Shown: piece by piece, positions 1-64,000 of the stretch | Numbering within the stretch: position 1 is the first letter of the stretch | Layout: each line of letters begins with the position of its first letter | Assembly: GCA_964415355.1 (NCBI GenBank) | Contig: CAYPYS010000007.1 | Coordinates: 11,208 to 75,207 of the forward strand | Origin: an uncultured Planctomycetia bacterium | Lineage (GTDB): Bacteria > Omnitrophota > Gorgyraeia > Gorgyraeales > Gorgyraeaceae | Length of the DNA stretch: 64,000 bases | Direction of reading: 5' to 3' | Notes under the pieces: model-generated | What the model was told of the DNA's origin: nothing | The model's database searches: none | What the model saw: only the letters and a program-made list of their open reading frames with translations | Translations under genes and position numbers: made by a program

Positions 1-1455
1 GACGCAGGCATATTCAGGTATATTTTAGAAAAATATGATAAGGATGATATCATGAGGATCCGCGAATTACGCAGCCTGGCTTCGTTTATCAATATGGTCA
101 AGGATTCTGATTTTTCAAATCCAGGCATCGGCTTGAAGGATTTTGTCGAAGAGATAAAGACGCGCAATGAACATAATCTTCCCATACAGGGGGAGCTTGT
201 CACGATGACGCAGGATGGCGTGAGGATATTCACTGCCCATGGTTCAAAAGGCCAGGAGTTTCATAGCGTGATAATACCTTTTTGCGTGCAGGATTCGAGC
301 TGGCCTATAAAACCAATGCCGGATAGGATACCTCTTCCGCCAGAGATAGTAAAGACCAGGGAAAAGGTGGACAGCAAAGAAAAGATAAAAGAACTGAGAT
401 ATTATGACGAAACCAGGCTTTTTTATGTTGCCATAAGTCGCGCCAAAGGCAACGTGCTTTTTACGTCCAGCCCTAAAGAGGACGAGATCCCGAGTTCTTT
501 TATCCATCGGTTAGGCATCGAGACAACGCTGGTTTCGCATAGCGAGGAATCTATATTAGAGGTATCGTTGAGGAAAGAAGATGCCGAGGACCCTTTTATA
601 GGAACGGAAAAGGTTTTAAAAGATATGGTCAGGGATATGAGCTTGAATCCCACTAGTCTGAACAATTATCTGCGTTGCAGGAGAAAGTTCTTGTATGACA
701 ATGTATTGATGTTGCCGTCTGCAAAAAAACAGAGCTTGATTTTTGGCAATGCAGTGCATTCGAGTCTCGAGGATATCTACAGGCATTATATGAAGACTGA
801 TGAGTTTCCAGATTTTCAATTTTTCAAAGACAGATTCTTTAGGGCCTTGAAATTCCAGGGGCCTGAAAAGAACGTGGAGTTGCGTTGCGTGGAGCAGTTT
901 GAGGCGCTGAAGAGATTTTTCAATAAGGTTTCTTCCGGGCCGATCAAGCCCCTGGGCCTTGAAAACCGCATGCCTGTAAATATCGACGGCATTGTCTTTA
1001 CCGGGAAATACGATAAGCTAGAGCTGGAGAGCGATAAGGACAGGACAGCAAGGGTCGTGGATTATAAGACAGGTCAGCCGAAAAATCACCTAGCCGGTAT
1101 TTTCAACTGCAGGAGCCTGGAAGATGGGTCGTGCGACGACTATTTTCGGCAGCTTGTTTGCTATAAACTCCTGTATGAAAGAGACAAGGTCAGGCAGGAC
1201 AAGAGTCTGTCTGTAAGTCACGGCGTGCTTGTGTTTGTCGAGCCCGCGAAGGAAGATATCAGGAAGTACGGCGTAAGAAAGGGTGAGCATTCAGAATTTA
1301 AAATAGAACTGAATGACGACATGGTAGATGAAATGACCGGGATTATAAGGAACACATGGAGAAATATCCAGGACCTGCGCTTAGAGAAGCTTCCGGAAAG
1401 GGATAATAAGAAATGCGGGTGGTGCGATTACGATCACATCTGCTGGACAAAATAG
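1..1455 (+). CDS. C-terminal part of a UvrD/AddB-type SF1 helicase fused to a PD-(D/E)XK (RecB/Cas4-like) nuclease domain with a Cys cluster; the 5' end lies outside the window
   Basis: Frame 1 is open from nt 1 (no stop before the ORF-track Met at 52). Helicase motif-like strings 'TAHGSKGQEF' and 'LFYVAISRAKGNV'. Nuclease signatures 'YLRCRRKF', 'VVDYKTG', 'QLVCYKLLY' and terminal 'CGWCDYDHIC'. Confidence 0.75.
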   Translation, partial: DAGIFRYILEKYDKDDIMRIRELRSLASFINMVKDSDFSNPGIGLKDFVEEIKTRNEHNLPIQGELVTMTQDGVRIFTAHGSKGQEFHSVIIPFCVQDSSWPIKPMPDRIPLPPEIVKTREKVDSKEKIKELRYYDETRLFYVAISRAKGNVLFTSSPKEDEIPSSFIHRLGIETTLVSHSEESILEVSLRKEDAEDPFIGTEKVLKDMVRDMSLNPTSLNNYLRCRRKFLYDNVLMLPSAKKQSLIFGNAVHSSLEDIYRHYMKTDEFPDFQFFKDRFFRALKFQGPEKNVELRCVEQFEALKRFFNKVSSGPIKPLGLENRMPVNIDGIVFTGKYDKLELESDKDRTARVVDYKTGQPKNHLAGIFNCRSLEDGSCDDYFRQLVCYKLLYERDKVRQDKSLSVSHGVLVFVEPAKEDIRKYGVRKGEHSEFKIELNDDMVDEMTGIIRNTWRNIQDLRLEKLPERDNKKCGWCDYDHICWTK

Positions 1456-1467
1456 AAGGGGGCAAAC

Positions 1468-2061
1468 ATGAATAGGATTGCTTTTTTTGCATCTATATTT
1501 TTTATCGCTACGATTCTGTTCTCCGGATGCAATATTGTACCTAAATCAGTGCAGTATCAAAAAGAGGAAGAAAAGCTCATAGGTAATACAGACACCATAA
1601 ATCCCAGGGTGGAAGAGATTCAGATCGTGCTCGACGGGCTCGGATACGATATGGGTAATACTGACGGTAGAATGGGACAAAAGACGCGCGAGGCAATAAA
1701 GGAATTTCAAGAGTCACTGGGACTCAAGAGCACAGGATATATAAACGAACGCACGCTGATTCAGGTCGAAGACATCAGGAGGGTTGACGAGGATAAGGAA
1801 TTGAAGGACAAATATGGAGTGGACGTGAGGAGTCCGTATGTAGAAGAAATCGTTTCAGCTGGGTTCGAGCCCACAGCAAAGGACATACAAAATGCTTTAA
1901 AGAACGCTGGGTTTGACCCGGGCGCCATCGACGGCAAAATAGGGCCGCGGACAAAACAAGCTGTCATGGAATTTCAGAAGGTAAATGGCCTTAAGGTGGA
2001 CGGCAAGGTCGGCTCCAAGACATGGGGGGAGCTTAGTAAGTATTTAGGCGCACAAGATTAA
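1468..2061 (+). CDS. Lipoprotein with two peptidoglycan-binding (PG_binding_1-like) repeats
   Basis: 197-aa ORF with a hydrophobic N-terminus ending in lipobox-like 'LFSGC'. Two repeats are present: 'GQKTREAIKEFQESLGLKSTG' and 'GPRTKQAVMEFQKVNGLKVDG'. SD-like aaggggg lies upstream. Confidence 0.7.
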   Translation: MNRIAFFASIFFIATILFSGCNIVPKSVQYQKEEEKLIGNTDTINPRVEEIQIVLDGLGYDMGNTDGRMGQKTREAIKEFQESLGLKSTGYINERTLIQVEDIRRVDEDKELKDKYGVDVRSPYVEEIVSAGFEPTAKDIQNALKNAGFDPGAIDGKIGPRTKQAVMEFQKVNGLKVDGKVGSKTWGELSKYLGAQD

Positions 2062-2105
2062 CTTTAAGTATACACTTCAACGTTGTTGAAGTGTATACTT
2101 AAAGT
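2059..2105 (+). repeat. Intergenic palindromic repeat copy 1 (T2 TATACA-arm subfamily, centre AACGTTGTT, perfect 21-bp arms)
   Basis: taactttaagtatacacttcaacgttgttgaagtgtatacttaaagt; the leading TAA is the stop of CDS 1468-2061. Confidence 0.9.
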
Positions 2106-2107
2106 AT

Positions 2108-2132
2108 GTCATGCCCGTTTTCGCGGGAATGA
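2108..2132 (+). repeat. Second hairpin repeat family (GTCATnCCCG-loop-CGGGAATGAC), copy 1
   Basis: gtcatgcccg ttttc cgggaatgac, 3 nt after a T2-type palindromic repeat. Confidence 0.7.
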
Positions 2133-2161
2133 CAGGTTAGTTACAGCGGGCTTAAAAAATA

Positions 2162-2190
2162 TTGACAAAATCTAGTTCGGGTGATATAAA
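2162..2190 (+). promoter_or_regulatory. Sigma70-type promoter with extended -10 for the small membrane protein gene
   Basis: TTGACA (2162-2167), 17-nt spacer ending in TGa, TATAAA (2185-2190). Confidence 0.6.
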
Positions 2191-2227
2191 AATAAATACA
2201 CAAGATCTCAAAAGGAGGGAGAGTTAA

Positions 2228-2434
2228 ATGGGCAAGTATATAACTGTTCTTGGAGGTCTGATAAGCATTCTTATAGGTATATGGGGCGTTAAGACTTGGT
2301 GGTGGAGTTTTGCAGAGCTTCTAAAAGGGGCTGTCCCTCCAATGCTTATACTTGGAGGTCTTGCGGCATTTTTTGCAGGTATAAGCGAGATCAAGGATTC
2401 TGCGCAGGCCAAGAAAGAAAAAGACAAAAAATAA
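2228..2434 (+). CDS. Small (68 aa) two-helix membrane protein with a Lys-rich tail, function unknown
   Basis: Strong SD (aaaggaggga) 6-7 nt before the ATG. Two hydrophobic stretches. Flanked by its own consensus-like promoter (2162-2190) and a classical intrinsic terminator (2465-2499). Confidence 0.6.
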   Translation: MGKYITVLGGLISILIGIWGVKTWWWSFAELLKGAVPPMLILGGLAAFFAGISEIKDSAQAKKEKDKK

Positions 2435-2464
2435 TTATTTAAAAGACGTCTCGCATTTATTATG

Positions 2465-2499
2465 GATAGGCCCGAGCAATAAAGGGCCTATCTTTTTTT
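2465..2499 (+). terminator. Rho-independent terminator
   Basis: Perfect 9-bp GC-containing stem gataggccc / gggcctatc (2465-2473 / 2484-2492) followed by T7 (2493-2499). Confidence 0.8.
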
Positions 2500-2512
2500 C
2501 AAGGAGGCTGTT

Positions 2513-3361
2513 ATGAATTACATTAAGACTGGATTCTTGTTGGTGCTTTTGACCATGCTTTTTGTGTGGATCGGAGGACACTTTGGCGGACAGGCAGGCG
2601 CTACGTATGCGTTTATGTTCGCGCTTATAATGAATGTCGGGGCGTATTGGTTTAGCGATAAGATCGTGCTTAAGATGTACGGCACGAAAGAGGCCCAGGA
2701 GAGCGAGGTCCCCGAGCTTTATAATATAGTGAAAGAGTCGACGGCTTCTGCAAAGCTCCCGATGCCGAAGGTATGCATCGCGCCTCAAAATTCTCCGAAC
2801 GCGTTTGCGACCGGCCGTAATCCTAAACACGCGGCGGTCTGCGTGACGCAGGGCATATTAAATCTTCTGAGCCGCGAAGAATTAAAAGGCGTAATAGCGC
2901 ACGAACTCGCGCATATAAAAAATAGAGACACGTTAATAATGACAGTGGCTGCTACTATAGCCGGAGCCATTACAATGCTTGCCAGCTTGGCGAGGTGGGC
3001 CGCGATATTCGGAGGTTTCGGCGGGAGGGGCGGACGCTCTAGGGACAGCAACGTGCTCGGATATTTGTTTATGCTCATCGTTGCGCCTATAGCAGCGATG
3101 CTCATACAGCTTGCGATATCAAGATCGAGGGAATATGAGGCTGACAAAAGAGGCGCTTATATAGCGAAGAACCCCACAGGCCTGGCTGACGCGCTTTTGA
3201 AATTAGAAAAAGGTACAAGGCGTTATCCTGTACAGGCTAATAATGCAACAGCTCATCTTTTCATTGTAAATCCTTTGCGGGGCAAAGGCCTGGCAGCTCT
3301 TTTCAGCACTCATCCTCCGGTCAAAGACCGCGTAGAAAGACTCAGGAAATTAAATGTCTAA
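2513..3361 (+). CDS. htpX: Zinc metalloprotease HtpX (peptidase M48)
   Basis: 'HELAHIKNRD' HExxH motif, 4 TM segments, typical HtpX N-terminus and 'NAFATG' motif. SD aaggagg. Confidence 0.9.
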   Translation: MNYIKTGFLLVLLTMLFVWIGGHFGGQAGATYAFMFALIMNVGAYWFSDKIVLKMYGTKEAQESEVPELYNIVKESTASAKLPMPKVCIAPQNSPNAFATGRNPKHAAVCVTQGILNLLSREELKGVIAHELAHIKNRDTLIMTVAATIAGAITMLASLARWAAIFGGFGGRGGRSRDSNVLGYLFMLIVAPIAAMLIQLAISRSREYEADKRGAYIAKNPTGLADALLKLEKGTRRYPVQANNATAHLFIVNPLRGKGLAALFSTHPPVKDRVERLRKLNV

Positions 3362-3396
3362 CTTTACACTTTAACATTGTTAAAATGTAAAGTTAG
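3359..3396 (+). repeat. Palindromic repeat copy 2 (T1, fwd)
   Basis: taactttacactttaacattgttaaaatgtaaagttag; TAA is the htpX stop. Confidence 0.9.
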
Positions 3397-3420
3397 GTGG
3401 AGAAATTTTTTTATTTTTTG

Positions 3421-3449
3421 TTGCAAAGAGAAAGAAAATTTTTTATAAT
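3421..3449 (+). promoter_or_regulatory. Sigma70-type promoter (distal, upstream of nrdJ)
   Basis: TTGCAA (3421-3426), 17-nt spacer, TATAAT (3444-3449). Confidence 0.55.
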
Positions 3450-3553
3450 GTTTACACGCTTGTAATTTTCTAACAGCTTTTATATTTTTGGTTTTCAGTA
3501 TTTATGAAGCGTCTGGCTGAACCTCGACGATATAATTGATTTTTGACAATGAC

Positions 3554-3570
3554 CACAACATATAGTTGTG
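3554..3570 (+). promoter_or_regulatory. Candidate NrdR box 1 (imperfect)
   Basis: Inverted repeat CACAAC-atata-GTTGTG. Resembles the published NrdR palindrome acaCwAtATaTwGtgt but has one extra central base. Confidence 0.4.
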
Positions 3571-3584
3571 CATACCCTGTAAAA

Positions 3585-3600
3585 CAGCAATATATTGTAT
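3585..3600 (+). promoter_or_regulatory. Candidate NrdR box 2
   Basis: cagCAATATATTGtat: the 10-nt core CAATATATTG matches the consensus core CwAtATaTwG exactly (12/16 overall). The centre lies ~31 bp from box 1. Confidence 0.5.
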
Positions 3601-3607
3601 TTTTGTC

Positions 3608-3635
3608 TTGACTTGAATTTTTTAGATGATATACT
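3608..3635 (+). promoter_or_regulatory. Sigma70-type promoter (proximal) for nrdJ-dcd
   Basis: TTGACT (3608-3613), 16-nt spacer, TATACT (3630-3635), immediately downstream of the NrdR-like boxes. Confidence 0.5.
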
Positions 3636-3654
3636 TATTTTTATCACATAACCT

Positions 3655-3692
3655 TAACTTTACACTTTAACGTTGTTAAAATGTAAAGTTAG
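3655..3692 (+). repeat. Palindromic repeat copy 3 (T1, fwd), located in the nrdJ 5' UTR
   Basis: taactttacactttaacgttgttaaaatgtaaagttag. It lies between promoter 3608-3635 and the nrdJ SD and is not at a gene 3' end. Confidence 0.9.
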
Positions 3693-3711
3693 GGATTAAG
3701 AGGGGGTGAAG

Positions 3712-6012
3712 ATGCAGGTAGATGTAGTCAGCAGGAAAAAATTGAATATCTCCGAGAATTGCCTTAAGGTCCTTAAAAGAAGATATCTAAAAAAAGATAA
3801 AAATGGAAATGTTATAGAAGCGCCCGAAGAAATGTTTGCGCGTGTCAGCCGGCACATAGCGCAAGCCGATAAATCATATGGCGCGACAGCCAAGGAGATC
3901 AAGAAAACAGAGGAAAAATTTTACGATTCACTTAGCAATTTTGAATTCGTACCAAACAGCCCTACTTTAATGAATGCCGGAAAGGACCTCGGACAATTAT
4001 CTGCCTGTTTCGTGCTGCCCATTGGGGATTCGATGGAGTCGATTTTTGATGCGATAAAAAATACCGCCATGATACATAAAAGCGGAGGCGGGACCGGATT
4101 TAGTTTTTCGAGGCTACGACCGAAAAACAGTGTTGTGCGTTCCACTGGAGGCGTCTCGAGCGGCCCGGTTTCATTTATGAAGGTATTTAACGCAGCGACC
4201 CAGGCCGTGAAACAAGGCGGAACGCGTCGCGGCGCAAATATGGGCATATTGCGCGTTGATCATCCTGACATCCTTGAATTCATAAAGTGTAAAGAGAACG
4301 ATAAAGAGATCACAAATTTCAATATTTCTATAGCTGTCACGGAAGATTTCATGAAAAAGGTAATAGAGGAAAAAGAGTATGATTTGATAGATCCTCATGC
4401 AAAAAATGTTGTTTCCAGGCTTAAGGCAAAAGAAGTCTTTGATCTCATTGTCGAAATGGCATGGAAGAACGGCGAGCCAGGCATTGTTTTTATCGACAGG
4501 ATCAACAAGGATAATCCTACGCCTGCGCTGGGAGACATTGAGAGCACTAATCCATGCGGCGAGCAACCGCTTTTGCCTTTTGAAAGCTGCAACCTGGGTT
4601 CTGTAAATCTTTCCAAAGCAGTGAGCGCAAACGGAAAAAAAGAAATAGACTGGGAAAAATTAAAAAGATTAACGCATTTGGGCGTACATTTTCTGGATAA
4701 CGTGATAGATAGAAATAAATTTCCTCTGGATCAAATAAAAGATATGACCAGAAGTAACCGAAAGATAGGGCTGGGGGTGATGGGCTGGGCAGATATGTTG
4801 ATCCAGCTGGAGATACCCTATAATAGCGACGAGGCTGTTGACCTGGCTGAGAAAATCATGGGATTTATAGACGGAGAGGCGGGAAAGAAATCCGAAGAGT
4901 TGGCTGGCCTGCGAAAACCGTTTCCTTCCTATAAAGAGAGTGTTTTTTCTAAAAATGGCAGAGGCAAAGAAATCAGAAATGCCACGCTTACTACAATAGC
5001 GCCTACGGGAACGATTTCTATAATATCAAACTCCTCCAGCGGCATTGAACCTTTGTTCGCTATTTCGTATTACAGGAACGTTATGGATAATGATAAACTC
5101 ATCGAGGCGAATCCATTATTTGAAGAGATCGCGAAGAGAGAGGGGTTTTATTCAAGGAAACTGATGGAGACCATCGCGGATAAGGGCTCTATCAAGGACA
5201 TAAAAGAAGTGCCTGAAAAATACAGAAAGATTTTTGTCACCTCGCACGATATTGCTCCGCTATGGCACATAAGGATGCAGGCGGCGTTTCAAAAATATAC
5301 TCACAACGCTGTTTCTAAGACGGTAAATTTTCACAATGACGCTACGAAAGATGACGTGAGAGAAGTGTACATGCTCGCTTATAAATTAGGTTGCAAGGGC
5401 GTGACGATTTACAGGGATAAGAGCAGGGAGGAGCAGGTCTTGAACATAAATTCCGGTTCTAAAAAATCTTCTGGCGAGACAAAGCCGACCCAGGAGGTTA
5501 AAGATAAGAAAGCAGTTGCCCCGCGTCCCAGACCTGCAGTCACTACCGGGACCACGACAAAGGTAACCACAGGTTGCGGTAACCTTTACATTACAATAAA
5601 TGTGGATGACAGAAGCATGCCGTTCGAGGTATTCATCCAGATGGGAAAGGCTGGGGGTTGCGCTGCGAGCCAGCTTGAGGCGACAGGAAGGCTTGTGTCT
5701 CTGGCGCTTCGTTCCGGCGTGGAGAATAAAAAGATCATAGATCAGCTGAGAGGCATACGATGCCCTTCTCCGTCGTGGGAAAAAGGCGGAAGGATTTTTT
5801 CTTGCGCTGACGCGATTGCGAGAGTTTTAGAGTTAAGACTGGGCAATGGCAAAATGCACCATGAAGAAGAGGAATTAGAAAAACATTCTCCGCACACGAT
5901 GATAGAAGATAAGCTTGGCAATGTCGTCGGTGTTTGTCCTGATTGCGGGGCTGCACTGAGACATGAAGAAGGCTGTGTGGTCTGTCGTTCCTGCGGATAT
6001 TCTAAATGTTAA
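3712..6012 (+). CDS. nrdJ: Adenosylcobalamin-dependent (class II) ribonucleotide reductase
   Basis: Active-site string '[18 protein letters not shown]', 'TIAPTGTIS', and a Cys-rich C-terminal tail '[25 protein letters not shown]'. The ATG at 3712 is preferred over the ORF-track GTG at 3706 because the SD aagaggggg is better spaced. Confidence 0.9.
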
Positions 6013-6013
6013 C

Positions 6014-6568
6014 ATGTCAATAAGACCCGATTCCTGGATCAAGAGAATGGCTTTAGAGCACGACATGATAAGGCCATTCGAGCCCACCCAAGTAAAAAAC
6101 GGCAACATTTCTTTTGGTCTATCCAGTTTTGGATATGATATGAGGATCGCTGACGAGTTCAAGCTATTAAGATCCTCAGGCGCGAAAGACGCCCTGGACC
6201 CTAAAAAAATAAATCCGGATCTATTCGAAGATTATAAGGGTAAAGTTTGCGTAATCCCGCCGAATTCTTTTGTCCTGGCGCGTTCGCTCGAATATTTTAA
6301 GATCCCAAGAAATGTCCTGGCGCTTTGTACTGGAAAAAGTACTTATGCGAGGATAGGGGTGGTGGTAAATGTAACGCCGCTGGAGCCTTCCTGGGAAGGT
6401 TTTATCACAATGGATATATCGAACACGTCCCCCTATCCTGTAAAGATTTATGCCAATGAGGGCATTGGCCAGATAGTTTTTTTTGAATCACAGGAGGCCT
6501 GCGAAATCAGTTATTCTGACCGCAAAGGCCGATATCAATCCCAAACCAAAATCACTTTACCCACCTAA
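6014..6568 (+). CDS. dcd: dCTP deaminase
   Basis: '[13 protein letters not shown]...IRPFEP', '[10 protein letters not shown]' and '[11 protein letters not shown]' are typical Dcd strings. The ATG at 6014 (2 nt after the nrdJ stop) is preferred over the ORF-track start 5963, which overlaps nrdJ. Confidence 0.85.
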
Positions 6569-6603
6569 CTTTACATTTCAACAACGTTAAAGTGTAAAGT
6601 TAG
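6566..6603 (-). repeat. Palindromic repeat copy 4 (T1, rev)
   Basis: taactttacatttcaacaacgttaaagtgtaaagttag; TAA is the dcd stop. Confidence 0.9.
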
Positions 6604-6617
6604 AGCAGGAGGATGTA

Positions 6618-7373
6618 ATGGGAAACATAAAACTTGTGCTTTTAAGGCACGGCGAGAGCATATGGAACAAGGAAAATAAATTTACAGGGTGGACAGATGT
6701 TGATCTGTCTGAAAAAGGCGTGGAAGAGGCAAAAGAATCGGGCAGGGTTTTGAAAAAAGAAGGCTACATGTTTGACGTCGCGTTTACGTCTGTCTTGAAG
6801 AGAGCGATAAGGACGCTGTGGCTTGCTTTGGACGAGATGGATCTCATGTGGATTCCTGTCTACAGGTCGTGGCGTTTGAACGAGCGTCATTACGGCGCGC
6901 TGCAAGGACTAAACAAGGCAGAGACGGCAAAAAAATTCGGCGAGGAACAAGTGCTTATCTGGCGTAGGAGTTATGACGTGCCGCCTAGTGCATTGGATAA
7001 GACAGACGAGCGCTATCCCGGCAATGACCCAAGGTATCACGTATTGGATGAAAAAGATATCCCGCTTACCGAGTGTCTTAAAGATACAGTGGCCCGATTT
7101 CTTCCTTATTGGCACGATACGATAGCGCCTGCTGTGAAATCTGGCAAACGCGTACTTATAGCTGCGCACGGAAATAGTCTGCGTGCGCTCGTGAAATATC
7201 TGGACAATATCTCTGATGAGAAAATAGTAAAACTGAATATCCCCACCGGTATCCCGCTTATTTATGAACTAGACAAAGAGCTGAAGCCCGTCAGGCATTA
7301 TTACCTGGGCGACCCTGAAAAAGTCAAAAAGGCAATGGAAGCCGTAAGTAAACAGGGCAAGGCCAAGACCTAA
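6618..7373 (+). CDS. gpmA: 2,3-bisphosphoglycerate-dependent phosphoglycerate mutase
   Basis: '[29 protein letters not shown]', 'ERHYGALQG', '[10 protein letters not shown]'. SD aggagga. Confidence 0.9.
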
Positions 7374-7406
7374 CTTTACACTTTAACGTTGTTGAAATGT
7401 AAAGTT
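7371..7406 (+). repeat. Palindromic repeat copy 5 (T1, fwd)
   Basis: taactttacactttaacgttgttgaaatgtaaagtt; TAA is the gpmA stop. Confidence 0.9.
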
Positions 7407-7434
7407 GACTTATAGCAGCTATATATGATAATAT

Positions 7435-8346
7435 ATGGCGGTCATGGCTAAGACAAAGCCGAAGCACGTTGTAATTTATCTATGCTTTAGAATTTTTAGC
7501 TTCTTTGTGTTTATGCTGCCGCTTAGGTGTGGCCTGGGGATCGGCCAGGGCCTTGGTAGATTGGCTTTCCGCCTTTTTAAAAAAGCTCGATTAAAGGCAT
7601 TAAAGAACCTGGATGCCTCATTTGCGAATTCCAGGACCAGAGAAGAGAAAGAGTTTATAGCTGAAGGGGTCTTTGAAAATCTTGGAAAAAATATTATCGA
7701 GATTATTTGCCTCTCGAAATTCGATAGAAACAATATAGACGCCTATATAAAATGCAAAGGGCTTAAGGCTATTACAGGGTTGATAGAGAAAGGGAAAGGC
7801 GGCGTTGTTCTCTCTGCTCATTTTGGTAATTGGGAGCTCATAGCGCATTATTTTGGGATCAAAGGGTATTCGGTTAACGTCATCGCCAGGCGAGTGAGGA
7901 TGGGACAGTTCGAGAATTTCCTAGCCAAAGCAAGGAAGCGCAACAGCGTAAAGATCTTATACAGGGACGCGTCCGCGAAAGAGACGGTCGCGCTTTTGAA
8001 GAAAAATGAATTCGTAGGCGTGATGCCTGACCAGGATATGGACAGCGTCTCCGGCGTCTTCGTAGATTTTTTTGGGCGCAAGGCATTTACGCCGAACGGG
8101 CCAGCGGTTTTAAATCTTATGACAGGAGTGCCCATAATTCCTTGCTTTATTGTCAGAAAGGATTTTGGCCACGAGATCGTTATAGATGAGCCCATAGAGC
8201 TCAGCACTACAGGAGACAGGCGCAGAGATATTCTGGAGAACACCCAGAGATATACAAAAGTAATAGAGGATCAAATAAGGAAATACCCGTCGCAGTGGGT
8301 CTGGTTTCACGACAGATGGAAGACAAAGGAAGAACAATGCGCTTAA
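7435..8346 (+). CDS. Lipid A biosynthesis (LpxL/HtrB-family) lysophospholipid acyltransferase
   Basis: N-terminal TM segment, 'SAHFGNWE' acyltransferase motif, and a location next to lptC/A-lptB. Confidence 0.7.
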   Translation: MAVMAKTKPKHVVIYLCFRIFSFFVFMLPLRCGLGIGQGLGRLAFRLFKKARLKALKNLDASFANSRTREEKEFIAEGVFENLGKNIIEIICLSKFDRNNIDAYIKCKGLKAITGLIEKGKGGVVLSAHFGNWELIAHYFGIKGYSVNVIARRVRMGQFENFLAKARKRNSVKILYRDASAKETVALLKKNEFVGVMPDQDMDSVSGVFVDFFGRKAFTPNGPAVLNLMTGVPIIPCFIVRKDFGHEIVIDEPIELSTTGDRRRDILENTQRYTKVIEDQIRKYPSQWVWFHDRWKTKEEQCA

Positions 8347-8382
8347 GTTTACACTTTAACATTGTTGAAATGTATACTTAAG
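8344..8382 (+). repeat. Palindromic repeat copy 6 (T1/T2 hybrid arms, fwd)
   Basis: taagtttacactttaacattgttgaaatgtatacttaag; TAA is the acyltransferase stop. Confidence 0.85.
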
Positions 8383-8400
8383 AGGGTAAATATTCACGTT

Positions 8401-9237
8401 ATGCAAAAGTATAAAATAGCAACTGTATTGGTTTTTATTATGAATCTTTGCTTGTTCTGCTTTGCGCAGGAAGAAGAAGTAGATCAGCAGATCGACGGAT
8501 TTTCTCTTGTGCAGTATGAAGACGGCGGCGATAAGAAATGGGAATTAAACGGCACCTCAGCGGACGTAGAAGAAGAGAATGTCAAGATCAGCGAGATATC
8601 AGGGATCGCTTTTACAGATGAAGCAACGCTTAAATTAAAGGCGGAAGAAGGGAATTTTGATAGAGAAGACCAGATGGTGCATCTTGCGAATAATGTGGTG
8701 ATAAAAGCTACAGACGGCACTGCCCTCAGGACGGATTCGTTAGATTGGGATGCGCAGGGGAAGAGTGTATTTACGGACGAAGAAGTCAGTATTAAAAAAG
8801 CAGATTTTCATGTCAATGGCAAAGGCGCAGAGGTTGATCTGGAAAACAGGACCGCTGAGCTGAAGAAAGATGTTGTCGCAAATATAGTATCTTCAGAAGC
8901 AGGTGTTTTGCGGAAAGCGGACGACGATGCGCGGGATACGATAATAACTTGCGACGGCCCGCTCGAGATAAACTATAAGAAGAACAAGGCTACATTTAGG
9001 AACAATGTAGAGGTGCGGGACGCAGAAGGCAATATAATCGCTGATCGAATAGATGTTTATTTTGGCAAAGACACTAGGCGTGTGAGGGTCGTTGTCGCCA
9101 GGGGCAATGTTAAGATCATAAACGAGGGCAATGTGACATATAGTGAGAAGGCGATCTACCTTGTTGAACAGGGTCGCGTGGTCTTACCTAAGCGTCCGAA
9201 GCTAGTAATACAGAGAGAAGAAGTCGGAGAATTTTAA
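8401..9237 (+). CDS. LptC/LptA-like OstA-domain periplasmic LPS transport protein
   Basis: Signal-like N-terminus, beta-rich repeats typical of OstA/LptA, directly upstream of lptB. The ATG at 8401 is preferred; the ORF-track start 8362 lies inside the palindromic repeat. Confidence 0.55.
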   Translation: MQKYKIATVLVFIMNLCLFCFAQEEEVDQQIDGFSLVQYEDGGDKKWELNGTSADVEEENVKISEISGIAFTDEATLKLKAEEGNFDREDQMVHLANNVVIKATDGTALRTDSLDWDAQGKSVFTDEEVSIKKADFHVNGKGAEVDLENRTAELKKDVVANIVSSEAGVLRKADDDARDTIITCDGPLEINYKKNKATFRNNVEVRDAEGNIIADRIDVYFGKDTRRVRVVVARGNVKIINEGNVTYSEKAIYLVEQGRVVLPKRPKLVIQREEVGEF

Positions 9238-9254
9238 ATTTAAAATGAAAAGAT

Positions 9255-9992
9255 ATGATTAATAACAACGGACATTTATTACGAATACAGGGCCTCGAGA
9301 AATCTTACGACGGTAAAAGAGTCGTGAACGGCGTTAGCATGGAAGTGAAAAGAGGCGAGATCGTCGGGCTTTTAGGTCCTAACGGTGCGGGAAAGACTAC
9401 GACTTTTTATATGGTTGTGGGGATGCTAAAGCCTGAAGGAGGCAAGATAACCTTTGACGGGCAAGATATCACAAAACTGCCCATGTACAGGCGTTCGCGA
9501 TGCGGCATTGGTTATCTTTCTCAAGAGCCTTCTATTTTTAGAAAACTTACGGTCGAAGAGAATATAATGGCGATATTAGAGACGCTGGATCTTCCGCGCT
9601 CAGTCCGCAAGAAAAGGCTAAAGGAACTCCTGGGGGAATTACATATTGCGCATCTCGCTAAAAAGAGCGCGTACATGCTTTCCGGCGGGGAGAGACGCAG
9701 ATTAGAAATAACAAGGGCGCTTGTGACAAACCCGCTGTTTATACTTCTTGATGAGCCTTTTAGCGGCATTGACCCCATTGCAGTGTCTGATGCGCAGGAC
9801 ATAATAGCTGACCTGAGGCAAAAAGGCCTCGGCATCCTTCTTACCGATCACAATGTTAGAGAAACACTTGAAATAACAGACCGTTCGTATATAATGGCAG
9901 AAGGAAGAATACTGATATCAGGGACAGCTGATAAACTTATAAAGGATTCAAGGGCCCGTGAAATATATTTGGGTGAGAATTTCCGCATGTAA
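9255..9992 (+). CDS. lptB: LPS export ABC transporter ATP-binding protein LptB
   Basis: Walker A 'GPNGAGKTT', 'YLSQEPSIFRKLTVEENI', signature 'LSGGERRR', Walker B 'ILLDEPF'. Confidence 0.9.
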   Translation: MINNNGHLLRIQGLEKSYDGKRVVNGVSMEVKRGEIVGLLGPNGAGKTTTFYMVVGMLKPEGGKITFDGQDITKLPMYRRSRCGIGYLSQEPSIFRKLTVEENIMAILETLDLPRSVRKKRLKELLGELHIAHLAKKSAYMLSGGERRRLEITRALVTNPLFILLDEPFSGIDPIAVSDAQDIIADLRQKGLGILLTDHNVRETLEITDRSYIMAEGRILISGTADKLIKDSRAREIYLGENFRM

Positions 9993-10026
9993 CTTTACAT
10001 TTCAACAACGTTAAAGTGTAAAGTTA
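9990..10026 (-). repeat. Palindromic repeat copy 7 (T1, rev)
   Basis: taactttacatttcaacaacgttaaagtgtaaagtta; TAA is the lptB stop. Confidence 0.9.
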
Positions 10027-10048
10027 AAACGAGAAAGAATAGAACAAT

Positions 10049-11110
10049 ATGAAATCCAGCATAAAAAAACACAAAAACTGCAAAAGAGTAGCGGAGGTCA
10101 AGCTTGCGCCTGAGAGGGTCAAGGACGAGTTTGAGAGAGTCTACAGGGATATTCAGAGAGTTGCAAGCGTGCCTGGGTACAGGGTCGGGAAGGCGCCGCG
10201 TGATCTATTGGAACTTCACTATGGAAAGACTGCCAGAGAAGAAGTGATCAAAAATCTCATACCTGAGACTTACAGGAAGTTATTGGAAGAACACAAGTTG
10301 GACCCGATAGGCTATCCAGACATAAGCGATGTGAAGCTGGATCTAAAAGACGGATTTTATTATAAGGCCAGCATTGAGACAAAGCCGGAATTTACATTGA
10401 AAAGTTACAAGGGTTTGAAGATTAAAAAGAAAAGTGCTGAGGCAAAAGAAGAAGATGTCCAGAAAAATTTAGAGTCGCTGCGAGAGATGCATGCGCAAAG
10501 AATACCTAAGAAAGAAAGCAAAGAAGGCGAGGAAAAAGAAAAGGTTCTTCCTAAGCTGGATGATGAGTTTGCCAAGGATCTTGGCCTTGAGAATCTGGAA
10601 AAACTAAAAGAAGTAGTGAAAGATGGATTAAAGAAGCGCCTGGAACAGGAGAGTCAAGCTGATCTGGAGATGCAGATCATCAATCAGCTTGTCGATGGTG
10701 TTAATTTTGAGGTACCTGAGTCACTTGTGAATGCCGAAAAAGAAAGGTTGATAAAAGACGCCGAGAATCGCATCTCGTATATGCAGGCTATCCAGAAACA
10801 ACAAGATCCGAAAAAGGAATTTTCATTGAATGATAAGGACAAGAAAGAGCTGGAGGCCAATGCAGAAAAGCAGGCGTTGCGCCAGGTAAAGGCGTTTTTT
10901 ATGCTGGACAGGATCGCGCAGGCTGAAAAGATATATTTGAAACAGGAAGAGCTGGAACAGCACATTGACCAGATTGCAAAGCAGTATAAAAAGACAAAGG
11001 AAGAAGCAAGGGCGCAGCTGGAAAAGAACCGCATGCTTGACGAGATGGCCGTGAACATGAGGAATGCAAAGGTAATAGAGTTTCTTATAAAGGAAGCAAA
11101 GGTTTCTTAA
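10049..11110 (+). CDS. tig: Trigger factor lacking the FKBP/PPIase domain
   Basis: Ribosome-binding signature 'VPGYRVGKAP' (GFRxGxxP-like) in the N-domain. The C-terminal arm domain is recognisable ('LPKLDDEFAKDLG...'). At 353 aa the middle ~100-aa PPIase module is replaced by a short Lys/Glu linker. Confidence 0.8.
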   Translation: MKSSIKKHKNCKRVAEVKLAPERVKDEFERVYRDIQRVASVPGYRVGKAPRDLLELHYGKTAREEVIKNLIPETYRKLLEEHKLDPIGYPDISDVKLDLKDGFYYKASIETKPEFTLKSYKGLKIKKKSAEAKEEDVQKNLESLREMHAQRIPKKESKEGEEKEKVLPKLDDEFAKDLGLENLEKLKEVVKDGLKKRLEQESQADLEMQIINQLVDGVNFEVPESLVNAEKERLIKDAENRISYMQAIQKQQDPKKEFSLNDKDKKELEANAEKQALRQVKAFFMLDRIAQAEKIYLKQEELEQHIDQIAKQYKKTKEEARAQLEKNRMLDEMAVNMRNAKVIEFLIKEAKVS

Positions 11111-11146
11111 AGTATACTTTTAACATTGTTGAAATGTATACTTAAG
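11108..11146 (+). repeat. Palindromic repeat copy 8 (T2, fwd)
   Basis: taaagtatacttttaacattgttgaaatgtatacttaag; TAA is the tig stop. Confidence 0.85.
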
Positions 11147-11152
11147 CGTTAT

Positions 11153-11175
11153 GTCATTCCCGTGTAAACGGGAAT
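11153..11175 (+). repeat. Second hairpin repeat family, copy 2
   Basis: gtcattcccg tgtaaa cgggaat, 7 nt after a T2-type palindromic repeat. It generates the spurious 'MSFPCKRES' extension of clpP. Confidence 0.7.
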
Positions 11176-11195
11176 CCAAAAACCAGGAGGCGTAT

Positions 11196-11798
11196 ATGTC
11201 AACATTGGTTCCTATAGTCGTAGAGCAATCGGATCGGGGCGAGCGCGCGTATGATATTTATTCAAGGCTTTTGAAAGACAGGATAATTTTTATCGGCGAC
11301 GCTATAAATGACCTTGTTGCGAATCTTGTAATTGCGCAGATGCTTTTTCTCCAGCAGGAAGACGCCGGCAGGGATATTAATATTTACATAAATAGCCCAG
11401 GCGGCGTAGTGACAGCCGGGCTCGCGATCTACGACACCATGCAGTTCGTGAAGCCGGACATCGCTACATTTTGTGTCGGGCAAGCGACCAGCATGGGAGC
11501 AGTGCTTCTGGCAGCAGGCGCGAAAGGCAAGCGCCACGCATTGCCTAACTCCAGGGTGATGATCCATCAGCCTTGGGGAGGCGTACAGGGCCAGGCCGCA
11601 GATATCGGCATACAGGCTAAAGAGATATTAAAGATGCGCGACAGGATTAATGAGATATTGGCAAAGCACACAGGTCAGAAATTAGATAAGATACAAAAAG
11701 ACACGGACAGAGACTATTTTATGGCAGCTAAAGAGGCAGAGGAATACGGACTCATAGACGAAGTAATTATCGGCGGAAAACCAGCAAAGAAGAAATAA
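11196..11798 (+). CDS. clpP: ATP-dependent Clp protease proteolytic subunit
   Basis: '[22 protein letters not shown]', catalytic Ser in '[12 protein letters not shown]', His in 'MIHQP'. The ATG at 11196 with SD aggagg is preferred; the ORF-track start 11151 lies in a hairpin repeat. Confidence 0.95.
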
Positions 11799-11815
11799 CC
11801 TCACGCTTAACATTG

Positions 11816-11856
11816 CTTAAGTATACATTTCAACAATGTTAAAGTATGTACTTAAG
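11816..11856 (-). repeat. Palindromic repeat copy 9 (T2, rev)
   Basis: cttaagtatacatttcaacaatgttaaagtatgtacttaag; 18 nt after the clpP stop. Confidence 0.85.
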
Positions 11857-11880
11857 ACGCAGGAAAGGCAAAAGAGAGAG

Positions 11881-13011
11881 ATGAAGAATTATTTATTAAC
11901 GCCTGGGCCGACACCGGTGCCGCCAGAGTCTTTAACTGCAATGGCAAGGCCAATGATCCACCACAGGACTCCGCAGTTCCAGGCTATATTAAAGGAAACA
12001 GAAGAAGACCTTAAGTATGTATTCGAAACCAAGGACCCTGTTTTGATATTTGCTGCTAGCGGCACAGGCGCAATGGAAGGGACAGTGTGCAACCTGCTTT
12101 CTCCCGGAGACAAGGCAATAGTCGTAAGAGCCGGGAAATTCGGAGAGAGATGGGGCGAACTGTGCACAGCGTATGGCATAGAATTTATCCCTGTGGATGT
12201 GGAATGGGGCAAGGCAGTCGAGCCGCAGGAGATAAAAAAGATTTTAGATAAAGAATCTAAGATAAAGGCAGTTTATGTAACACTCTGCGAGACATCCACG
12301 GGTACCGCTACAGACATACGGAAAATCGCAGCGATAACAAAGGACACTCAGGCGGTTTTGGTCGTGGATGCGATAAGCGCGCTCGGCGCAGTGCCTCTGA
12401 AGACTGACGAGTGGGGCATTGATGTTGTAGTATCTGGTTCGCAGAAAGGGCTGATGATCCCGCCAGGCCTTGCGTTTGTGAGTTTAAACGAAAAGGCATG
12501 GAAGCTTGCTGAGGTATCGAAGCTGCCAAAATACTATTTTAATTTCAAGGCGTACAAAAAATCTATCGAGAAAAACGACACGCCTTATACGTCTGCCGTG
12601 AATCTTATAATAGGCCTGAACGAGGCGCTGAGGATCATCAGGAGAGACGGGCTTGCGAATGTAATTGCCCGACATAAAAAGCATGCGCAGGCTGTGCGCT
12701 CGGCTTGCAACGCCCTGGGGCTCGAGCTTTTCGCGCCAGACGCGTATTCTGACGCTGTGACTTCGGTTAAGGTGCCAGAGGGGATTGACGGCGCGAAGCT
12801 TGTAAAGACAATGCGCGACAAATACGGCGTGGCGATCGCTGGCGGACAGGCGCAGCTAAAAGGAAAGATATTCAGGATAGCTACCATGGGCTACATTACG
12901 GCAGCGGATTTAAAAATAGGCATAGAGACTCTTGAGACAGCACTTGCAGAGTCAGGATATAAGTTTGAAAAAGGCGCAGGAGTCAAGGCGCTGGAGAAGG
13001 GGTTGAGCTAA
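11881..13011 (+). CDS. Class V aminotransferase (serine-pyruvate/phosphoserine aminotransferase type)
   Basis: 'LLTPGPTPVP' N-terminus, PLP-Lys context 'SGSQKGLMIPPG', adjacent to serA. Start 11881 is preferred over 11836, which lies in the repeat. Confidence 0.8.
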   Translation: MKNYLLTPGPTPVPPESLTAMARPMIHHRTPQFQAILKETEEDLKYVFETKDPVLIFAASGTGAMEGTVCNLLSPGDKAIVVRAGKFGERWGELCTAYGIEFIPVDVEWGKAVEPQEIKKILDKESKIKAVYVTLCETSTGTATDIRKIAAITKDTQAVLVVDAISALGAVPLKTDEWGIDVVVSGSQKGLMIPPGLAFVSLNEKAWKLAEVSKLPKYYFNFKAYKKSIEKNDTPYTSAVNLIIGLNEALRIIRRDGLANVIARHKKHAQAVRSACNALGLELFAPDAYSDAVTSVKVPEGIDGAKLVKTMRDKYGVAIAGGQAQLKGKIFRIATMGYITAADLKIGIETLETALAESGYKFEKGAGVKALEKGLS

Positions 13012-13046
13012 CTTTACACTTTAACGTTGTTGAAATGTAAAGTTAG
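13009..13046 (+). repeat. Palindromic repeat copy 10 (T1, fwd)
   Basis: taactttacactttaacgttgttgaaatgtaaagttag; TAA is the stop of the class V aminotransferase. Confidence 0.9.
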
Positions 13047-13086
13047 TGCTTCTGCTTTCACAGGAGCGACAATAAGAGGAGAAGTT

Positions 13087-14670
13087 ATGCTCAGGATACT
13101 TATAAGTGACCCTTTGGCAAAAGAAGGTGTTGAGTTACTGCAGGCGGAAAAGAGTTTTAAGGTAGACGTGAAATTAAAACTTCCTCCGGAAGAGCTGAAG
13201 AAGATAATCAAGGATTATGACGCGCTTTTGGTGCGGAGTGGCACAAAGGTCACGAAAGACATTATAGAGAAGGCGAATAAATTAAAGGTGATAGGCAGGG
13301 CCGGAGTAGGACTTGACAATGTTGATCTTAGCGCTGCTTCGAAGCGCGGCATCATAGTCATGAATACGCCAGGAGGCAACACGATCTCTACTGCTGAGCA
13401 CACGATGTCTCTTATGCTCGCGCTTTCCCGAAACATACCTCAGGCAGACGTTTCGACGAAACAGGGTAAGTGGGAGAGAAAAAAGTTCATGGGCGTCGAG
13501 CTGCATGGTAAGACACTGGGCATTATAGGGCTCGGGAGGATCGGCGGCGAGGTTGCGAAGCGCGCCAAGACATTTGGCATGAAGGTGCTGGTGTATGATC
13601 CGTTTTTGTCATTGGATAAAGTAGAGGAATTAGGCATTGTGTCAGCTGAATTGGACGCTATATTTAAAGCGTCGGACTACATTACGGTCCATACGCCGCT
13701 CACAGATGAAACAAAGCATATTATCGGCAAGAAGACAATAGACAAGATGAAAAAAGGAGTGCGCATTGTAAATTGCGCAAGAGGTGGCATTATAGATGAA
13801 ACGGCAGTGGTCTATGGAATAAAGAGCGGGAAAATAGCGGGCGCTGCATTTGACGTATATGAAAAAGAGCCTCCGAAAGACAGTCCTCTGATTGGATGCG
13901 AGAATATTATCCTTACTCCTCACTTGGGCGCGTCTACAGAGGAAGCGCAGGTCAATGTGGCGGTAGATATTGCCAATAGCGCGAAGGACGCGCTCTTGGG
14001 CTGCGGCATACGGAATGCCGTGAACGTGCCATGTGTCGACGCAGAGCTTTACAAGGTCCTGCATCCTTACGCAGAGCTCAGCGAGAAGATGGGTTCGCTA
14101 GCCGCGCAGATCGCTAGCGGCAGGATATCGCAGATAAATATAAAATACTCAGGTGACATCGCCAAGTATGGTTCGTCCCCTTTGACAGTGGCTGTTGTAA
14201 AAGGAGCGCTTACGCCTATTTTACAGGAGACAGTCAACTACGTTAATTCTCTTATAGTGGCAAAGGAGCGGGGGATAAAGGTCAAGGAATCCAAGTCAAT
14301 GGAACTGGAAGAGTACGCGAATCTTGTAACAGTGGAGGTCAAGACAGATAAGGGTTCGGTGTCGGTCGACGGGACCTTGTTTACGAAGACCGATGCGAGG
14401 ATCGTGAAGGTCAATGAGTTTCATGTGGATGCGATACCCGAAGGCTACATGCTGGTGGCTCACAATATTGACGTGCCCGGCATCATAGGTAAGATAGGGA
14501 CGATACTCGGGAATAACAAAATAAATATCGCGGCGATGACATTCGGGCGGGAAAAACCGGGCGGAAAAACACTTTCGGTCTTAAACGTGGATAGCGCAGT
14601 GCCTGAAAATGTGCTTTCAGAGATAAGAAAGGCAAAGAATATTTTAGACGCAACGCTGATAAAACTCTAA
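13087..14670 (+). CDS. serA: D-3-phosphoglycerate dehydrogenase (long form with C-terminal ACT domain)
   Basis: 'GRAGVGLDNVD', NAD fold 'GIIGLGRIGGEVA', 'TPHLGAST'. Start 13087 with SD aagaggag; the ORF-track start 13027 ('MLKCKV') is a repeat-derived artefact. Confidence 0.9.
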   Translation: MLRILISDPLAKEGVELLQAEKSFKVDVKLKLPPEELKKIIKDYDALLVRSGTKVTKDIIEKANKLKVIGRAGVGLDNVDLSAASKRGIIVMNTPGGNTISTAEHTMSLMLALSRNIPQADVSTKQGKWERKKFMGVELHGKTLGIIGLGRIGGEVAKRAKTFGMKVLVYDPFLSLDKVEELGIVSAELDAIFKASDYITVHTPLTDETKHIIGKKTIDKMKKGVRIVNCARGGIIDETAVVYGIKSGKIAGAAFDVYEKEPPKDSPLIGCENIILTPHLGASTEEAQVNVAVDIANSAKDALLGCGIRNAVNVPCVDAELYKVLHPYAELSEKMGSLAAQIASGRISQINIKYSGDIAKYGSSPLTVAVVKGALTPILQETVNYVNSLIVAKERGIKVKESKSMELEEYANLVTVEVKTDKGSVSVDGTLFTKTDARIVKVNEFHVDAIPEGYMLVAHNIDVPGIIGKIGTILGNNKINIAAMTFGREKPGGKTLSVLNVDSAVPENVLSEIRKAKNILDATLIKL

Positions 14671-14705
14671 CTTTACATTTCAACAATGTTAAAGTGTAAA
14701 GTTAG
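14668..14705 (-). repeat. Palindromic repeat copy 11 (T1, rev)
   Basis: taactttacatttcaacaatgttaaagtgtaaagttag; TAA is the serA stop. Confidence 0.9.
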
Positions 14706-14735
14706 CTTGGTATGCGTAAAAAAAGGGGAAAGTAT

Positions 14736-15974
14736 ATGAAAAAGAAAAACAAGATCTATATCATAGATGTAACCAACAGGGATGGCGTGCAGACATCCAG
14801 ACTCGGATTGGCAAAACTTCAGAAGACCATGATAAACATCATGCTGAACAATATGGGTGTATTTGGAAGCGAGTTTGGTTTTCCTGTTACGCACCACGAG
14901 ACCAATTATCTGAATGCGAATTTGAAGCTTGTGCGCAAAGGCTTGCTGAAACCAATAGCGTTAAATGGCTGGGTAAGGGCAATAAAGGCCGATGTGAAGG
15001 CAGCGCTGGAGTTGACAGATGTTGAAAATCTGAATCTTTCAATATCCACTTCAGATCAGATGACGCGCGGCAAGTTTCAAGGCAAGAAGACAAGAGATGA
15101 TGTCATAAAGATGATGACAGAGGCGTTGGATTATTCCAGAAAGAGGAAGCTCAAGATAATCGGTGTAAATGCAGAAGATGCATCGCGAACTGATATGCCG
15201 TTTCTTATAAAATTCGCAAAGGTTGCTAGAGATCATGGTGCAGATAGGATCAGGTATTGTGACACGCTTGGCTATGATGATCCGTTTACGATTTACAGGC
15301 GCGTAAAGACGCTTGCGAGCGAGGTGAAGTTGCCGATAGAACTCCATTGTCACAATGACCTAGGCATGGTGGTGGCGTGTTCGATCAGCGGTGCAAAGGC
15401 AGCGATCGACGCTGGTTGTGACGCGTACATAAATACTACTGTAAACGGTATGGGAGAGAGGGCTGGCAACGCAGACCTTGTCTCAGTCATACTCGCGCTT
15501 AAGTATTCGAGCGGATTTGCCAAAAAATACCATTTAGATGAGAATGTAAAGCTGGATCATGCCTGGAAGATTGCAAAGTATGCTTCGTATGCATTTGGAG
15601 TGCCGATACCTATAAATCAACCGGGCGTTGGCGCAAACGCATTTGCGCACGAAAGCGGCATTCACGCAGACGGCGCGTTAAAAGACAGGCGCAATTATGA
15701 GCTTTATGATTATGAGGAGCTCGGAAGAGGCGACGCAGAACTCATAGAGACAGGCAGGCAGATCACCGCTGGAGAGTATAGCGGCATCAAAGGTTTTAGA
15801 AATGTATACGAAAGGCTGGAAGTAAAGTTCAAGAACGACAAACAGGCTACCGAGATCCTTGAGCTGGTGCGTTACGCAAATGTTCACACGCAGCAACCCC
15901 TTACGAACGACGAGCTTAAGTTTATAGCCAAATATCCAGACATAGCAAAGCAGATTTTTACAATGACCCCCTAA
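14736..15974 (+). CDS. HMGL-like 2-isopropylmalate/homocitrate/citramalate synthase family protein
   Basis: 'IIDVTNRDGVQT' and 'HCHNDLGM' metal-binding motifs of the DRE-TIM aldolase family. Substrate is not assignable by eye. Start 14736 with SD aagggga. Confidence 0.7.
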   Translation: MKKKNKIYIIDVTNRDGVQTSRLGLAKLQKTMINIMLNNMGVFGSEFGFPVTHHETNYLNANLKLVRKGLLKPIALNGWVRAIKADVKAALELTDVENLNLSISTSDQMTRGKFQGKKTRDDVIKMMTEALDYSRKRKLKIIGVNAEDASRTDMPFLIKFAKVARDHGADRIRYCDTLGYDDPFTIYRRVKTLASEVKLPIELHCHNDLGMVVACSISGAKAAIDAGCDAYINTTVNGMGERAGNADLVSVILALKYSSGFAKKYHLDENVKLDHAWKIAKYASYAFGVPIPINQPGVGANAFAHESGIHADGALKDRRNYELYDYEELGRGDAELIETGRQITAGEYSGIKGFRNVYERLEVKFKNDKQATEILELVRYANVHTQQPLTNDELKFIAKYPDIAKQIFTMTP

Positions 15975-16007
15975 CTTTACATTTCAACAATGTTAAAGTG
16001 TAAAGTT
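15972..16007 (-). repeat. Palindromic repeat copy 12 (T1, rev)
   Basis: taactttacatttcaacaatgttaaagtgtaaagtt; TAA is the stop of the HMGL-like synthase. Confidence 0.9.
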
Positions 16008-16046
16008 GGACGGGGTGGTATGCGGTAACGCATAGAAGGAGAGATT

Positions 16047-17279
16047 ATGCCGTGCACAGTTGTTATCGGAGCGCAATGGGGAGATGAAGGCAAAGGGAAG
16101 ATAATAGATATCCTCGCGGCCGACGTAGATATTATCGTGAGATTTCAAGGCGGGAACAATGCTGGTCACACTGTTGTTGTGGGTGACAGGGAATTTATAT
16201 TGCACCTTATACCGTCTGGCGTGCTTCATGAAGGAAAGACCTGTGTTATAGGTAATGGTGTTGTCATTGATCCTGGCGTGCTTTTGTCTGAGCTGGAGAT
16301 GCTCAGGAGAAAATGTATAAAGGTAGATGGTAATTTGCTTATCAGCGAGTCAGCGCATATTATTTTGCCTTACCATAAAGTAATAGATAAGAGGCGCGGA
16401 GCAGAAATAGGCACGACCGGAAGAGGCATAGGGCCGTGTTATGTTGATAAGATGGCGCGTTGCGGCATACGCGCAGTGGATCTGGTGAATGCAGATGTCC
16501 TAAAAAGAAAATTGACAGCTAATTTAGAAGGCTCGAAGGAATTTGACGTCGACGCTATTTACAAAGAATACTTGAATTATGGCAAGAAAATAAAAAAATA
16601 TCTCGCCAATGTCTCTTTGCTTTTGAATACAGCCATATCTAAAAAGAAAAGGATTTTATTCGAAGGCGCCCAGGGTACGCTTTTAGACGTAGACCATGGT
16701 ACATATCCTTATGTGACTTCTTCCAGCGCGAGTGCTGGCGGGGCCTTGACCGGTACTGGCGTGGGTCCGACAAAGATACAGAAGGTAGTGGGCGTTGTAA
16801 AGGCGTATACGACGAGAGTGGGCGAAGGACCGTTTCCGACTGAGTTTAAAAAAGACCTCATGGAAAAAATAAGAAGCAAGGGCAGGGAGTTTGGCGCAAC
16901 CACCGGCAGGCCAAGGCGGTGCGGCTGGTTCGATGCAGTGGTTGTGAAACATTCCGTGCTTGTCAATGGCTTGAGCGAGATCGCGGTGACAAAGCTTGAC
17001 GTTTTGGACGAGATGAAGAGTATAAAAATCTGCACCGGTTATAAATATAAAGGAAATTTGTATAAAGTTTTTCCAGCAGACATAGATGCTTTGTGGCACG
17101 CAAAGCCTGTTTACGAAGAACATAAGGGCTGGATGCAGGATACGACTGGCGTAAGGCAGTACAAAAATTTACCTAAAAACGCAAAGTCGTATTTGAATCG
17201 TCTTTCAAGGCTTTTGGATGTTAAAATCGGGATGGTTTCAGTAGGTTCAAAGCGAAGGCAGGCCTTTAGGGTCAGCTAA
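16047..17279 (+). CDS. purA: Adenylosuccinate synthetase
   Basis: 'GAQWGDEGKGK', 'GNNAGHT', 'GTTGRGIGP', 'GATTGRPRRCGW'. Confidence 0.95.
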   Translation: MPCTVVIGAQWGDEGKGKIIDILAADVDIIVRFQGGNNAGHTVVVGDREFILHLIPSGVLHEGKTCVIGNGVVIDPGVLLSELEMLRRKCIKVDGNLLISESAHIILPYHKVIDKRRGAEIGTTGRGIGPCYVDKMARCGIRAVDLVNADVLKRKLTANLEGSKEFDVDAIYKEYLNYGKKIKKYLANVSLLLNTAISKKKRILFEGAQGTLLDVDHGTYPYVTSSSASAGGALTGTGVGPTKIQKVVGVVKAYTTRVGEGPFPTEFKKDLMEKIRSKGREFGATTGRPRRCGWFDAVVVKHSVLVNGLSEIAVTKLDVLDEMKSIKICTGYKYKGNLYKVFPADIDALWHAKPVYEEHKGWMQDTTGVRQYKNLPKNAKSYLNRLSRLLDVKIGMVSVGSKRRQAFRVS

Positions 17280-17315
17280 CTTTACACTTTAACGTTGTTG
17301 AAATGTAAACTTAAG
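17277..17315 (+). repeat. Palindromic repeat copy 13 (T1, fwd, right arm GTAAACTT)
   Basis: taactttacactttaacgttgttgaaatgtaaacttaag; TAA is the purA stop. Confidence 0.9.
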
Positions 17316-17329
17316 AGAGGAGAAGAGGG

Positions 17330-19420
17330 ATGTTATTTTTGGCACCGATTGGTTCTGTGATAGCTATAATTTTCGCTATTTTTCTAATCTTAAAAATATT
17401 GCGCCAGGACGAGGGCACGGCTGAGATGAAGGAGATCGCAGCTTGTGTCAGGGAGGGTGCTTATGCCTACATTAAAAGGCAATACTCGATCGTAGGCATA
17501 TTTTTTGCCGTTACTTTTTCTGTTTTATTTTTACTTTATTTACGAGGTTACCTTATTATATTTGTTCCATTTGCATTTCTGACAGGTGGTTTCTTTTCAG
17601 GCCTTTGTGGATTTATCGGTATGAGCGTTGCGACTCAATCGAGCGCAAGGACTACGGCTGCGGCGCGTACCAGCTTGAATGGCGCGTTACGCGTGGCCTT
17701 CTCGAGCGGCGCCGTGATGGGCTTGATGGTGGTCGGTCTCGGACTTTTGGACCTGAGCATATGGTATTATTTCTTAAATTGGTATTATAGGAACCTCGAT
17801 GAGGCGATCAGGATTCAGAATATTACGAGCACCATGTTGAATTTTGGTATGGGCGCGAGTTTTATGGCGTTGTTCGCGCGCGTAGGCGGCGGGATCTTTA
17901 CAAAGGCGGCAGATGTCGGCGCAGACCTCGTCGGTAAAGTCGAAGCAGGCATACCCGAAGACGACCCGCGCAATCCGGCCGTGATCGCTGACAATGTAGG
18001 TGACAATGTCGGTGATGTCGCAGGCATGGGCGCGGATCTCTACGAGTCGTACGTGGGTTCGATCGTAGCGACAATGGCGCTGGGCTCAGCTGCATTCATA
18101 CAGTATGGGAAGAGCTTGAAAGGCATTACCATCCCTTTGGTAATAGCAGCCGTAGGAGTCATTGCGAGTTTGATCGGCACGTTATTTGTGCGCTCCGGAG
18201 AAAAGGCTGAGCAGCATGAATTGCTTTTGGCGCTGAGAAAAGGAATTTTTACGAGCGCAGCACTTATCGCGATCAGTTCTTATTTTGTAATAAAGTTTGT
18301 TTTGGGTGTGGAGTTTATAGGAGTGTATTGGGCTGTTTTTTCAGGTCTGGTCGCAGGGATCATAATCGGTCTTTCAACAGAATATTTTACGTCTGACAAA
18401 TATTCGCCGACGCGCACAGTAGCCAAGTCCGCGCGCACAGGGCCTGCTACTGTGATCATAGAGGGCTTGTCAGTCGGTATGCTTTCGACCGCTATTCCTG
18501 TTGTTGCTATTGCGGCTGCAATACTTGCGAGTTTTTATTTTTCAGGCGGCGCGAGAGATTTTAATCTTGGATTGTACGGCGTTGGCATTGCCGCTGTCGG
18601 CATGCTAAGCACTTTGGGCATAACGCTTGCGACAGATGCTTACGGGCCAGTCGCAGACAATGCCGGAGGCAACGCAGAGATGTCACATCAGCCGCCAGAG
18701 GTACGACGCCGAACAGACGCGCTAGACACATTAGGTAACACCACTGCTGCCACAGGTAAAGGTTTTGCAATTGGCTCTGCTGCGCTATCTGCTCTCGCAT
18801 TGATCGCTGCTTACAGAGAGCATTTACATTTATTGGGTAAGGAAGTAAATACAGATCTCATGAACCCACGCCTCTTGGCAGGCCTTTTTATAGGAGGCAT
18901 GCTTCCGTTTGCTTTTTGCTCGCTTACAATGAGTGCAGTCGGCCGCGCAGCTTCGAGTGTCGTGATGGAAGTGAGGCGACAGTTTAGAGAGATAAAGGGT
19001 TTGATGGAAGGCAGGGAAAAGCCGGATTACGCGAATTGTGTGACCATTGTCACGAAGAGCGCGCAGAAAGAGATGGTATTGCCGTCGCTCCTCGCAATAC
19101 TAGCGCCGGTTGTCGTTGGGCTTTCGATGGGGATAGAGGCAGGCGTTGGACTTTTAGTTGGCGCGCTAGTCTCTGGATTTGTGCTTGCGATCATGATGGC
19201 CAATGCAGGCGGCACATGGGACAACGCAAAGAAATACGTAGAGAGTGGCGCAGAAGGCGGCAAAGGCTCTTCTGCTCATAAGGCAACAGTAGTTGGTGAC
19301 ACAGTAGGGGACCCGTTTAAAGACACGTCAGGTCCTTCATTGAATATATTATTGAAGCTGATGTCAATGGTCTCCATTGTCTTCGCTTCTTTTATAATAT
19401 CCAACACGCTTTTTAAATAA
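17330..19420 (+). CDS. hppA: Membrane-integral ion-translocating pyrophosphatase (K+-dependent subtype by the Ala in GNTTAA)
   Basis: 'GDNVGDVAGMGADL', 'GNTTAATGKGFAIGSAAL', 'DTVGDPFKDTSGPSLN'; many TM helices. Confidence 0.95.
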   Translation: MLFLAPIGSVIAIIFAIFLILKILRQDEGTAEMKEIAACVREGAYAYIKRQYSIVGIFFAVTFSVLFLLYLRGYLIIFVPFAFLTGGFFSGLCGFIGMSVATQSSARTTAAARTSLNGALRVAFSSGAVMGLMVVGLGLLDLSIWYYFLNWYYRNLDEAIRIQNITSTMLNFGMGASFMALFARVGGGIFTKAADVGADLVGKVEAGIPEDDPRNPAVIADNVGDNVGDVAGMGADLYESYVGSIVATMALGSAAFIQYGKSLKGITIPLVIAAVGVIASLIGTLFVRSGEKAEQHELLLALRKGIFTSAALIAISSYFVIKFVLGVEFIGVYWAVFSGLVAGIIIGLSTEYFTSDKYSPTRTVAKSARTGPATVIIEGLSVGMLSTAIPVVAIAAAILASFYFSGGARDFNLGLYGVGIAAVGMLSTLGITLATDAYGPVADNAGGNAEMSHQPPEVRRRTDALDTLGNTTAATGKGFAIGSAALSALALIAAYREHLHLLGKEVNTDLMNPRLLAGLFIGGMLPFAFCSLTMSAVGRAASSVVMEVRRQFREIKGLMEGREKPDYANCVTIVTKSAQKEMVLPSLLAILAPVVVGLSMGIEAGVGLLVGALVSGFVLAIMMANAGGTWDNAKKYVESGAEGGKGSSAHKATVVGDTVGDPFKDTSGPSLNILLKLMSMVSIVFASFIISNTLFK

Positions 19421-19422
19421 GC

Positions 19423-19460
19423 TAACTTTACACTTTAACGTTGTTGAAATGTAAAGTTAG
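19423..19460 (+). repeat. Palindromic repeat copy 14 (T1, fwd)
   Basis: taactttacactttaacgttgttgaaatgtaaagttag; begins 3 nt after the hppA stop. Confidence 0.9.
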
Positions 19461-19476
19461 GAATGAACGAAACTGC

Positions 19477-19505
19477 TTGACTTTAAAGAGATAGCGTATT
19501 ATATT
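19477..19505 (+). promoter_or_regulatory. Sigma70-type promoter upstream of the OmpA-like gene
   Basis: TTGACT (19477-19482), 17-nt spacer, TATATT (19500-19505). Confidence 0.55.
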
Positions 19506-19528
19506 AAAGAAAAACTAGGAGGTAAAAC

Positions 19529-20260
19529 ATGCTCTCCCAAAAAGGTTTATTTTATGCGGTTTTAGGCGTAATTGTCCTTTCTATGTTGACCACCGGATGT
19601 TCGATTACAATCCAAAAAGGCAGACGCAGCGATATTGAAAAGATCGAATCTCTGCAGTATGAACTGGATGCTATGAATCTAAGGTTAAAGCAGCTACAGG
19701 ACGAGAAAGGTAAGGAAGTATCTCAACTCGAAAACGCTAAGAAGCTTTTGGAAAAGCAGTTGAAAAAGGAAATAGGCGACAAGGATGTCCGTCTCGAGAT
19801 GGCAGAGAGAGGTCTCGTGATTATATTTCTGGCAGAGGTTCTTTTTGATTCTGGTAAGTCGGATATAAAAGAAGAAGCACATTCAGCTCTGGAGAAGATA
19901 GCAAAAATCCTAAATAAAAATGTCGCGGACAGGAATATAGGCATAGAAGGTCATACGGATAACGAACCTATTAAATATTCAGGCTGGAAGTCGAATTGGG
20001 AACTTTCGACAGCAAGGGCTACCAGCGTTTTGCATTATTTAGAAGATGAGAAAGGCCTTGACCCAAAGAGGCTTTCCGCGACAGGTTATGCTCAACACAG
20101 GCCAGTGGCGTCTAATGACGACGAAGAAGGCCGCAGGCAGAACAGGCGCGTTGAAATAGTCATACTTCCAAAGAACATCGAAAAGATTCAGGCAGACATA
20201 GATAAATTAGAGAAGAGGAAGAAGAGGATAGAGAAGCGCTTAAAGCGATACAAGAAATAA
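19529..20260 (+). CDS. OmpA/MotB-domain lipoprotein with coiled-coil segments
   Basis: Lipobox 'LTTGC'. OmpA-like C-domain 'GHTDNEP...NWELSTARATSV...NRRVEIVI'. Confidence 0.8.
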   Translation: MLSQKGLFYAVLGVIVLSMLTTGCSITIQKGRRSDIEKIESLQYELDAMNLRLKQLQDEKGKEVSQLENAKKLLEKQLKKEIGDKDVRLEMAERGLVIIFLAEVLFDSGKSDIKEEAHSALEKIAKILNKNVADRNIGIEGHTDNEPIKYSGWKSNWELSTARATSVLHYLEDEKGLDPKRLSATGYAQHRPVASNDDEEGRRQNRRVEIVILPKNIEKIQADIDKLEKRKKRIEKRLKRYKK

Positions 20261-20296
20261 CTTTACATTTCAACAACGTTAAAGTGTAAAGTTAAG
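20258..20296 (-). repeat. Palindromic repeat copy 15 (T1, rev)
   Basis: taactttacatttcaacaacgttaaagtgtaaagttaag; TAA is the stop of the OmpA-like gene. Confidence 0.9.
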
Positions 20297-20305
20297 AACC
20301 ATAGA

Positions 20306-20350
20306 GAAACGCGAATCGCGCTTTTTAAAAGACGCGTTTCGCGTTTTTTT
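20306..20350 (+). terminator. Terminator-like hairpin(s) plus T7 tract after the OmpA-like gene
   Basis: gaaacgcg (20306-20313) pairs with cgcgtttc (20333-20340). An alternative short stem is acgcg/cgcgt (20332-20344). A T-run follows to 20350. Confidence 0.45.
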
Positions 20351-20361
20351 ATAAAGAAAAT

Positions 20362-21057
20362 ATGAGCACGCCGAAGCATATCGCAATAATAATGGACGGG
20401 AACGGACGTTGGGCTAGAAAACGCGGCCTCCCAAAGATAATGGGTCACAAGAAAGGGGTTGAGACTGTAAAAAAGATAGTCAAGGCCTGTATAAAATTTA
20501 AAATAAAATATTTAACGCTCTACACTTTTTCTACTGAAAATTGGAACCGTCCGACAAAAGAAGTGAAAGCGCTCTTTAAACTATTGTATCAATTTTTAGA
20601 CAGGCAGAGTAAGCTTTTTCACGACAACAAGGTAAGATTTTGCGTGATTGGTGAAAGAGATAAAATTGACGGAAGCTTGAAGAAGAAGATAGAAAAGACA
20701 GAGAGAGATACAAGGAACTATGATACGTTGCGGGTTAATATCGCCTTGAGTTATGGCGGGAGGCAAGAGATCTTAAGCGCTACAAGGTCAATAGCGGAAA
20801 AGATCAAAAGCGGAACTTTAAAGCCTGAAGAGATAGATGAAAATATTTTTTCAAATCAGCTTTATACGCGTGAGTGCCCTGACCCGGATTTATTAATAAG
20901 GACTAGCGGAGAGATGCGCGTTTCAAATTTTTTATTGTGGCAGATCTCTTACGCTGAGCTCTATGTCACTGAAAAACTTTGGCCTGATTTCAGTGAGCAG
21001 GATTTAAAAAACGCAATAGAGGAATACAGGAAACGGGAACGGAAGTTCGGTAGATAA
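20362..21057 (+). CDS. uppS: Undecaprenyl-diphosphate synthase (isoprenyl transferase)
   Basis: 'HIAIIMDGNGRWA', 'FSTENWNRP', 'IRTSGEMRVSNFLLWQ'. Confidence 0.95.
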   Translation: MSTPKHIAIIMDGNGRWARKRGLPKIMGHKKGVETVKKIVKACIKFKIKYLTLYTFSTENWNRPTKEVKALFKLLYQFLDRQSKLFHDNKVRFCVIGERDKIDGSLKKKIEKTERDTRNYDTLRVNIALSYGGRQEILSATRSIAEKIKSGTLKPEEIDENIFSNQLYTRECPDPDLLIRTSGEMRVSNFLLWQISYAELYVTEKLWPDFSEQDLKNAIEEYRKRERKFGR

Positions 21058-21093
21058 CTTTACACTTTAACGTTGTTAAAGTGTAAAGTTAAG
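21055..21093 (+). repeat. Palindromic repeat copy 16 (T1, fwd, perfectly complementary arms)
   Basis: taactttacactttaacgttgttaaagtgtaaagttaag; TAA is the uppS stop. Confidence 0.9.
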
Positions 21094-21096
21094 GAT

Positions 21097-21138
21097 CTTA
21101 AGTATACATTTCAACAATGTTAAAATGTATACTTAAAG
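21097..21138 (-). repeat. Palindromic repeat copy 17 (T2, rev), tandem to copy 16
   Basis: cttaagtatacatttcaacaatgttaaaatgtatacttaaag. Confidence 0.85.
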
Positions 21139-21160
21139 GCAACAAAGCTACAGGTGAAAT

Positions 21161-21967
21161 ATGCTTAAGCGCACGATCAGTTCAATAATACTAATATTTA
21201 TTACACTTATTACGATATTTTTATTGCCTGTATGGGCTTTTAGCATAGTAGCGTCTGTATTTATAGGATTGGGACTTTACGAATTTTTCAGGTTGAATTC
21301 TAAGGATTTGTTTCCAAAGAGCTTTATAATCCTGGGTATATTTTTTAGTGCCCTCCTTCCTTATATAACATATTTTTACAGGCCTGCCGGCGGACTGTGG
21401 GAGGCGTTGTTTTTTATCCTGGTCTTGATCACGCTTTTTCTCATAGAGTTTACCAGACGAGAAAATCAAAACGCAGTGGTGCTGATTGCAGTGACGCTAT
21501 TTGGTATTTTTTACGTTGGCTGGTTTTTTACGTTTCTTGTAAAGATAAGATTTTTGGAAGAAGGGCATAAGCTGGTTGCATTTTTGCTATTGGTGACCAA
21601 GTCAGGAGATATCGGCGCGTATTTAATCGGTACATATTTAGGAAAACATCCCCTCATCCCCAGGATAAGTCCAAAAAAGTCGGTCGAAGGAGCTATAGGC
21701 GGATTTTTGTTCAGCATTGTTTTTGCTATTTTGGGGCGATCATTTTTAGGGCCGCTGTCGCTTGGCGTTGCACTTGGAGCAGGGATATTGATTGGAATCT
21801 TTGCTCAACTCGGAGACCTGGCAGAGAGCCTTGTGAAGCGAGATTATAGAGTCAAGGATTCGAGTCCCTTTTTCCCGGGCCTGGGCGGCATGTTGGATGT
21901 AATTGACAGCATTCTCTTTACTGCCCCGATTTTTTATATCTACTTAAACGTTATAATGTGGCTTTAA
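21161..21967 (+). CDS. cdsA: Phosphatidate cytidylyltransferase
   Basis: Polytopic membrane protein with a CdsA signature-like 'SLVKRDYRVKDSSPFFPGLGGMLDVIDS'. Conserved uppS-cdsA-dxr-rseP synteny. Confidence 0.8.
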   Translation: MLKRTISSIILIFITLITIFLLPVWAFSIVASVFIGLGLYEFFRLNSKDLFPKSFIILGIFFSALLPYITYFYRPAGGLWEALFFILVLITLFLIEFTRRENQNAVVLIAVTLFGIFYVGWFFTFLVKIRFLEEGHKLVAFLLLVTKSGDIGAYLIGTYLGKHPLIPRISPKKSVEGAIGGFLFSIVFAILGRSFLGPLSLGVALGAGILIGIFAQLGDLAESLVKRDYRVKDSSPFFPGLGGMLDVIDSILFTAPIFYIYLNVIMWL

Positions 21968-22002
21968 CTTTACATTTCAACAACGTTAAAGTGTAAAGTT
22001 AG
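21965..22002 (-). repeat. Palindromic repeat copy 18 (T1, rev)
   Basis: taactttacatttcaacaacgttaaagtgtaaagttag; TAA is the cdsA stop. Confidence 0.9.
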
Positions 22003-22016
22003 ACGGATCAGGAGTT

Positions 22017-23162
22017 ATGCAGAAGGTATCAGTAATAGGTTCAACAGGTTCGATAGGTACGAGCGCGCTGGATGTGGTTTCCAGGTTTTCGGAGAAGTTC
22101 ACGGTAGACTCGCTTTCAACTTACTCTAATGCAGCGCTTTTGTGGCAGCAGGTGCAGAGATTCAGGCCAAAGGCAGTTTGTATTGTCAATACAAAGAAGG
22201 CGCAAGAATTCAGGAAGAGATTTAAAAAAGAGAGAATCTTGCTTTATGAAGGCGAGGCAGGTCTTCTGAGCATGATGAAAAGGCAAATTGATACGCTCGT
22301 TGTAGGCGTGGTAGGTTCGTCCGCGCTCCTTCCTATTTTAACGGCGCTTTCTAATATAAAGCGGCTCGCTCTTGCTAATAAAGAGGCACTTGTCATGGCA
22401 GGTGATATTATCATGCAGAAGGCCAGACGCAATAAAGTCACGGTTTTGCCTGTCGATAGCGAACACAACGCGATATTCCAATGCATCGGGTCAAAAGATC
22501 CTTCAGGCATAAAAAATATTTATCTCACGGGCTCAGGCGGGCCATTGCTCAGAGTGCCAAAAAAAGATTTTAGAAAAATAGAGCCTGCGCAGGCAGTCAA
22601 TCACCCTAAATGGAAGATGGGGAAAAAGATATCCATAGATTCAGCAACTATGATGAATAAAGGACTTGAGGTGATTGAGGCGCATCACCTTTTTGGTGTG
22701 GAAATAGACAGCATCAAGGTACTGATTCACCCGGAGACAGTCGTGCATTCAATGGTGGAATTCGTGGACGGCTCTATATTAGCTCATATGGGTACATGCG
22801 ATATGAGGATGCCGATACAATATGCACTTACATATCCGTTGCGTGATACCTCGTCAGTAAAAGGCGTCATGTTTTCTAAGTTAAAGGCATTGCATTTCGA
22901 CGAACCTGACTTTGGGAAATTCCCGTGCTTGCGACTTGCGTATGAAGCTGCTCGGACAGGAGGCACGTATCCGTGCGCCCTAAACGCGTCGAATGAGGTC
23001 GTCGTGGAAGAATTTTTGAAGGGGCGGTTGCGATTTCCGGATATACCCAAGATAATAGAATGCATTTTAAGTCTGCATAAAAATATAAAAAACCCCAAAT
23101 TAAAGGATATATTAGGGGTTGATAAATGGGCGAAAGAAAAAACCATGGCCTTGCTAAAATAG
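22017..23162 (+). CDS. dxr: 1-deoxy-D-xylulose-5-phosphate reductoisomerase
   Basis: 'GSTGSIGTSALDV', 'LANKEALV', 'PVDSEHNAIFQC', 'NKGLEVIEAHHLF'. Confidence 0.95.
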   Translation: MQKVSVIGSTGSIGTSALDVVSRFSEKFTVDSLSTYSNAALLWQQVQRFRPKAVCIVNTKKAQEFRKRFKKERILLYEGEAGLLSMMKRQIDTLVVGVVGSSALLPILTALSNIKRLALANKEALVMAGDIIMQKARRNKVTVLPVDSEHNAIFQCIGSKDPSGIKNIYLTGSGGPLLRVPKKDFRKIEPAQAVNHPKWKMGKKISIDSATMMNKGLEVIEAHHLFGVEIDSIKVLIHPETVVHSMVEFVDGSILAHMGTCDMRMPIQYALTYPLRDTSSVKGVMFSKLKALHFDEPDFGKFPCLRLAYEAARTGGTYPCALNASNEVVVEEFLKGRLRFPDIPKIIECILSLHKNIKNPKLKDILGVDKWAKEKTMALLK

Positions 23163-23169
23163 GCATGCT

Positions 23170-23207
23170 TAACTTTACACTTTAACGTTGTTGAAATGTA
23201 AAGTTAG
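23170..23207 (+). repeat. Palindromic repeat copy 19 (T1, fwd)
   Basis: taactttacactttaacgttgttgaaatgtaaagttag; 8 nt after the dxr TAG stop. Confidence 0.9.
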
Positions 23208-23216
23208 GGAGACAGG

Positions 23217-24302
23217 ATGTTGGCAACAGTTAGTTTTATAGCAGTATTGAGTATTTTGGTGATCGTGCATGAATTCGGGCATTTTATCGTCGCGAAAAAG
23301 ACTGGTGTGCGCGTTGAGAAATTCTCCGTAGGTTTTGGTCCAGAGGTTTTCGGGGTTACAAAAGGTGGCACGCGCTATAGTATTTCACTTATACCTTTGG
23401 GCGGATATGTAAAACTTGCAGGTGAGACTGGCGAAGAGGAGCTAAAGGGCGAGAGTTGGGAATATTTATCGCGTACAGTCGGCGAACGTGCGAAAATAAT
23501 TTTTGCTGGTCCGTTATTGAACTATATATTGGCATTTTTTATATTTTCATTTATTTTTGTAATCGGCTATCCGACATTGACTACGAAGATAGGCCAGGTT
23601 ATCTCGGATTATCCGGGCGCCGCAGCTGGCGTGAAAGCAGGCGATGTGATTTTAGAGATAAACGGCCAGGAAGTAAATTACTGGGAAGATGTTACTAATA
23701 GCATTCACACTAATAAAGAACCAGAGATAGATCTTTTGGTAGAGAGAGGCGGGAGGCTGGTGGATCTAAAGGTCACGCCAAAATCTCAAGAGGTCAAAAC
23801 GATATTTGGTTCTAAGAAGCGAGTTGGTCTTATAGGCATTATGCCTAGCGAGGAAATCGTATACGTAAGGCACAATGTCATAAAGTCTGTTTATATGGGC
23901 GGTAAAAAATTGGTCATGCTCACCTATATTACTTACAGGGCATTGTGGGCGAGTTTTACAGGTGTCATCCCTTTCAAAGAATCGATTACAGGGCCTGTTG
24001 GCATATTTTATATAACAGGCCAGGCAGCCAGGATGGGGATTGTGTATCTTTTGCATATCATGGGGATTTTAAGCGCATCGCTAGCGATATTTAATCTCTT
24101 GCCGGTGCCAGTGCTCGACGGTGGCCACCTTTTATTTATAGCAATAGAAAAAGTAAGGCGTAAGCCTGTTTCGCACAGGGTGCAGGAGAACATAACGCAG
24201 GTGGGTCTGGCGCTGATCATATGCATGATGCTTTTTGTTTTTTATAATGACTTCATGCGATTTGGTATTTTTGAAAAGATCGCGGGACTCTGGCAAAAAT
24301 AA
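23217..24302 (+). CDS. rseP: RIP metalloprotease RseP (site-2 protease, M50)
   Basis: 'HEFGHF' motif, a central PDZ-like region, 'NLLPVPVLDGGH'. Confidence 0.85.
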   Translation: MLATVSFIAVLSILVIVHEFGHFIVAKKTGVRVEKFSVGFGPEVFGVTKGGTRYSISLIPLGGYVKLAGETGEEELKGESWEYLSRTVGERAKIIFAGPLLNYILAFFIFSFIFVIGYPTLTTKIGQVISDYPGAAAGVKAGDVILEINGQEVNYWEDVTNSIHTNKEPEIDLLVERGGRLVDLKVTPKSQEVKTIFGSKKRVGLIGIMPSEEIVYVRHNVIKSVYMGGKKLVMLTYITYRALWASFTGVIPFKESITGPVGIFYITGQAARMGIVYLLHIMGILSASLAIFNLLPVPVLDGGHLLFIAIEKVRRKPVSHRVQENITQVGLALIICMMLFVFYNDFMRFGIFEKIAGLWQK

Positions 24303-24338
24303 GCAAAAAATAGAACAAGGGAATTCTTAAGGCCTTGC

Positions 24339-24376
24339 TAACTTTACACTTTAACGTTGTTGAAATGTAAACTTAG
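24339..24376 (+). repeat. Palindromic repeat copy 20 (T1, fwd, GTAAACTT arm)
   Basis: taactttacactttaacgttgttgaaatgtaaacttag; 36 nt after the rseP stop. Confidence 0.9.
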
Positions 24377-24384
24377 GAGAGGGG

Positions 24385-25380
24385 ATGACGAGGCAGATTA
24401 GGGTTGGAAGGATTAAGATAGGAGGAGGTGCTCCAATCGCAGTGCAGTCAATGACAAAGACTGACACGCGTGATGTGGCTGCAACTGTCAGCGAGATAAA
24501 GGAGCTGGAGCGGGCCGGGTGTGAACTGGTGCGCGTTGCAGTAAAGGATTTTCAGTCAGCGAGCGCGCTAAAGAAGATTAAAAAGAAGGTACGGATACCG
24601 CTCGTAGCCGATATACACTTTGATTATCGCCTGGCGCTGGAGGCAATAGAATATGGCGCTGACAAGATCAGGCTGAATCCGGGGAATATTCATAAAGAGG
24701 CGCAGGTTCGCGAGGTAGCGCGCCTTGCAAAGAAAAGACGCGTGCCGATAAGAGTGGGCGTGAATTCAGGGTCGGTAAAAGGGAATGATTTAGTAAAGCC
24801 GGCGTTGGATTTTATAAAGCTCTTGGAGAAGGCAAAGTTTTACGATATAATAGTTTCGTTAAAGGCATCGGATGTTTTAACGACAATAGATGCTTATAGA
24901 AGGTTTTCAAAAAAATCAAAATACCCGCTTCACTTAGGCATTACAGCAGCCGGACCCCTTGCGACAGGCCTTGTGAAGTCCAGTATAGGTATAGGCGTGC
25001 TGCTCTTAGAGGGCATTGGCGATACGATTAGAGTTTCTTTGACTGCGCATCCTTGTGAAGAAGTTATCGCAGCGAAAAATATTTTACAGACGCTTGGCCT
25101 GCGCCGATTCGGGCCGGATATAATCTCGTGTCCGACCTGCGGCCGATGCCAGGTGGATTTGCAGAAAATAGTAAGTGATTTAGAAAAACGCATTACGCAA
25201 ACAAACTCTATTAAGATCGCTGTAATGGGCTGCGAAGTCAATGGGCCCGGAGAAGCAAAGGAAGCAGACGTCGGCATTGCCTGCGGTAAAAAATCAGGAG
25301 TGATTTTTAAAAAAGGCAAGATTATAAAACGAGTAAAAGAAAAAGATATAGTTAAAAAACTTTTAAACGAGATACTATAG
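24385..25380 (+). CDS. ispG: 4-hydroxy-3-methylbut-2-en-1-yl diphosphate synthase
   Basis: 'GGGAPIAVQSMT', 'ADIHFDYRLA', Fe-S Cys 'CPTCGRC' and 'MGCEVNGPGE'. Confidence 0.95.
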   Translation: MTRQIRVGRIKIGGGAPIAVQSMTKTDTRDVAATVSEIKELERAGCELVRVAVKDFQSASALKKIKKKVRIPLVADIHFDYRLALEAIEYGADKIRLNPGNIHKEAQVREVARLAKKRRVPIRVGVNSGSVKGNDLVKPALDFIKLLEKAKFYDIIVSLKASDVLTTIDAYRRFSKKSKYPLHLGITAAGPLATGLVKSSIGIGVLLLEGIGDTIRVSLTAHPCEEVIAAKNILQTLGLRRFGPDIISCPTCGRCQVDLQKIVSDLEKRITQTNSIKIAVMGCEVNGPGEAKEADVGIACGKKSGVIFKKGKIIKRVKEKDIVKKLLNEIL

Positions 25381-25381
25381 C

Positions 25382-27091
25382 ATGCGTTGGACCAAATATT
25401 TCATCCCAACCCTAAAAGAAGTTCCTTCTGAGGCAGAGGCTGTAAGTCATCGCCTCATGATAAGGGCAGGTCTTATAAGAAAGCTTGCCTCAGGTGCATA
25501 CACATACCTTCCGCTCGGCCTCAGGATCTTGAAAAAAGTCGAAAACATAATCCGCGAAGAGATGAATAAAAAAGGAGCGCTCGAGCTTTTTCTGCCGTCG
25601 CTGCAGCCGGTCGAACTCTGGCACGAGTCAGGCCGTTACAAAGACCTGGGCGAAGATCTGATCAAGTTTAAAGATAGACACTCTCGCGTCATGGTCTTTG
25701 GGCCTACACACGAAGAGGTCATCACAGATCTTGTCCGAAATCACATTCGTTCCTATCGTCAGCTGCCCATAACCCTTTATCAGATCCAGACAAAATTCAG
25801 AGACGAGGTGCGGCCGCGCTTCGGAGTGATACGCAGTCGTGAATTCATAATGAAGGATGCCTACAGCTTTGACAGGGATAAGATCGGCCTGGACGAGAGC
25901 TATAAAAAGATGTATGAGGCTTATGAGGCTATTTTTAAAAGATGCGGCTTAAAAGTAATTGCAGTAGAAGCAGACTCCGGCGTAATGGGCGGAGATGTGT
26001 CGCATGAATTTATGATGCTCGCAGAAAGCGGCGAGGATCTTTTGGCGCACTGCCTGTCATGCGGGTATGCTGCGAGTATGCCGGTGGCAGAGTGTAAGGC
26101 TCAAGGTTTGAAGCTGAAGATCCAAGGGAAAAAGAAATTACAAGAAGTGGATACGCCCGGCGTTAGCACGATTGAAAAGGTCGGCGCGCTTCTAAAGACA
26201 AAGCCCGAGCAGATGGTCAAGACCCTTGTTTACGTTGCAGATGAAAAGCCGGTCGCAGTTCTTATTAGAGGAGACCATGAGGCAAACGAGGCAAAGATTA
26301 AGAAACATCTGGGCTGCGCTCACCTGGAGATGGCGACAGAAGACGTTATTAGAAAGGCGACGGGCGGACCTCTTGGGTTTTCAGGGCCGGTCGGGCTTCA
26401 AAACGTACAAATCATAGCCGACCACTATATTAAAGGTATTGCAAATTTTGTCACAGGTGCAAACAAAAAAGACAAGCACCTTATAAATGTTAATCCGGAC
26501 AGGGATTTTAATGTAGGAGAGTGGGCAGATTTAAGAATGATTACTGAAAAAGATAATTGTCCCAGATGCAATAAAAAGATAAAGATAGAGCATGCGATCG
26601 AGATGGGTCATGTGTTCAAGCTGGGATTAAAATACTCAAAGGCAATGAAGGCAGAGTTTTTAGATGAGGACGGCAAGCTCAAGCCATTGGTAATGGGTTG
26701 CTACGGCATAGGCGTGAACAGGATAATCGCAGCCAATATCGAACTCCACAATGATAAAAAAGGCATCATCTGGCCTTTTTCTATAGCGCCATTTCAGGCA
26801 ATAGTAATACCTTTAAATTATGAAAAACCAGAGATCCGCAAGGTCGCTGACGAGGTCTATGGCTTCTTGAGCGATAAAGGTGTAGAGGTCCTCCTGGACG
26901 ACAGGAACGACTCAGCCGGCGTCAAATTCAACGACGCCGAGCTCATTGGCATACCTTTCCAGATAGTTATCGGCGATAAAGGCCTCAAGAAAGGAATCGT
27001 CGAGATAAAGGATAGAGCAACAGGCGAGACTACAGAGCTTGATACAAAAAACCTCTCCAAAATTTCCACCCTGCTTAACTTTACACTTTAA
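25382..27091 (+). CDS. proS: Prolyl-tRNA synthetase
   Basis: Class II motif 2 'FRDEVRPRFGVIRSREFIMKDAYSF' and an editing-domain insertion. The last 5 codons (LNFTL) and the stop are supplied by the palindromic repeat. Confidence 0.95.
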   Translation: MRWTKYFIPTLKEVPSEAEAVSHRLMIRAGLIRKLASGAYTYLPLGLRILKKVENIIREEMNKKGALELFLPSLQPVELWHESGRYKDLGEDLIKFKDRHSRVMVFGPTHEEVITDLVRNHIRSYRQLPITLYQIQTKFRDEVRPRFGVIRSREFIMKDAYSFDRDKIGLDESYKKMYEAYEAIFKRCGLKVIAVEADSGVMGGDVSHEFMMLAESGEDLLAHCLSCGYAASMPVAECKAQGLKLKIQGKKKLQEVDTPGVSTIEKVGALLKTKPEQMVKTLVYVADEKPVAVLIRGDHEANEAKIKKHLGCAHLEMATEDVIRKATGGPLGFSGPVGLQNVQIIADHYIKGIANFVTGANKKDKHLINVNPDRDFNVGEWADLRMITEKDNCPRCNKKIKIEHAIEMGHVFKLGLKYSKAMKAEFLDEDGKLKPLVMGCYGIGVNRIIAANIELHNDKKGIIWPFSIAPFQAIVIPLNYEKPEIRKVADEVYGFLSDKGVEVLLDDRNDSAGVKFNDAELIGIPFQIVIGDKGLKKGIVEIKDRATGETTELDTKNLSKISTLLNFTL

Positions 27092-27113
27092 CGTTGTTGA
27101 AATGTAAACTTAG
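27076..27113 (+). repeat. Palindromic repeat copy 21 (T1, fwd) between convergent proS and the GT39 gene
   Basis: taactttacactttaacgttgttgaaatgtaaacttag. proS reads into it and stops at the internal TAA 27089-27091. The minus-strand gene's stop lies 2 nt beyond the other end. Confidence 0.9.
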
Positions 27114-27114
27114 G

Positions 27115-28599
27115 CTATCGGGGCTTGGGCGTGTAATAGTAGATGCTTGCGTGGTAAAAATCCTGCCTTTCTTTTTGAATATAAAAATTTTCAATATAAT
27201 TTAACATGGGTTCTGGATCCTTGACCCAATGCGTAACGACGAGTCGGAGATTATTTTTATGCGCAGCAAGATCTTCTTCGTCAAATAGATTTTTAAGATC
27301 AAAAAGATCATTTACGGCCCTTACCTTGTTCCCCCATTTATAGTAGGTATCTATGAAGTTCATTTCTGATGTTTTATTGTTCATAATGTAAAGAGGTAAA
27401 TCAGCATAGTATGCGAATGGCATCTTTTGTGCAATCGGGGCTATTATGGTTATATCTCCGAGTTGAGTATTATCGCTCATATAGGCTACCATATGCCTCC
27501 ACGGTATCTTTGAATCTTTGTTATAATAGGTATGCAGAGATGATGCGGTAAATATTACTATAAGTAGAATCAGGCAATTTTTAAGATATTTGGTCTTTAT
27601 AGAGCTAAGACCCTTGGCAGCAAAGATATAATAAGCTGCAGAGGCAAAGATGGCATATCTTGTTACGTAAACAGGAAAAAACATAACTGAGAAGAAGAAA
27701 AGAGTGACTATAGGAAAACCCAGCCACAAGAGTAAAAGCCAACCCTTTTTTTTCTTAAGTAGCATCAGACCCCTTAGGGAAAGCAGGAACAATGTTGAAT
27801 TATATATCCAGAAAAGCCATATAGACATGGTATTTTTCATATACTTACCAGCAGCGCCGGAGCCAAAGACAACAAAAGTCTTTGCTAAAGCGCTTAGATC
27901 TGTCTTGGCTATCCAGGCAGTCCTGTCGCCAATATCAGGCATTTGCTGTAAATGGCCGATCTGGATTATGGCCCAGGGCAGAAGGGTCAAAAGAATTATC
28001 GATTGGATGGTAAGCCATTTAACAATATTGCGTCGTCTTATGAAGAAAAAATAATATAGATTCTGAAAGACGAGGACAAAAAGGCCTAATATATGAGTGA
28101 AGACAAGCAGGCTGTTTACGATAATATAGAAAACAAATGTTTTAGTTTTATTTTTTTTCATTATTTTGATAAAAAGCAACATAGAAAGAATGGTCAAGAA
28201 TACAAATAGGCTATAAGACCTTGCTTCCTGGGAGTAATAAATATGAAACATTGATACGGAAAGAATAAATGCACTGTATAACCCGACCTTTCTATCCAGC
28301 AGATCTCGCCCTACCTTATAAATAAGAAGAATAGATAGCGCCCCAAAGATCACGGATAAGAATCTTACCGCAAATTCACTTTTGCCAAAAAGGCCTGTCC
28401 AGCATTTCAATAGTATGAAATAAAATGGCGGAGTATGGTAGGTGCGGGTAGATATGTAGGATAGCTTTGCTCCAGATACTGCAATACTTTGCGCTTCATC
28501 ATACCAAATGCTTTGAGAGGATAAATTATATACCCTGAGGCATATGCCCAGCAGTATAATGAAGGATAGGATTATATAAGGACTGTTTCTTTTTATCAT
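27115..28599 (-). CDS. Glycosyltransferase family 39 (ArnT/PMT-like) polytopic membrane protein
   Basis: 494 aa with more than 10 hydrophobic segments and a first-loop 'WYDEAQS' motif typical of GT-C/GT39. This is the only minus-strand gene in the window. Confidence 0.7.
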   Translation of the reverse strand: MIKRNSPYIILSFIILLGICLRVYNLSSQSIWYDEAQSIAVSGAKLSYISTRTYHTPPFYFILLKCWTGLFGKSEFAVRFLSVIFGALSILLIYKVGRDLLDRKVGLYSAFILSVSMFHIYYSQEARSYSLFVFLTILSMLLFIKIMKKNKTKTFVFYIIVNSLLVFTHILGLFVLVFQNLYYFFFIRRRNIVKWLTIQSIILLTLLPWAIIQIGHLQQMPDIGDRTAWIAKTDLSALAKTFVVFGSGAAGKYMKNTMSIWLFWIYNSTLFLLSLRGLMLLKKKKGWLLLLWLGFPIVTLFFFSVMFFPVYVTRYAIFASAAYYIFAAKGLSSIKTKYLKNCLILLIVIFTASSLHTYYNKDSKIPWRHMVAYMSDNTQLGDITIIAPIAQKMPFAYYADLPLYIMNNKTSEMNFIDTYYKWGNKVRAVNDLFDLKNLFDEEDLAAHKNNLRLVVTHWVKDPEPMLNYIENFYIQKERQDFYHASIYYYTPKPR

Positions 28600-28675
28600 G
28601 GTTAATTATGTATATAGCTTAGCGGATTCTATGGTTTTATACAAGTATTTTAGATTAGAATCATTAAGATTTTTC

Positions 28676-28705
28676 TTGACAGGTGAGGGGAGCTTATAGT
28701 ATATT
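28676..28705 (+). promoter_or_regulatory. Candidate promoter for rimP-nusA-infB
   Basis: TTGACA (28676-28681), 18-nt spacer, TATATT (28700-28705), in the only divergent intergenic region of the window. Confidence 0.4.
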
Positions 28706-28748
28706 GTAGCTACTCTTACGACAAAAAGGGAGGAGTAAGAGGATTAAA

Positions 28749-29231
28749 GTGGGTAGAAGTTTCACCCGCTTTTTTTATTTTATGACAGATAAAATCAGAG
28801 AACTAATACAGTCGGCGTTGGAAGAAGAAGGCGCGGAGCTCGTCGAGCTTATATATAGGAAAGAGGCAGGCAGGCAGGTGCTGCGGTTGCTTGTGGACAG
28901 AGAGGGCGGGATCACGCTGGAAGATTGCGTGGCCCTGAACGAACGCATAGGCAATTTGCTTGAGGAGAGCGATGCAATCACCGAGCGCTACGTGCTGGAA
29001 GTGGATTCACCAGGCATTGACAGGCCTTTTAAAGTAAAACGTGACTACGAGAGGGCGCTGGGGAGGCTTGTCAGGGTGAGTTTGAGCGAGGCTGTATTGG
29101 ATAAAAAAGAATATATAGGCAGGCTTGAGCAAGTGCTCGAAGATTCCATAAAGGTGAATGTGAAGAAAAAAGGGATTTTGGACATACCATTTACGAAGAT
29201 CACAAGGGCTAGACAGGAAGTTGAATTTTAA
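28749..29231 (+). CDS. rimP: Ribosome maturation factor RimP
   Basis: 'YVLEVDSPGIDRP' motif and rimP-nusA-infB synteny. The start is uncertain: GTG 28749 has SD aagagga, and ATG 28782 is the alternative. Confidence 0.8.
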   Translation: MGRSFTRFFYFMTDKIRELIQSALEEEGAELVELIYRKEAGRQVLRLLVDREGGITLEDCVALNERIGNLLEESDAITERYVLEVDSPGIDRPFKVKRDYERALGRLVRVSLSEAVLDKKEYIGRLEQVLEDSIKVNVKKKGILDIPFTKITRARQEVEF

Positions 29232-29239
29232 TACTACGC

Positions 29240-29277
29240 TAACTTTACATTTCAACAACGTTAAAGTGTAAAGTTAG
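29240..29277 (-). repeat. Palindromic repeat copy 22 (T1, rev)
   Basis: taactttacatttcaacaacgttaaagtgtaaagttag; 8 nt after the rimP stop. Confidence 0.9.
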
Positions 29278-29293
29278 TCTTAAGGAGTGGAAG

Positions 29294-30592
29294 ATGAATC
29301 AGGATTTACTTGTAATATTGGATGGCATTGAACGGGATAAGGGCATAAAGAAGGAGATTCTTATAAAGGCGATAGAGTCTGCTTTGATGAGCGCCGCGCG
29401 TAAAAAAATCGGTAAGCACATTACTGATATAAAAGTGGAGTTTGACTCAGAGACCGGAGACTTTAAGGTGTTTGGGCCTGACGGTGCAGAACTATCAGGT
29501 GATTTTGGGAGGATTTCTGCGCAGACAGCCAAGCAGGTCATTATACAGAAGATTCGTGAGGCAGAGCGCGATGTTGTGTTTGACGAATACCAGCATAAGG
29601 TGAATGATATTGCCTCTGGCAGCGTGCATAGATTCGAAAAAGGGACGATAGTCGTAGATCTGGGACGCGCAGAGGGGATACTGCCTCGGCGTGAGATTCC
29701 GCCGGATGAGGAATACAGGCAGGGTGACAGGATAAAGGCATTGATCCTCGGGGTAAAGAAGACGCCCAAGGGTCCTGAGATCTTGCTCTCGAGAACAAAT
29801 CCGGGACTAGTGAAGAGATTGTTCGAGCTCGAGGTGCCTGAGATTTACGAGGGTATTGTGGAGATAAAGTCTGTGTCTCGCGAGGCAGGTCGTCGTTCGA
29901 AGATCGCGGTCTATTCTAAGGATGATAAAGTTGATCCTGTTGGGGCGTGTGTTGGCATGCGAGGGCAGCGCGTGAAAAACATTGTCAGGGAATTAGGAGG
30001 CGAGAAGATCGACATAATACGTTGGGGTATTGATACAGGAGAGTTTATTTCCGCGAGCTTGAGTCCGGCAGAGATTTCTAGCGTGAGAGTGAACGAGGCT
30101 GATAAGAGGGCTGAGGTGATAGTGGCGGATGACCAGCTGTCTCTTGCAATCGGGAAGAAGGGGCAGAACGTGAGGCTTGCTGCAAAGCTGACAGGATGGA
30201 ACATTGATATAAGGAGCAAGGGCGAAATCGATAAGGTAAAGGAGATTTCGATCAGTGAGATAGAAGGCGTGGGCGCTAAGACAGAAAAAGCGCTCAAGAA
30301 AGCTGGATTTAAGACTGCGGGTGATATTGCGGCTGCAGACGTGAAGGCGCTTACGAAAGCAGAAGGCGTTGGCAAGAAAACGGCAGAGAAGATAATGAAA
30401 TCAGTGAAGGAGCTTTTGGAGCAAAAGGTTCACGAGGCTCGAGATATCAAGAATAAAGAAAAGAAGGCAAAAGAGGAGGCAGAGAAGGCGCAGGCAGAGG
30501 CACAAGCGGAAGCAGAAGAAACAGAAGAGACAAAAGAGGGTGAAGAGGAAGAAGCGACCGAAGAAACAGAAGGCGGGGAAGAAAAATCTTAA
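29294..30592 (+). CDS. nusA: Transcription termination/antitermination factor NusA with an acidic C-terminal tail
   Basis: S1 and two KH motifs ('GACVGMRGQRVKNI', 'AIGKKGQNVRLA'), HhH-like 'IEGVGAKTEKAL', and a Glu-rich tail. Confidence 0.95.
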   Translation: MNQDLLVILDGIERDKGIKKEILIKAIESALMSAARKKIGKHITDIKVEFDSETGDFKVFGPDGAELSGDFGRISAQTAKQVIIQKIREAERDVVFDEYQHKVNDIASGSVHRFEKGTIVVDLGRAEGILPRREIPPDEEYRQGDRIKALILGVKKTPKGPEILLSRTNPGLVKRLFELEVPEIYEGIVEIKSVSREAGRRSKIAVYSKDDKVDPVGACVGMRGQRVKNIVRELGGEKIDIIRWGIDTGEFISASLSPAEISSVRVNEADKRAEVIVADDQLSLAIGKKGQNVRLAAKLTGWNIDIRSKGEIDKVKEISISEIEGVGAKTEKALKKAGFKTAGDIAAADVKALTKAEGVGKKTAEKIMKSVKELLEQKVHEARDIKNKEKKAKEEAEKAQAEAQAEAEETEETKEGEEEEATEETEGGEEKS

Positions 30593-30627
30593 CTTTACAC
30601 TTTAACGTTGTTGAAATGTAAAGTTAG
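30590..30627 (+). repeat. Palindromic repeat copy 23 (T1, fwd)
   Basis: taactttacactttaacgttgttgaaatgtaaagttag; TAA is the nusA stop. Confidence 0.9.
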
Positions 30628-30645
30628 GAAAGAAAGAGGGATGAG

Positions 30646-32838
30646 ATGGCTGTGCGCGTAAGTAAATTGGCTAAAGAATTAAAGCTTACAAGCAGTGAGC
30701 TTATTACGAAACTTCGCGCTCTTAAGGTAGAAGTCAAGGGCGCTACTAGTTCTCTTGATGATGAGACTGCGATTCTCGTGAAAGAAGAGCTTATGTCAAA
30801 GAAGTCGACCAAGAAGTCTAAGCCTGCAAAAACGACAAAGGCAGCAGCGAAAGGCAAGAAAAAAGAGGCGAAGGGCAAAAAAAAGACAGCGCCTGTTAAA
30901 AGAGTTGCTAAGGCACCTGTAAAGAAAAAGGAAAAAGCAAGAAAAGCAAAAACAGAAAAGCCAAAAGAGGCTGCGTCGGTTACTGTGGCGCCAGTTAAGC
31001 CGGCAACAATGACACGGGCAGAAGCAGTCTCGCCTGTAGTCCAAAAAGCAGAAAAAACAGAAGAAGCAGATAAAGACTTAGGCTTAAAAGTATTAAAGAT
31101 AGATATACCCGTTACAGTAAAAGAATTATCCATAAAGCTTCAGATAAAACCCAATGAATTAATAAAGAGATTTTTAAGTAAGAAGATCCTTGTCACCATA
31201 AATCAGTCGCTCGACGAGGAAAATGCGCAGTCTATTTGCAGGGAATACGGCTACAGGATCGAGAAGCTTCCTACTCAAGAAGAGGAGATTTTGGCGGATA
31301 GCGAGAAGGAAGATCCGTCAAAGTTAAGGCCGCGCGCGCCTATAGTGACTTTTATGGGGCATGTCGATCATGGCAAGACCTCGCTCCTGGATATGATCCG
31401 CAAGACAAAAGTCGTGGACAGGGAGGCAGGCGGCATCACCCAGCATATCGGTGCATACGAGGTGTCGCTCCCGAAAGGCAACGTTACTTTTCTGGATACG
31501 CCGGGCCATGCCGCATTCACTGCGATGCGCGCAAGGGGCGCGAACGTTACAGACGTGGTCGTGCTCGTCGTCGCCGCAGATGACGGTATCATGCCGCAGA
31601 CCGTGGAGGCGATCGATCATGCGCGCGCGGCAAACGTACCCATAGTCGTCGCTATAAATAAAATTGACAGGCAAAATATTAGCCTAGACAAGGTCAAGAA
31701 GCAGCTTGCCCAGCACGAACTTGCTCCAGAGGATTGGGGCGGAAAGACTATCACAGTCGGCGTATCGGCTAAGACAGGTCAGGGCATAGACGATCTTTTA
31801 GAGATGCTACTTTTAGAGGCAGAACTTTTGGAGCTGAAGGCCAATCCGGACAGGGACGCCAGCGGTATAGTGGTAGAGGCTGAACTTTCCAAAGGCAAAG
31901 GTCCTGTTGCGACCGTTTTGGTTTCAAAAGGCACTCTAAAGATCGGGGATACAGTTGTCGTAGGAGTTAATTACGGCAAGATAAAGGCGATGCTGGATGA
32001 TAATGGTCGCAGGGTGAGAGAGGCTGGGCCTGCGAAACCGGTTGAGATATTGGGACTTTCTGGCGTACCATTGGCAGGAGAGAGATTTTATGTAGTTTCC
32101 GACGAGAAAAAGGCAAGGAGTATCGTAACTGCTAGACGCATGGAAGAGGAAAAGAAAAAGCTTGAGGCCAGGGCTGGAAAGATCAGTCTGGAGGACCTTT
32201 ATAATAAGATCAAAGAAGGTGAAATAAAGGAGCTGAAGATCATTTTAAAAGCAGATGTACGTGGTTCGCTCGAGGCAGTCAAAGATTCTCTTGAAAAGTT
32301 GAGCACGAAAGAAGTAAAACTTTCTGTTATACACGGACAGGTCGGTAACATCAACGAGTCGGATATTATGCTCAGCTCTGCGTCTAACGCAGTAGTGCTG
32401 GGTTTTCACGTAAGCATAACGCCTGAAGCAAAGGCCCTTTCTAAGCGTGAAGGTGTTGACGTGAGGATTTATAATATAATTTATGAGGCAGTAGGCGACG
32501 TGCAGGCTGCCATGGAAGGGATGCTCGAGCCTATTATAGAGGAAACATTTTTAGGCAGGGCAGAAGTAAAACAGGTTTTTAAGGTTTCACGTGTCGGAAT
32601 CGTAGCAGGGTGTTTTATTACAAAGGGAGCCATACCGCGCAATGCAATGGCCAGGCTGGTAAGAAACAAAGAAGAGATTTTTAAAGGTAAAATTACGTCG
32701 TTGAAGCATGTGAAGGATGACATAAAAGAGGCGAGAGAGGGTTTCGAATGCGGCATCAGCCTCAGCTTTAACGATATTAAAAAAGGCGATATCATAGAGG
32801 CGATCGAAGTCAAAAAAGTCGCCCGAAGACTAAGGTAA
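30646..32838 (+). CDS. infB: Translation initiation factor IF-2
   Basis: Lys/Ala-rich N-region. G-domain '[12 protein letters not shown]', 'DTPGHAAF', 'NKID'. Confidence 0.95.
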
Positions 32839-32873
32839 CTTTACACTTCAACAACGTTGAATTGTAAAGTTAG
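32836..32873 (-). repeat. Palindromic repeat copy 24 (T1 variant, rev)
   Basis: taactttacacttcaacaacgttgaattgtaaagttag; TAA is the infB stop. Confidence 0.85.
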
Positions 32874-32886
32874 GTGAGAGGCGCGT

Positions 32887-33867
32887 ATGAAGAAACGAAT
32901 TTTAAGCGGCATGCGACCGACTGGTCCTCTGCACCTCGGACATTTATTCGGCGCGTTGGATAACTGGGTGAAGCTCCAGAAGGAACATGATTGTTTATTC
33001 ATGATCGCTGACTGGCATGCATTGATGAGTGAATACAGGAATCCAGCTAAACTGCCTGATTACGCAATAGAATGCGCAGCAGACTGGATAGCGGCAGGCG
33101 TGGATCCTAATAAAAGCACGATATTCGTCCAGTCTCACGTAAAAGAACACCTTGAGCTTTACGCGACGTTTTCTAATTTTGTGCCGCTAGGCTGGCTGGA
33201 AAGATGCCCGACTTATAAAGAACAGTTGCGTGAGCTGGCTTCTCGCGAACTACATACGTATGGCTTTCTGGGATATCCTGTCCTTCAGGCAGCGGATATT
33301 TTGCTATACAAGGCAGACGCTGTGCCAGTCGGAAAAGACCAGTTGCCACACCTTGAGCTAACGAATGACATAGCGGCTAAATTCAATAATTTATATGGTA
33401 ATACATTTAAAGAGATAAAGCCGCTTTTGACAAAGATGTCAAAGCTTCTGGGAGTCGACGGCAGAAAGATGAGCAAGTCCTACGGGAATTTTATTGCGCT
33501 TGGCGACTCGGAAGACGAGATAAAGAAAAAATGCAGTCAGATGTTCACTGATCCTAAAAGGATAAAGCTTTCTGACAAAGGCCATCCAGACACGTGTAAT
33601 CTGTACGCGTATTTTAATCTGTTCAAAAAGGAATATGCGCCTGAGATATACGAATATTGCGCAAAGGCAAAAATAGGCTGTACAGAGTGTAAAAAAAATC
33701 TGGGCAGCGTGATTTCAGATTACCTTGCAGATATTAGATCAAAAAGAGAAAAGCTATTAAAAGACAAAAGCAAGCTTCGCGCAATTTTAGACCAGGGTTC
33801 AAAGAAGGCACAGAAGATCGCAACCAAGACTATGGCCGATGTCAGAAAAAAGACAGGCCTGATCTAA
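32887..33867 (+). CDS. trpS: Tryptophanyl-tRNA synthetase
   Basis: 'GMRPTGPLHLGH' (HIGH) and 'KMSKS' motifs; 326 aa. Confidence 0.95.
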   Translation: MKKRILSGMRPTGPLHLGHLFGALDNWVKLQKEHDCLFMIADWHALMSEYRNPAKLPDYAIECAADWIAAGVDPNKSTIFVQSHVKEHLELYATFSNFVPLGWLERCPTYKEQLRELASRELHTYGFLGYPVLQAADILLYKADAVPVGKDQLPHLELTNDIAAKFNNLYGNTFKEIKPLLTKMSKLLGVDGRKMSKSYGNFIALGDSEDEIKKKCSQMFTDPKRIKLSDKGHPDTCNLYAYFNLFKKEYAPEIYEYCAKAKIGCTECKKNLGSVISDYLADIRSKREKLLKDKSKLRAILDQGSKKAQKIATKTMADVRKKTGLI

Positions 33868-33903
33868 CTTTACACTTTAACGTTGTTGAAATGTAAAGTT
33901 AAG
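33865..33903 (+). repeat. Palindromic repeat copy 25 (T1, fwd)
   Basis: taactttacactttaacgttgttgaaatgtaaagttaag; TAA is the trpS stop. Confidence 0.9.
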
Positions 33904-33920
33904 CGTTTATATCGTATCTT

Positions 33921-34643
33921 ATGTCATATAAAGTAAAGCTTGAGGTTTTTGAAGGTCCGCTGGATTTATTGTTATATCTTATAAAGAAGAATGAAATAGA
34001 TATTTACGATATACCCATTGCTGCGATCACGGAACAATATCTTGAATATCTCGAATTGATGCGCATGCTAGATCTGAACATCGCAGGAGAGTTCCTGGTG
34101 ATGGCAGCTACGCTGATTCACATAAAGAGCAAAATGCTCTTGCCTCCTGAAGAGAGCGAGATCTTGCCGGAAGACGAAGAGGATCCGCGCGAGGAGCTTG
34201 TGAGGCGCCTTCTAGAGTATAAAAAATTCAAAGAGGCTGCAGGCGTGCTTCAGGACCTGGAGGGACATCGTAAGAAGATGTATACTAGGACTGTTGCGCT
34301 GGACGTCGATCCAAACGAGAAATTTTTTGAAGCGAGTTTGTTTGATCTTATAACAGCCCTTACAAGGGTCTTGAAGGATGTCCCAAAGGAGGTCTTTCAG
34401 GAGATCATAAAGGATGAGTTTACAGTGGAGCAGAAGATCCACGATCTTTTGCATATTTTAGTGGATACGCCGCGCATGTATCTCTCGGAGCTTTTCAAGA
34501 ACGCAAAAAACAAGCTGGAGATCATAGCGACGTTTCTCGCGGTGTTGGAGCTTATAAGGATGAAGGAGATCATCGTAGGCCAGAAGAAGAGCTTTAGTGA
34601 GATCGAGGTAATACGCAACGAAAAACACCGACTACGCACTTAA
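33921..34643 (+). CDS. scpA: Segregation and condensation protein A (kleisin)
   Basis: 'FEGPLDLLLYLIKKNEIDIYDIPI' N-terminus and 'LAVLELIR' C-terminus. Confidence 0.85.
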   Translation: MSYKVKLEVFEGPLDLLLYLIKKNEIDIYDIPIAAITEQYLEYLELMRMLDLNIAGEFLVMAATLIHIKSKMLLPPEESEILPEDEEDPREELVRRLLEYKKFKEAAGVLQDLEGHRKKMYTRTVALDVDPNEKFFEASLFDLITALTRVLKDVPKEVFQEIIKDEFTVEQKIHDLLHILVDTPRMYLSELFKNAKNKLEIIATFLAVLELIRMKEIIVGQKKSFSEIEVIRNEKHRLRT

Positions 34644-34678
34644 CTTTACACTTCAACAACGTTAAAGTGTAAAGTTAG
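34641..34678 (-). repeat. Palindromic repeat copy 26 (T1, rev variant)
   Basis: taactttacacttcaacaacgttaaagtgtaaagttag; TAA is the scpA stop. Confidence 0.9.
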
Positions 34679-34688
34679 GAAAGAGACA

Positions 34689-35333
34689 ATGGATAAGGAA
34701 CAGGTAAAACATATAATAGAGGCTATGCTTTTCGTGAGCGACAAGCCTTTATTTGTCAACGAGATCAAAGGCGTGCTGGAAGATGTTGACGCCCGCCAGG
34801 TAAAAGATACCCTGGTTGAATTGGCAAAGGAGTACGAGGATATAAACAGGGCTTTTAGAATAAAGGAAATAGCCGGAGGCTACCAGATCGTGACCAATAC
34901 AACGTTGGCGCCTTGGCTCAAGAAATTATACAAGACGTCTGGCGCAGACAGGTTGACTGGCCCGAGCCTGGAGACCCTGGCTATAGTGGCGTATAAGCAG
35001 CCGGCGACAAAGCCCGAGATCGAAGCGATAAGAGGCGTGAATGTGGACGGGGTATTAAAGACGCTGATTGAAAAAAGCCTTGTAAAGATCGTCGGCAGAA
35101 GAGAAACAGTGGGCAGGCCCATACTCTATGGCACGACATCGGAATTTTTACAATATTTTGGCCTGAATTCTCTGGAGGAATTGCCAAAGTTAGAGGAGTT
35201 TAACATAACGGAAAAGGATATCGAGTTACCAGAACATTTAAAGCAGGAAGAAGATGGCGGCAGTCAGCAGGATGAGAGTCGCCAGGAGGAGAAGCAAGAT
35301 GAAGTTAATCAATCTTCGGAAGAAAATAGATAA
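34689..35333 (+). CDS. scpB: Segregation and condensation protein B
   Basis: 'IEAMLFVSDKPL', 'LETLAIVAYKQPATKPEIEAIRGV', and an acidic tail. Confidence 0.85.
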   Translation: MDKEQVKHIIEAMLFVSDKPLFVNEIKGVLEDVDARQVKDTLVELAKEYEDINRAFRIKEIAGGYQIVTNTTLAPWLKKLYKTSGADRLTGPSLETLAIVAYKQPATKPEIEAIRGVNVDGVLKTLIEKSLVKIVGRRETVGRPILYGTTSEFLQYFGLNSLEELPKLEEFNITEKDIELPEHLKQEEDGGSQQDESRQEEKQDEVNQSSEENR

Positions 35334-36357
35334 TATTGACGGGCAGATCGTCCGGCTTTTGAATAAACGGGCGACTGTAGCCAAAAAGGTTGGAAAATTA
35401 AAGAGTCGCACAGGCGCAGGTATATATGTCCCTGACAGAGAAGTGGAGATATATAATAACATTTTAAAAAAGAGCAAAGGTCCGCTTTCCAAAAGCGCCC
35501 TGAAAGCGATTTATACAGAGATAATGTCCGGCTCTATTTCTCTTGAGAAAAATTTAAAGATAGCGTATCTGGGGCCAGAGGCAACGTTTACTAATCTTGC
35601 GGCCAAAAAGAAATTCGGCAGTCAGGTTGAATATTCTCCCTGTAATACTATTACAGAGGTCTTTAGAGAAGTAGAGGTTTCGAGCTCTGATTATGGGGTG
35701 GTACCGGTCGAGAACTCCATAGAAGGCGCGGTGACTCATACGCTTGATATGTTCATCGATTCAGATCTAAAGATATGTTCTGAAGTGTCGCTTGAGATCG
35801 CGCATAATCTTATAGGCAAGACGAATCTAAAGTCTGTAAAGCGGGTGTACTCAAATCCGCAGGTCTTCGGCCAGTGCAGGAATTGGCTGGATTCGAATTT
35901 GCGCGGCATAGAGTTTATCGAGGTTTCGACTACGAGCAGGGCTGCGGAGATAGCGTCGCGGGAAAAAGGTTCATGCGCTATCGCCAGTATACTCGCGGCT
36001 GAAAAATATAAACTCAGGGTTCTTGCGAGAGATATAGAGGACAATGCGCATAATATCACGCGTTTTCTTGTGATCGGGCTTCGCATTCCGGCTCCGACAA
36101 AGAAAGACAAGACCTCTATAATGTTTTCTGTGAAGGATAGGGTGGGAGCGCTTCACGACATGCTGGCGCCTTTCAAGAAAAATAAAGTAAATCTCACAAA
36201 GATAGAATCCAGGCCTTCGAAGAAAAAGGCATGGCAATATTACTTCTTCGTTGACATGTTTGGCCATTACGAGGACACCAATGTCAAGAAGGCGATAAAG
36301 GGACTTGCGCAGCATTGTGCATTTTTAAAGGTTCTGGGCTCATACCCTAGGCCCTAA
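35299..36357 (+). CDS. pheA: Bifunctional chorismate mutase / prephenate dehydratase (P-protein)
   Basis: CM helix 'LRKKIDNIDGQIVRLLNKRA'; PDT 'IAYLGPEATFTNLAA', 'NITRFLVIG'; ACT 'FSVKDRVGALHDML', 'ESRPS'. ATG 35299 with SD aggagga overlaps the scpB end by 35 nt; the ORF-track start is 35254. Confidence 0.85.
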   Translation: MKLINLRKKIDNIDGQIVRLLNKRATVAKKVGKLKSRTGAGIYVPDREVEIYNNILKKSKGPLSKSALKAIYTEIMSGSISLEKNLKIAYLGPEATFTNLAAKKKFGSQVEYSPCNTITEVFREVEVSSSDYGVVPVENSIEGAVTHTLDMFIDSDLKICSEVSLEIAHNLIGKTNLKSVKRVYSNPQVFGQCRNWLDSNLRGIEFIEVSTTSRAAEIASREKGSCAIASILAAEKYKLRVLARDIEDNAHNITRFLVIGLRIPAPTKKDKTSIMFSVKDRVGALHDMLAPFKKNKVNLTKIESRPSKKKAWQYYFFVDMFGHYEDTNVKKAIKGLAQHCAFLKVLGSYPRP

Positions 36358-36391
36358 CTTTACATTTTAACGTTGTTGAAATGTAAACTTA
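36355..36391 (+). repeat. Palindromic repeat copy 27 (T1, fwd)
   Basis: taactttacattttaacgttgttgaaatgtaaactta; TAA is the pheA stop. Confidence 0.9.
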
Positions 36392-36392
36392 C

Positions 36393-36429
36393 TAACTTTA
36401 CACTTTAACAACGTTAAAATGTAAAGTTA
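36393..36429 (-). repeat. Palindromic repeat copy 28 (T1, rev), 1 nt after copy 27
   Basis: taactttacactttaacaacgttaaaatgtaaagtta. Confidence 0.9.
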
Positions 36430-36440
36430 CAATAAAAATT

Positions 36441-37517
36441 ATGTTGGCTAGAAAAACTATATTAAATATAAAACCATATAAACCGGGGAAGCCTATCGAA
36501 GAGGTGAGGCGCGAGCTGGGACTAAAGGATGTCATTAAGATGGCTTCCAACGAGAACCCGCTTGGCCCGTCTCCAGAAGCATTGTCCGCGATAAAAAAAT
36601 ACCTCAATAATATAAACAGGTATCCTGAGAGTGGGTGTTTTTATCTACGGCAGGCCCTCTCCAGGAGGCTGAAGGTAAAACCGGAGCAGATTATTTTTGG
36701 AAACGGCTCTGACGAGTTGATTATTCTGGCGTTGCGAGCGTTCGTAGGCGAAGGTGACGAAGTGGTTGTTGCGAAGCCTACCTTTTTGATATATGAGATA
36801 GCTTCTAAGATCCAGGGCGCAAAGATAAAGAGCGTGCCGACTCGATATTTCAAGTATGATCTAAAGGCAATGAAGGCCGCGGTGAACAAGAATACAAAAC
36901 TGGTCTTTATCGCAAATCCCGACAATCCCAACAGTACTTATGTTGCAAAATATGAATTGGAGGCGTTTCTGAAAGATCTGCCGTCTCAAGTCATTGTTTT
37001 TATAGACGAGGCATATTTTGATTATGTCCAGGAAAGGAATTATCCTAACGGAATGGATTACATTTCCAAGAATGTAATAGTGACGAGAAGCTTTTCAAAA
37101 TCATATGGGCTGGCTGGCTTGAGGATTGGCTACGGTGTCTCTAAGCCGGAAATAATTAAATGCATGGATTCCGTAAGGGAACCGTTTAATGTGAATTCAA
37201 TGGCGCAGGTCGGGGCATTGGGAGCGCTTAAGGACAAGAAATTTCTCTCGCGGACGAAAAAACTGACACAAGACGGGAAAAAGTTTTTATACTCTGAGTT
37301 TAGCAAGCTTGGCCTGAGATATGTACCCAGCGTTACCAACTTTGTGTTGTTCGAGGTCGGCAGGGATGCCGATAATATATGCAAGGCGCTTTTGAAAAAA
37401 GGCGTTATCGTGCGCAACATGAAGGCATGGGGAATGGATAGTTTTATACGCGTAACAGTGGGCAAAGAAAAAGAAAACAAGAGATTCATAAAAGAACTAA
37501 AAAAGGCAATCTCTTAA
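36441..37517 (+). CDS. hisC: Histidinol-phosphate/aromatic aminotransferase (class II)
   Basis: 'MASNENPLGPSP' and PLP-Lys context 'RSFSKSYGLAGLRIGY'. Embedded in the aromatic biosynthesis cluster. Confidence 0.8.
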   Translation: MLARKTILNIKPYKPGKPIEEVRRELGLKDVIKMASNENPLGPSPEALSAIKKYLNNINRYPESGCFYLRQALSRRLKVKPEQIIFGNGSDELIILALRAFVGEGDEVVVAKPTFLIYEIASKIQGAKIKSVPTRYFKYDLKAMKAAVNKNTKLVFIANPDNPNSTYVAKYELEAFLKDLPSQVIVFIDEAYFDYVQERNYPNGMDYISKNVIVTRSFSKSYGLAGLRIGYGVSKPEIIKCMDSVREPFNVNSMAQVGALGALKDKKFLSRTKKLTQDGKKFLYSEFSKLGLRYVPSVTNFVLFEVGRDADNICKALLKKGVIVRNMKAWGMDSFIRVTVGKEKENKRFIKELKKAIS

Positions 37518-37552
37518 CTTTACATTTCAACAACGTTAAAGTGTAAAGTTAG
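37515..37552 (-). repeat. Palindromic repeat copy 29 (T1, rev)
   Basis: taactttacatttcaacaacgttaaagtgtaaagttag; TAA is the hisC stop. Confidence 0.9.
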
Positions 37553-37564
37553 GTCGGAGGAAAT

Positions 37565-38578
37565 ATGATTATAGTATTGCGGCCGGATGCCAAGAAGAAA
37601 GAGATCGACCACATAATAGAAAAGGTCAAGAAACTTGGCCTGAAACCAATGGTTTCCAGAGGTGTCGAACGCACCATTATCGGTGTTATCGGAGAAGAAG
37701 ATATTCTGCGGGTACAGCCGCTCGAGGCATTTCCTGGCGTCGAGAAGGTAATGCCGATCCTGAAGCCCTATAAACTTGTATCGCGAGAGTTTAGACGCGA
37801 GAAGACTGTTGTAGATGCGGATGGCGTGAAGATAGGTGGCAAGAAGGTTGTCGTGATGGCAGGCCCTTGTTCCGTGGAAAGCCTTGATGGCCTTTTGGCT
37901 ATCGCGCAAAAAGTAAAAAATGCCGGAGCTGTTTTCCTAAGAGGAGGCGCTTTTAAACCAAGGACCTCACCTTACAGTTTTCAGGGGCTTGGAGAAAAAG
38001 GTCTTAAGTTTCTGAAAGAGGCCAAGGAAAAAACCGGGCTAAAGATCGTGACAGAAGTGATGGATACAAAAGATATAGAGTTAGTAGAAAAATATGCAGA
38101 CATATTACAGATCGGCGCAAGGAACATGCAGAATTTTAATCTACTGAAAGAAGTCGGTCTTTCCAAAAAACCAGTGCTTTTAAAGAGAGGTATATCAGCT
38201 ACAATAAAAGAATTTTTGATGTCGGCCGAATATATTCTTTCCAACGGAAATTTCAACTGCATACTCTGCGAGAGAGGCATAAGGACATTTGAAGACGCGA
38301 CAAGATTTACTTTGGATTTGAGCGCGGTCCCCATGATAAAGAAGCTGAGCCATTTGCCAGTGGTCGTTGACCCTAGTCATGGCACAGGAAAGTGGGATTT
38401 AATATCATCCATGTCAAAGGCAGCTATTGCTTGTGGCGCGGATGGTCTTATGATAGAGGTACATCCGAATCCCGAAGAGGCGTATTCTGACGGTGCACAA
38501 TCTTTGCTGCCCGCAAAATTCGGAAGCATAATGAAAGAATTAGGCCCTGTGGCAAAGGCAGTAGGGCGAGATATCTAA
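37565..38578 (+). CDS. 3-deoxy-7-phosphoheptulonate (DAHP) synthase, type I-beta with an N-terminal ferredoxin-like domain
   Basis: 'MAGPCSVES', '[17 protein letters not shown]', 'LLKRG', 'DPSHGTG'. Confidence 0.85.
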
Positions 38579-38613
38579 CTTTACACTTTAACGTTGTTGA
38601 AATGTAAAGTTAG
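38576..38613 (+). repeat. Palindromic repeat copy 30 (T1, fwd)
   Basis: taactttacactttaacgttgttgaaatgtaaagttag; TAA is the DAHP synthase stop. Confidence 0.9.
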
Positions 38614-38639
38614 GTGATTTTCGTATATTAAAAAAGAAT

Positions 38640-39485
38640 ATGTTTAGACGCGTAACGATAATAGGGCTTGGTCTTATAGGTGGATCATTAGCTTTCGCGA
38701 TAAAGAAAGAAGGTCTCGCGAAAGAAGTGGTGGGTGTTTCTAGAAGGCGTAGTACTATTCGAAGAGCCCTGGCGCGCAAAATAGTCGACAGCGCTACGCT
38801 GGATGTCAAAAAAGGGATAAAGGGCTCAGACCTTGTTATTTTGGCGACATCTGTCTTGAAGATCATAGATATTGCAAGAAAGATTTCACCATATCTCTCG
38901 AAGAGCGCCATTTTAATCGATGCTGGCAGCACAAAAAAAGAGATCGTGAATAAAATAGAAAAGATTTTGCCGCGAGGCGGCGTGAGTTTTATCGGAAGCC
39001 ATCCATTGGCAGGCTCTGAGAAGGCGGGCATTGAGCATATTAACAAAAGATTATTCAAAGGCGCGTATTGCATTTTGGCAAAAACAAAAAAGACCGACGC
39101 AAAGGCCTTGAATAAGGCAAAGAGATTCTGGAGGGCATTGGGCATGAAGGTCGAGGTTATGAGTCCCGAGAAACATGATAGGTTGCTTTCAAGGATAAGT
39201 CATCTTCCGCACGTTACAGCAACAGCTCTTATGAATGCGTGCGGCAAGAAGGAATTGCGCCTGGCTGCAGGAGGACTTAAGGATACGACAAGAATCGCCT
39301 CGAGCAAGCCTGGACTGTGGAAGGATATTTTTATTACCAATAGAAGCAACATAGCAAACGACATCGGTCTTTTAAAAAAAGAATTGTCCAAGATAGAAAG
39401 CGCATTGAAAAAGAAGGATACTGCTAGGCTTATGAGCTTGCTCAGAAAAGCCAAGTCTATCAGAGATATCATGCAATCTTCCTAA
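38640..39485 (+). CDS. tyrA: Prephenate dehydrogenase
   Basis: NAD fold 'IIGLGLIGGSLA', 'GSHPLAGSEK', 'HDRLLSRISHLPH'. Confidence 0.8.
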   Translation: MFRRVTIIGLGLIGGSLAFAIKKEGLAKEVVGVSRRRSTIRRALARKIVDSATLDVKKGIKGSDLVILATSVLKIIDIARKISPYLSKSAILIDAGSTKKEIVNKIEKILPRGGVSFIGSHPLAGSEKAGIEHINKRLFKGAYCILAKTKKTDAKALNKAKRFWRALGMKVEVMSPEKHDRLLSRISHLPHVTATALMNACGKKELRLAAGGLKDTTRIASSKPGLWKDIFITNRSNIANDIGLLKKELSKIESALKKKDTARLMSLLRKAKSIRDIMQSS

Positions 39486-39520
39486 CTTTACACTTTAACG
39501 TTGTTGAAATGTAAAGTTAG
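39483..39520 (+). repeat. Palindromic repeat copy 31 (T1, fwd)
   Basis: taactttacactttaacgttgttgaaatgtaaagttag; TAA is the tyrA stop. Confidence 0.9.
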
Positions 39521-39533
39521 CTGTTATTACGAT

Positions 39534-40151
39534 ATGTTTCACATTTTTGCGAGATTTATATTATTTCTGATCTTTAAAATATTTTTTAGGCTAAGGGTAT
39601 TTGGCAGGGAAAATTTTCCTGCAGAAGGACCTGTTATCGTGGCGCCTAACCACGTAAGTTTTTTAGACCCTGTGCTGGTGGGAGTAGCTGCTCCACCCAA
39701 GCTGAACTATCTGGCACGCGATACATTATTCAAGTCCAGATTTTTTGCCAGGATGCTGTATGCGGTGGATGTTTCGCCTATAAAGCGTGAAAGCGGAGAC
39801 ATAAACGCCTTTAAGACAGCATTGAGTAAATTATCCCAGCGCAAGCCGATCCTGATTTTTCCAGAAGGCACGCGTTCGATAGACGGGAATCTGCAGGAAC
39901 CGAAGACAGGAATAGGATTTTTGCAAATTGCCTCAGGTGCAAGCATCCTGCCGTGTTATGTAAAAGGTTCGGTAGAGGCGTGGCCCAGGCATTCGAAATT
40001 TCCCAGGGTCAGTCCTGTTTCCGTGTATTTCGGAAGACCTTTAAAATTTGAGAAAATACCAGGCAATAAAAAAGAACGCTACGCCTACATTGCCAAACAG
40101 ACGATAGCGGCGATAGCTAAGCTGCAAGAGGATTCTGAAAAGATAGGCTAG
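39534..40151 (+). CDS. plsC: 1-acyl-sn-glycerol-3-phosphate acyltransferase
   Basis: 'APNHVSFLDP' (HX4D) and 'FPEGTRS' motifs. ATG 39534 is preferred; the ORF-track start 39501 ('MLKCKV') is repeat-derived. Confidence 0.8.
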   Translation: MFHIFARFILFLIFKIFFRLRVFGRENFPAEGPVIVAPNHVSFLDPVLVGVAAPPKLNYLARDTLFKSRFFARMLYAVDVSPIKRESGDINAFKTALSKLSQRKPILIFPEGTRSIDGNLQEPKTGIGFLQIASGASILPCYVKGSVEAWPRHSKFPRVSPVSVYFGRPLKFEKIPGNKKERYAYIAKQTIAAIAKLQEDSEKIG

Positions 40152-40156
40152 TCGGC

Positions 40157-40194
40157 TAACTTTACACTTTAACGTTGTTGAAATGTAAAGTTAG
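40157..40194 (+). repeat. Palindromic repeat copy 32 (T1, fwd)
   Basis: taactttacactttaacgttgttgaaatgtaaagttag; 5 nt after the plsC TAG stop. Confidence 0.9.
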
Positions 40195-40201
40195 GATTGA
40201 T

Positions 40202-41011
40202 ATGCAGGTAAAAATAGCGACACATTCTGGTTTTTGTTTTGGCGTGAAGCGTGCGATAAATATAGCCGAAAAAACCCTTAAGTCTGAGAAGGGCAAGAGT
40301 AAGATTTATTCGCTCGGTCATATTATACATAATCCTCAAGTTGTCGAGGCTCTTTTAAAAAAAGGACTAAACGTCGTAACGAGCGTAGGCGATATAAATA
40401 AGGGCACGGTAATCATATCTTCGCATGGCGCTCCGAAAGAAGTAATCGAGAAGATAAAAAAGAAAAAGATAAAACTCGTTGATGCGACTTGTCCGTTCGT
40501 GAAAAATGCACAGGACATAGTAAAAAATCTTGTGAAAGAAGGTTACGCAGTTGCTATAGTAGGAGACAAGGAGCACCCTGAGGTCAAGGCGTTGCTAAGT
40601 CTTGCCGGAAAGGCGAAGAAGGGCAGTAAGATCGGGATCATTTCCCAGACGACCCAGAGCAAGGATAATTACTCTAAGGGGATTTTGGATATATTAAAGA
40701 GAGATTTTAGCGAAGTGAGGATCTTTAATACGATTTGCAACGACACCTCGCGCAGGCAGGAATTAGCTCGCAGGCTTCTGAAAGAGTGCGACGCTATGGT
40801 AATAGTTGGCGGGAAGAACAGCGCCAACACAAGACGTTTATGGCAGATCTGCAAGGAAAGCGGGGTGGATAGTTATCACATTGAAACCGATGCTGAACTA
40901 AAGGTAAAAGACTTTAAAGGTAAAAAATGTGTGGGAGTCGTGAGCGGCGCTTCGACTCCTGATTCGATAGTGGCAAAGGTATCTAAAAAAATAGAAAAAT
41001 TATCTATTTAA
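40202..41011 (+). CDS. ispH: 4-hydroxy-3-methylbut-2-enyl diphosphate reductase
   Basis: 'HSGFCFGVKRAI', 'HNPQVV', 'DATCPFV', 'NTICNDT', 'GGKNSANT'. Start 40202; 40175 is repeat-derived. Confidence 0.95.
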   Translation: MQVKIATHSGFCFGVKRAINIAEKTLKSEKGKSKIYSLGHIIHNPQVVEALLKKGLNVVTSVGDINKGTVIISSHGAPKEVIEKIKKKKIKLVDATCPFVKNAQDIVKNLVKEGYAVAIVGDKEHPEVKALLSLAGKAKKGSKIGIISQTTQSKDNYSKGILDILKRDFSEVRIFNTICNDTSRRQELARRLLKECDAMVIVGGKNSANTRRLWQICKESGVDSYHIETDAELKVKDFKGKKCVGVVSGASTPDSIVAKVSKKIEKLSI

Positions 41012-41045
41012 ATCAAAAAATCAATTCGAAAGGGGAAAAGAAGTC

Positions 41046-42641
41046 ATGATTAAAGAACAGAAAAAGGAAGAGGTAAAGACGCAGGAGACGTTTGATCTTG
41101 CGTCGGCTTATGAAAAGACTTTTCGCAGCTTGAACGAGGGCGACATAGTCAAGGCAAAGGTTATTGCGATAGGGAAGAAGGATGTCTATGTCGATTTCGG
41201 TTATAAATCCGAGGGTATTATACCGCTCATAGAATTTAAAAATGCGTCCATAGAGGCTAATGTGGGCGATGAGCTTGAAGTCTTCGTGGAGTCTAAGGAA
41301 AACGAGGATGGGTTGATTGTCTGCTCAAAGAAAAGGGCGGAAAAGGCACAGGGTTGGGACAAGATCGTCAACCAATACAAAGAAGGCGATTTCATAGAAG
41401 GTAAGGTCACGCGAAAGGTCAAAGGCGGACTGATGGTAAATGTTGGGATAGAGGCCTTTTTGCCGGCATCCCTGGTCGCCCTTAAAGGTTTTGGCAATGT
41501 CAATCAGGTAATAGGCCAGAACCTGAAATTTAAGATAGTGAAGATGAACAGATCCAGGAAAAACATCGTGGTGTCGAGAAAAGATGCCATAATCAAAGAG
41601 AGGGACGAGGTTAAGAACAAGTTGATAGGTGAGCTCAAAGTCGGAGAGATGAGAAAAGGTCTTGTTAAGAACATAACAGATTTCGGCGCATTCATCGATC
41701 TCGGCGGCGTGGACGGACTTCTGCATATCACTGACATGAGCTGGGGAAGGGTCTCGCATCCCAGTGAGGTGCTTGCGATCGGAGACACCATAGAGGTGAT
41801 GGTGCTTAGTTTTGATAAAGAGAGCATGAAGGTTTCGTTGGGTCTGAAGCAGAAGACAGAGAGTCCGTGGAAAGACGTGGATAGTAAATACGCCATTGGC
41901 TCAAAGATCAAAGGCAAGGTCGTGAACATCGTCCCTTACGGAGCGTTTGTGGAGCTCGAGAAAGGCGTCGAAGGCCTGGTGCATGTTTCAGAGTTGTCCT
42001 GGACCACGAGAATAAATAATCCTGCGGATGTCCTTGCAATAGGAGATGTCGTAGAAGCAATAGTTTTGAGCGTGGATAAGAATAGCCAGAAGATCTCTCT
42101 CGGAGTAAAGCAGATAGAGCCGAATCCGTGGATGGAGATCAAGGAGAAGTTCACTCCTGGCACAAAGGTCGAGGGGAAGATCAGGAACCTGACTGACTTT
42201 GGCGCGTTTGTGGAGCTCGAAGGCCGCATAGAAGGCTTTGTCCATGTAAGTGACATGTCGTGGACAAAAAAAATAAATAACCCGAAGGAATTTTTGAAAA
42301 AAGGGCAGAAGATAGATGTTATGATACTTACAGTCGACCCTGATAATCAAAAGATCTCTTTAGGAATAAAGCAGGTTGCGACTGATCCGTGGCCCGAGAT
42401 CATGAAGAAATATTGTCTTGGCACGACTGTCGAAGGCGCTATTACAAAGATCACGAGTTTTGGTTTGTTTGTCGAGATAGATAAGGACCTTGAGGCGCTG
42501 GTTCATATTTCTGAGCTGGAACTCGCGCCTGATCAGAAGCTGGAAGAGGCCTATAAGGTAGGAGACAAGGTCGAGGCTGTTGTAATTAAGATAGACGACG
42601 TAGAGCGCAAGATAGGCCTTAGCATCAAGAAGAAAGAATAA
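41046..42641 (+). CDS. rpsA: 30S ribosomal protein S1 (six S1 repeats)
   Basis: Six repeats of the pattern G-x-V-x(5)-FGAF(V/I)-(E/D)-L; the common ispH-rpsA adjacency. Confidence 0.95.
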   Translation: MIKEQKKEEVKTQETFDLASAYEKTFRSLNEGDIVKAKVIAIGKKDVYVDFGYKSEGIIPLIEFKNASIEANVGDELEVFVESKENEDGLIVCSKKRAEKAQGWDKIVNQYKEGDFIEGKVTRKVKGGLMVNVGIEAFLPASLVALKGFGNVNQVIGQNLKFKIVKMNRSRKNIVVSRKDAIIKERDEVKNKLIGELKVGEMRKGLVKNITDFGAFIDLGGVDGLLHITDMSWGRVSHPSEVLAIGDTIEVMVLSFDKESMKVSLGLKQKTESPWKDVDSKYAIGSKIKGKVVNIVPYGAFVELEKGVEGLVHVSELSWTTRINNPADVLAIGDVVEAIVLSVDKNSQKISLGVKQIEPNPWMEIKEKFTPGTKVEGKIRNLTDFGAFVELEGRIEGFVHVSDMSWTKKINNPKEFLKKGQKIDVMILTVDPDNQKISLGIKQVATDPWPEIMKKYCLGTTVEGAITKITSFGLFVEIDKDLEALVHISELELAPDQKLEEAYKVGDKVEAVVIKIDDVERKIGLSIKKKE

Positions 42642-42676
42642 CTTTACACTTTAACGTTGTTGAAATGTAAAGTTAG
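42639..42676 (+). repeat. Palindromic repeat copy 33 (T1, fwd)
   Basis: taactttacactttaacgttgttgaaatgtaaagttag; TAA is the rpsA stop. Confidence 0.9.
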
Positions 42677-42686
42677 GGCGGGTGAT

Positions 42687-43853
42687 ATGGATATTCAAAA
42701 GCAGTTGGAGATCATAAGGCGTGGTGCAGTAGAGATAATCTCTGAGAAGGAGCTTGCCTCAAAGCTGGAAAGGCAAAAACCCCTTATTGTAAAGGCAGGA
42801 TTTGACCCGAGCGCGCCTGACATACACCTGGGCCACACCGTGCTTTTGCGCAAGCTTAGGCATCTTCAGGACCTCGGTCATAAGGTAGTTTTCCTTATAG
42901 GAGATTTTACAGGCATGATAGGAGATCCTACCGGACGCAGCGAGGTCAGGAAGAGATTGACGCAGAAAGAAGTCAAGGAGAACGCAAAGACCTATAAAAA
43001 GCAGGTTTTTAAAATATTGGACGAGAGAAAGACACAGGTGGTATTCAATAGCAAATGGCTCAGCTCAATGAAGCTGAGTGACTCTTTGGAATTGACCTCG
43101 CACAGCACTGTGTCGCAGCTGCTCGCGAGAGCGGATTTTAATGAAAGATATAAGTCAGGCAAGGACATAAGTCTTCTGGAATTCATGTACCCGCTTCTCC
43201 AGGCATATGATTCTGTGCATCTTAAAGCTGACGTCGAGTTGGGCGGCACTGACCAGAAATTCAATCTGCTTTTAGGCCGCGAGATCCAGAAGGATTACGG
43301 CCAGGAGCCTCAGGCTATTATCATGATGCCGCTTTTGGTCGGGCTTGACGGCACGCAGAAAATGAGCAAGTCTTTCGGGAACCATATAGGCATAGAAGAA
43401 GCTCCGGAGCAGGTATTTGGCAAGATCATGTCTCTCTCAGATGAACTTATGACGCAGTATTACGAGCTATTGACAGACGAGGATCTGGATGGAGTGCGAA
43501 AGCTGCATCCGATGAAGGCAAAGAAGAACCTAGCGCAGAAGATAGTAGGGCAGTATCACGGTGATAAGACAGCATCTCTGGCGCGCAGAGACTTCGAAAA
43601 CAAATTCCAAAAAAAAGACCCCTTTACAGAGCTGGAACCGCAGACAAAACCATACCATAAGACGCTGGCAGATTTTCTAGTAGCAGATAAGATATGTGTC
43701 AGTAAAAGCGAATACAGACGCTTAATGGAGCAGGGGGCAATAGAGGTAAACGGTAGCCGCATCAAAACACCGGATTTCGTATTAGAGCCCTCCAAAGAAT
43801 ATCGCATAAAAGTAGGCAAAAAACGCTTCCTAAAGGTCACCTTTCTCCGTTAA
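42687..43853 (+). CDS. tyrS: Tyrosyl-tRNA synthetase
   Basis: 'PDIHLGH' (HIGH), 'KMSKS', and a C-terminal S4-like domain. Start 42687; 42657 is repeat-derived. Confidence 0.95.
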   Translation: MDIQKQLEIIRRGAVEIISEKELASKLERQKPLIVKAGFDPSAPDIHLGHTVLLRKLRHLQDLGHKVVFLIGDFTGMIGDPTGRSEVRKRLTQKEVKENAKTYKKQVFKILDERKTQVVFNSKWLSSMKLSDSLELTSHSTVSQLLARADFNERYKSGKDISLLEFMYPLLQAYDSVHLKADVELGGTDQKFNLLLGREIQKDYGQEPQAIIMMPLLVGLDGTQKMSKSFGNHIGIEEAPEQVFGKIMSLSDELMTQYYELLTDEDLDGVRKLHPMKAKKNLAQKIVGQYHGDKTASLARRDFENKFQKKDPFTELEPQTKPYHKTLADFLVADKICVSKSEYRRLMEQGAIEVNGSRIKTPDFVLEPSKEYRIKVGKKRFLKVTFLR

Positions 43854-43888
43854 CTTTACACTTTAACGTTGTTAAAATGTAAAGTTAA
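43851..43888 (+). repeat. Palindromic repeat copy 34 (T1, fwd)
   Basis: taactttacactttaacgttgttaaaatgtaaagttaa; TAA is the tyrS stop. Confidence 0.9.
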
Positions 43889-43895
43889 ATCAGGG

Positions 43896-43924
43896 TTGAC
43901 AAGAAAGCGTTTTCGCGGTATAAT
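43896..43924 (+). promoter_or_regulatory. Perfect-consensus sigma70 promoter in front of giant ORF 1
   Basis: TTGACA (43896-43901), exactly 17 nt, TATAAT (43919-43924). Confidence 0.7.
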
Positions 43925-43942
43925 TTATATATTATGTAGTAG

Positions 43943-43962
43943 TTTATAAATATATTTATAAA
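43943..43962. promoter_or_regulatory. Perfect 20-bp A/T palindrome (candidate operator) in the 5' UTR of giant ORF 1
   Basis: TTTATAAATATATTTATAAA equals its own reverse complement. It lies between the -10 box and the SD. Confidence 0.4.
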
Positions 43963-43980
43963 GAGTTGAAAGGGGGATCT

Positions 43981-44064
43981 ATGTATCGCAGGCGCATCAA
44001 CAGGATCACATCCATCGTAACTCTTCTGACGTTTCTTTCCACCAGCACCCTTTACGCAGCACCA
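43981..44064 (+). other. Shared 28-aa N-terminal leader, copy in giant ORF 1
   Basis: MYRRRINRITSIVTLLTFLSTSTLYAAP versus ORF3 MTWKIIRKITSIVILITFLSTNVIYAAP: 17/28 identical with no gaps. Basic n-region, hydrophobic core, and a YA|AP cleavage-like end. Confidence 0.8.
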
Positions 44065-47000
44065 TCCAGCCGTTCATTCTTCAAAAATAAAAAAGTAGAT
44101 CACAAGAAACTAAGTGACCAGAACGAAGACTTTATAGAGAAAAAAGGCTCTGTCCTTGATATTAAAAATGGCGCAAAGCCCCAGGCGCGCAGGAAAGAGG
44201 CAAGGGCCCTCCTTTCTTCCCATCTAAAGGATTTATCGCAGATACATATACCTTCTGAACTGGGAAGGATAATAGAGGTGTATGAAGGGGAAAAGGATAA
44301 ACGACAAGGAACAAGGCCTTTGATCGTTCATATCCAGGACCTCCACACAAATCCAGAGGCAGAACTTAACCTTGCCAAGATCCTCGAAATACTTATAAAA
44401 GACTATAGCATGAATCTGGTCTGCTCAGAAGGCGCAGACGGAGAGGTGGATACTTCTTCTGTCTCAAGCTTTCCGGATTACTCTGTGAGAGAAAAAGTAG
44501 CCAGGCTCTTCATAGATTCAGGAGAATTGACAGGAGAGGAGTATTTATCGATAACAAAATATCCTGATCTAGCCATATGGGGCATAGAGGATAGAGATAT
44601 ATACTTTAAAAACATAATAGAGTTCAATAAGATTATAAAATTCTCTCCCCAAAGCCACGTATTTATATCCCAGGCCAAAAAGGCCCTGGAGCAACTTAAG
44701 CCCAAGATATGCTCAAGGGAACTAAAAGACCTGGACCAGAAAGAAGCCTCCTATGATAACCAGGAGATAGAGGTAGCCCAGTATCTTAATTACCTCGCTG
44801 ATTATGTTGAGGCACTCGGAATCAATACAAAAGACTATAGAAATGTGAATCTATTGGCTGAATCCATAGACCAGGAAAAGACTATAAATCAACAAAAGAT
44901 AATGGATGAGTCGCAAAGTCTTTTGTTGAACCTTCAGGTCTCTCTTTCTAATAAAAGGATAAAAAAAGAGCAGGATGAACTTATGGCGCGCGCAGAGCTT
45001 TTCAGGGACCAGAAGATCTCACCCTTTTCATTCTATAGCTACTTAAAAGCCTTGGCTCTCAGGCACCTGAAAGAAGGTCTTTCAAAATACCCTGATCTTG
45101 ATCGCTACATCACCTATCTCACGAATGTAAACTCTTTAGACCAGGTGAAACTCTTCAATGAACTAAAAGATCTCGCATACGATATAAAACAGGCCCTCGC
45201 AAGGACGCCTGAACAAAAAAGATTTGTAAAGGCCCTCAGGAACATAAACTTTTTAGAATCTTTCTTTAACCTCAAGGTCTCAAACGAAGAATTAGACTAT
45301 TACCTGGCCAATAGAGACTCCCACAAGGTAGGATTCTTTCAGGATTTTCTGAAACCCACCCTGAAAAAATACAGACTATCGAGTTTCATAGATTATAATA
45401 CAGACCTTATAGACTCAAAGCTTCCTATCCTCGAAGACTTCTACAAGACTGTCAAAGACCGCGACGTAGCAATGGTCAAAAACTCCCTCTCTGAGATCGA
45501 AAACCGCAATTCAAAAGTCTCTGCCCTGATCGCAGGCGGTTTTCATACAAAGGGCATAACAACTTTACTAAGAGACAAAAACTATTCCTATATAGTAGTA
45601 TCCCCATACTCATCCACTGACATAGACGAGGAGAATTATCATTTTCTATTATCAGGTAAACGCAAGCCGCTGACAGAGCTATTGAATAAGCTTGATGCGT
45701 CAGAAATCGTAGACGGGCTTTCCTCAAGCTTAAGGGTAACGGTGGGTTTTGATCTTGATATGCACGATGGCTTAAGAGAAAAGGTTGCCCCTGTGCTCGC
45801 AGAAGAATTAGGCGTATCAGTGGAAGAGGTAACCCCGGAAAATATTCTTGGGAGAATAGTTCCGGTTCTTCTATTGCACAGAGAGGCCTCGAGCTGGTTT
45901 AGTAATTTTGACAAGATTATCGGCGTAGAGATAAAGCGGACTGCCAAGGGACTTGTAATGAAGATATCCCCTAAAGGTAGAGGGACAAAAGCAAGATATA
46001 TTATGGCCACAAGAGATAGCGGGTTTACTCTTGCGACAGCACGTGACTTCAATGCTGCAGGCGCGACAGTAATAGCTGTTGCTCCCGAGAAGAGCCCTCT
46101 GGCAGATACAGAGGATGATTCTTCACTTACCTATGCCGGAGGAGAGCAAGCTAGAAACGTAACTACTTATAATGACCTATCAGCGCAGGGCATCAGGGAT
46201 TCACTGGCGACACTTTCTCGCGACGGCGCTATTTTAGTCCTGGCTGACGGCACAAAGTGGACTGTGAGTGAATGGGATAGCCAGAGCAAGACCGCAGCGC
46301 TTACTGGTCTAGGAGATGCAAAAGGAGAAACGCAATACATATCAGTGCTGGATGACGGCCTGGTTGTCATAAGTGCTACTCCTCTTATTCGCGACTATAC
46401 AGTCGTGGCCATTGCATCGGATGCTTCTGTTTCTGTCAAGATAAAGGCATTGGCAGAGGATATTTTTACGAGTCCTGACAGGGCGCTTGCGACAGCCGCG
46501 CTTCAATATGGCCTGACCCGCGGATTCCAGCCGCTTATCAATTACATATCAGCGCTTCTTGAGAGAGAAGGCGTAAAGGCCCATCCTGAGACAGAGGTCG
46601 TAATGCTGGATGATGTCTTTGAAGGAGAAGATATTTTAGCAAGACTCCTCATAGAAGAAGGCGATATAGTTGTTTACAATAGCGGAAACCTGTCCGAGCA
46701 GGACAAAAGGATTTATACCAATCGTGGCGCAGAGTTAATAGAGATGGACCTCTCGACACCCGTTGGGATGCACAAGTTGTCCGGGCGTCTCGAGAACGGT
46801 AGTATAGACGCGGACCGCGTTAAATTTATTCAGGTTTTGTCCGAGAGAAAACTAGGGACAGAAACTATGTCGCAGTCTGCAAGAGTCGCGCTTTTAGCAC
46901 TGGCCAGAGAGCATGATTTTCTTTTAGTAGAAGACGCCAGGTACAGGGATCCTGTTTTGTCAGAAAACGAAAGTTTAAAGGCCATCGATTACGAAGGCCT

Positions 47001-48084
47001 TGATAGCAGGGTCGTGCAGCTTCGCAGTCTTTCGCAGCTTTTTGGGAAAGACGTAGAGATAGGTTCTGGTTATGCCGTGCTTCCGGCCGCGCTCGCGGTA
47101 AAGTTTGAGGCGACTAAAGGCTCTGTAACGCTTCACCCGAATTCAATGGCGCAGATACTTGTATATAAGGAATTATTGAGGAGATACGGAGATAGAGACA
47201 TTGAATTTTCTGAACTTACTGAGGCAGAGAAAAATCCGGAATTACCGGCCTGGCTCTCGGATAAATTATCTGACTATGGCAGAGGCATCAAGCTTTCAGA
47301 GATAAGAAGGATCCTGAAACTCATGGCCGACCCTGATTTGATTTCATTGGCCGGAGGCATACCTGCCGCCGAACTGTTTCCTTACGAACAGACCTATGAA
47401 CTTATTGCAGAATTCGGCGAAGGAGACTGGAGAACGGCTCTGACTGCTTCTCACAGTCAGGGCATTGAGAGGCTCAGGGCATTGGCAGCAAAGACTGTTG
47501 GCGCCGGCGCAGAGAATGTGCTTATAACAGATGGCTCGCAAGAGGGCCTTGACCTTTTAGGCCGCTTTGTCAGGTCTATTTCGTCAGAGAGGGATGACAG
47601 GGCTAATGAGGTCATAACCCAGAAGCCGACATACCTTGGATTCATGAGCGCTGCGGATCCATATGGATGCGAGGTCCAACCGTATGATCTGAATAATCTA
47701 GAAGGCATTGAAGAACTTAGAAAAGATCTGAGGACGAGAGCTGATGCCGGAGATGCCCTTCCTTCTCTTATGTATATAATGCCTACCTTTGGCAATCCAA
47801 ACGGAGACGTAATGAGTTTAGAGGAAAGGGTAAGGCTTTTGGAGGTAGCAGACGAGTTTGACATAGCCATTGCCGAAGACAATCCATATGGAGCGCTTAG
47901 ATACGAGGGGGAAGCTATCCCTACCTTGCTTGAGTTATCAAGAGAATCAGGCAATGCCACTGTTTTATACCTTGGCACAGTGTCCAAGACATTTACCCCG
48001 GGCATGAGGATAGGCTGGACAGTAGGGCCTGTGGAAATAATACAGCGTTTAACAGCATACAAGGAAGAGACGGTAAAAAGGTAG
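43981..48084 (+). CDS. Giant fusion ORF 1 (1367 aa): signal-like leader, unknown (possibly TraB/Tiki/ChaN-like) N-region, unknown middle, degenerate plus canonical class I aminotransferase modules; ends at a frame break
   Basis: Uninterrupted 4.1-kb ORF. ATG 43981 follows SD aaaggggg and a consensus promoter. 'ISLAGGIPAAELFP', 'MPTFGNPNG', 'AEDNPYG' and 'GTVSKTFTPGMRIGW' are aminotransferase (Aro8/LysN-type) motifs. See the domain features below. Confidence 0.8.
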   Translation: MYRRRINRITSIVTLLTFLSTSTLYAAPSSRSFFKNKKVDHKKLSDQNEDFIEKKGSVLDIKNGAKPQARRKEARALLSSHLKDLSQIHIPSELGRIIEVYEGEKDKRQGTRPLIVHIQDLHTNPEAELNLAKILEILIKDYSMNLVCSEGADGEVDTSSVSSFPDYSVREKVARLFIDSGELTGEEYLSITKYPDLAIWGIEDRDIYFKNIIEFNKIIKFSPQSHVFISQAKKALEQLKPKICSRELKDLDQKEASYDNQEIEVAQYLNYLADYVEALGINTKDYRNVNLLAESIDQEKTINQQKIMDESQSLLLNLQVSLSNKRIKKEQDELMARAELFRDQKISPFSFYSYLKALALRHLKEGLSKYPDLDRYITYLTNVNSLDQVKLFNELKDLAYDIKQALARTPEQKRFVKALRNINFLESFFNLKVSNEELDYYLANRDSHKVGFFQDFLKPTLKKYRLSSFIDYNTDLIDSKLPILEDFYKTVKDRDVAMVKNSLSEIENRNSKVSALIAGGFHTKGITTLLRDKNYSYIVVSPYSSTDIDEENYHFLLSGKRKPLTELLNKLDASEIVDGLSSSLRVTVGFDLDMHDGLREKVAPVLAEELGVSVEEVTPENILGRIVPVLLLHREASSWFSNFDKIIGVEIKRTAKGLVMKISPKGRGTKARYIMATRDSGFTLATARDFNAAGATVIAVAPEKSPLADTEDDSSLTYAGGEQARNVTTYNDLSAQGIRDSLATLSRDGAILVLADGTKWTVSEWDSQSKTAALTGLGDAKGETQYISVLDDGLVVISATPLIRDYTVVAIASDASVSVKIKALAEDIFTSPDRALATAALQYGLTRGFQPLINYISALLEREGVKAHPETEVVMLDDVFEGEDILARLLIEEGDIVVYNSGNLSEQDKRIYTNRGAELIEMDLSTPVGMHKLSGRLENGSIDADRVKFIQVLSERKLGTETMSQSARVALLALAREHDFLLVEDARYRDPVLSENESLKAIDYEGLDSRVVQLRSLSQLFGKDVEIGSGYAVLPAALAVKFEATKGSVTLHPNSMAQILVYKELLRRYGDRDIEFSELTEAEKNPELPAWLSDKLSDYGRGIKLSEIRRILKLMADPDLISLAGGIPAAELFPYEQTYELIAEFGEGDWRTALTASHSQGIERLRALAAKTVGAGAENVLITDGSQEGLDLLGRFVRSISSERDDRANEVITQKPTYLGFMSAADPYGCEVQPYDLNNLEGIEELRKDLRTRADAGDALPSLMYIMPTFGNPNGDVMSLEERVRLLEVADEFDIAIAEDNPYGALRYEGEAIPTLLELSRESGNATVLYLGTVSKTFTPGMRIGWTVGPVEIIQRLTAYKEETVKR
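44300..45610 (+). other. Unknown N-region of ORF 1 with weak TraB/GumN/Tiki/ChaN-like end motifs
   Basis: 'LIVHIQDLHTNPEAE...LVCSEGADG' near the start and 'ALIAGGFHTKGITTLLRDKNYSYIVVSP' near the end resemble the two conserved blocks of that superfamily. The assignment is by eye only. Confidence 0.3.
46470..47190 (+). other. Degenerate aminotransferase large-domain copy (module 1)
   Basis: 'LQYGLTRGFQPLINYISALLEREGV', 'LVEDARY' and 'KGSVTLHPNSMAQILVYKELL' align by eye with class I aminotransferase blocks. The NPxG and SxSK motifs are not preserved. Confidence 0.5.
47290..48081 (+). other. Canonical class I (Aro8/LysN-type) aminotransferase module 2, truncated ~30 aa after the PLP lysine
   Basis: 'ISLAGGIPAAELFP', 'ITDGSQEGLDLL', 'KPTYLGF', 'MPTFGNPNG', 'AEDNPYG', and 'GTVSKTFTPGMRIGW' (Lys codon 47986-47988). 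Confidence 0.75.
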
Positions 48085-48089
48085 GCTTT

Positions 48090-51000
48090 GTGCCTGGCTG
48101 GCCGTTTTTAGGAGAGTCAAATCAGATCAGGCTGTCTTTCCCGACAAACTCCCCTGATATTATAGACGGCGCAGTAAAGGCAGTTAGTATTGCCATAAAG
48201 GACAGCATGGGCAAAGGCACCCTGGCTATGGAAGGCCAGGTCCCTGCTGCTGATCTCGAGATCCTTACTAACTTTGGGACAGCCGGATGGCGAGGCACTG
48301 ATTTTACAGACGGCAATGTCAGGCGCATGGCACAGGCTGTTGCCGAAGTAGGGATAGCAGAAATCAATAAGCCTGTTTCTGAGATTCGCATGGCTGTCGG
48401 ATATGATGCAAGGCCTGGTGCCAGGGAAGATGCTATCCTCCTAACAGAGGTTCTGGTAGCGAACGGCATACACGTTGATTTCATAGATCAGGTATTGCCT
48501 TCACCCGTAATGATAGAGGTAACGCACGGAAGCGTTCCTGATTCAGAAAGATATGATCTAACGGTTTATTTTACCGCAAGTCATAATCCCGTGTATCAAT
48601 CGCTTGACCCGCTTAAGCAGTATAAAGGTATAAAGATATTAATAGAGGGTGTTCCTGCCGGCGATGAGTTTACCTCAAAGATATCAGCTCGAGCAAATGA
48701 CCTGGCCAAGAATGCCACATATAAATATATTCCCTTTGATCAGATTCCGGATATGCTTATTACGCATGACGTGGATCTTATTGCAAAAGATAGAGCTCGA
48801 CTTGAAAAAGCCTTTGGGCTTTCAGATTATGGAGTAAAAATAGCCAGATTATTTACTATATTTCCTAATTTGACGATTCGCATAAGTCCGATGAACGGTG
48901 CGACCGTGGAACAGATCGCTATATTCGATAAAATAGGCCTACCTGTAGTTTTTTATGATACCGCGCCTTTGCATGAAGTTATAGCCAGCGGAGAATACGA
49001 GCTTCAGACTGCAGACGGGATAATGAAAGGACCTGATCCGACAAAACCCTATAATCTTAATGCAGAGATGTTAAAAGATACAGAAGGGCAGGATGTCATA
49101 AAGTTTCTTATTGACGGAGACGGGGACCGTCTTGTTGTCGAGGATATAAACGGCAGGCCGATCACGCCTAATGAAATCGGTCTTATCATCGCCCATTATC
49201 TCCTGGAGCACAAGGGCGAGGAAGGTTACGTCGTCCGCACTTTGCCTACTACGAGAATGCTGGATCGTCTCGCAAGAAAATTTGGAATGCCTCTCGCGCA
49301 GACAGGAGTCGGCTCAAAGAACTTCGGGCCTTATACTGTTCAAGGGACCGAGCAGCGTCTTATCGTTGCCGTTGAAGAGAGCGGACATGTTTTCTTTAGA
49401 TTAGGCGATGAGATATTTGTCGACCATGCAGTAGCCGAGGCCTTGATCCTGCTCGATATCATGGCAACGACAGGCAAGACATTGACCCAGTATCTTGAGG
49501 AGGTCGAAAGAGAGCTGGGGACTATTCATTATAAACGGGATGCCGTGGCCAAGGAATTAGCGGTCCCTGGCCTGAAGCGCGGGCTATTGTGGCTGCGCAA
49601 TAATGATCCTGAGCTTTTGGCGCGCGCAATCGCAGATGAACTGGGTATGGATTTGAAAGGTTTTGATCCATTGGATAAGACCGGTGTCCTTGTAACCTTT
49701 GAAGATGATCAATGGATTTTACCTCGCGCATCAGGCACGACAAATACTATAAGGATTTACGCTGAGACGAGTTCTCAGGAAGATCTGGAAAAATGGATAA
49801 GCGGAGCAGAAAGGGTTTTGGTAAAACTTGTCAATGATATGGCTGCTCAAGGCATACTGGACAGGTCTCCGGATATCTGGTCGCATGTTATAGAAAGAGG
49901 AAAATCTCTCGCAGGCGATATCGTGAAGTGGCTCGGCTGGGTAGATGCGCCTGTGAGATTTTTGAAACGGATGTCAAAGATTAGAAGCTTGAAGTCAGAG
50001 CTTGCAGAGGAAGGCATAACCAATGTCGTTGTCCTTGGCACCGGAGGATCAGGCCTGGGTATAGGGACTTACGCCGAGGTCTTTGAAAAAGATAATTTAA
50101 TAGTCATTGATTTAGAAGATCCTCAGGGCATACAGAATGCAATGGCATGGGTCGATGAAAGGGGTTGGGATAAGACGATCTTTACTGTGCAGAGCAAATC
50201 CTGGGGCACTACTGAAACAAGAAACGCAGAGGCAGTTTTCAGGCAGGTCCTGGCTGATCGGATAGGGGCTGAAAATGTAGCCCGGCATTTTATAGCAGTG
50301 ACTGACGCAGGCAGGATAAAGGGAGAAGAGAGGGCTAATTTTAGGGAAATATTTGCGACTAATTATCCCGGAGATGCCAGGAAAGGTCGCGATATAGGTG
50401 GCAGATATTCTTCAGATTCCTTCTTTAGTCTTGTTCCGGCTGAATTAGCAGGCATACCCCATGAAGAGCTTTTAGTGGATGCCCGCGATGAATATAACCA
50501 GTTCAGGCGAGAGCTTGGAGAATATATAGGTGTCCGCATAGGCGCAGAGCTTAGCAGGTTCCACGGCCTTGGCAGAAATAAAATTACCTTTATATTAGAT
50601 AAAGGCCTTGAAGCATTTGGACCGTGGGTGCAGCAGCTTATAAATGAATCCGTAGGCAAGAACGAAGATACCGTAGTCTGTGTTACCGGAGAAGAATTTT
50701 CAGGAGATAGTTCTGTGTATGGGGATGACAGGGTCTTTGTGAAGATCGCTATAGGTAAAGGTCCTGCTATGCAAGTCACAGAACAAGGCATTGTTCTCAT
50801 AGTCGAAAGTAAAAATGACATAAATAGATTGCAATATAGGTTCAAGGTAGCTACTGCTATCCTGGCAAATCTAATGGGTGTGCACCCGTTTAATCAGCCG
50901 TTTGTCGAGAGCAGTAAATGGATTACAAAGGGTCTCCTGGATTCGGAGTTGACTCCTGAGCAGCTCACAGCAGAGCTTGTCGTAGCCGCATCTGAAAATT

Positions 51001-51899
51001 TAAAGAAATACGAAGGAGCAGAGGTCGCTATGCATTACACAGGAAGGACAGAAGACGCTATTGACATTGACCTGGAAACTGCTTCTGTGGAAGATGTATT
51101 GGCAGCATTTCTGGCAACAATAGAGTCAGGGGATTATATCTATCTTTCTCCTTATACATTTGATTCTCCTGCGCTGCAAAAGGCCTTTTCTGAGATAAGG
51201 AGTATTATAAGAGATAATCATCCTGCTCATCCAGCCACGCTTTTTGGCATTGGCTCAAGGAGCCAGCATTCCGACAATCAGCTTAATAACGCCACTGACC
51301 AGGCAACGGTATTGGCGTTTACCTTTGATTCGGCCGAAGGTGTTGATAGGGCAGTGCCCGGTAAAAATTATACACTGGCTCAGGAAAACATGGCGCATGC
51401 ATTGGGAACGGTAGGCGCGCTGGAGGATAAGGGAAGAAGGGTCATGAGGATCCACCTTTCCGATGAGTACAGGCAGGACATAACAAAATTAACAGCACTC
51501 TTTGAGAAAGCCGTTGCAAGGATGCGCGGAATGGAATTAGTCAGGTCATCGAGTAAGCAGCAGGCCGCGTCAATGGAACAGATCCTGGTCGTTCCCGCAA
51601 ACAAGGTAATAGCCGATAAAGAGGGTTTTGAAAAATGGATGTCATCCGGCCGCCAGGAAAATAACGCTGTGGTGATAGTAGCTTATGATGTCGACGAATA
51701 CAATCGGGTCAAGGAATTCGGGGACATTGCCTATATAAGGGTAGTCGGAAAGGATATTAGCGAGGAATACGACCTTAAGCTGCTCCAGATGTTTGCATTG
51801 TTCGGAAAAGATAATATGTTTGGCGGATTTATACTTGGGACACCGGCTGACCTGGATGATTTCAGATCAGTTTCCGAAGAGATATCCTCTGGCGTCTAA
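48090..51899 (+). CDS. Giant fusion ORF 2 (1269 aa): aminotransferase C-terminal remnant, alpha-D-phosphohexomutase, glucose-6-phosphate isomerase, shared C-terminal domain
   Basis: GTG start 5 nt after the ORF1 stop, in the -1 frame. 'FVPGWPFLGESNQIRLSF' (aminotransferase end); 'FGTAGWRG', 'TASHNP', 'DGDGDR', 'EESGH', 'RASGTTNTIRIYAE' (PGM/PMM); 'GTGGSGLG', 'SKSWGTTET', 'GGRYSS' (PGI). Confidence 0.8.
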   Translation: MPGWPFLGESNQIRLSFPTNSPDIIDGAVKAVSIAIKDSMGKGTLAMEGQVPAADLEILTNFGTAGWRGTDFTDGNVRRMAQAVAEVGIAEINKPVSEIRMAVGYDARPGAREDAILLTEVLVANGIHVDFIDQVLPSPVMIEVTHGSVPDSERYDLTVYFTASHNPVYQSLDPLKQYKGIKILIEGVPAGDEFTSKISARANDLAKNATYKYIPFDQIPDMLITHDVDLIAKDRARLEKAFGLSDYGVKIARLFTIFPNLTIRISPMNGATVEQIAIFDKIGLPVVFYDTAPLHEVIASGEYELQTADGIMKGPDPTKPYNLNAEMLKDTEGQDVIKFLIDGDGDRLVVEDINGRPITPNEIGLIIAHYLLEHKGEEGYVVRTLPTTRMLDRLARKFGMPLAQTGVGSKNFGPYTVQGTEQRLIVAVEESGHVFFRLGDEIFVDHAVAEALILLDIMATTGKTLTQYLEEVERELGTIHYKRDAVAKELAVPGLKRGLLWLRNNDPELLARAIADELGMDLKGFDPLDKTGVLVTFEDDQWILPRASGTTNTIRIYAETSSQEDLEKWISGAERVLVKLVNDMAAQGILDRSPDIWSHVIERGKSLAGDIVKWLGWVDAPVRFLKRMSKIRSLKSELAEEGITNVVVLGTGGSGLGIGTYAEVFEKDNLIVIDLEDPQGIQNAMAWVDERGWDKTIFTVQSKSWGTTETRNAEAVFRQVLADRIGAENVARHFIAVTDAGRIKGEERANFREIFATNYPGDARKGRDIGGRYSSDSFFSLVPAELAGIPHEELLVDARDEYNQFRRELGEYIGVRIGAELSRFHGLGRNKITFILDKGLEAFGPWVQQLINESVGKNEDTVVCVTGEEFSGDSSVYGDDRVFVKIAIGKGPAMQVTEQGIVLIVESKNDINRLQYRFKVATAILANLMGVHPFNQPFVESSKWITKGLLDSELTPEQLTAELVVAASENLKKYEGAEVAMHYTGRTEDAIDIDLETASVEDVLAAFLATIESGDYIYLSPYTFDSPALQKAFSEIRSIIRDNHPAHPATLFGIGSRSQHSDNQLNNATDQATVLAFTFDSAEGVDRAVPGKNYTLAQENMAHALGTVGALEDKGRRVMRIHLSDEYRQDITKLTALFEKAVARMRGMELVRSSSKQQAASMEQILVVPANKVIADKEGFEKWMSSGRQENNAVVIVAYDVDEYNRVKEFGDIAYIRVVGKDISEEYDLKLLQMFALFGKDNMFGGFILGTPADLDDFRSVSEEISSGV
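48264..49830 (+). other. alpha-D-phosphohexomutase (PGM/PMM/GlmM-family) module
   Basis: Catalytic-Ser loop 'TASHNP' (48573-48590), metal loop 'DGDGDR' (49113-49130), sugar loop 'EESGH', phosphate loop 'RASGTTNTIRIY'. Confidence 0.8.
49900..51540 (+). other. Glucose-6-phosphate isomerase (SIS-fold PGI) module
   Basis: 'VVVLGTGGSGLG', 'SKSWGTTET' (50193-50219), 'IGGRYSSDS', 'GIGSRSQHSDNQL'. Confidence 0.7.
51576..51896 (+). other. Shared C-terminal domain (~107 aa), copy in giant ORF 2
   Basis: EQILVVPANKVIADKEGFEKW...AVVIVAYDVDEYNRVKEFGDIAYIRVVGKDISEE...NMFGGFILG...DLDDFRSVSEEISSGV. About half the positions are identical to the ORF3 C-terminus. Confidence 0.8.
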
Positions 51900-51935
51900 C
51901 TTTACATTTCAACGTTGTTGAAATGTAAAGTTAAG
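51897..51935 (+). repeat. Palindromic repeat copy 35 (T1, fwd, perfectly complementary arms)
   Basis: taactttacatttcaacgttgttgaaatgtaaagttaag; TAA is the stop of giant ORF 2. Confidence 0.9.
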
Positions 51936-51952
51936 CAGTGCGCTGACCACCT

Positions 51953-51989
51953 TAACTTCACGCTTTAACGTTGTTGAAGTGTGAAGTTA
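51953..51989 (+). repeat. Palindromic repeat copy 36 (diverged T1, fwd)
   Basis: taacttcacgctttaacgttgttgaagtgtgaagtta; 17 nt after copy 35. Confidence 0.8.
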
Positions 51990-52038
51990 TTTTTGGTGTT
52001 GTTGGCAAAGAGATTTAAAAAGAGCAAAATGATTTTAT

Positions 52039-52060
52039 TAGTAATACTATAGATTTACTA
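52039..52060. promoter_or_regulatory. Inverted repeat TAGTAA-N10-TTACTA upstream of the Rrf2 gene (candidate autoregulatory operator)
   Basis: tagtaa (52039-52044) and ttacta (52055-52060) are reverse complements. The spacer contains -10-like tactat/tataga. Sits 20 nt before the rrf2 ATG. Confidence 0.3.
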
Positions 52061-52079
52061 GCATAGAGGGTATTTTAGT

Positions 52080-52520
52080 ATGAAGATATCTACAAGAATC
52101 AGATATGGCACGCGTTTGATGCTGGAATTAGGGCTTTCTTATAAGGAAGGCCCTATTTTTTTAAAAGATATTGCCAGGAAGCAGGAGATCTCTGAAAAAT
52201 ATTTAAGCCAGATCATCATTCCTCTAAAGGCTGCAGGCCTGATCAATACTTATAATGGCGCTCACAGCGGATATGTCCTAGCTAAATCTCCGCAAGAAAT
52301 AACAGTGAAAGAGATAGCAGAGATCGTAGAAGGGAATTTCGATCTTATAGAATGTGTGACTAACCCTTCCGGATGTGCACGCGCAGCTATGTGTGCGACA
52401 AGAGATCTATGGGATGATCTGGGCAGGACGATCGCGGAAAAACTCGATTCATTCACTATTAAGGATTTAATAGATAGATCCAAAGAAAAACAGGAAAATT
52501 CAACAGCATATAATATCTGA
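52080..52520 (+). CDS. Rrf2-family (IscR/NsrR-like) transcriptional regulator with a three-Cys cluster-binding motif
   Basis: 'MKISTRIRYGTRLMLELG' N-terminus, wHTH 'ISEKYLSQIIIPLKAAGLI', Cys motif 'CVTNPSGCARAAMC'. The stop lies 25 nt before giant ORF 3 with no repeat between. Confidence 0.85.
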   Translation: MKISTRIRYGTRLMLELGLSYKEGPIFLKDIARKQEISEKYLSQIIIPLKAAGLINTYNGAHSGYVLAKSPQEITVKEIAEIVEGNFDLIECVTNPSGCARAAMCATRDLWDDLGRTIAEKLDSFTIKDLIDRSKEKQENSTAYNI

Positions 52521-52545
52521 TTATCCTAGGACAAGGAGATTAAAA

Positions 52546-52629
52546 ATGACCTGGAAAATTATAAGAAAAATTACTTCTATTGTAATACTCATAACTTTTC
52601 TATCTACCAATGTCATATACGCGGCTCCG
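52546..52629 (+). other. Shared 28-aa N-terminal leader, copy in giant ORF 3
   Basis: MTWKIIRKITSIVILITFLSTNVIYAAP. The nucleotide sequences of the two leaders differ at many synonymous sites, so the peptide is conserved rather than recently copied. Confidence 0.8.
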
Positions 52630-55600
52630 GGGCCCCGCAAGACACTAAGGGTGCCTCTGGGGTTTGCGAGAGAAAAGCTTTTAGAGCAGGAGCAAACAGG
52701 GCTTCCCACAAAGGAAATGCTTCTTATGATGGCCCAGGCAGTAGCCATGAGGATGGATGACGAATCCATACTCATGGATCTAGGGACTACTTTTTTCAAC
52801 ACAGCCTTTCGCAGAAATCTCGGCTCTCCTATCGAGATCCGCAGGAATAAAAATACAGGTACAGTCCATATCCGTTACAATGACAGATATATATCCATAA
52901 CAAGAAGCGGAAACATATCCGTGTCAAGCAGAATAAACTTTGATAAAGCCGAGCTCGTGATTGCCAGCATCAAGCCGCTTGTCGCATCCTCTTCTGATCC
53001 GACTGATAAAAAAGACAGGACAATAGGGTCTCTTCTCGGACTAATGGAGACATTTGCAGATCTCGGGCTCAAGCCAGGAGAGAAGATAACCATAAATGAC
53101 ATAATCCCTGAAAGAAAAAAGCAGGACGGTACATTGTATTCTCGTACGACAGTCTCAAGAGAATTTAAGGATGCAGTGGCGCTTGACCTTTTGAGGCTCA
53201 CAGGCAACAAGATAAAAAATAGCAATGAATATGAAGTCCTGAAGTCTTTTACGAGAGAACAGCTTAGTAGATTGCCGGGGCATATAAGGAAAAAGTTAAA
53301 CAGGGGCAGGATCAGATCTGATGAGATAGAAGAGCTCAGGCGCATATTCATAGCTGAGACATTAATGGGGCAAGGGACATTGCTGAAGGTATTCCTGGCA
53401 GGCCTTGCAGGTTTTCAGGAGGCGCTTGCAGACATACCTTATGATCTTTCAGGCGCAAATACTGAGACGGTCCAGAGTTTATTCACGGCTGTTGAAAACA
53501 TAGTTTTCCTGGCAAGGGATTTTGATAAAAAAGATCCTGCCTATGCCGAGGCTTATATCTATGAAAGCTTAGGGTTTGTTGATATTGATGGGAAAAGAAG
53601 ACTTGCTCTTGTCATCACGCCTTTTGAGGACAGGAGAAAGACCGGGTCCCTGGATGTCCTGGTATTTGATTCGCTTCTATCCGCGAATTATACGAGCCAC
53701 GCAATAAAAGCGACAGAAATAGAAATGGTGTCTACTATTGTCGGACGCCTGGATGAAAAGGATATTATCTCGCTTTCTCTTAAGTTCAGGGCAGAGTATC
53801 TGGATAACCCTGATGGCCCTGGCACGAGCGACACAAGGCGATCTGCCAAGGATTTTTTCCTGTATTTTGCCTCAAAGCGTAACGCAACCCAGGAAATATT
53901 GGATTTGGACGAAGAACTGATAGATGGTCTGGAGGGAAGGGACCTGGAAATAAAAGAACGCATGGCGCGCCTGAAAGAGGGCGTGTCGGATAAAGATCTT
54001 CTGGACGAATGGTTTATAGAAATTATGCAGGGAAAAGATACTCTTGTTCAGTACCTGTTATACACAGGGGACGCGGCTACATTCTGGTATGATTTACTGC
54101 TGGAGCTTGATTATACGCGCGCAATAAATGAGATGTTTTTATCAAGGCCTGACGCAATGACAACTTATGCCAGAAATGCATACGAACAGGCAGTCGTGGC
54201 CTCATGGATTTATATTCACCGCGCTGATTTTGGATCGCCTTTAGGAGAGAGGGCAGCCGAGGACAGAATAGAGGATTTTCAGCTGGCCCTGACATGGGAC
54301 ACGCTTGGCATACCAGGCCAGAAGGCGCTTGGCATGACAAAGGCAGAGTTTCCTGTGTGCTTGAATTGTGTTGGAAGGCCCTGTCAGCATGGGCCGCTGG
54401 GAAGCGTTGCTGCCCAGACGCGCACAAGGTCGGGTTTCGCCTCAGGCATAAGGTCTTTGATAGAAGACAATAATGTCTCTGCCAGCGTTCAGTTAGAGGG
54501 CGTATTTATATCCGAAGGAGTTTCATACTTAACCCATTTATATAATTATGCTGAACTATTGCTTATAGACCAGGCAGACGTCACCAGGTGGATGAATATG
54601 ACAGCGAGGGAACTGGACAGCGAAATAAGGTTGTTGACAGATGATGCAGACGCAATAGATCAAGAGGCAAAAAACATCGCAGAGCCGCATTGCCCGTTAG
54701 AGGTTCCTATCGCGGATATGTTCAGGCTTATGCGGCAGGATAGATTTGAAGAGGCGCTTGAGATCTTGAATAACAGCAGTTTTCTTGCAGGTATCTTCGG
54801 GCTCGTATGTCCCCAGGAACACCTGTGTCAGGCCGCGTGCGTCCAGGGCAGGCTGAGCGACAGGCCTTTGCCCATAGATATAGGAAAATTAGAATATCTC
54901 ATAGAGCTTACTTATATGAGGATAAACGGAGAATTGCCTATGCCTGAGGTCGCACCATTTACAGGAAAGTATGTCGCGATTATAGGTTCTGGCCCGGCAG
55001 GACTTCAGGCAGCATATGACCTGGCAAGAGAGGGTCACAAAGTGGTTTTATTCGAGCACCTGCATAAGGTCGGAGGTGTTTTAGTATATGGTATACCTAC
55101 ATTCAGGCTTCCTCCCGAGCTCCTCGAAGAAAAGGTCAGGATACTTAAGGAGATGGGCGTAAACTTTGTCACGAATGCTATTATAGGAGAAGACGGTGCG
55201 TATACCATAGAGGAGATGAGAAGATCATTTGACGCAGTAATAGTGGGCGTTGGCGCAGGCCAGTCAAACAAGATGGAGATAAGAGGCAAGGTGGTCCTTC
55301 TCGACGAAAAAACAGGAAGGGCAAGATTAGAGGTGCCTGAATACGCAAAGAGAGTGCCGATACCGGGCAGGGCCTTGAATGGCATTTATTCAGCGTATCA
55401 TTTTCTTTCATGGACATATCTGATGAATGCAATAAAGCCGGGTTATGATACGCCCATACCGCTCTCAAAAAATATACTCCAAGCATTTACGGAATCCAGG
55501 GCTACAGGAGAGGAAAAAGAAGTTACTGTGGTCGTAGAGGGCATAGGAAACGTGGCGCTGGACAGCGGCAGGACAGCTCTCAGATGGATAAATGTCCTGA

Positions 55601-58600
55601 ACAGGATATATGGCACAAATGTCAGGCCAAAGATCATATTCCTCTACAGGCGTCCGAGGGAAGAACTGGACCTCAAGGCGCGCGCAGAGGAATTAAAACA
55701 TCTCAGGGAAGAAGGCGTTGACACAATAGACATAGACGTATATGAGCTTCACCAGACCGTTGAATATCTCGGAAATACAAAGGGACATATAGAAGGAATA
55801 AGGGCCATAAGGTATGACAGAAAAGGCGCTAAGGAAGGCGTGCTGGTCGACATCCCCGTTGACATGGTTGTAGAAGCCCTGGGAGCAAAGCCGGCGACCG
55901 AGATATTAGGACCTTCCATACCTTTAAATAGATACGGGTATATCGAGATAGATAATCACAGGACAATGCAGGTAAGAGACATGGACGGCTCTGATGGCCT
56001 GGCGCCTGTATATGCTGTCGGAGACTGCGCAGAGGTGGACGCTATAGATGAAAGGATTATGGCGACCGCTGTCCTTGCTGCAACGCATGGAAAAAGGGCA
56101 TCCGAGGCACTCATAGAAAGACTGGATAATGAGACTGGCATGGTTCAGAGATATATAGATATCGATAAGGTATTTTTTAAAGCTACTCCATACAGGATGC
56201 ATGAGATATTGGAAAGGCGCAGGATAGGCAAAAGAGAGCTTGTATCCAGGCCGCTACGCGGAGATACGGGCAATGTTTTTAGCGAGCAGAGGATCGTGGA
56301 ATTTACTATTTATGCGCCTCATGTAGCCCGCAGGATCAGACCGGGCCAGTTTGTAACGCTGATGGCAGATGAATACAGCGAGAAAATACCTATAACATAT
56401 GTCGGTCTTGGAAAGATAAAAGGCAGTATACGCCTTGCCATCCTTGACGCAGGCGAATCAACAGTAAAAATAAATAATATGAAAAAGGGTGATTTGTTTT
56501 ACGCAGTCACCGGACCTGCAGGAGAACCTTCGATCTTTACAGGGCTGGCAGGCGAGGTAGACCTGGTGGGGTTGGGCAGTGGCATAGCCGCGATTGTCGG
56601 CATCGCCGAGCACAGGGCAGACCTGGACAGGAAATATAAAGAGTTGATGGCCAGGCTGGCAGGCAATTCCCGCGCAGATGTAGTCCTGTCGCTGATAGAA
56701 GAGATTTGGTCAGAATTGAGTCTTGCAAAGGATGATCTTTTGCACTATATAGTCGATGCGATAAGAGACAGGGATTATAATGAAGCAAAGAATCTGTTGA
56801 CAGCACTTGCCTACTCTATTGAACAGGATTTTCCGGCGAGCGAGCTTATAGCAGATGCAGAAGCACTGGTTGATACGATAACCATGCTCGAGGATTCTGT
56901 AGAAGACGAGGATGAATTGAATCTGCTTGTAAAACAGGAGGTCTATCAGGCGATAGACGATATATGGGAAGAGTTTGAGATATTAAAGAGAGAGAAACTA
57001 TTAAGGGAAATCAGTGATTTTGTATCTTCCGGAAATTACAAAAATGCATCTAATGCCTTGAATGCCGTTATCGGCGCAGGCTTTGAGACAAAGGTATTTC
57101 TGGCTGTCGGGAATAAGGATCTTTTGATGTATAAGACCGAGCTGGAAGAGGCTGTTGGCAGGGAGAACATATTCATAGCGCTTGAGGATGCCGAGGGCTT
57201 TGATCCGCATGCCGAAGGATATGCCAGCCTGATAGCGCATGAGAACAGGTTTTTTACAGGTTATGGCACTATTGCTTTTGGGGATTATTTAGGCAGGACG
57301 CATGATCCTATTAGCGGATTGTTGGTAGCAGGACCTGCGTTCGCAATGAATCTTTTTGTGCCATTGGTCAGAGAAGCAAACAGGCCTGATATCCTGAGTA
57401 CGAGAGACGTGTGGATGAGTACTAACCCGCCCATGTACTGTGCCTACGGCGGTTGTTTGATGTGTCTGGTGGCTACAGAACAGGCGATTCCGTGGCGCGG
57501 GTGTTTAGGTCCTGAGGCAGAGGCAGATATGCTTATCGGCGATTCTATTGTCAAGGGGCTTGAAATGAGCAAGCCTCAAGACATAATGCCGGGCGTTATA
57601 TTCAGCACGTCACCTTCTGTTGACAGGGAGCAAGCGATATCTGATATAGTGCAGGCGCTTGATGAGATTCTTTATATGCCTACTGTAGATGGTAAATTAT
57701 TTGTTGCCATATCTGATGCAAAGGGTTCGTTTATCGCTGAGTTAAGAAATGGTATTTTAGAGGAGAGATTATCTGACGAGGATATTGATGCAGTGCTCGA
57801 GAATATTGATTGGGAAAGACTAGGTGTTTTTAAGCCAGGCCATAAGATAAGGTTTGCAGGTAGGATATCCGATGTCTCAGGATTAGAGCTTGATAGGGTC
57901 ATGGAATTGCTCGGACTGACAATGCAGGGTGGAAGCGGTGCAGAAGATTCTGATTCCGGGATGACGCTCGATGATTTATTCAGTAGGAGCTTGGATCTCT
58001 CGATACTTGGCATAGAGGTCATCGGAGAATTCCGCGAGGTCTCTATATCGCCTTCCGGTTTTTCACGGCTCCGGGCGTTCCTTGAGGAGATCGGCGATAG
58101 ACAGAAGTTGGAAGAAATTTTGGGACTCGAAGGAAGTGAGTTTATTTTTGTTATGAATGGCGCGAATGAGCTTGTCGCGATTGTGATCCGCAACGAGACC
58201 AGGCAGAAAGAGCTTCTATGGATAGAGGGAGAGGCATCGTCCGAACTTTTCAGCTATCTGACTCTGAGAGCCTCTCTGCGTGGCAGTTCTATATCCGCGG
58301 ACCTGACAGTGGAGGAGATAAAACCCGGCGCAATACTCGGACCCGGCGCGACCACTACTCCCGCAAGCTCTGCCCTGGCAAAGACAGGGACGTGGACCAC
58401 GAAATACGCAGAGCATGATCTTGATGCGTGCGTGCAGTGTGGCCTGTGCGCACTGGTATGTCCCGAAGGCGCGATAGCGTTTGATATGGAGCCGGCGCTG
58501 AATACAGGCAGGCTGGTCCTTCCGACAAATCCTGATTATTGCAAGGGCTGCGATGCCTGCGTGGTACATTGTCCTTTAAAAGGATACGCGCTTAAGATGA

Positions 58601-61600
58601 TAGAAAAGACAGACCTTCGCCAGGTAGCAGTATCTCTGGATACGAATCCTGAGGGAAGAGGCGTTGTTATCGAAGGCGCTCCGGCATTACAGTTTGAAGG
58701 GCTGTTTAAGGAAGGCATTGATAGATTCAAAAAGGCATTAGGGCTCGATGTAGTTGAGATAATCAGCGAGAGTGAATCTTTTGTGCAGGTGAGGTATGAG
58801 AGAGGTGACATAGCATATCTTTTTACATTCGATAAGAAAAATACAAGATTGATCTTGAAACCATTGAGGACATTTGCCGTCGTTGGCCTTGAGAGTAAAA
58901 ATATTGATCTGGCAGATGCATTGCGCAGCAGGGGATTTGCGGTTACCGGCTTGATTTCTACTAAAGACAGAGGTTTTAGAGATAAATTAATGGAGGCCGA
59001 GAGACAGGGTATCAGTGTTTATGCGATAGAAGCAGGTTTGCTAAACCCTGGTATTAGCGGCAGTCTTCAGGCATTGCTTAATGACATCGAACGCCTGCGT
59101 CTTGCTAGATTTGTCGCGGTTGACACAGAGACGATCAGGGAGATAATCGGCCTGGACGAATACACGAAACTCGTCGAGGAGATAAACGAATATACACATA
59201 ATTCTATAATAAACTCTGTGGATTTGTTGCCGACAGGCAACACAGACTTTGATGAGGTCATGGCGAGTTTTGCTCCCGAATGGCAGGACCAGGTTCGCGA
59301 CCTCGCGCCCGGACACGGCCTATGCCCCGGCTGCGGTCAGCCGACAGACACGCACCTTGTATTAAAGGTAGCGGATGAACATGGAATGGCGCCGGTGGGT
59401 GTCATTACGACAGGCTGCCAGGAAGTCTCGACCACTAACTGGCCTTTTAATTCATGGCGCATACCAATGGTCCACGGAAACTATACAGCATCAGCCGCAA
59501 TCGTCAGCGGTATCTTCCGTGTCTATCAGTGGTTCAAAAAGATGGGCGTAAGTGTTTACGGGGATAAAGAAATCTTGCCTATAGTTATTATGGGAGACGG
59601 TGGTTTTGCAATAGGGCTAAATGTAATATCAGGCGGCCTGGAAAAGGGATTACCGATTTTATATCTGGTCGAGAATAATTCAGGCACTCAGAATACGGGC
59701 GCGCAGGCATCCACGCTTTCGATGCCGGGCATAACTGCGCAAGGCGCCTCACAGGTAAAGACCACGCAAGGCGTGTATATACCTGATATAGCAAAGGCGC
59801 ACGGACCTAACGTCTATTACGCAAGGGTTTCCAATGCATATCCCGAAGATTTTGAGAGAAAATTAAACCGCGCAATGGAATGGATAAAACAGGGAAGAGG
59901 ACCTGCGGTCATAGAGTCTTTTAACACCGCATGCCCTACCGGCTGGAAGTCTGACGCGACACAGAGCCAGGAAGAAACCTCTCTTTCGGTCCAGACAGGC
60001 GTTGGCATGACTGTGCTTTTTGAGCAGGTCGGGAATCGCATAAGGATAACGCAACCACCTCTTCTAAGAGACGGAAAGATATATATAAATACAGAATATA
60101 TGCGAAGCCTGGAATATGAGTTAGGTCATTTAAGGAATGCCGGCGGCAAGAGGCTGTTATCTGACAGACAGGTGGCTTCCATGATTTCGCATATCAAGAA
60201 GAGAAGGGAATTTATTTTGGCAAGAGAGCTTGAAAGAAGACAGCCTAAAAAACCAGGCCTGCCGTTTGTCCAGCTCGACTTAGATGCGTTAAAGAACCTG
60301 CTTGTCCTTCATTCGTTCAACCTGCCTCTGGAGTCAGACCTATTGATAGACAGGTTGGATGTCCTGGGCCTTTCCGGAGACGAGATAGAGGACATTGCGC
60401 AGCATCGGTCAGAGGGTAATGAATTCAGAAACAGGCAGGACGTGCTTCGGTTTATAACCGATGTGCGTTACAGAGAGGTTACGGAAAGAATACTTGATAT
60501 ATATGACACAGTCGAGATCAGGGATTTTATTATGGAATGGACAGAGACAAAGGAAGAGGGAAATATCGATTTCGAGGAGACCGTTGTATTTGAGAAGATA
60601 GAAGATATTTTGAAAGTCCCGGGCATAGGGCCAGTGACGTATGATGCCGTAAGTCCGTATCTTACATTAGAACCGAGAAGACCTCATATATTCGAATACT
60701 TATCGAGACAGGGAAGATTCAGGAGGCTTCTTGGCTGGGATGACGAGGCGTTTCTGGGAGACATGCAGCGAGATGTGGACGCGCATATACTTAGGCTGAT
60801 GGCGCAGCATGAAAACGACAGGGCTTTCTTTGAGAACTTTGATAATTTACTGGCCAGAGGAGAAAAAATCCCGGTAGAGCAGTTCAGGTACAAGTCAGCA
60901 AGGGAGGCGCATGACAAGGCCCTTGTTCCTGCTAGAGTCATACCTGCGGATCCGGAAAGAAACATCAGGATTTTAGAACGCAGGGCAAGGCTAGGGGATA
61001 GGGTTTTTGAAGAACGCTGGCATGGAAGAGGCGGCCAGGGTGCTATTACTGCGGCAACGCTTCTGGCAACATATGCGGGCGAGGTAGAAGGTATAGGCAT
61101 TCAGGCGTTTCCGCACTTTGGGGTCGAACGCGCAGGTGCGCCTGTAAAGGCATATGTCAGAATGGGTAATAATATAAAACAGCATGACCCTGTTACGGAA
61201 CCTGATGTAGTAGTGGTTATAGATGAGTCTTTGCTGGAACTTCCCGAAGTGTTGGAAGGTATAAAGCCGGGCGGTTTTCTATTGGTGAATAGCAAAAAGC
61301 CGGCTGAAAAAATACTGGAAGAATTAAGGGCTAAAGGCAATGCGCTTAAGGATATTACTCTTTTTAGCGTGGACGCTACCGGTATAAGCATAAAACACAT
61401 GGGAAGAAATCTCCCTAATATTCCTATGCTGGCTGCGAGGATTATGGTTTCGAGGCTTACTGATGCAGACTTGGGTCCGGCAGAAGGCGCCACGGATTAC
61501 ATAAGGCAGCTTTTAGTAGAGATGTTTGGAGAAAAGATAGCCGGATTAAATTACGACGCGATGCAGGAATCAGTACGTTCTATAGATGCTGTATCAGGCG

Positions 61601-63657
61601 CTGTTGAAGAGTTGATAGAAGAGTTTCTGGCAAAAAGAGAGCCTGTTGAAATTGATGTTGCTCAACCGGAAGAAGAAGACGCAGCGCTAAAAAGTAATGT
61701 CAGGCTCATGAATTCAAACAAGGCAGCTGCTATTGCACAGGTGCAGTCTGGCGTAAAGTATGTCCCCGGCTATCCGACAACCCCTGCGAGCAGTGTGGTC
61801 GAGATATTGGATACATATCAGGACAAGGGCTTGCCGCTTATAGTATCGCTTCTTCCTGCAGAAGACTCAGTGGGCGGAGAATTACTTGGCACTGCGCTGG
61901 CAGGAGGCATGCCTGCGACAGGGACTACATCAGTGGCATTGGCGTATATGTTTAACCAGCATCTTGCAGATATGGTAGGTAAAAGGACGCCTGTTGTCGT
62001 AAATGTGCCTGTCCGCGCATTGAATATAGGTTCCTTGAGTATATTTCCCGACGAGACAGACATAGCAATGTTCAGGGATTATGGTGTGTATCTGCGCGCG
62101 CGCAATGCGCAGGAAGTGTATTATTTCAATATCATTGCGTGGAGGATCGCAAAGAAACTTAGGATGCCTGTATTCGTAGTGTATACGGGATTCCGCAACA
62201 GCCATACCACAGAACCTGTCGAAATACTCGGTGATTACGATAGAATAGAGGAGTATCTGGGCGGGACAGGATTATTTTCTATAAGAGATACTATACTGGA
62301 CCAGGAATCGCCTAAGATGATAGGGCCTGTTGTCGGCAAAGAGATCATGATGGAGCAGATGGCAGAGCTTTTTGAGGATATAGCACGAAATCAGGACCAT
62401 GTAATAGAGGAGGCTTTTGCGGAATTTGAAAGGCTCTTTGGTATTAGGTTTGATAGATTCAGGCAGTATAGGGTCGAGGATGCCGATGAGATAATAGTGG
62501 TGCAAGGAGATACAGGCGAGACTATCGAGCTTATGGTCGACAGATTAAGGGACCAGGGCAGAAGGGTCGGCGTAATAGAGATAGCTACAATAAGGCCTTT
62601 CCCCGGGAAGGAATTAAGAGAGGCGCTTGTTAATATAAATCCGAAGATAATAACTGTCCTGGATAATGCGCCGAGCCACTATTTGTATGATGATGTCGTA
62701 AGGTCTATCCAGTTTACAGATATACAGGTCTGGGGACCTGTGATATATGGTCTGGGCGGGAGGGATTTCTTCAGACAGGATGCGGTAACGCTTTATGATA
62801 CGCTGATCTCGCTTAGAGTGCTTCAGGCATTAGGAGCAAAAGAAAGTCCTGTTTCTCTGACCAGAGCGTCTCTGACGCAGCTTTTGAATGAGGAGGCAGT
62901 GACACTGGGCATGGCAAAGCACGGATTTGTCGAACCAGGCGATGCGCTTGCGGGCCGGCGAGGAGCAAGAAGCATCCCGGCGATACTTGACACGCTGGAT
63001 TTTGCAGCCAGCTCGGCTGATATGCCTGGATTTTCAAGAAACGCTGTCTTTGAAAAGTTGACGCAGGGTGAGCTCCTCAAGCTTTTTGGCGACGAGTATT
63101 ATTTTGGAGCTCGCAGGAAATATAAGCATGATCTGCTTATGCACGCGCTGGTGAATGAGTTGGCAGTCAGGCTTTCTAGGCAGTTACTGGGATCTAATAT
63201 CGGCACTATAGACGAGAGGACGCAGGCAATAGATGCGCTCGTGCATTTGAGTGACATAGAAGCGGATAAGGAACTCGCCAGAACAAGCTCTGAGAGTTTG
63301 CGCAAGTATCGACGCAGGGATCAGGTTGCTTCAACGGACCAGATTATCGCAGTGTCTGCCGCACAGGTCATAGCCGAGAAAAAAGAATTCGAGGCATGGA
63401 TAGAGAACCAGTCAGAGAATATTGCTGTAGTTATAATAGCTACGGCTGAAGAGTATTATCAGGTCAGGGAGTATGAGGACATCGCCTATATAAAGGTAGT
63501 GGGCAAGGACATTAGCGAAGCGCATGGCCTTACCTTGAAAAGGTTGTTGGCATTGCACGGTCATTTAGATAATTTCGGTGGCTTCAGGCTTGGCGACGAA
63601 AAGTTCGATCTAGACGAATACAGGTCAGCCCTGACCGAGCTCTCCACCGGCATCTAA
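52546..63657 (+). CDS. Giant fusion ORF 3 (3703 aa): signal-like leader, unknown ~600-aa region, NfnB/GltD-like flavoprotein, NfnA/PyrK-like module, PorD-, PorB-, PorC- and PorA-like 2-oxoacid:ferredoxin oxidoreductase modules, shared C-terminal domain
   Basis: Uninterrupted 11.1-kb ORF with SD aaggag 7 nt before the ATG. Domain motifs are listed in the separate domain features. Confidence 0.85.
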   Translation: MTWKIIRKITSIVILITFLSTNVIYAAPGPRKTLRVPLGFAREKLLEQEQTGLPTKEMLLMMAQAVAMRMDDESILMDLGTTFFNTAFRRNLGSPIEIRRNKNTGTVHIRYNDRYISITRSGNISVSSRINFDKAELVIASIKPLVASSSDPTDKKDRTIGSLLGLMETFADLGLKPGEKITINDIIPERKKQDGTLYSRTTVSREFKDAVALDLLRLTGNKIKNSNEYEVLKSFTREQLSRLPGHIRKKLNRGRIRSDEIEELRRIFIAETLMGQGTLLKVFLAGLAGFQEALADIPYDLSGANTETVQSLFTAVENIVFLARDFDKKDPAYAEAYIYESLGFVDIDGKRRLALVITPFEDRRKTGSLDVLVFDSLLSANYTSHAIKATEIEMVSTIVGRLDEKDIISLSLKFRAEYLDNPDGPGTSDTRRSAKDFFLYFASKRNATQEILDLDEELIDGLEGRDLEIKERMARLKEGVSDKDLLDEWFIEIMQGKDTLVQYLLYTGDAATFWYDLLLELDYTRAINEMFLSRPDAMTTYARNAYEQAVVASWIYIHRADFGSPLGERAAEDRIEDFQLALTWDTLGIPGQKALGMTKAEFPVCLNCVGRPCQHGPLGSVAAQTRTRSGFASGIRSLIEDNNVSASVQLEGVFISEGVSYLTHLYNYAELLLIDQADVTRWMNMTARELDSEIRLLTDDADAIDQEAKNIAEPHCPLEVPIADMFRLMRQDRFEEALEILNNSSFLAGIFGLVCPQEHLCQAACVQGRLSDRPLPIDIGKLEYLIELTYMRINGELPMPEVAPFTGKYVAIIGSGPAGLQAAYDLAREGHKVVLFEHLHKVGGVLVYGIPTFRLPPELLEEKVRILKEMGVNFVTNAIIGEDGAYTIEEMRRSFDAVIVGVGAGQSNKMEIRGKVVLLDEKTGRARLEVPEYAKRVPIPGRALNGIYSAYHFLSWTYLMNAIKPGYDTPIPLSKNILQAFTESRATGEEKEVTVVVEGIGNVALDSGRTALRWINVLNRIYGTNVRPKIIFLYRRPREELDLKARAEELKHLREEGVDTIDIDVYELHQTVEYLGNTKGHIEGIRAIRYDRKGAKEGVLVDIPVDMVVEALGAKPATEILGPSIPLNRYGYIEIDNHRTMQVRDMDGSDGLAPVYAVGDCAEVDAIDERIMATAVLAATHGKRASEALIERLDNETGMVQRYIDIDKVFFKATPYRMHEILERRRIGKRELVSRPLRGDTGNVFSEQRIVEFTIYAPHVARRIRPGQFVTLMADEYSEKIPITYVGLGKIKGSIRLAILDAGESTVKINNMKKGDLFYAVTGPAGEPSIFTGLAGEVDLVGLGSGIAAIVGIAEHRADLDRKYKELMARLAGNSRADVVLSLIEEIWSELSLAKDDLLHYIVDAIRDRDYNEAKNLLTALAYSIEQDFPASELIADAEALVDTITMLEDSVEDEDELNLLVKQEVYQAIDDIWEEFEILKREKLLREISDFVSSGNYKNASNALNAVIGAGFETKVFLAVGNKDLLMYKTELEEAVGRENIFIALEDAEGFDPHAEGYASLIAHENRFFTGYGTIAFGDYLGRTHDPISGLLVAGPAFAMNLFVPLVREANRPDILSTRDVWMSTNPPMYCAYGGCLMCLVATEQAIPWRGCLGPEAEADMLIGDSIVKGLEMSKPQDIMPGVIFSTSPSVDREQAISDIVQALDEILYMPTVDGKLFVAISDAKGSFIAELRNGILEERLSDEDIDAVLENIDWERLGVFKPGHKIRFAGRISDVSGLELDRVMELLGLTMQGGSGAEDSDSGMTLDDLFSRSLDLSILGIEVIGEFREVSISPSGFSRLRAFLEEIGDRQKLEEILGLEGSEFIFVMNGANELVAIVIRNETRQKELLWIEGEASSELFSYLTLRASLRGSSISADLTVEEIKPGAILGPGATTTPASSALAKTGTWTTKYAEHDLDACVQCGLCALVCPEGAIAFDMEPALNTGRLVLPTNPDYCKGCDACVVHCPLKGYALKMIEKTDLRQVAVSLDTNPEGRGVVIEGAPALQFEGLFKEGIDRFKKALGLDVVEIISESESFVQVRYERGDIAYLFTFDKKNTRLILKPLRTFAVVGLESKNIDLADALRSRGFAVTGLISTKDRGFRDKLMEAERQGISVYAIEAGLLNPGISGSLQALLNDIERLRLARFVAVDTETIREIIGLDEYTKLVEEINEYTHNSIINSVDLLPTGNTDFDEVMASFAPEWQDQVRDLAPGHGLCPGCGQPTDTHLVLKVADEHGMAPVGVITTGCQEVSTTNWPFNSWRIPMVHGNYTASAAIVSGIFRVYQWFKKMGVSVYGDKEILPIVIMGDGGFAIGLNVISGGLEKGLPILYLVENNSGTQNTGAQASTLSMPGITAQGASQVKTTQGVYIPDIAKAHGPNVYYARVSNAYPEDFERKLNRAMEWIKQGRGPAVIESFNTACPTGWKSDATQSQEETSLSVQTGVGMTVLFEQVGNRIRITQPPLLRDGKIYINTEYMRSLEYELGHLRNAGGKRLLSDRQVASMISHIKKRREFILARELERRQPKKPGLPFVQLDLDALKNLLVLHSFNLPLESDLLIDRLDVLGLSGDEIEDIAQHRSEGNEFRNRQDVLRFITDVRYREVTERILDIYDTVEIRDFIMEWTETKEEGNIDFEETVVFEKIEDILKVPGIGPVTYDAVSPYLTLEPRRPHIFEYLSRQGRFRRLLGWDDEAFLGDMQRDVDAHILRLMAQHENDRAFFENFDNLLARGEKIPVEQFRYKSAREAHDKALVPARVIPADPERNIRILERRARLGDRVFEERWHGRGGQGAITAATLLATYAGEVEGIGIQAFPHFGVERAGAPVKAYVRMGNNIKQHDPVTEPDVVVVIDESLLELPEVLEGIKPGGFLLVNSKKPAEKILEELRAKGNALKDITLFSVDATGISIKHMGRNLPNIPMLAARIMVSRLTDADLGPAEGATDYIRQLLVEMFGEKIAGLNYDAMQESVRSIDAVSGAVEELIEEFLAKREPVEIDVAQPEEEDAALKSNVRLMNSNKAAAIAQVQSGVKYVPGYPTTPASSVVEILDTYQDKGLPLIVSLLPAEDSVGGELLGTALAGGMPATGTTSVALAYMFNQHLADMVGKRTPVVVNVPVRALNIGSLSIFPDETDIAMFRDYGVYLRARNAQEVYYFNIIAWRIAKKLRMPVFVVYTGFRNSHTTEPVEILGDYDRIEEYLGGTGLFSIRDTILDQESPKMIGPVVGKEIMMEQMAELFEDIARNQDHVIEEAFAEFERLFGIRFDRFRQYRVEDADEIIVVQGDTGETIELMVDRLRDQGRRVGVIEIATIRPFPGKELREALVNINPKIITVLDNAPSHYLYDDVVRSIQFTDIQVWGPVIYGLGGRDFFRQDAVTLYDTLISLRVLQALGAKESPVSLTRASLTQLLNEEAVTLGMAKHGFVEPGDALAGRRGARSIPAILDTLDFAASSADMPGFSRNAVFEKLTQGELLKLFGDEYYFGARRKYKHDLLMHALVNELAVRLSRQLLGSNIGTIDERTQAIDALVHLSDIEADKELARTSSESLRKYRRRDQVASTDQIIAVSAAQVIAEKKEFEAWIENQSENIAVVIIATAEEYYQVREYEDIAYIKVVGKDISEAHGLTLKRLLALHGHLDNFGGFRLGDEKFDLDEYRSALTELSTGI
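54358..56125 (+). other. NfnB / GltD-like (glutamate synthase small-subunit family) FAD/NAD(P)H oxidoreductase module with a split N-terminal Fe-S motif
   Basis: 'CLNCVGRPC' ... (~100-aa insert) ... 'HCPLEVPI', 'GLVCPQEHLCQAAC', dinucleotide fold 'KYVAIIGSGPAGLQAAYDLAREGHKVVLFE', 'GGVLVYGIPTFRLP', 'VYAVGDCA'. Confidence 0.75.
56165..57530 (+). other. NfnA / PyrK-like ferredoxin-NADP reductase-type module (FAD barrel, NAD fold, 2Fe-2S) with a ~155-aa helical insertion
   Basis: 'RPGQFVTLM', 'IPITYVG', 'TGPAGEP', 'DLVGLGSGIAAIVGIAEH', then an insertion at 56610-57085. The fold resumes at 'KVFLAVGN' and ends in the Cys motif 'MYCAYGGCLMCLV...RGCLGPE'. Confidence 0.65.
58320..58610 (+). other. 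PorD-like (delta subunit) 2x[4Fe-4S] ferredoxin module
   Basis: 'KPGAILGPGATTTP...KTGTWTT' followed by 'CVQCGLCALVCP' (58428-58463) and 'CKGCDACVVHCP' (58540-58575). Confidence 0.85.
59300..60030 (+). other. PorB-like (beta subunit) thiamine-diphosphate-binding module
   Basis: 'GHGLCPGCG', 'TTGCQEV', TPP motif 'GDGGFAIGLNVISGGLEKGLPILYLVENN' (GDG-X24-NN), 'NTACPTGW'. All four Fe-S Cys positions are present. Confidence 0.85.
60365..60665 (+). other. Two ComEA-like helix-hairpin-helix-type segments in the PorB-PorC linker
   Basis: 'IEDIAQHRSEGNEFRNRQDVLRFI' and 'ILKVPGIGPVTYDAVSPYL' resemble the A-x-x-I-x-x-yR-x-x-G-x-F...L-x-x-V-PGIG pattern. Confidence 0.35.
60990..61490 (+). other. PorC-like (gamma subunit) module
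   Basis: 'WHGRGGQGAITAATLLA', 'AFPHFGVERAGAPV', 'PDVVVVIDESL', 'VDATGISIKHMGRNLPNIPMLAA'. Confidence 0.85.
61695..62815 (+). other. PorA-like (alpha subunit) module
   Basis: 'MNSNKAAAIAQVQSGVKYVPGYPTTPASSVVE', 'AEDSVGGELLGTALAGGMPATGTTSVALAYM', 'TPVVVNVPVRAL', 'PVFVVYTGFRNSHTTEPVE', 'IRPFP'. Confidence 0.85.
63337..63654 (+). other. Shared C-terminal domain (~106 aa), copy in giant ORF 3
   Basis: DQIIAVSAAQVIAEKKEFEAW...AVVIIATAEEYYQVREYEDIAYIKVVGKDISEA...DNFGGFRLG...DLDEYRSALTELSTGI. Confidence 0.8.
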
Positions 63658-63692
63658 GTTTACATTTTAACGTTGTTGAAATGTAAACTTAG
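63655..63692 (+). repeat. Palindromic repeat copy 37 (T1 variant, fwd)
   Basis: taagtttacattttaacgttgttgaaatgtaaacttag; TAA is the stop of giant ORF 3. Confidence 0.9.
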
Positions 63693-63697
63693 CGGTA

Positions 63698-63747
63698 GAA
63701 AAAAATTAAAAAATAGCACTTGACATGCATCAGCTCTATGATATAAT
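63698..63747 (+). promoter_or_regulatory. rRNA operon promoter with A-rich UP-like element and extended -10
   Basis: gaaaaaaattaaaaaatag (UP-like), TTGACA (63720-63725), 16-nt spacer ending in TGa, TATAAT (63742-63747). Confidence 0.7.
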
Positions 63748-63827
63748 TTGTAATTACCAAAATGGATAATTTATTGGTGAATTCTCCTTGATAATGTAAT
63801 TTGACATATTGTTAAGGGAAGATGTGA

Positions 63828-63856
63828 AAGGACATCGTCTCGATGTCCTTTTTTTT
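63828..63856 (+). promoter_or_regulatory. Leader hairpin plus T-run (boxB-like or terminator-like) in the rRNA leader
   Basis: aaggacatcg (63828-63837) / cgatgtcctt (63841-63850), a perfect 10-bp stem with a 3-nt loop, then a T-run to 63856. Confidence 0.6.
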
Positions 63857-63867
63857 GCTCTTTGAAA
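63856..63867 (+). promoter_or_regulatory. boxA-like antitermination element
   Basis: tgctctttgaaa versus the E. coli rrn boxA TGCTCTTTAACA (10/12), directly after the leader hairpin. Confidence 0.55.
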
Positions 63868-63905
63868 TTCAGCCAAACTGACAGGAAACTGAGTTACGTT
63901 AAATT

Positions 63906-64000
63906 TTTTTGGAGAGTTTGATTCTGGCTCAGAACGAACGTTGGCGGCGTGGATAAGGCATGCAAGTCGAACGGTCCGCTTCGGCGGACAGTGGCAAAAG
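63906..64000 (+). rRNA. rrs: 16S ribosomal RNA, 5' end (partial, continues beyond the window)
   Basis: 'agagtttgattctggctcagaacgaacgttggcggcgtggataaggcatgcaagtcgaacgg' matches the universal 5' region (27F primer site, helix 1-5 sequence). The start is set by alignment of AGAGTTTGAT to E. coli position 8. Confidence 0.9.

Follow-up and report, generated by a model that had tools for sequence, protein, structure and literature searches.

The two hydrophobic leaders in the window, by which we mean the whole stretch of 64,000 nucleotides that was analysed, belong to an N-terminal module that is exclusive to a family of Omnitrophota polyproteins. In this family the leader heads proteins of 1.6-4.2 kAA that jointly carry most of glycolysis or sugar-phosphate metabolism together with pyruvate oxidation. 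The sequence-only reading that preceded this analysis had seen in the leaders something local to two genes; they mark instead a family of multi-enzyme polyproteins that extends across the Omnitrophota. That reading had also posed a topological paradox, which is real and stronger than it was stated: the layout of the leaders is Sec-like, yet the Fe-S ligands, the thiamine diphosphate (TPP) motif and the phosphoglucomutase (PGM) loops of the cargo are all intact. The cofactor needs of the cargo make ordinary export implausible. We tentatively favour the view, to which we give somewhat less than an even chance, that the leader is a membrane-targeting tether and that the enzymes stay cytoplasmic.

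Table. Features of the two leader-bearing genes and their surroundings, in window coordinates.
Feature	Position	Strand	Basis or remark
Sigma-70-type consensus promoter TTGACA-17-TATAAT, 5' of the polyprotein 1 gene	43896..43924	+	12/12 consensus positions
Perfect 20-nt palindrome TTTATAAATATATTTATAAA, between promoter and Shine-Dalgarno	43943..43962	.	Read on both strands
Leader 1, residues 1-28, MYRRRINRITSIVTLLTFLSTSTLYAAP	43981..44064	+	Translation
Extended N-terminal module, ORF1 type: leader plus basic stretch PSSRSFFKNKKVDHKKLS	43981..44115	+	Family alignment; a profile from this region retrieved the family
Polyprotein 1 gene, 2,639 aa when intact	43981..51899	+	Frame restored in L011/L012; domain scans
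Conserved N-domain, ~500 aa, between leader and LRVxV junction	44218..45705	+	52-67% identity to 11 family members
Junction LRVTV, polyprotein 1 (family consensus LRVP(L/M)xF)	45730..45744	+	Motif scan
Frameshift junction (GTAAAAAGGTAG...GTG), inside the truncated aminotransferase domain	48073..48092	+	Comparison with related loci
Shared C-terminal domain, polyprotein 1, end SSGV	51462..51896	+	45% identity to the ORF3 C-terminus, E = 1e-26
Rrf2-family regulator (IscR/CymR-like), C-x6-C-x5-C	52080..52520	+	25 nt upstream of ORF3
Leader 2, residues 1-28, MTWKIIRKITSIVILITFLSTNVIYAAP	52546..52629	+	Translation
Polyprotein 2 (ORF3), 3,703 aa	52546..63657	+	Domain scans, Cys/TPP motifs
Junction LRVPL, directly after leader 2	52645..52659	+	Family alignment, motif scan
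Shared C-terminal domain, polyprotein 2, end STGI	63211..63654	+	Sequence comparison

Both leaders are real translated N-termini with good ribosome-binding sites, the Shine-Dalgarno sequence ahead of the ATG being AAAGGGGGA in ORF1 and AAGGAG in ORF3. The start codons are sound, and true starts further downstream are unlikely because the next in-frame Met lies only at residue 144 (ORF1) or residue 58 (ORF3). The leaders are identical at 18 of their 31 initial residues. Different synonymous codons are used at 13 of these 18 residues and nucleotide identity is 55%, so that the likeness reflects selection at the level of the peptide, and recent gene conversion between the leaders is ruled out. 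A back-translated, degenerate leader pattern matched the window at the two leader sites only (100 shuffles gave no match), and a six-frame regular expression found the same two sites and no others. At locus L098, from another species, the leader-bearing gene P0025 is preceded by a promoter closely similar to that of polyprotein 1, and the palindrome recurs as the same 16-mer ahead of P0025 in both L098 and L099. The palindrome is a candidate operator, with a presumed regulatory role.

Judged by comparison with related loci, ORF1 and ORF2 are one gene broken by a 1-nt frameshift. The window version is split into 43981-48084 and 48090-51899, and single-nucleotide insertions elsewhere, +A at 48023 in L011 and +T at 48077 in L012, restore a single reading frame. 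The order of domains in polyprotein 1 is leader, N-domain, aminotransferase-like domains, PGM, glucose-6-phosphate isomerase (PGI) and shared C-terminal domain. About 90 residues are missing from the aminotransferase-like domain. All four catalytic loops of PGM are intact in ORF2 (TASHNP, DGDGDR, EESGH and RASGT), as is the GGRYS motif of PGI. Pfam scans of the unassigned stretches of ORF1 and ORF3 at E<=1 yielded nothing beyond a helix-hairpin-helix, a second, weak aminotransferase-like region and one marginal match to DHODB Fe-S.

Polyprotein 2 begins with its leader, an unassigned region and an NADPH-dependent GltD/NfnB-like flavoprotein (aa 598-1190), followed by a PyrK/NfnA-like region (about 1195-1660) with a C-x4-C-x2-C-x12-C motif. 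Its middle holds a 2x[4Fe-4S] ferredoxin (1955-2013), a PorB/TPP domain (2250-2506) and a helix-hairpin-helix (2681-2707), and its C-terminal part consists of PorG (2821-3011), PorA (3052-3420) and the shared C-terminal domain. At least five Fe-S clusters had been predicted for this cargo; the motifs number six, and they take in 23 of the 24 cysteines of ORF3, the 24th belonging to a VGDC stretch within the flavoprotein domain. The thiamine diphosphate motif is kept as GDGG...ENNSG, of the GDG...NN type. In L007 and L008, what look like frameshifts of ORF3 come from Ns in the scaffolds and are not real breaks. The regulator gene upstream of ORF3 encodes an Rrf2 protein of the Fe-S-sensing type and, with the Fe-S, TPP and PGM motifs intact, the cargo looks functional. 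Fe-S, flavin and TPP enzymes had been ascribed to both leaders; this holds for ORF3 and not for leader 1, whose cargo is the N-domain, the aminotransferase-like domains, PGM and PGI.

A profile built from three leaders was scanned exhaustively against 1.84 billion representatives, and gave 24 matches at E<=1e-3, 22 of them within the N-terminal 60 residues and two that are repeat artefacts. About 20 further copies of the leader were thus found, in proteins of Omnitrophota and nearly always at residue 1; ten of the matched proteins are 1,063-4,237 aa long, and all named family members are from Candidatus Omnitrophota. The conserved unit is of about 40 residues, and comprises a basic n-region, a Thr/Ser-rich hydrophobic core, TNxxY(A/G)AP, RxFxK and LRVPLxF, with S11, F18, T/N21-22, Y25, P28 and R31 conserved across the family. 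Its cargo includes PFK, PGM, UGPase, transaldolase, PGI, PGK, GAPDH-TIM-PGK and an ABC1 kinase, as well as a tandem PPDK-like gene with a leader of its own; the window adds PGM with PGI in polyprotein 1 and an Nfn-like plus PFOR module in polyprotein 2. When a leader HMM was run against 9,648 ORF segments from all fetched loci, only polyprotein genes matched, and the OmpA, LptC, OEP and RND proteins of the same genomes gave no match. None of the approximately 30 cytoplasmic housekeeping proteins of the window has a comparable N-terminus. Two refutations proposed in the sequence-only reading, a start further downstream and similar N-termini on cytoplasmic proteins, thus fail.

The housekeeping synteny of the window is shared with an Omnitrophota MAG locus, L104, and with L105, in both of which the order proS, giant, rimP-nusA-infB is kept, and the InfB protein of the window has its best GTDB-genome matches mostly in Candidatus Omnitrophota MAGs, at 53-62% identity. 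Such conserved synteny, together with a consensus promoter, is as expected for core metabolic genes. Secretion-system genes were absent from the flanks of leader genes in the six contexts examined, and shell, encapsulin or other compartment genes from the window and related loci, where the neighbours are housekeeping genes. Other searches returned less. Degenerate leader DNA patterns had no match in a genome-contig collection and, in strict and then relaxed form, none in a metagenome-contig collection; since the strict pattern does match both window sites, these collections probably do not contain the loci, and the strict pattern also has no room for variants within the family, P0002 among them. 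Word-index searches gave only a chimeric, 99%-identical fragment (P0001) for the ORF3 N-region, one partial Omnitrophota protein (P0002) for the leader alignment, and nothing at the protein level for the C-terminal domain.

Besides the leader, the polyproteins share further elements at their ends. The N-domain of polyprotein 1 carries the motifs HIQDLHTNPEA, CSEGAxGxVDTSSVSSFPD and GGFHT, and we take the HIQDLH...GGFHT motifs to resemble those of TraB/Tiki/ChaN-type domains, as a lead only. Pfam scans of 12 aligned N-domains and a profile search of PDB sequences gave noise only. An AlphaFold model of the domain has a mean pLDDT of 64, with confidence confined to a helical core (about 220-500), and it had no Foldseek match in the PDB at E<=0.001; the leader helix is not docked onto the N-domain in this model. 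The LRVPLxF junction is present in 12 of 13 family genes scanned (once in 11, and absent from P0013), and always lies directly past the leader or directly past the N-domain. A repeated polyprotein cleavage site at LRVPL is thereby ruled out, the match being single in 11 of the 13 genes and missing from P0013. The C-terminal domain is also terminal in P0009, P0013, P0014 and P0018, and a (S/T)-G-(V/I/A) end is common to many family members; AlphaFold models of two C-terminal domain sequences had a pLDDT of 45, too low to use.

The leader is the sole membrane-capable 19-mer in either giant protein. Its predicted insertion energy is 1.2-2.0 kcal/mol in the two giants, in which the next best segment is at 5.0 or above, and as the sole hydrophobic segment nothing besides it could set the topology. 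A range of 1.2-3.7 kcal/mol for the leaders overlaps the -3.4 to 1.8 of the real signals and anchors of the window, and the mean hydrophobicity of the leaders is below that of control signals. The tripartite Sec layout described in the sequence-only reading is evident by every classical criterion that we computed. In the alignment of 24 leaders every n-region is basic, with a net +2 to +6 ahead of the core, the core, (I/V)S(I/V)xTLITFL, is of about 11-12 residues, and a polar c-region, xTNxxYA, follows. Position -1 is small (A, G, S or T) in all 24. At position -3, half of the leaders (12 of 24) have Leu or Ile, which is uncommon yet tolerated for SPase I; cleavage after the second Ala is excluded because of the Pro at +2, and the apparent signal length is 26-27 residues. 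Three other kinds of leader are ruled out: a lipoprotein (SPase II) signal, as no leader ends in Cys (the true lipoproteins of the window carry LFSGC and LTTGC); a type IV pilin or pseudopilin leader, as G|F(T/S)LxE is missing from all 24; and a microcompartment encapsulation peptide, as the leader helix is not amphipathic (hydrophobic moment ~0.2) and shell genes are absent nearby.

The region past the core does not resemble that of an export signal. In all but two of the 24 members, the 18 residues that follow Y-A-A bear a net charge of +2 to +5, whereas initiation of Sec export calls for a neutral or acidic region, a rule that is E. coli-derived and may not be valid for Omnitrophota. In Gram-negative bacteria, positive charge early in the mature region is reported to prevent Sec export (Andersson & von Heijne 1991; Kajava et al. 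2000). Three proteins of the window are clearly exported (a lipoprotein at 1468, an LptC/LptA-like protein at 8362 and an OmpA-like protein at 19529), and inspection by eye shows neutral or acidic early mature regions in them.

We propose that the leader module is a co-translational membrane-targeting signal whose body is not exported. The hydrophobic core would deliver the giant polypeptide to the cytoplasmic membrane during its synthesis and hold it there, and the strongly basic, conserved stretch directly past the core would halt translocation. With translocation halted, the ATP-, NAD(P)H-, CoA-, TPP-, FAD- and Fe-S-dependent domains would fold and work at the cytoplasmic face, as a membrane-tethered metabolon. 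In proteins of the ORF1 type, the 500-aa N-domain is inserted ahead of LRVPLxF. The module, its distribution and exclusivity, the intact cargo motifs, the basic region past the leader and the lack of a Tat motif are observed, whereas membrane targeting, non-cleavage and a cytoplasmic location of the body are inferred from indirect evidence. In favour are the specificity of the family, the pathway-wide and apparently functional cargo of cytoplasmic type, the departures from an export signal (the basic early mature region, the Leu or Ile at -3 in half of the members and the lower hydrophobicity), the leader as sole hydrophobic segment, and the housekeeping synteny with its consensus promoter. 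The classical Sec features count against such a tether, since they are those of a cleavable signal. Further, the basic n-region argues for an N-in orientation, in which a membrane-spanning anchor would put the body outside. For the body to lie inside, insertion would have to be monotopic or stalled, or the N-terminus would have to face out despite its 2-6 positive charges. An anchor, a compartment signal, surface or host targeting and an assembly tag had all been offered as options for the leader, and computation does not single out one of them.

A true Sec/SPase I signal, by which the protein is threaded unfolded across the inner membrane to function in the periplasm, at the cell surface, or at or in a host or prey, is possible but on balance unlikely. 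An epibiotic nanobacterium would then run its sugar metabolism externally or direct it at a host. Secreted sugar-metabolising enzymes have precedents in the glycogen enzymes and phosphoglucomutase of Chlamydia and in the hexokinase of microsporidia. The canonical n/h/c layout and the small -1 residue are as this reading would have them, and the leader evolves faster than the adjacent domain with its pattern kept, as signal peptides do (the leaders of ORF3 and P0015 are ~50% identical, and by eye the adjacent domain is clearly more so). The (S/T)-G-(V/I/A) end looks like a ligand for PDZ domains, which in bacteria occur mostly in periplasmic proteins, though this is a lead only. In the literature, a signal peptide or TM segment is predicted on most long Omnitrophota proteins, which are read as extracytoplasmic effectors, and the lineage is thought to be host-dependent. 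Against export stand the basic early mature region, the residues at -3 and the absence of secretion-system genes beside leader genes in the six contexts examined, and the cargo. ORF3 needs six Fe-S clusters, flavins and TPP, with all ligands conserved; PFK, PGK, PPDK and the ABC1 kinase require ATP or ADP, and PFOR requires CoA and ferredoxin. We know of no extracytoplasmic route of Fe-S assembly besides Tat, and from known biology we infer that these cargo features are incompatible with unfolded export.

It is rather improbable that the leader is not a membrane signal at all, and that the N-module and the C-domain with its SGV end are bookends for supramolecular assembly or for delivery to a compartment or partner. 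Conservation of S11, F18, T/N21-22, Y25, P28 and R31 goes beyond generic hydrophobicity, while synonymous sites of the window pair have largely diverged; the same proteins have a second conserved terminus in common, 12 of the 13 family genes scanned have the unique LRVPLxF junction, and a whole pathway is tagged. Such a role is opposed by the non-amphipathic helix, by its undocked position in the AlphaFold model and by the lack of compartment genes in the window and related loci, and SRP would capture a hydrophobic N-terminus leaving the ribosome in any case. Internal compartments are also less likely because cells of this phylum are only about 0.2-0.3 um across.

A degenerate Tat-type signal, exporting the enzymes folded and loaded with cofactors, would remove the cofactor problem, and we consider it very improbable. 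The leaders do have a basic residue, usually of a pair, directly ahead of a moderately hydrophobic, hydroxyl-rich core, with further basic residues past it. However, the absence of a shared twin-arginine consensus, remarked on for the window pair, holds over all 24 family members: S/T-R-R-x-F-L-K occurs in none, RR is found only in ORF1, and the pair is KK in most members and otherwise RK, KR, NR, NK, TK, SK, AK or FK. In Tat systems that have been studied, KK abolishes transport. In addition, a folded substrate of ~400 kDa is far above known Tat cargo, and glycolytic enzymes outside the cell would still be without ATP and NAD. Finally, the idea that gene-calling artefacts or decaying pseudogenes have left meaningless N-termini is scarcely credible and largely refuted, since the frameshift between ORF1 and ORF2 and the shortened aminotransferase-like domain, which might suggest it, are outweighed by good Shine-Dalgarno sequences at both starts, a consensus promoter, intact catalytic motifs, two distinct frame-restoring insertions in other samples, and conservation of the leader in ~20 independent proteins from different assemblies and sources.

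The Omnitrophota are abundant, uncultured, ultra-small and probably host-dependent, and the role and site of their very long proteins is a standing question. Leader, junction motif and C-terminal bookend would together form a tractable tag on 2-4 kAA polyproteins with recognisable and apparently functional central-metabolic enzymes, and with the leader as search key any genome can be screened for all the enzymes so tagged. If the enzymes are inside, as the proposed tether would have them, they would form a membrane-tethered metabolon for glycolysis and pyruvate oxidation that is built as polyproteins. If they are outside, the rule that places Fe-S- and nucleotide-dependent enzymes in the cytoplasm or among Tat exports would be overturned, and an externalised or host-directed metabolism indicated. 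A dedicated and undescribed Omnitrophota targeting system, consisting of the N-module and perhaps the C-domain and SGV end, might send the glycolysis-to-acetyl-CoA set, Fe-S, TPP and flavin enzymes included, outside the ordinary cytoplasm, be it to the periplasm, to the cell surface or the interface with a host, or to a body like a glycosome. This we regard as unlikely; if true, it would imply either a non-Tat supply of cofactors to exported redox enzymes or an external energy metabolism in an epibiotic nanobacterium.

Giant Omnitrophota proteins with signal or TM segments and glycolytic or other cytoplasmic-type domains, and the problem of their localisation, are already described (bioRxiv 10.1101/2023.11.21.568195 and 10.64898/2026.06.07.730766), and the later preprint reports DeepTMHMM signal peptides on many multi-enzyme Omnitrophota giants, which it reads as extracytoplasmic (10.64898/2026.06.07.730766). 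The unusualness claimed in the sequence-only reading must be tempered accordingly. Of the specific leader family we found no description in the searchable literature. We likewise found no description of the conserved leader, LRVPLxF, the C-terminal domain or the SGV end in these two papers. Our family shares with the metabolic-cluster giants (10.64898/2026.06.07.730766) and the Archaeovorins with glycolytic domains (10.1101/2023.11.21.568195) the phylum, the tiling of unrelated enzyme domains of cytoplasmic type (including PGM, PGI and TIM) and the prediction of a signal or TM segment, with the inside-or-outside puzzle that this brings. In contrast to the giants catalogued in the 2026 preprint, for which the threshold is at least 10 kAA, its members are of 1.6-4.2 kAA and, unlike Archaeovorins, which have numerous TM helices and SecA_DEAD, they have one N-terminal hydrophobic segment and no SecA-like domain.

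Among targeting signals, the leader is like Sec/SPase I signals in its basic n-region, its core of ~11-12 residues, its polar c-region, its small -1 residue and its length of 26-27, and unlike them in its family-specific residues, basic early mature region, Leu or Ile at -3 in half of the members and cofactor-dependent cargo. With the Tat signals of periplasmic Fe-S and molybdo-enzymes it shares a cofactor-rich redox cargo, a moderate core and basic residues past the core; it differs in the absence of the twin-arginine consensus, the pair here being mostly KK or xK/xR. Glycolytic enzymes of kinetoplastids are directed to glycosomes by PTS1 and PTS2, and encapsulation peptides serve in bacterial microcompartments. 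Here too one short terminal signal would cover one pathway and the C-terminal end is tripeptide-like, an analogy of logic only, as the machinery and domain of life are different, compartment genes were not seen in the window or related loci, and the helix is non-amphipathic. E. coli ZipA is an N-terminal bitopic anchor with a cytoplasmic body, and N-out anchors have a nearly uncharged N-tail. The leader departs from anchors of this type in that its N-tail carries 2-6 positive charges and its strongly hydrophobic part is short, but it is like ZipA in having a single N-terminal uncharged stretch (of ~22 residues here), then a very basic juxtamembrane segment, and then a large body of cytoplasmic type.

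The window holds two copies of the leader, and these two sites alone are matched when it is scanned for the motif in six frames or with a degenerate DNA pattern (shuffles: 0/100), in keeping with the claim of the sequence-only reading that the signal-like leaders are real and occur twice. Shine-Dalgarno sequences lie upstream of both leader ATGs, the next in-frame Met is residue 144 in ORF1 and residue 58 in ORF3, and the leader is the sole 19-residue stretch of low predicted membrane-insertion energy in each giant (1.2-2.0 kcal/mol, the next best being at least 5.0 kcal/mol), findings which speak against an annotation artefact. Nor do ordinary proteins start alike, with the cytoplasmic housekeeping proteins of the window scoring 5-19 on the same scale and its lipoproteins, signal-bearing and membrane proteins mostly -3.4 to 1.8. 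The two leaders are identical at 18 of their first 31 residues and use different synonymous codons at 13 of those 18, which argues that the peptide is under selection and rules out a recent copy.

By sequence comparison, the leader defines a protein family. Used as queries in word-index searches, the ORF3 N-region and the C-terminal domain gave essentially no matches, and the leader alignment brought up a single partial protein of Omnitrophota (P0002). When a three-sequence leader profile was scanned exhaustively with HMMER against 1.84 billion representatives, 24 matches were obtained at E<=1e-3, of which P0006 and P0020 were discounted as low-complexity repeats; the remaining 22 fall within the first 60 residues of their proteins, 10 of them on proteins of 1,063-4,237 aa. 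Every family member carrying a source name is Candidatus Omnitrophota. DNA pattern scans for the leader in genome and metagenome contig collections returned no match. Over 9,648 ORF segments of all fetched loci the leader HMM matched leader-bearing family genes only, and no OmpA, LptC, OEP or RND protein. The contig of one member (P0026, 3,582 aa) shares both the REP-like repeat and the JGI sample of the window, so the window organism or a very close relative has at least three tagged genes. An ENA contig of 1,503 nt (P0001), whose protein matches ORF3 residues 1-180 exactly before it turns into an ABC-transporter ATPase, is almost certainly an assembly chimera.

The net charge of the leader n-region is +2 to +6, and the last residue of the region is basic, usually as KK; the region is followed by the core (I/V)-S-(I/V)-x-T-L-I-T-F-(L/I)-x-T-N-x-x-Y-(A/G)-(A/V)-P and, past it, by (S/E)-x-(R/K)-x-F-x-K. 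LRVP(L/V)xF comes directly after this basic stretch in the ORF3 type (ORF3, P0015, P0024, P0025 and the PPDK-like gene of contig L098), and in the ORF1 type an N-domain of ~500 aa, with 52-67% identity among proteins elsewhere <50% identical, is inserted ahead of the same LRVP(L/M)xF junction. Among 13 family genes scanned the junction was present in 12, singly in 11, and absent in P0013. A C-terminal domain is common to ORF2, ORF3, P0009, P0013, P0014 and, weakly, P0018; sequence and fold searches found no identity for it or for the N-domain. Seven of 12 C-termini inspected end in (S/T)-G-(V/I/A) (STGI, SSGV, SSGV, ASGV, DTGV, DSGV, RSGA), including some without the shared domain, an ending similar to class I PDZ ligands or to C-terminal sorting tripeptides. 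A recurring module of ~120 aa, G(R/S)xxGLLxTMA...RREFKDA...YEVLxSFTxxQLxxLP...RGRIRxxE, was also seen by eye, and by eye resembles a winged-helix domain.

The cargo seems to be functional and of a cytoplasmic type. Pfam domains behind the leader are PFK + PGM (P0009), PGM + transaldolase + PFK (P0010), PGM + transaldolase (P0018), UGPase + PGM (P0021), PGK (P0013), PGI (P0014), GAPDH + TIM + PGK (P0025) and M48 peptidase + ABC1 kinase (P0005). ORF3 has matches to PorB, PorG and PorA and, at E = 8e-93, to a fused PyrK-like/NADPH-dependent GltD-like (Nfn/Sud-type) protein; a 2x[4Fe-4S] ferredoxin and a GDGG...ENNSG thiamine-diphosphate motif are also present. Of the 24 Cys of ORF3, 23 lie in six Fe-S-type motifs, and the other falls within the flavoprotein domain, in a stretch reading VGDC. 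The earlier proposal of at least five Fe-S clusters with TPP and flavin cargo is thus borne out for ORF3. It does not extend to leader 1, behind which ORF1 and ORF2 carry aminotransferase-like, PGM and PGI domains; all four phosphoglucomutase loops (TASHNP, DGDGDR, EESGH, RASGT) and the PGI GGRYS motif are kept in ORF2.

How such enzymes come to stand behind such a leader is best explained, in our tentative view, by a tether. The leader would target the giant chain to the membrane, and a conserved cluster of charges behind it, reading as "do not translocate", would keep the enzyme body in the cytoplasm. We favour this reading because enzymes dependent on ATP, NAD(P)H, CoA, TPP, flavin and six Fe-S clusters sit behind one homologous leader, which has no Tat motif and is followed by a basic cluster. 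AlphaFold models residues 2-25 of the leader as a free helix with disorder behind it, and the helix is not amphipathic (hydrophobic moment ~0.2). Topology is the main weakness of the tether: the basic n-region favours N-in, so that in place of a normal span the insertion would have to be stalled or monotopic. Somewhat less likely than the tether is true Sec export (to periplasm, surface or host); it draws on the canonical Sec layout noted from sequence, which we confirm, with A, G, S or T at position -1 (the residue after Tyr) in 24/24 members. The leader departs from a Sec signal peptide, however, in its post-leader region (net +2 to +5 over the 18 residues past Y-A-A in 22/24 members), in Leu or Ile at position -3 in half of the members, and in the conservation of specific residues far beyond generic hydrophobicity; the cofactor needs of the cargo also count against export. 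The window's own exported proteins are, by eye, neutral or acidic in that region, and a positive export-initiation region reportedly blocks Sec translocation in E. coli (Andersson & von Heijne 1991; Kajava et al. 2000). We consider it distinctly improbable that the leader is an assembly or compartment tag acting with the C-terminal bookend. A degenerate Tat-like signal is very doubtful, as a twin-arginine motif is absent among the 24 members, in agreement with the lack of a shared twin-arginine consensus noted earlier. The members also have no lipobox and no pilin motif. An artefact, against the start-site evidence, is scarcely credible.

ORF1 and ORF2 are, by comparison of assemblies, one polyprotein gene with a polymorphic frameshift, because single-base insertions in two other metagenome copies of the locus, otherwise 0-1 substitutions apart, each fuse them (an extra A at 48023 in L011, giving a 2,639-aa gene, and an extra T at 48077 in L012). 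The break could reflect polymorphism with compensatory mutations or slippage-prone translation. Breaks of ORF3 in loci L007 and L008 were rejected as scaffold Ns. Over their last 145-150 residues ORF2 and ORF3 share 45% identity (E = 1e-26), making the two giant genes alike at both ends. The aminotransferase-like domain of polyprotein 1 is probably inactive or remodelled; it is without ~90 residues, from Pfam profile position 243 to the C-terminal "IRLSF" segment.

The window covers a stretch of housekeeping genes (trigger factor, clpP, purA, H+-PPase, dxr, rseP, ispG, proS, nusA, infB, trpS, scpAB, aro genes, ispH, rpsA, tyrS). In GTDB genomes, the closest matches to its InfB come mostly from Candidatus Omnitrophota MAGs (53-62% identity), and the same strain was found in several ENA and JGI metagenomes. 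In two related contigs, of which one belongs to an Omnitrophota MAG, a leader-bearing giant lies between proS and rimP-nusA-infB in the same conserved synteny, which points to core chromosomal genes. In the window a PMT_2 glycosyltransferase gene occupies that place instead, and the giants follow tyrS, beside the rRNA operon. In another species, the leader-bearing GAPDH-TIM-PGK gene is preceded by a 16-mer of the ORF1 palindrome and by a very similar promoter; the palindrome may be a conserved candidate operator of a leader-polyprotein regulon. A separate palindromic element of ~36 nt, TAACTTTACACTTTAACGTTGTTGAAATGTAAAGTT, has 38 sites in 64 kb in both orientations (19-nt core, up to 3 mismatches), usually starting at or just past a stop codon, so that almost every window gene closes with the same hairpin. 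Other loci of the same strain carry it too (18 copies in L001), as does locus L100, and it is absent from other Omnitrophota loci; from its distribution, it is a REP or terminator-like repeat, unusually dense and specific to the genome.

Features of the leader polyproteins and their surroundings (window positions unless a contig or protein is named)
Feature	Location	Strand	Remarks
Leader 1	43981-44064	+	encodes MYRRRINRITSIVTLLTFLSTSTLYAAP
Leader 2	52546-52629	+	encodes MTWKIIRKITSIVILITFLSTNVIYAAP
ORF1	43981-48084		stop falls inside aminotransferase-like domain
ORF2	48090-51899		carries on that domain in another frame
1-nt frameshift, ORF1/ORF2	48020-48092		adjoins A5 run, then AGG TAG
Aminotransferase-like (MocR/class I-II) domain	47320-48160		SKTF lysine motif kept
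Second, weaker aminotransferase-like region	ORF1 aa ~835-1060		upstream of the former
Consensus promoter (perfect TTGACA-17-TATAAT) and perfect 20-nt palindrome TTTATAAATATATTTATAAA	43896-43962		upstream of ORF1
Matching 16-mer/promoter sites	L098 ~420-478; L099 1227-1242		
Rrf2-family (IscR/CymR-like) regulator	52080-52520		C-x6-C-x5-C motif; between both giants, 25 nt upstream of Fe-S-rich ORF3
PMT_2 glycosyltransferase gene	27115-28599	-	between proS and rimP-nusA-infB
16S rRNA gene, bacterial, 5' end	63906-64000		starts ~250 nt after ORF3, closes window
TAACTTTACACTTTAACGTTGTTGAAATGTAAAGTT, example sites	3669, 7385, 13023, 19437, 30604, 42653, 43865, 51911, 63669		
Spurious "MLKCKV" TTG ORF starts from TAACTTTACACTTTAACGTTGTTGAAATGTAAAGTT	8362, 13027, 39501, 40175, 42657		
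(S/T)-G-(V/I/A) ends	51885-51896, 63643-63654; L098 12422-12433; C-termini of P0005, P0010, P0014, P0018		
~120-aa module	ORF3 aa ~150-270 (~52990-53350); P0010 aa ~2150-2290; P0018; P0021 C-terminus		
P0025 gene (GAPDH-TIM-PGK)	L098 499-7533		2,344 aa; own leader + LRVPL
PPDK-like gene	L098 7547-12433		1,628 aa; tandem, 14 nt after P0025 gene; own leader + LRVPL
Leader-bearing giants in related contigs	L104 10001-18223; L105 10001-21223		

Cytoplasmic-type enzymes on giant proteins are already known. TIM, PGI, FBPase, PGM and aldolase domains were reported by West-Roberts et al. on giant Omnitrophota proteins predicted to be extracellular, a localisation that the authors doubted (bioRxiv 2023.11.21.568195), and a 2026 preprint, on proteins of 10 kAA or more, describes a "multi-enzyme metabolic cluster" class, finds that 94% of long proteins carry signal peptides or TM helices and does not decide between inside and outside (10.64898/2026.06.07.730766). 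No description of the shared leader, junction and C-terminal signature was found in the searched literature. The proteins of the leader family, unlike the published Omnitrophota giants, contain one hydrophobic segment only, and they are shorter.

Follow-up and report, generated by a model that had tools for sequence, protein, structure and literature searches.

A giant multi-enzyme gene in an uncultivated Omnitrophota bacterium: a probable out-of-frame deletion and two frame-restoring alleles

Two giant open reading frames, ORF1 (43981..48084) and ORF2 (48090..51899), lie next to each other in different frames of a 64,000-nucleotide stretch of DNA (the window), and the parts of a single aminotransferase are divided between them. 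Are these one gene or two, and if one, how did it come to be broken? A first-pass annotation had offered four explanations, namely an error of sequencing or assembly in a homopolymer, a genuine deletion dividing an ancestral gene, a programmed −1 frameshift and a pseudogene. The deletion is supported; the homopolymer error is very unlikely, and the programmed frameshift finds no support. ORF1 and ORF2, read in two frames, once formed a single giant gene for a multi-enzyme protein in an uncultivated member of the Omnitrophota.

All features are on the + strand unless stated otherwise. ORF1 is in frame 1 and ends ...TAYKEETVKR, where the A5 run (48075-48079) and AGG are followed by a premature TAG stop (48082-48084), a consequence of the frame shift. 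Frame 3, the −1 frame, contains no stops from 47934, and reads ...GRDGKKVGFVPGWPFLGESNQIRLSFPTNSPDIIDGAVKAV.... Its first start codon is GTG 48090, preceded by aaaggtagg, from which ORF2 encodes 1,269 aa. The positions of the stop, the A5 run and GTG 48090 had been given by the first-pass annotation, which had the −1 frame open from at least 48000, and all were verified on the sequence. ORF1 encodes 1,367 aa from ATG 43981, the length of the public gene call P0123. The list of open reading frames begins ORF1 at TTG 43966, but the ATG is the better-supported start and is used in public gene calls; AAGGGGGA is located upstream of it. Fusion of the frames, predicted earlier to give ~2640 aa, generates 2,639 aa from the ATG or 2,644 aa from the TTG. 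The trans-frame peptide resulting from a −1 slip at the A5 run would be EETVKKVGFVPGW.

The fused protein would have the module order leader, N-domain, AT′, AT, phosphoglucomutase-like, PGI-like and C-terminal domain. ORF1 comprises the signal-like leader, an N-domain of ~650 aa that is conserved in 14 Omnitrophota loci (57-66% identity), a lysine-less aminotransferase-like module (AT′) and the N-terminal part of a LysN-type aminotransferase module (AT). ORF2 begins with the C-terminal block of that same module (aa 1-37), followed by the phosphoglucomutase-like module (aa ~59-580, with TASHNP, DGDGDR and EESGH present), the PGI-like module (aa ~600-1100) and the C-terminal domain (last ~120 aa). 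The leader (MYRRRINRITSIVTLLTFLSTSTLYAAP, 43981..44064) is common to ORF1, ORF3 and the relatives, and its sequence pattern suggests a signal peptide. The ORF1 and ORF3 leaders match at 58% over 31 aa (BLASTP E 3e-6), and ORF2 over its last 150 aa shares 45% identity with the ORF3 C-terminus (E 1e-26). When 1.84 billion representative proteins were searched with a profile, the C-terminal domain (51546..51896) was present in 36, located at or within ~60 residues of the C-terminus in 35 of them and internal in P0155. The merged protein would thus resemble ORF3 as had been suggested, with the family leader contributed by ORF1 and the family C-domain by ORF2. The native gene end is marked by a palindromic element, CTAACTTTACA-N17-TGTAAAGTTAG (51896..51934, strand not assigned), that overlaps the stop codon; of the window's 41 gene ends, at least 23 have a stop-codon palindrome. 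The ORF1/ORF2 boundary has none, yet this is weak evidence because ~10 further genes in the window are without one. Nor was a promoter-like or terminator-like site found at the junction, which together with the missing palindrome is consistent with co-transcription of ORF1 and ORF2.

The N-terminal part of the aminotransferase module (47254..48072) is LysN / 2-aminoadipate-aminotransferase-like, with the PLP lysine in the sequence GTVSKTF (47977-47994). Its Pfam Aminotran_1_2 match in ORF1 is limited to profile positions 30-243 of 361, and homology in the ORF1 frame stops at Thr 48070-48072. The C-terminal block (KVGFVPGWPFLGESNQIRLSFPTNSPDIIDGAVKAVSIAIKD, 48078..48200) is in the ORF2 frame. 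It matches LysN residues 343-391; its counterpart in L018, one of two related Omnitrophota loci, is contiguous with it and closely similar. Aligned with LysN (PDB 2egy), the fused sequence covers chain residues 17-264 and then 343-391, so that ~78 residues are missing; compared with the orthologous modules of the two related genomes exactly 86 are missing. The first-pass annotation had proposed one fold across two frames with an internal deletion of ~90 aa, and both LysN and the relatives' modules do align over the ORF1 and ORF2 parts. The preceding AT′ module (46483..47190) is a degenerate aminotransferase-like sequence, with a weak Pfam match (E 0.011) and a BLASTP match to the second module (E 5e-4) that pairs LRSLSQLF with LGTVSKTF. 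Gln therefore takes the place of the PLP lysine (SLSQ vs VSKT). AT′ is naturally truncated, and is also present in L011 and L018, where it likewise has no lysine (SLSP and NLSR).

The first-pass annotation had proposed comparison with homologous loci. L011 and L018 have the same AT′-AT tandem with 58-63% identity, and both keep the aminotransferase domain complete and in one frame, inside single ORFs of 2,721+ and 3,982 aa respectively. The end of the domain is matched by ORF2 residues 1-37. Since homology in the ORF1 frame reaches 48072 and homology in the ORF2 frame begins at 48066, the deletion scar is placed at 48066-48072, and the frames differ across it without the need for an extra indel. 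The 7-nt overlap is possibly microhomology. The loss would be ~259 nt (84 codons + 7 nt = 3×86+1), and thus the 86-codon loss and the frame break very probably result from one out-of-frame deletion. In the ORF2 frame RDGK-KVGF matches RNGK-NVGF and RVGI-KLGF of the relatives, where RDGK has a summed BLOSUM score of 22 with a chance p ~5e-4, calculated for four residues and two comparator sequences. Read in the ORF1 frame, these bases give ETVK, or ETVN in the +T allele discussed below, without a match; ETVN was tested and scores −9. The homology in the ORF2 frame extends upstream of the site of the T insertion, to 48066. The earlier suggestion that a real deletion split an ancestral gene is thereby sharpened to a single event.

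Three alleles exist in public assemblies. The split allele is found in 12 of 14 assemblies, with an identical junction in the window, L002-L005, L007 and L022-L027 (4 JGI and 6 ENA assemblies). The A5 sequence recurs base for base in 11 assemblies from JGI and ENA besides the window, across at least seven samples and two pipelines, and on at least three SNP backgrounds (47370 C/A, 47850 A/C and 48880 G/T). The fused alleles occur in one assembly each. Allele B (L001, JGI 3300013118, on a 4-kb contig) matches the window at every base of 3,981 nt apart from a T at 48078, inserted after base 48077. This changes AAAAA to AAATAA, removes the frame break and encodes ...EETVNKVGFVPGW... (...EETVNKVGF...). 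Allele C (L006, ENA SAMN10231893) differs from the window by five SNPs and one additional A at 48024 over 18,485 nt. The insertion (48023..48024, GTAGGG to GTAAGGG) gives a protein of 2,639 aa (P0125). Allele C keeps the A5 run, and its codons from 48024 to 48078 are read in the ORF2 frame (RACGNNTAFNSIQGRDGKK), i.e. 18 codons out of frame. No true indel other than +T and +A was found in ~130 kb of aligned sequence, the remaining gaps being scaffold N-gaps. There are three SNPs within the gene (two synonymous and one R264L), and divergence within the population is too low for dN/dS. By our own calculation, a random single-base indel would land in the 148-nt restoring zone and have the right sign with a probability of ~0.004 for L006 and ~0.014 for L001. 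The two indels lie no more than 55 nt apart and both restore the frame, with a joint chance of ~5e-5.

We consider it likely that the ~259 nt out-of-frame deletion split the gene, that the split allele is real and that two rare alleles have restored the frame. A single deletion in the second aminotransferase module would have cost the gene 86 codons and moved the reading frame on by one base. Translation from ORF1 would then meet TAG 10 nt past the scar, with the A5 run a leftover of that scar, and the split form is the majority allele of the sampled population. The rare alleles regain a continuous frame of 2,639 codons by different +1 insertions (T at 48078 and A at 48024), the latter at the price of the out-of-frame codons within an already crippled module. 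We infer from the sequences that the deletion came before the two restorations, and read the +T and +A alleles as natural intragenic frameshift suppressors. Their existence suggests selection for keeping the N-terminal leader and N-domain covalently joined to the downstream modules and C-domain, and would imply that aminotransferase activity is not under selection. Yet the full-length protein cannot be essential, because the split allele is by far the commoner, and the restoring alleles may be rare neutral variants. In the split allele, termination-reinitiation at GTG 48090, 5 nt after the stop and with a weak SD-like AAGG, is a plausible source of some ORF2 translation. As two variants have re-joined the halves differently, the locus points to mutation and repair in a wild population rather than to sequencing error or programmed frameshifting. 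Such mutations are commonplace, but the population has left an unusually clean record.

If the A5 frame break were a consensus error, the true organism would have one continuous ORF. There is a precedent in Omnitrophota, where two adjacent giant ORFs were merged once a local assembly error had been corrected (West-Roberts et al., bioRxiv 10.1101/2023.11.21.568195), and fused versions of the present locus are indeed found in two public assemblies. Such an artefact is nevertheless very unlikely, because the split sequence is identical in 11 further assemblies on several SNP backgrounds. Moreover, the difference from allele B is a T lost within AAATAA rather than a miscalled homopolymer length, and allele C retains the A5 run and restores the frame elsewhere, which is sensible only if the run is real. 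A programmed −1 frameshift at A-AAA-AGG, giving a regulated ratio of the 2,639-aa protein from the split allele, finds no support. The P-site tRNA-Lys on AAA could re-pair with AAA one base back, a stop lies within two codons, and the slip product would bear both family termini. But the site does not qualify as a canonical X XXY YYZ heptamer, since AGG in the A site is unable to re-pair as AAG, and no hungry-codon pause is expected since AGG is the commonest Arg codon (420/1,106). The downstream fold is not better than that of shuffled sequences (z −1.08), and no Rfam element was found. The slip site is itself the deletion scar, and the relatives have no A5 run to be conserved. That the population has mended the frame twice by mutation would be unexpected if frameshifting already supplied the product, although low-level spontaneous slippage might occur.

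The remaining alternatives accept the split allele as real. The events might have had another order, with an 86-codon deletion in frame and allele B (AAATAA) ancestral, so that loss of the T split the gene and +A compensates. This requires one disrupting and one restoring event in place of two restoring events, and MAFFT sets ETVN of allele B opposite EEVN and EKIN of the relatives, with Asn as their residue at that position. However, that match relies on a gap-rich alignment and requires two separate deletions, whereas in the fixed register next to KVGF it is RDGK, and not ETVN, that matches. The A5 run is also found on at least three SNP backgrounds, and allele B in a single assembly, on a short contig. 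We therefore regard this order as unlikely. Doubtful, too, and slightly harder to sustain, is the proposal that the split was a step toward loss of function in a gene that is decaying or dispensable and on its way to becoming a pseudogene, with the fused alleles as neutral accidents. The split allele predominates, the aminotransferase module is crippled in every allele, and the family freely shuffles and truncates modules. Yet neutral decay predicts scattered indels of random phase over 7.9 kb, where only the two frame-restoring ones are seen, and these two independent alleles argue that the full-length product still matters, although the split allele itself may be a pseudogene. No additional stop interrupts either half in any haplotype, but with so little divergence this carries no weight.

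Deletion followed by natural frameshift suppression may be set beside several known systems. Programmed −1 sites of the A AAA AAG type occur in dnaX and IS3-family transposases. The present junction shares with these an A-rich run just before the 0-frame stop and a downstream ORF in the −1 frame, but lacks the canonical heptamer, stimulator and conservation. The best matches to the aminotransferase are in the LysN / 2-aminoadipate / kynurenine aminotransferase subgroup of fold-type I PLP enzymes (PDB 2egy, 1x0m and 3aov, E 1e-41 to 1e-37), with which it shares the PLP-lysine motif and the C-terminal (I/L)RLSF arginine motif. Unlike these, it forms one module of a giant protein. Between its lysine region and C-terminal block 78-86 residues are absent, and the split allele distributes it over two ORFs. 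As in the case of West-Roberts et al. (bioRxiv 10.1101/2023.11.21.568195) two neighboring large ORFs are really one gene, but here the break is biological, since it recurs in many independent assemblies on a genuine deletion scar. The catalog of Omnitrophota ‘multi-enzyme metabolic cluster’ proteins, of at least 10,000 aa and with PGM among the commonest domains (bioRxiv 10.64898/2026.06.07.730766), comes from the same phylum and likewise has many unrelated metabolic-enzyme Pfams tiling one polypeptide with an N-terminal signal- or TM-like segment. The present proteins are smaller (2,639 and 3,703 aa) and form a small family with a shared leader and 120-aa C-terminal domain (36 representatives), of which we found no description. 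The closest parallel to the proposed repair is in phage T4 rIIB, where Crick, Barnett, Brenner and Watts-Tobin reportedly described compensating + and − frameshifts in 1961. Here too the frame lost through a lesion, a deletion of 3n+1 nt, is regained through a +1 insertion close by, and allele C reads 18 codons out of frame between the lesions, which is tolerated because they are located in a dispensable segment. Unlike the products of laboratory selection, these two different suppressors come from the assemblies of a wild uncultivated population and are known from sequence alone.

The sequence at the end of ORF1 (43981-48084) agrees with the first-pass description of it. ORF1 lies in frame 1, and its translation closes with ...GTVSKTFTPGMRIGWTVGPVEIIQRLTAYKEETVKR before the TAG stop at 48082-48084. 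The 0-frame codons at this point are ACG GTA AAA AGG TAG with a run of AAAAA (A5) at 48075-48079. The -1 frame (frame 3) stays open from position 47934 on and is translated as ...GRDGKKVGFVPGWPFLGESNQIRLSFPTNSPDIIDGAVKAV..., with GTG 48090, where ORF2 (48090-51899) begins, as its first start codon. If base 48078 is read twice the two frames are fused. The product would have 2,644 aa if started at TTG 43966 and 2,639 aa if started at ATG 43981; the ATG has the better Shine-Dalgarno (SD) sequence and is the start chosen in public gene calls. The TAG is simply the first stop met in the shifted frame.

The only Pfam match in ORF1 is Aminotran_1_2 at residues 1153-1364, corresponding to positions 30-243 of the 361 in the profile. 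ORF2 has phosphoglucomutase (PGM) domains I, III and IV together with PGI, and the fused product has all of these. The related giant ORF3 (52546-63657) encodes a single polypeptide of 3,703 aa comprising a GltD-like oxidoreductase/flavoprotein, ferredoxin domains and all the parts of a pyruvate:ferredoxin oxidoreductase (Pyr_redox_2, Fer4, TPP_enzyme_C, POR, POR_N and PFOR_II). The leader of ORF1 matches that of ORF3, and the final 150 residues of ORF2 share 45% identity with the ORF3 C-terminus (E 1e-26). A gene for an Rrf2-family regulator (52080-52520) lies between the giant genes, an arrangement seen in all conspecific contigs long enough to cover it.

The aminotransferase module that crosses the junction (AT) retains its PLP lysine in an S-x-S-K-type motif, where GTVSKTF aligns with GSFSKVL of LysN and GTFSKIL of 1x0m, and it lacks the complete large and small domains of a fold-type I PLP aminotransferase (PF00155). 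The fused sequence follows LysN (PDB 2egy) over chain residues 17-264 and then 343-391, leaving 265-342 without counterpart. Two related Omnitrophota loci provide stronger evidence for the missing residues than LysN. L011 (ORF 3-8165) and L018 (ORF 9986-21931) each have the complete domain within a single ORF, where it forms a tandem with a second aminotransferase-like module; this tandem has 58-63% identity to residues 812-1364 of the fused protein numbered from ATG 43981. The window jumps from ...YKE to KVGFVPGW..., having 86 residues fewer than either, and residues 1-37 of ORF2 closely match the last part of the L018 module. One fold is thus divided between two frames with close to the 90 residues gone that the first-pass annotation had estimated. 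The comparison with homologous loci that it had proposed also came out in favor of one ancestral ORF: homologs encode both parts contiguously in one frame, and fused proteins (P0001 and P0125) are found in conspecific contigs. Orthologs are not always two genes with complete domains, because L011 and L018 carry the module and its upstream neighbor in tandem in single ORFs. That neighbor, the degenerate module AT' (46483-47190), is naturally truncated, with Gln where the PLP lysine would stand. The lysine is likewise absent at this position in AT' of L011 and L018, and so AT' is a long-standing pseudo-enzyme module.

An exact search for the junction pattern in a metagenome contig collection gave no matches, and the collection evidently does not include these contigs. 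Alleles were therefore counted from the protein cluster containing ORF2 and the contigs encoding its members, a route that could miss variants clustering elsewhere. It yielded 13 near-identical contigs, each of which was aligned to the window. Comparing assemblies rather than reads, the split junction (allele A) is identical in 11 further assemblies, from at least seven samples and two pipelines (JGI 3300009128, 3300009373, 3300009374 and 3300009405; ENA SAMN10231901, -903 and -904, and SAMN11854489, -493 and -494). The other two alleles occur in one assembly apiece. Allele B, in JGI 3300013118 (contig Ga0171656_1029763, protein P0001), has an additional T at 48078 (GTAAATAAGG), is otherwise identical over 3,981 nt and encodes the junction peptide ...EETVNKVGFVPGW... 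Allele C, in ENA SAMN10231893 (scaffold_6243, protein P0125), keeps the A5 and has an extra A at 48024 (GTAAGGG); its called protein of 2,639 aa reads ...GWTV-RACGNNTAFNSIQGRDGKK-VGFVPGW..., with junction peptide SIQGRDGKKVGF. The two insertions are 54 nt apart and each fuses ORF1 with ORF2. They are the only true indels in ~130 kb of alignments, the remaining gaps being scaffold N-gaps; these also account for the apparent extra frame breaks in ORF3 of L002 and L003 and in ORF1 of L026 and L027. A +1 insertion restores the frame anywhere from 47934 to 48081 (148 nt), and a single-base indel placed at random would fall in this zone, with the sign required, at a probability of ~0.004 on the 18.5-kb contig of allele C and ~0.014 on the 4-kb contig of allele B. 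The allele B contig (window 47974-51953) starts just 104 nt upstream of the added T and ends 54 nt past the gene, as would be expected of an assembly-graph bubble in a sample containing both alleles.

The order of events can be approached by scoring the window at fixed register against two comparators, L011 and L018. Similarity in the ORF1 frame is positive through Y-K-E-x-T, to 48072, and that in the ORF2 frame is positive from Arg 48066 (RDGK-KVGF vs RNGK-NVGF and RVGI-KLGF). Since the latter begins at 48066, the right-hand homology passes upstream of the site of the T in allele B. On these two comparators the frames are already out of step over a scar, 48066-48072. The simplest account is a single deletion of 84 codons together with the 7 bases of overlap, ~259 nt (3 x 86 + 1), which would have taken the residues and broken the frame together. 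Allele B could instead be ancestral, with the split allele derived from it; in favor of this, MAFFT sets ETVN of allele B opposite EEVN and EKIN of relatives. We consider this order unlikely, as that placement is outweighed by the fixed-register scores: a random tetrapeptide attains the RDGK score with p ~5e-4, whereas ETVN scores -9. Starting from the out-of-frame scar left by a single deletion, alleles B and C would be secondary frame-restoring insertions. The presence of allele A on at least three SNP backgrounds (47370 C/A, 47850 A/C and 48880 G/T), compared with the singletons B and C, is consistent with this. Allele C would have given up 18 more aminotransferase codons to regain the frame, which suggests that continuity to the downstream modules and the conserved C-terminal domain (C-domain) has been selected, and aminotransferase function has not.

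Two of the explanations offered in the first-pass annotation do not fare well against these data. A sequencing or assembly error in the homopolymer has a precedent, in that adjacent giant Omnitrophota ORFs have been merged after correction of assembly errors (West-Roberts et al., bioRxiv 10.1101/2023.11.21.568195). Yet the break recurs over the samples and pipelines listed for allele A, the difference between alleles A and B is not a miscall of homopolymer length, and allele C presupposes the A5. A programmed -1 ribosomal frameshift at the A5 fails on slippery sequence, stimulator and conservation alike. There is no X XXY YYZ heptamer; the P-site AAA alone can re-pair, and the A-site AGG would re-pair as AAG with its middle base mismatched. 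AGG is moreover the commonest Arg codon (420 of 1,106), and on this codon usage hungry-codon pausing there was rejected. Within 48080-48180 a downstream stimulatory fold was not evident (z = -1.08, with 31 of 200 shuffles folding at least as well), and an Rfam search at the junction gave no match at E<=1. The site is a lineage-specific scar, with the module in one frame in L011 and L018, and alleles B and C abolish any need to shift. Rare spontaneous slippage might nevertheless occur on the split allele, and would yield the peptide EETVKKVGFVPGW. Transcriptional slippage needs a tract longer than A5, and was dropped. A phase-variable contingency locus was also rejected, the tract being just A5 and the restoring insertions lying at different non-repeat positions (T inside the A run vs A after GTA at 48024).

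Most gene ends in the window carry a palindrome of ~39 nt, CTAACTTTACA-N17-TGTAAAGTTAG (e.g. 43850-43888, 51896-51934 and 38575-38613), with the TAA stop inside its first arm. Its arm has 59 matches in the window vs ~1 expected by chance, and the palindrome stands exactly at the stop in at least 23 of 41 gene ends. It could be a terminator-like, RNA-stabilizing or REP-like hairpin; several called TTG starts are false starts inside it. The ORF1/ORF2 junction, in contrast, does not have the palindrome, and a promoter and terminator scan found no such site there. ORF1 and ORF2 are therefore probably co-transcribed. GTG 48090 follows the ORF1 stop by 5 nt and has a weak SD-like AAGG; GGAG-type SD sequences are common among the window genes. 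ORF2 may be made by reinitiation at this GTG, which would give the N-terminus (M/V)PGWPFLG. Split and fused forms might even represent two expression states, each open to selection, of a multi-enzyme protein that is exported or anchored, the population toggling the linkage of the leader and the conserved N-terminal domain (N-domain) to the PGM-PGI-C-domain half; in a variant, slippage at A-AAA-A would supply a small regulated dose of full-length protein from the split allele. We think this a long shot, but if true either version would offer a first functional clue to the fusion of central-metabolism enzymes into giant proteins in Omnitrophota.

The nearest genomes come from Omnitrophota, one of them a SAG and the others MAGs; some were deposited as 'uncultivated Planctomycetia'. 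In their homologs the leader recurs, as do an N-domain of ~650 aa (at 57-66% identity) and, on contigs long enough to show it, a C-domain of 120 aa. Their middle modules vary, and read by eye (not Pfam) include glutamate dehydrogenase, mannose-6-phosphate isomerase, PPDK/PEP-synthase, enolase, aldolase and UDP-glucose pyrophosphorylase. A junction-spanning protein query found a fused homolog nowhere except at the same locus. The C-domain (51546-51896 and 63259-63654; proteins P0130-P0163) has 36 representatives by profile among 1.84 billion proteins, of lengths 106-3,787 aa; word-indexed protein searches returned just 1 and 3 short fragments. In 35 of the 36 the match lies no more than ~60 residues from the C-terminus, in P0155 it is internal, and of 15 read by eye (not Pfam) most have unrelated enzyme-like modules. 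An AlphaFold model shows an alpha/beta pattern with poor confidence (pLDDT 57). Neither conserved domain has a match in Pfam, NCBIfam or PDB sequences. The N-domain (44329-45669) has the motifs HIQDLHTNPEAE...SEGA...GGFHTKGIT..L....YSY(I/V)VVSP, which we take to recall a TraB/GumN/Tiki-type fold, a likeness unsupported by profile searches. In L019, another Omnitrophota MAG, the N-domain is broken into two overlapping frames (4657-6165 and 6102-9716) near a short tandem GGCTCAAGGCTCAAAAGG, which may be either an error or a real frameshift. Some relatives, unlike the window proteins, have up to six copies per protein of (K)LASN(A/E/S)G(L/I) between enzyme modules (L021 ORF 1-8292; P0140, P0144, P0139 and P0142; L010 and L014). 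It looks like a linker or processing site.

ORF1 and ORF2 should be annotated as one disrupted gene, and metabolic reconstructions should leave AT out of their tally of functional enzymes. Two independent frame-restoring insertions in a near-clonal wild population are rare direct evidence for selection on the physical continuity of an Omnitrophota multi-enzyme giant, though in at least one enzyme module not on catalytic integrity. Because continuity rather than AT catalysis appears to be selected, roles that depend on linkage, targeting or scaffolding are favored for fused 'metabolic' giants. As a type of event this is well known: a frameshifting deletion has split a gene, with intragenic suppressors of the classical +/- type. 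It merits recording because the population is wild, the phylum uncultivated and the protein one of the puzzling multi-enzyme giants. Long multi-enzyme proteins of Omnitrophota have been cataloged in a 2026 preprint at lengths of at least 10,000 aa only (bioRxiv 10.64898/2026.06.07.730766). The window proteins are far shorter, at just 2,639 aa and 3,703 aa, but like class 1 of that catalog the fused product and ORF3 each combine many distinct enzyme Pfams in one polypeptide.

Follow-up and report, generated by a model that had tools for sequence, protein, structure and literature searches.

A giant Omnitrophota protein that joins Nfn-like flavoprotein modules to all four parts of a pyruvate-type oxidoreductase

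Can one bacterial polypeptide carry both the enzyme that releases low-potential electrons from a 2-oxoacid and the flavoproteins that would deliver them to NAD(P)+? An earlier note, made from sequence alone, proposed this for a 3,703-residue reading frame in an uncultured bacterium, describing six modules in the order NfnB/GltD, NfnA/PyrK, PorD, PorB, PorC and PorA. It inferred an internal electron wire that bypasses free ferredoxin. We examined this frame within the 64,000-nucleotide stretch of DNA that contains it (hereafter, the window). The observation stands: the gene is real, and its modules lie in the order proposed. The interpretation is supported only in part, as the wire remains an inference, and several features of the protein change how it should be read.

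A single uninterrupted gene

The frame (52546–63657, + strand) opens with ATG and runs for 3,703 codons without a stop of any kind under table 11 (probability (61/64)^3703, about 1e-77), which excludes stop-codon reassignment as the source of a false fusion. A good Shine–Dalgarno sequence, AAGGAG (52533–52538, +), lies 7 nt upstream of the ATG, and is the only one at a module boundary; the one other in-frame start with a similar site (GTG, codon 1341) lies inside the NfnA module. A palindromic hairpin, a presumed terminator (63654–63692, +; 18-bp stem, −20.8 kcal/mol, z −6.4), begins at the TAA stop codon, which its stem contains, and is one of about 30 copies in the window. An Rrf2-family (IscR-like) regulator gene (52080–52520, +; Pfam Rrf2, E 5e-35) stops 25 nt before the giant gene and is probably co-transcribed with it; a 64%-identical Rrf2 gene also precedes the orthologue in L022 (below).

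The genome is from Omnitrophota: its TyrRS is 71–80% identical to about 25 Omnitrophota MAGs and at most 54% to anything else. The identical 3,703-residue product occurs on a 55-kb JGI contig, and fragments of 90% identity or more come from ENA and JGI assemblies. Collinear orthologues without frame breaks, with the same TyrRS synteny, occur in three other Omnitrophota assemblies, labelled here P0002/L001, P0008/L022 and L014; P0002 (55% identity) and P0008 are full length, whereas L014 covers the N-terminal part only. All sources are metagenome assemblies and the adjacent sister gene does carry a frame break at an A-run, but a mis-assembled chimera or a decaying pseudogene that happens to stay open is very improbable given the open frame, the identical product on a second long contig with fragments from other assemblies, the orthologues and the conservation of cofactor ligands described below. 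The earlier note had likewise judged a decayed relic unlikely.

Profile searches, which the note had set as its test, recover the modules in the proposed order. Pfam identifies Fer4_20 (residues 712–786), Pyr_redox_2 (810–1182), a Fer4 dicluster (1955–2013), TPP_enzyme_C (2333–2457), POR (2829–3008), POR_N (3065–3286) and PFOR_II (3313–3411). NfnA/PyrK has no Pfam hit but is found by NCBIfam PRK12778 and by Thermotoga maritima NfnA (4ylf_A). Every motif cited in the note is present: KYVAIIGSGPAGLQAAYDLAREGHKVVLFE at 808–837, VYAVGDCA at 1155–1162, MYCAYGGCLMCLV...RGCLGPE at 1630–1657, two CxxCxxCxxxCP at 1962–1973 and 1999–2010, GDG-X24-NN at 2350–2378, HGRGGQGA at 2826–2833, FGVERAGAPV at 2858–2867 and YPTTPASS at 3076–3083. 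Pfam hits revealed no intein signatures, and a self-blast found no internal repeats.

The Nfn-like half

The NfnB/GltD-like module (54334–56145, +; residues 597–1200) aligns to T. maritima NfnB (4ylf_B, E 3e-57). It has the seven Cys and one Glu expected to hold two [4Fe–4S] clusters (C605, C608, C613, then, after a ~100-residue insertion, C716, C755, E758, C761 and C765), a FAD motif GSGPAG (814–819), and an NADPH site formed by GIGNVA (999–1004) and YRR (1034–1036). The first three Cys precede the HMMER alignment and are assigned from the CxxCx4C pattern, partly by analogy with NfnB and GltD sequences. The ligands are invariant in four orthologues.

The NfnA/PyrK-like module (56146–57537, +; residues 1201–1664) comprises a FAD-binding barrel, a NAD domain with glycine loop GLGSGIA (1342–1348), a ~150-residue helical insertion (residues 1361–1512, nt 56626–57081) that the note had not mentioned, and [2Fe–2S] ligands C1632, C1637, C1640 and C1653. 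It aligns to 4ylf_A (E 4.5e-17) in two stretches that include the cluster loop. This site differs from the unusual Asp plus three Cys ligation of T. maritima NfnA: the position of the Asp (VDGTGMCGAC) is Cys here (YCAYGGCLMC), giving a PyrK-like four-Cys site. Nfn-like redox tuning is therefore not assured, and P. furiosus Nfn2 shows that Nfn homologues need not bifurcate. Among solved structures the Nfn half is nonetheless closest to the bifurcating NfnAB of T. maritima and P. furiosus (186 and 164 bits, against about 110 bits for GltD). Scores are below the curated family cut-offs (PRK12778, 312 bits against 1103; TIGR01316, 240 against 472).

The oxidoreductase half

The oxidoreductase half has all the modules of the 2-oxoacid:ferredoxin oxidoreductase (OFOR) superfamily. 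The PorD-like module (58345–58605, +; residues 1934–2020) has an N-terminal arm and two CxxCxxCxxxCP motifs (eight Cys), and aligns to Methanosarcina acetivorans PFOR delta (9bt4_G) as well as to Pfam Fer4 families. The PorB core (59296–60063, +; residues 2251–2506; also an NCBIfam PorB hit) has [4Fe–4S] ligands C2260, C2263, C2291 and C2463, the thiamine-diphosphate (TPP) motif GDG (2350–2352)-X24-NN (2377–2378) and an NTGAQ motif, aligning to 5c4i_C and 9bt4_C. The PorC-like module (61006–61581, +; residues 2821–3012), with GRGGQG at 2827–2832, matches Pfam POR (E 1.7e-27), 2raa_A and 9bt4_E, and scores 147 bits with TIGR02175 (PorC_KorC), above its 81-bit cut-off. The PorA-like module (61696–62805, +; residues 3051–3420; POR_N and PFOR_II) aligns to 6cin_A and 1b0p_A. 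Here T3079, E3106 and R3157 align to the T of YPITPSS, the E of MQSEAG and the R of TARAI in Desulfovibrio africanus PFOR (Thr31, Glu64 and Arg114), the substrate-binding Thr and Arg and the TPP-activating Glu. Pyruvate-type models score best (PorA 171–179 bits, PorB 132 bits), but all NCBIfam equivalog models, for either half, fall below their cut-offs, the PorC_KorC subfamily model alone passing; pyruvate as substrate and the exact family are thus inferred.

All 28 Fe–S ligands are present and conserved in the orthologues, which are only about 55% identical or less. The Fe–S, FAD, NADPH and TPP ligands are invariant in the orthologues that cover them, the only changes being in the PorC glycine loop (P0002, P0008), the NfnA NAD loop and PorA T3079F (P0008).

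Segments between and within modules

The note had left ~600 residues at the N terminus, and ~260, ~230 and ~320 residues before PorD, PorB and PorC, without recognizable motifs. We find that these are not plain linkers: the segments are 40–53% identical with few gaps, and three of the extra segments are insertions inside NfnB, NfnA and PorB. A Pfam search of six unknown segments gave only noise and one weak helix–hairpin–helix hit. The N-terminal unknown region ends at about residue 596, as the first NfnB Cys motif (CLNCVGRPC) lies at 605–613. Beyond the leader, it divides into N-a (52630–53385, +; residues 29–280), which is poorly conserved (32% identity to P0002 with 127 gap columns), and N-b (53386–54333, +; residues 281–596), which always precedes the NfnB-like module, is 53% identical in P0002 and is also present in P0008/L022 and L014. 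Neither has a Pfam hit, and an AlphaFold2 model of N-b from a two-sequence alignment (pLDDT 45) was unusable. L1 (57538–58344, +; residues 1665–1933), which separates the Nfn and OFOR halves, is 43% identical to P0002 with few gaps and no credible Pfam hit.

L2 (58606–59295, +; residues 2021–2250) is predicted to form a small beta sheet plus a Rossmann-like alpha/beta domain (AlphaFold2 pLDDT 85–94 over its core), with no GxGxxG motif. It is collinear in 11 members of what we recognize as an undescribed family of single-chain delta–L2–beta–gamma–alpha oxidoreductases, of which it is the hallmark. The ~320 residues before PorC are mostly a ~200-residue insertion inside PorB (60064–60675, +; residues 2507–2710; 53% identity to P0002), before which the canonical PorB alignment stops, plus the C-terminal tail of PorB. 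The insertion carries a helix–hairpin–helix motif at about 2681–2707 (weak Pfam HHH_3, E 4e-5, below the gathering score). The tail and a short spacer (60676–61005, +; residues 2711–2820) contain RRPHIFEYLSRQGRFRRL..., a motif shared with ordinary and fused PorB sequences (LKVQGRFKHLF in the database protein P0010, LKRQGRFAHLF in P0015).

The note had also missed a ~280-residue C-terminal extension. Its first part, C-a (62806–63210, +; residues 3421–3555), has the motif FGDEYYFGARRKY, conserved in P0002 and P0008, and the second (63211–63654, +; residues 3556–3703) is a domain discussed below; neither has a Pfam hit.

These observations bear on whether the chain is a polyprotein, cut at conserved inter-module segments into an ordinary four-subunit oxidoreductase and an ordinary NfnAB-like complex that communicate through free ferredoxin. 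West-Roberts et al. (bioRxiv 10.1101/2023.11.21.568195) propose proteolytic processing of Omnitrophota giant proteins from N-terminal C39 and S8 peptidase domains, and long non-catalytic segments do separate the modules here. However, we detected no peptidase domain in this protein or its unknown segments, cutting at the three intradomain insertions would split catalytic domains, L2 is a predicted folded domain conserved across the single-chain family, and no internal start with a Shine–Dalgarno site lies at a module boundary. We consider this reading unlikely.

A leader and a C-terminal domain shared with a neighbouring giant

The protein begins with a signal-peptide-like leader that the note had missed, MTWKIIRKITSIVILITFLSTNVIYA|AP (52546–52629, +; residues 1–28), which by hydropathy scan is the only hydrophobic segment that is a plausible membrane helix. 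Its motif is conserved in orthologues and in the paralogous giant enzymes up1 and the two giant ORFs of L014. Upstream lies a sister giant (43966–51899, +) of two ORFs (1,372 and 1,269 residues), which together read as leader, unknown N-domain, aminotransferase, PGM, PGI and the same C-terminal domain, split by a −1 frame change at GGTAAAAAGGTAG (about 48070–48084). The C-terminal domain match (blastp, 44.7% identity over 150 residues, E 3e-26) is to the end of ORF 48090–51899. A leader-proximal HIQDLH...GGFH domain of the sister proteins had no match in PDB or Pfam; a Tiki/TraB-like fold was suspected but could not be supported.

The leader resembles a cleavable Sec signal peptide (basic n-region, hydrophobic core, IYA|AP), which would place a cofactor-rich enzyme outside the cytoplasm, incompatible with the mechanism below, and is hard to reconcile with a soluble cytoplasmic redox enzyme. 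A 2026 preprint (bioRxiv 10.64898/2026.06.07.730766) assigns signal-peptide or transmembrane topologies to 94% of long Omnitrophota proteins and reads the multi-enzyme content of its largest giant as periplasmic or extracellular, and West-Roberts et al. note glycolytic domains predicted to be extracellular. Action in the periplasm, on the cell surface or in a host or prey cell, as proposed for other Omnitrophota giants, nevertheless seems very unlikely. Sec exports unfolded chains, no machinery is known that inserts five Fe–S clusters, two FAD and TPP outside the cytoplasm, and NAD(P)H, CoA and sugar phosphates are cytoplasmic metabolites. Furthermore, the leader has no twin-arginine motif, and West-Roberts et al. 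themselves caution that the extracellular call may be a topology error. The leader and C-terminal domain more probably tether or sort these catabolic megaenzymes to a common place at the membrane, a localization that is inferred.

Distribution of the fusion

No protein with the same Nfn plus OFOR combination turned up outside this small Omnitrophota group, and literature searches for a described Nfn–OFOR fusion found none. A genome-contig scan with a two-sequence alignment found nothing, its patterns coming from the N-terminal unknown domain. Profile searches of a 5.8-billion-protein index returned one 169-residue fragment for the C-terminal domain and nothing for N-b, but as neither returned the query itself both are uninformative about rarity. 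A metagenome-contig scan, which relied on generic GltD/NfnB patterns (GGV..YGIP), returned only ordinary nfnB loci of 40% identity or less; among 80 of these only one had por genes within 10 kb, arguing that the fusion is not just operon compaction.

The note's statement that prokaryotes keep these parts separate is too strong. nfnA and nfnB are fused in some bacteria (the PRK12778 model; C. ljungdahlii, PMC5861303), single-chain delta–beta–gamma–alpha OFORs and GltD–PorB fusions exist in the databases, and multi-enzyme giant proteins are a described trait of Omnitrophota.

Proposed mechanism

Our analysis establishes the gene, its modules and ligands, their conservation and the taxon; catalysis, substrate, stoichiometry, intramolecular electron transfer and localization are inferred from sequence alone. 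On balance we favour, with moderate confidence, a leader-bearing megaenzyme in which NfnB- and NfnA-like modules were added at the N terminus of a single-chain oxidoreductase whose modules have the unusual order delta–L2–beta–gamma–alpha. In this view the alpha/beta TPP site would oxidize a 2-oxoacid, most likely pyruvate, with CoA to acyl-CoA and CO2, and two low-potential electrons would leave through the beta [4Fe–4S] cluster and the two delta [4Fe–4S] clusters. Rather than being handed to free ferredoxin, they would pass to the two [4Fe–4S] clusters of the NfnB-like module and on to its FAD, which would reduce NADP+; a covalently attached PorD dicluster domain is a plausible stand-in. As a complete NfnA-like module (FAD, NAD site, [2Fe–2S]) is also present, the natural prediction is not the simple NAD(P)+ reduction of the note but an Nfn-type three-way reaction (defined for Nfn in PMC5861303 as the coupling of 2 Fd_red + NADH + 2 NADP+). 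The most likely overall reaction would be confurcation, 2-oxoacid + CoA + NADH + 2 NADP+ giving acyl-CoA + CO2 + NAD+ + 2 NADPH, which could be reversible. Omnitrophota are described as fermenters that use pyruvate:ferredoxin oxidoreductase (PMC10066038), and GltD-type modules fused to PorB provide an independent precedent.

About 270 residues (L1) lie between the halves, which could equally act on free ferredoxin. Fusion would then serve stoichiometry, co-regulation or membrane tethering, as part of a general Omnitrophota habit of stringing metabolic enzymes together. The neighbouring giant joins aminotransferase, PGM and PGI, which share no electron chain, relatives join the same OFOR chassis to Ptb, Buk and amino-acid dehydrogenase, and the N terminus is shuffled, with L014 carrying a different N-domain. 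Against this, the partners fused here are exactly the producer and the consumer of reduced ferredoxin, the combination is kept over at least 45% sequence divergence, and in relatives the fused partners are consecutive pathway steps (2-oxoacid to acyl-CoA to acyl-phosphate to acid), suggesting channelling and not random concatenation. We regard co-localization alone as possible but doubtful.

A bolder and tentative proposal, less likely than not, is that the protein is a self-contained, flavin-based electron-confurcating 2-oxoacid:NAD(P)+ oxidoreductase that merges electrons from the TPP site with those of NADH to make two NADPH, with no diffusible ferredoxin; run backwards, it would be an NADPH-driven, bifurcation-powered pyruvate synthase. 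It would be one unit of a lineage-wide arrangement in which fermentation and glycolysis are built from megaenzymes sharing one N-terminal leader and one C-terminal domain, assembled at a common membrane site. If the wire is real, this would be the first case of a bifurcation-type Nfn module hard-wired to its low-potential electron source, a natural single-polypeptide system for studying how OFOR and Nfn clusters are coupled, and a template for ferredoxin-free 2-oxoacid/NADPH interconversion. More widely, Omnitrophota giant proteins are not only adhesins or cell-wall effectors; core catabolic redox enzymes are also built as leader-tagged fusions, which sharpens the question of where, and in what form, these proteins work.

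Comparison with known systems

The two preprints on Omnitrophota long proteins describe the same phylum, many unrelated enzyme Pfams tiled on one chain, N-terminal signal-peptide or transmembrane features, and phosphoglucomutase and glucose-phosphate isomerase domains such as those of the neighbouring gene. They treat proteins of 10,000 residues or more, a length that this 3,703-residue protein does not reach, with sugar-metabolism or adhesion content, and neither text contains ferredoxin, pyruvate:ferredoxin oxidoreductase, Nfn or glutamate-synthase terms.

NfnAB, the NADH-dependent ferredoxin:NADP+ oxidoreductase (T. maritima 4YLF; P. furiosus NfnI 5JCA), is the best structural relative of residues ~600–1660 and has the same cofactor set. 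The giant differs in its single chain in B-then-A order (known fused forms, such as the PRK12778 model, are A-then-B), its ~100- and ~150-residue insertions, its four-Cys [2Fe–2S] site and a covalently attached OFOR as electron partner in place of free ferredoxin. Four-subunit oxidoreductases (PorABCD; M. acetivorans 9BT4; Moorella thermoacetica oxalate oxidoreductase 5C4I) share all four modules, ligands and the TPP motif, but here these are fused in the order D–B–C–A, with L2 between D and B and an insertion that splits PorB from its tail. Single-chain PFOR (D. africanus 1B0P; M. thermoacetica 6CIN) also holds all OFOR functions on one polypeptide, and the PorA part of the giant aligns to it over ~360 residues (E 1e-30 to 1e-37). 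However, PFOR runs alpha–gamma–delta–beta and reduces free ferredoxin or flavodoxin; the delta–beta–gamma–alpha order is not a circular permutation of it, so the fusion arose independently.

NADH-dependent phenylglyoxylate dehydrogenase PadEFGHI of Azoarcus/Aromatoleum is an OFOR-type enzyme that reduces NAD+ directly through an added GltD-like FAD/Fe–S subunit (we observed an NCBIfam NF045764 hit to PadG, E 4e-30), but has five separate subunits, no NfnA-like partner and a different substrate. Among database proteins, the single-chain delta–L2–beta–gamma–alpha OFORs (P0010, P0012, P0013, P0026, P0031, P0021 and P0011) share the collinear PorD–L2–PorB chassis and often a hydrophobic N-terminal leader, with butyrate kinase, phosphate acyltransferase, amino-acid dehydrogenase or nothing, not Nfn, as partner. 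In the GltD–Fd–PorB fusions (P0015, P0019), P0015 independently joins a GltD-type module to PorB but lacks the gamma, alpha and NfnA parts. The eukaryotic pyruvate:NADP+ oxidoreductase of Euglena and Cryptosporidium, to which the note had likened the protein, shares the concept of a 2-oxoacid oxidoreductase fused to an NADP+-reducing flavoprotein that makes ferredoxin unnecessary. It is a PFOR followed by a C-terminal cytochrome-P450-reductase-type FMN/FAD module, whereas here we find no Flavodoxin_1, FAD_binding_1 or NAD_binding_1 hits, and the reductase is N-terminal, of the GltD/PyrK type, carries three extra Fe–S clusters and has a second nucleotide site. Were the inferred wire real, the giant would be a bacterial, independently evolved counterpart of that enzyme.

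A single uninterrupted reading frame

The gene at window 52546–63657 (+) is a single ORF of 3,703 codons that starts with ATG, and its translation contains no internal stop; we calculate that an open frame of this length has a chance probability of about (61/64)^3703, roughly 1e-77. AAGGAG lies 7 nt upstream of the ATG, and the TAA stop codon sits in the stem of an 18-bp hairpin (−20.8 kcal/mol, z = −6.4). Each of the motifs that the earlier note had read from the sequence is present in the translation, and its observation, a single polypeptide combining NfnB- and NfnA-like modules with all four 2-oxoacid oxidoreductase subunits, is confirmed. An artefactual origin is a highly unlikely rival explanation. 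The identical 3,703-aa product is found on a 55-kb JGI contig, fragments at 90% identity or more come from separate ENA and JGI assemblies, and collinear orthologues exist in three other assemblies, providing independent support for contiguity.

The hairpin at the stop codon (63655–63692) is one of about 30 copies in the window (for example, 6566–6603, 7371–7408, 13009–13046, 42639–42676 and 51897–51934) of a ~38-nt perfect palindrome, TAACTTTACA(C/T)TT(T/C)AACGTTGTTGAA(A/G)TGTAAAGTTAG, which follows almost every gene and folds into an 18-bp hairpin. In about 20 copies its first TAA is the stop codon of the upstream ORF. It has no Rfam match, and a search with the same regular expression found it in none of the other Omnitrophota loci retrieved; it looks like a species-specific terminator or processing element that embeds the stop codon.

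Module order and cofactor residues

Pfam searches identify, in order, Fer4_20 (residues 712–786), Pyr_redox_2 (810–1182), a 4Fe-4S dicluster (1955–2013), TPP_enzyme_C (2333–2457), POR (gamma, 2829–3008), POR_N (3065–3286) and PFOR_II (3313–3411). The NfnA/PyrK-like module (1201–1664) is supported by NCBIfam PRK12778 and by T. maritima NfnA (4ylf_A). NCBIfam adds PorB (2252–2506), PorC (2821–3011; TIGR02175 above its cut-off) and PorA (3052–3419), together with a three-stretch match to the bifunctional PyrK/GltD model PRK12778. The best solved relatives are T. maritima NfnB and NfnA (4YLF), P. furiosus NfnI, single-chain PFORs and the four subunits of M. acetivorans PFOR.

Residue-level alignments show that in the NfnB-like module CLNCVGRPC (605–613) is followed by an insertion of about 100 aa and then by C716, C755, E758, C761 and C765, together making the 7 Cys + Glu set; GSGPAG (FAD), GIGNVA and YRR (NADPH) are also present. 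In the NfnA-like module, the FAD barrel and the glycine loop GLGSGIA are followed by a ~150-aa helical insertion, and the [2Fe-2S] loop has four Cys, the first of which replaces the Asp of T. maritima NfnA. PorD retains eight Cys, PorB four Cys plus GDG-X24-NN, and PorA the Thr, Glu and Arg that align to the substrate- and TPP-binding residues of D. africanus PFOR. In a four-way orthologue alignment, all Fe-S ligands and the FAD, NADPH and TPP motifs are invariant wherever a sequence covers them, with variation limited to the PorC glycine loop, the NfnA NAD loop in the orthologue P0008, and T3079F, also in P0008.

Conserved segments between and within modules

The stretches without motifs are not loose linkers. 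Against the 55%-identical orthologue P0002 they keep 40–53% identity with very few gaps, compared with 53–69% for the catalytic modules. Three are insertions inside domains, namely in NfnB between its third and fourth Cys, in the NfnA NAD domain and in PorB, whose usual C-terminal tail (...EYLSRQGRFRRL...) reappears about 200 residues after the core; the PorB insertion carries a weak helix-hairpin-helix match. L2, the segment between PorD and PorB, aligns collinearly in eleven related proteins and is predicted (pLDDT 85–94) to form a small beta sheet plus a Rossmann-like alpha/beta domain. The N-terminal segment N-b (281–596) precedes the NfnB module in all four orthologues but could not be identified. 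Processing of the chain as a polyprotein, as proposed for other Omnitrophota giants, is a rival reading of this architecture.

Genome context, taxonomy and relatives

The window is ordinary bacterial chromosome with normal-sized housekeeping genes (RNR, trigger factor, ClpP, IF-2, NusA, ProRS, TrpRS, TyrRS and S1), isoprenoid and aromatic amino-acid genes, and LPS genes, which indicate a diderm. The 5′ end of a 16S rRNA gene (63906–64000; Rfam RF00177, 70.9 bits) lies about 250 nt downstream of the giant gene and is cut off by the end of the window. A TyrRS profile finds about 25 MAGs named Candidatus Omnitrophota at 71–80% identity, some of them labelled "uncultured Planctomycetia", whereas the next-best phyla reach at most 54%.

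Two of those loci carry the giant gene downstream of TyrRS. Locus L022 encodes P0008 (3,969 aa), preceded by an Rrf2 gene as in the window. Locus L014 (Omnitrophota UBA10183, DNHS01000043.1) carries two consecutive leader-bearing giants, the first (11282–14242, 986 aa) with a phosphofructokinase-like sequence (IIIAMGGGDTAGLN...) and the second (14269–21158) an Nfn-OFOR orthologue whose N-terminus is the leader plus the N-domain of the window's upstream gene, followed by N-b, NfnB and NfnA; this swap shows domain shuffling at the N-termini of these proteins. Locus L001, encoding P0002 (3,729 aa), also has TyrRS immediately upstream. In many Omnitrophota MAGs (loci L007, L009, L011, L013, L017 and others) the contig ends within 1–3 kb downstream of TyrRS, where the giant genes or the rRNA operon would lie, and assembly breaks may therefore hide further copies of this gene.

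We next searched 1.84 billion representative proteins with HMMER, using residues 1690–2820 as the profile. The full-length hits that also carry the Nfn half were P0001 and P0008, and two short fragments, P0009 and P0032, resemble the same L2-PorB and PorB-tail/PorC regions. The same search exposed a wider, unnamed family of single-chain PorD-L2-PorB-PorC-PorA proteins, found alone (P0010, P0013 and P0031), with the N-domain type of the first upstream ORF (P0012), with phosphate acyltransferase and, read from the sequence motif GSTSTK, butyrate kinase (P0026, 2,693 aa), or at the end of a 5,785-aa chain with seven strongly hydrophobic segments between its enzyme modules (P0011). A further member, P0021 (a 2,232-aa fragment), strings a Glu/Leu/Phe/Val dehydrogenase, a butyrate-kinase-like part and PTA_PTB in front of the OFOR, covering a whole amino-acid fermentation route on one chain. 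Separately, P0015 (1,049 aa) and P0019 (705 aa) are independent fusions of a GltD-type module to PorB, with the architecture Fer2_4–Fer4_20–Pyr_redox_2 (GltD-like)–4Fe-4S domains–PorB, and suggest that NAD(P)-linked OFOR beta subunits evolved more than once. The order delta-beta-gamma-alpha is not a circular permutation of the alpha-gamma-delta-beta order of classical PFOR; the fusion therefore arose independently.

Shared leader and C-terminal domain

Residues 1–28 (MTWKIIRKITSIVILITFLSTNVIYA|AP) have a basic start, a hydrophobic core and a small-residue cleavage-like site. No other plausible transmembrane helix exists, the one other hydropathy peak being the beta strand around the GDG motif. 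The same motif heads P0002, P0008, the upstream gene (MYRRRINRITSIVTLLTFLSTSTLYAAPSS) and both giant ORFs in L014, one of which looks like a phosphofructokinase fusion from its sequence. Export of the protein is an unlikely rival explanation. At the other end, the last 150 residues are 44.7% identical (E 3e-26) to the end of the upstream PGM-PGI protein.

The two upstream ORFs (43966–48084 and 48090–51899; 1,372 and 1,269 aa) look like one gene broken by a −1 frame change at GGTAAAAAGGTAG (about 48070–48084), which splits an aminotransferase domain: the Aminotran_1_2 match ends at profile position 243 of 361 at the end of the first ORF, and the second opens with aminotransferase-like sequence, then PGM and PGI. 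Together they read as leader, N-domain, aminotransferase, PGM, PGI and C-terminal domain. The cause could be a homopolymer error, a pseudogene or programmed frameshifting; the same break is in the JGI contig L002, which may not be an independent assembly. The pair shares the giant's N-terminal leader and C-terminal domain, and the locus therefore holds two sister megaenzymes with common ends. A ~480-aa domain follows the leader in several sister giants (window 44230–45680, residues ~90–570 of the first upstream ORF; L014 14520–15980; P0011 46–505; P0012 49–510), with invariant motifs IQDxHxNxE, EG, DTS and GGxHTxG. It has no match in Pfam or PDB, and a suspected resemblance to the Tiki/TraB/ChaN-type GxxH superfamily could not be supported.

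Inferred mechanism

NfnAB catalyses 2 Fd_red + NADH + 2 NADP+ giving 2 Fd_ox + NAD+ + 2 NADPH, and the NfnB FAD is the bifurcating site (PMC5861303). OFORs release two low-potential electrons through the beta and delta clusters. We infer that in this chain the PorD dicluster domain takes the place of ferredoxin, such that 2-oxoacid oxidation would feed the NfnB clusters directly. With NADH entering through the NfnA-like part, the predicted reaction is 2-oxoacid + CoA + NADH + 2 NADP+ giving acyl-CoA + CO2 + NAD+ + 2 NADPH. The four-Cys [2Fe-2S] site differs from that of T. maritima NfnA, however, and not every Nfn homologue bifurcates, P. furiosus Nfn2 being an example. Pyruvate is the best-scoring substrate class, but all those scores are below equivalog cut-offs, and the signal-peptide-like leader is the main observation that this picture does not explain. 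Co-localisation of the two halves without an electron wire is a further rival. The interpretation of the earlier note is supported only in part: our analysis establishes the architecture, whereas the internal wire from 2-oxoacid decarboxylation to NAD(P)+ reduction and the predicted reaction rest on inference, and the note had missed context and complications.

Comparison with known systems

Two preprints report that Omnitrophota giant proteins can carry glycolytic and other metabolic domains, usually with signal peptides or transmembrane helices; neither text contains the terms ferredoxin, pyruvate:ferredoxin oxidoreductase, PF01855, PF07992 or glutamate synthase. Our literature searches found no description of an Nfn-OFOR fusion. 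Functional analogues exist in eukaryotic PNO and in the five-subunit NAD+-reducing phenylglyoxylate dehydrogenase, whose alpha-subunit model PadG matches the PorA part (E 4e-30). An OFOR with a built-in NAD(P) module and a multi-enzyme protein of Omnitrophota each have precedent, and we therefore regard the Nfn-OFOR chain as a new form of both and not as a categorically new system.
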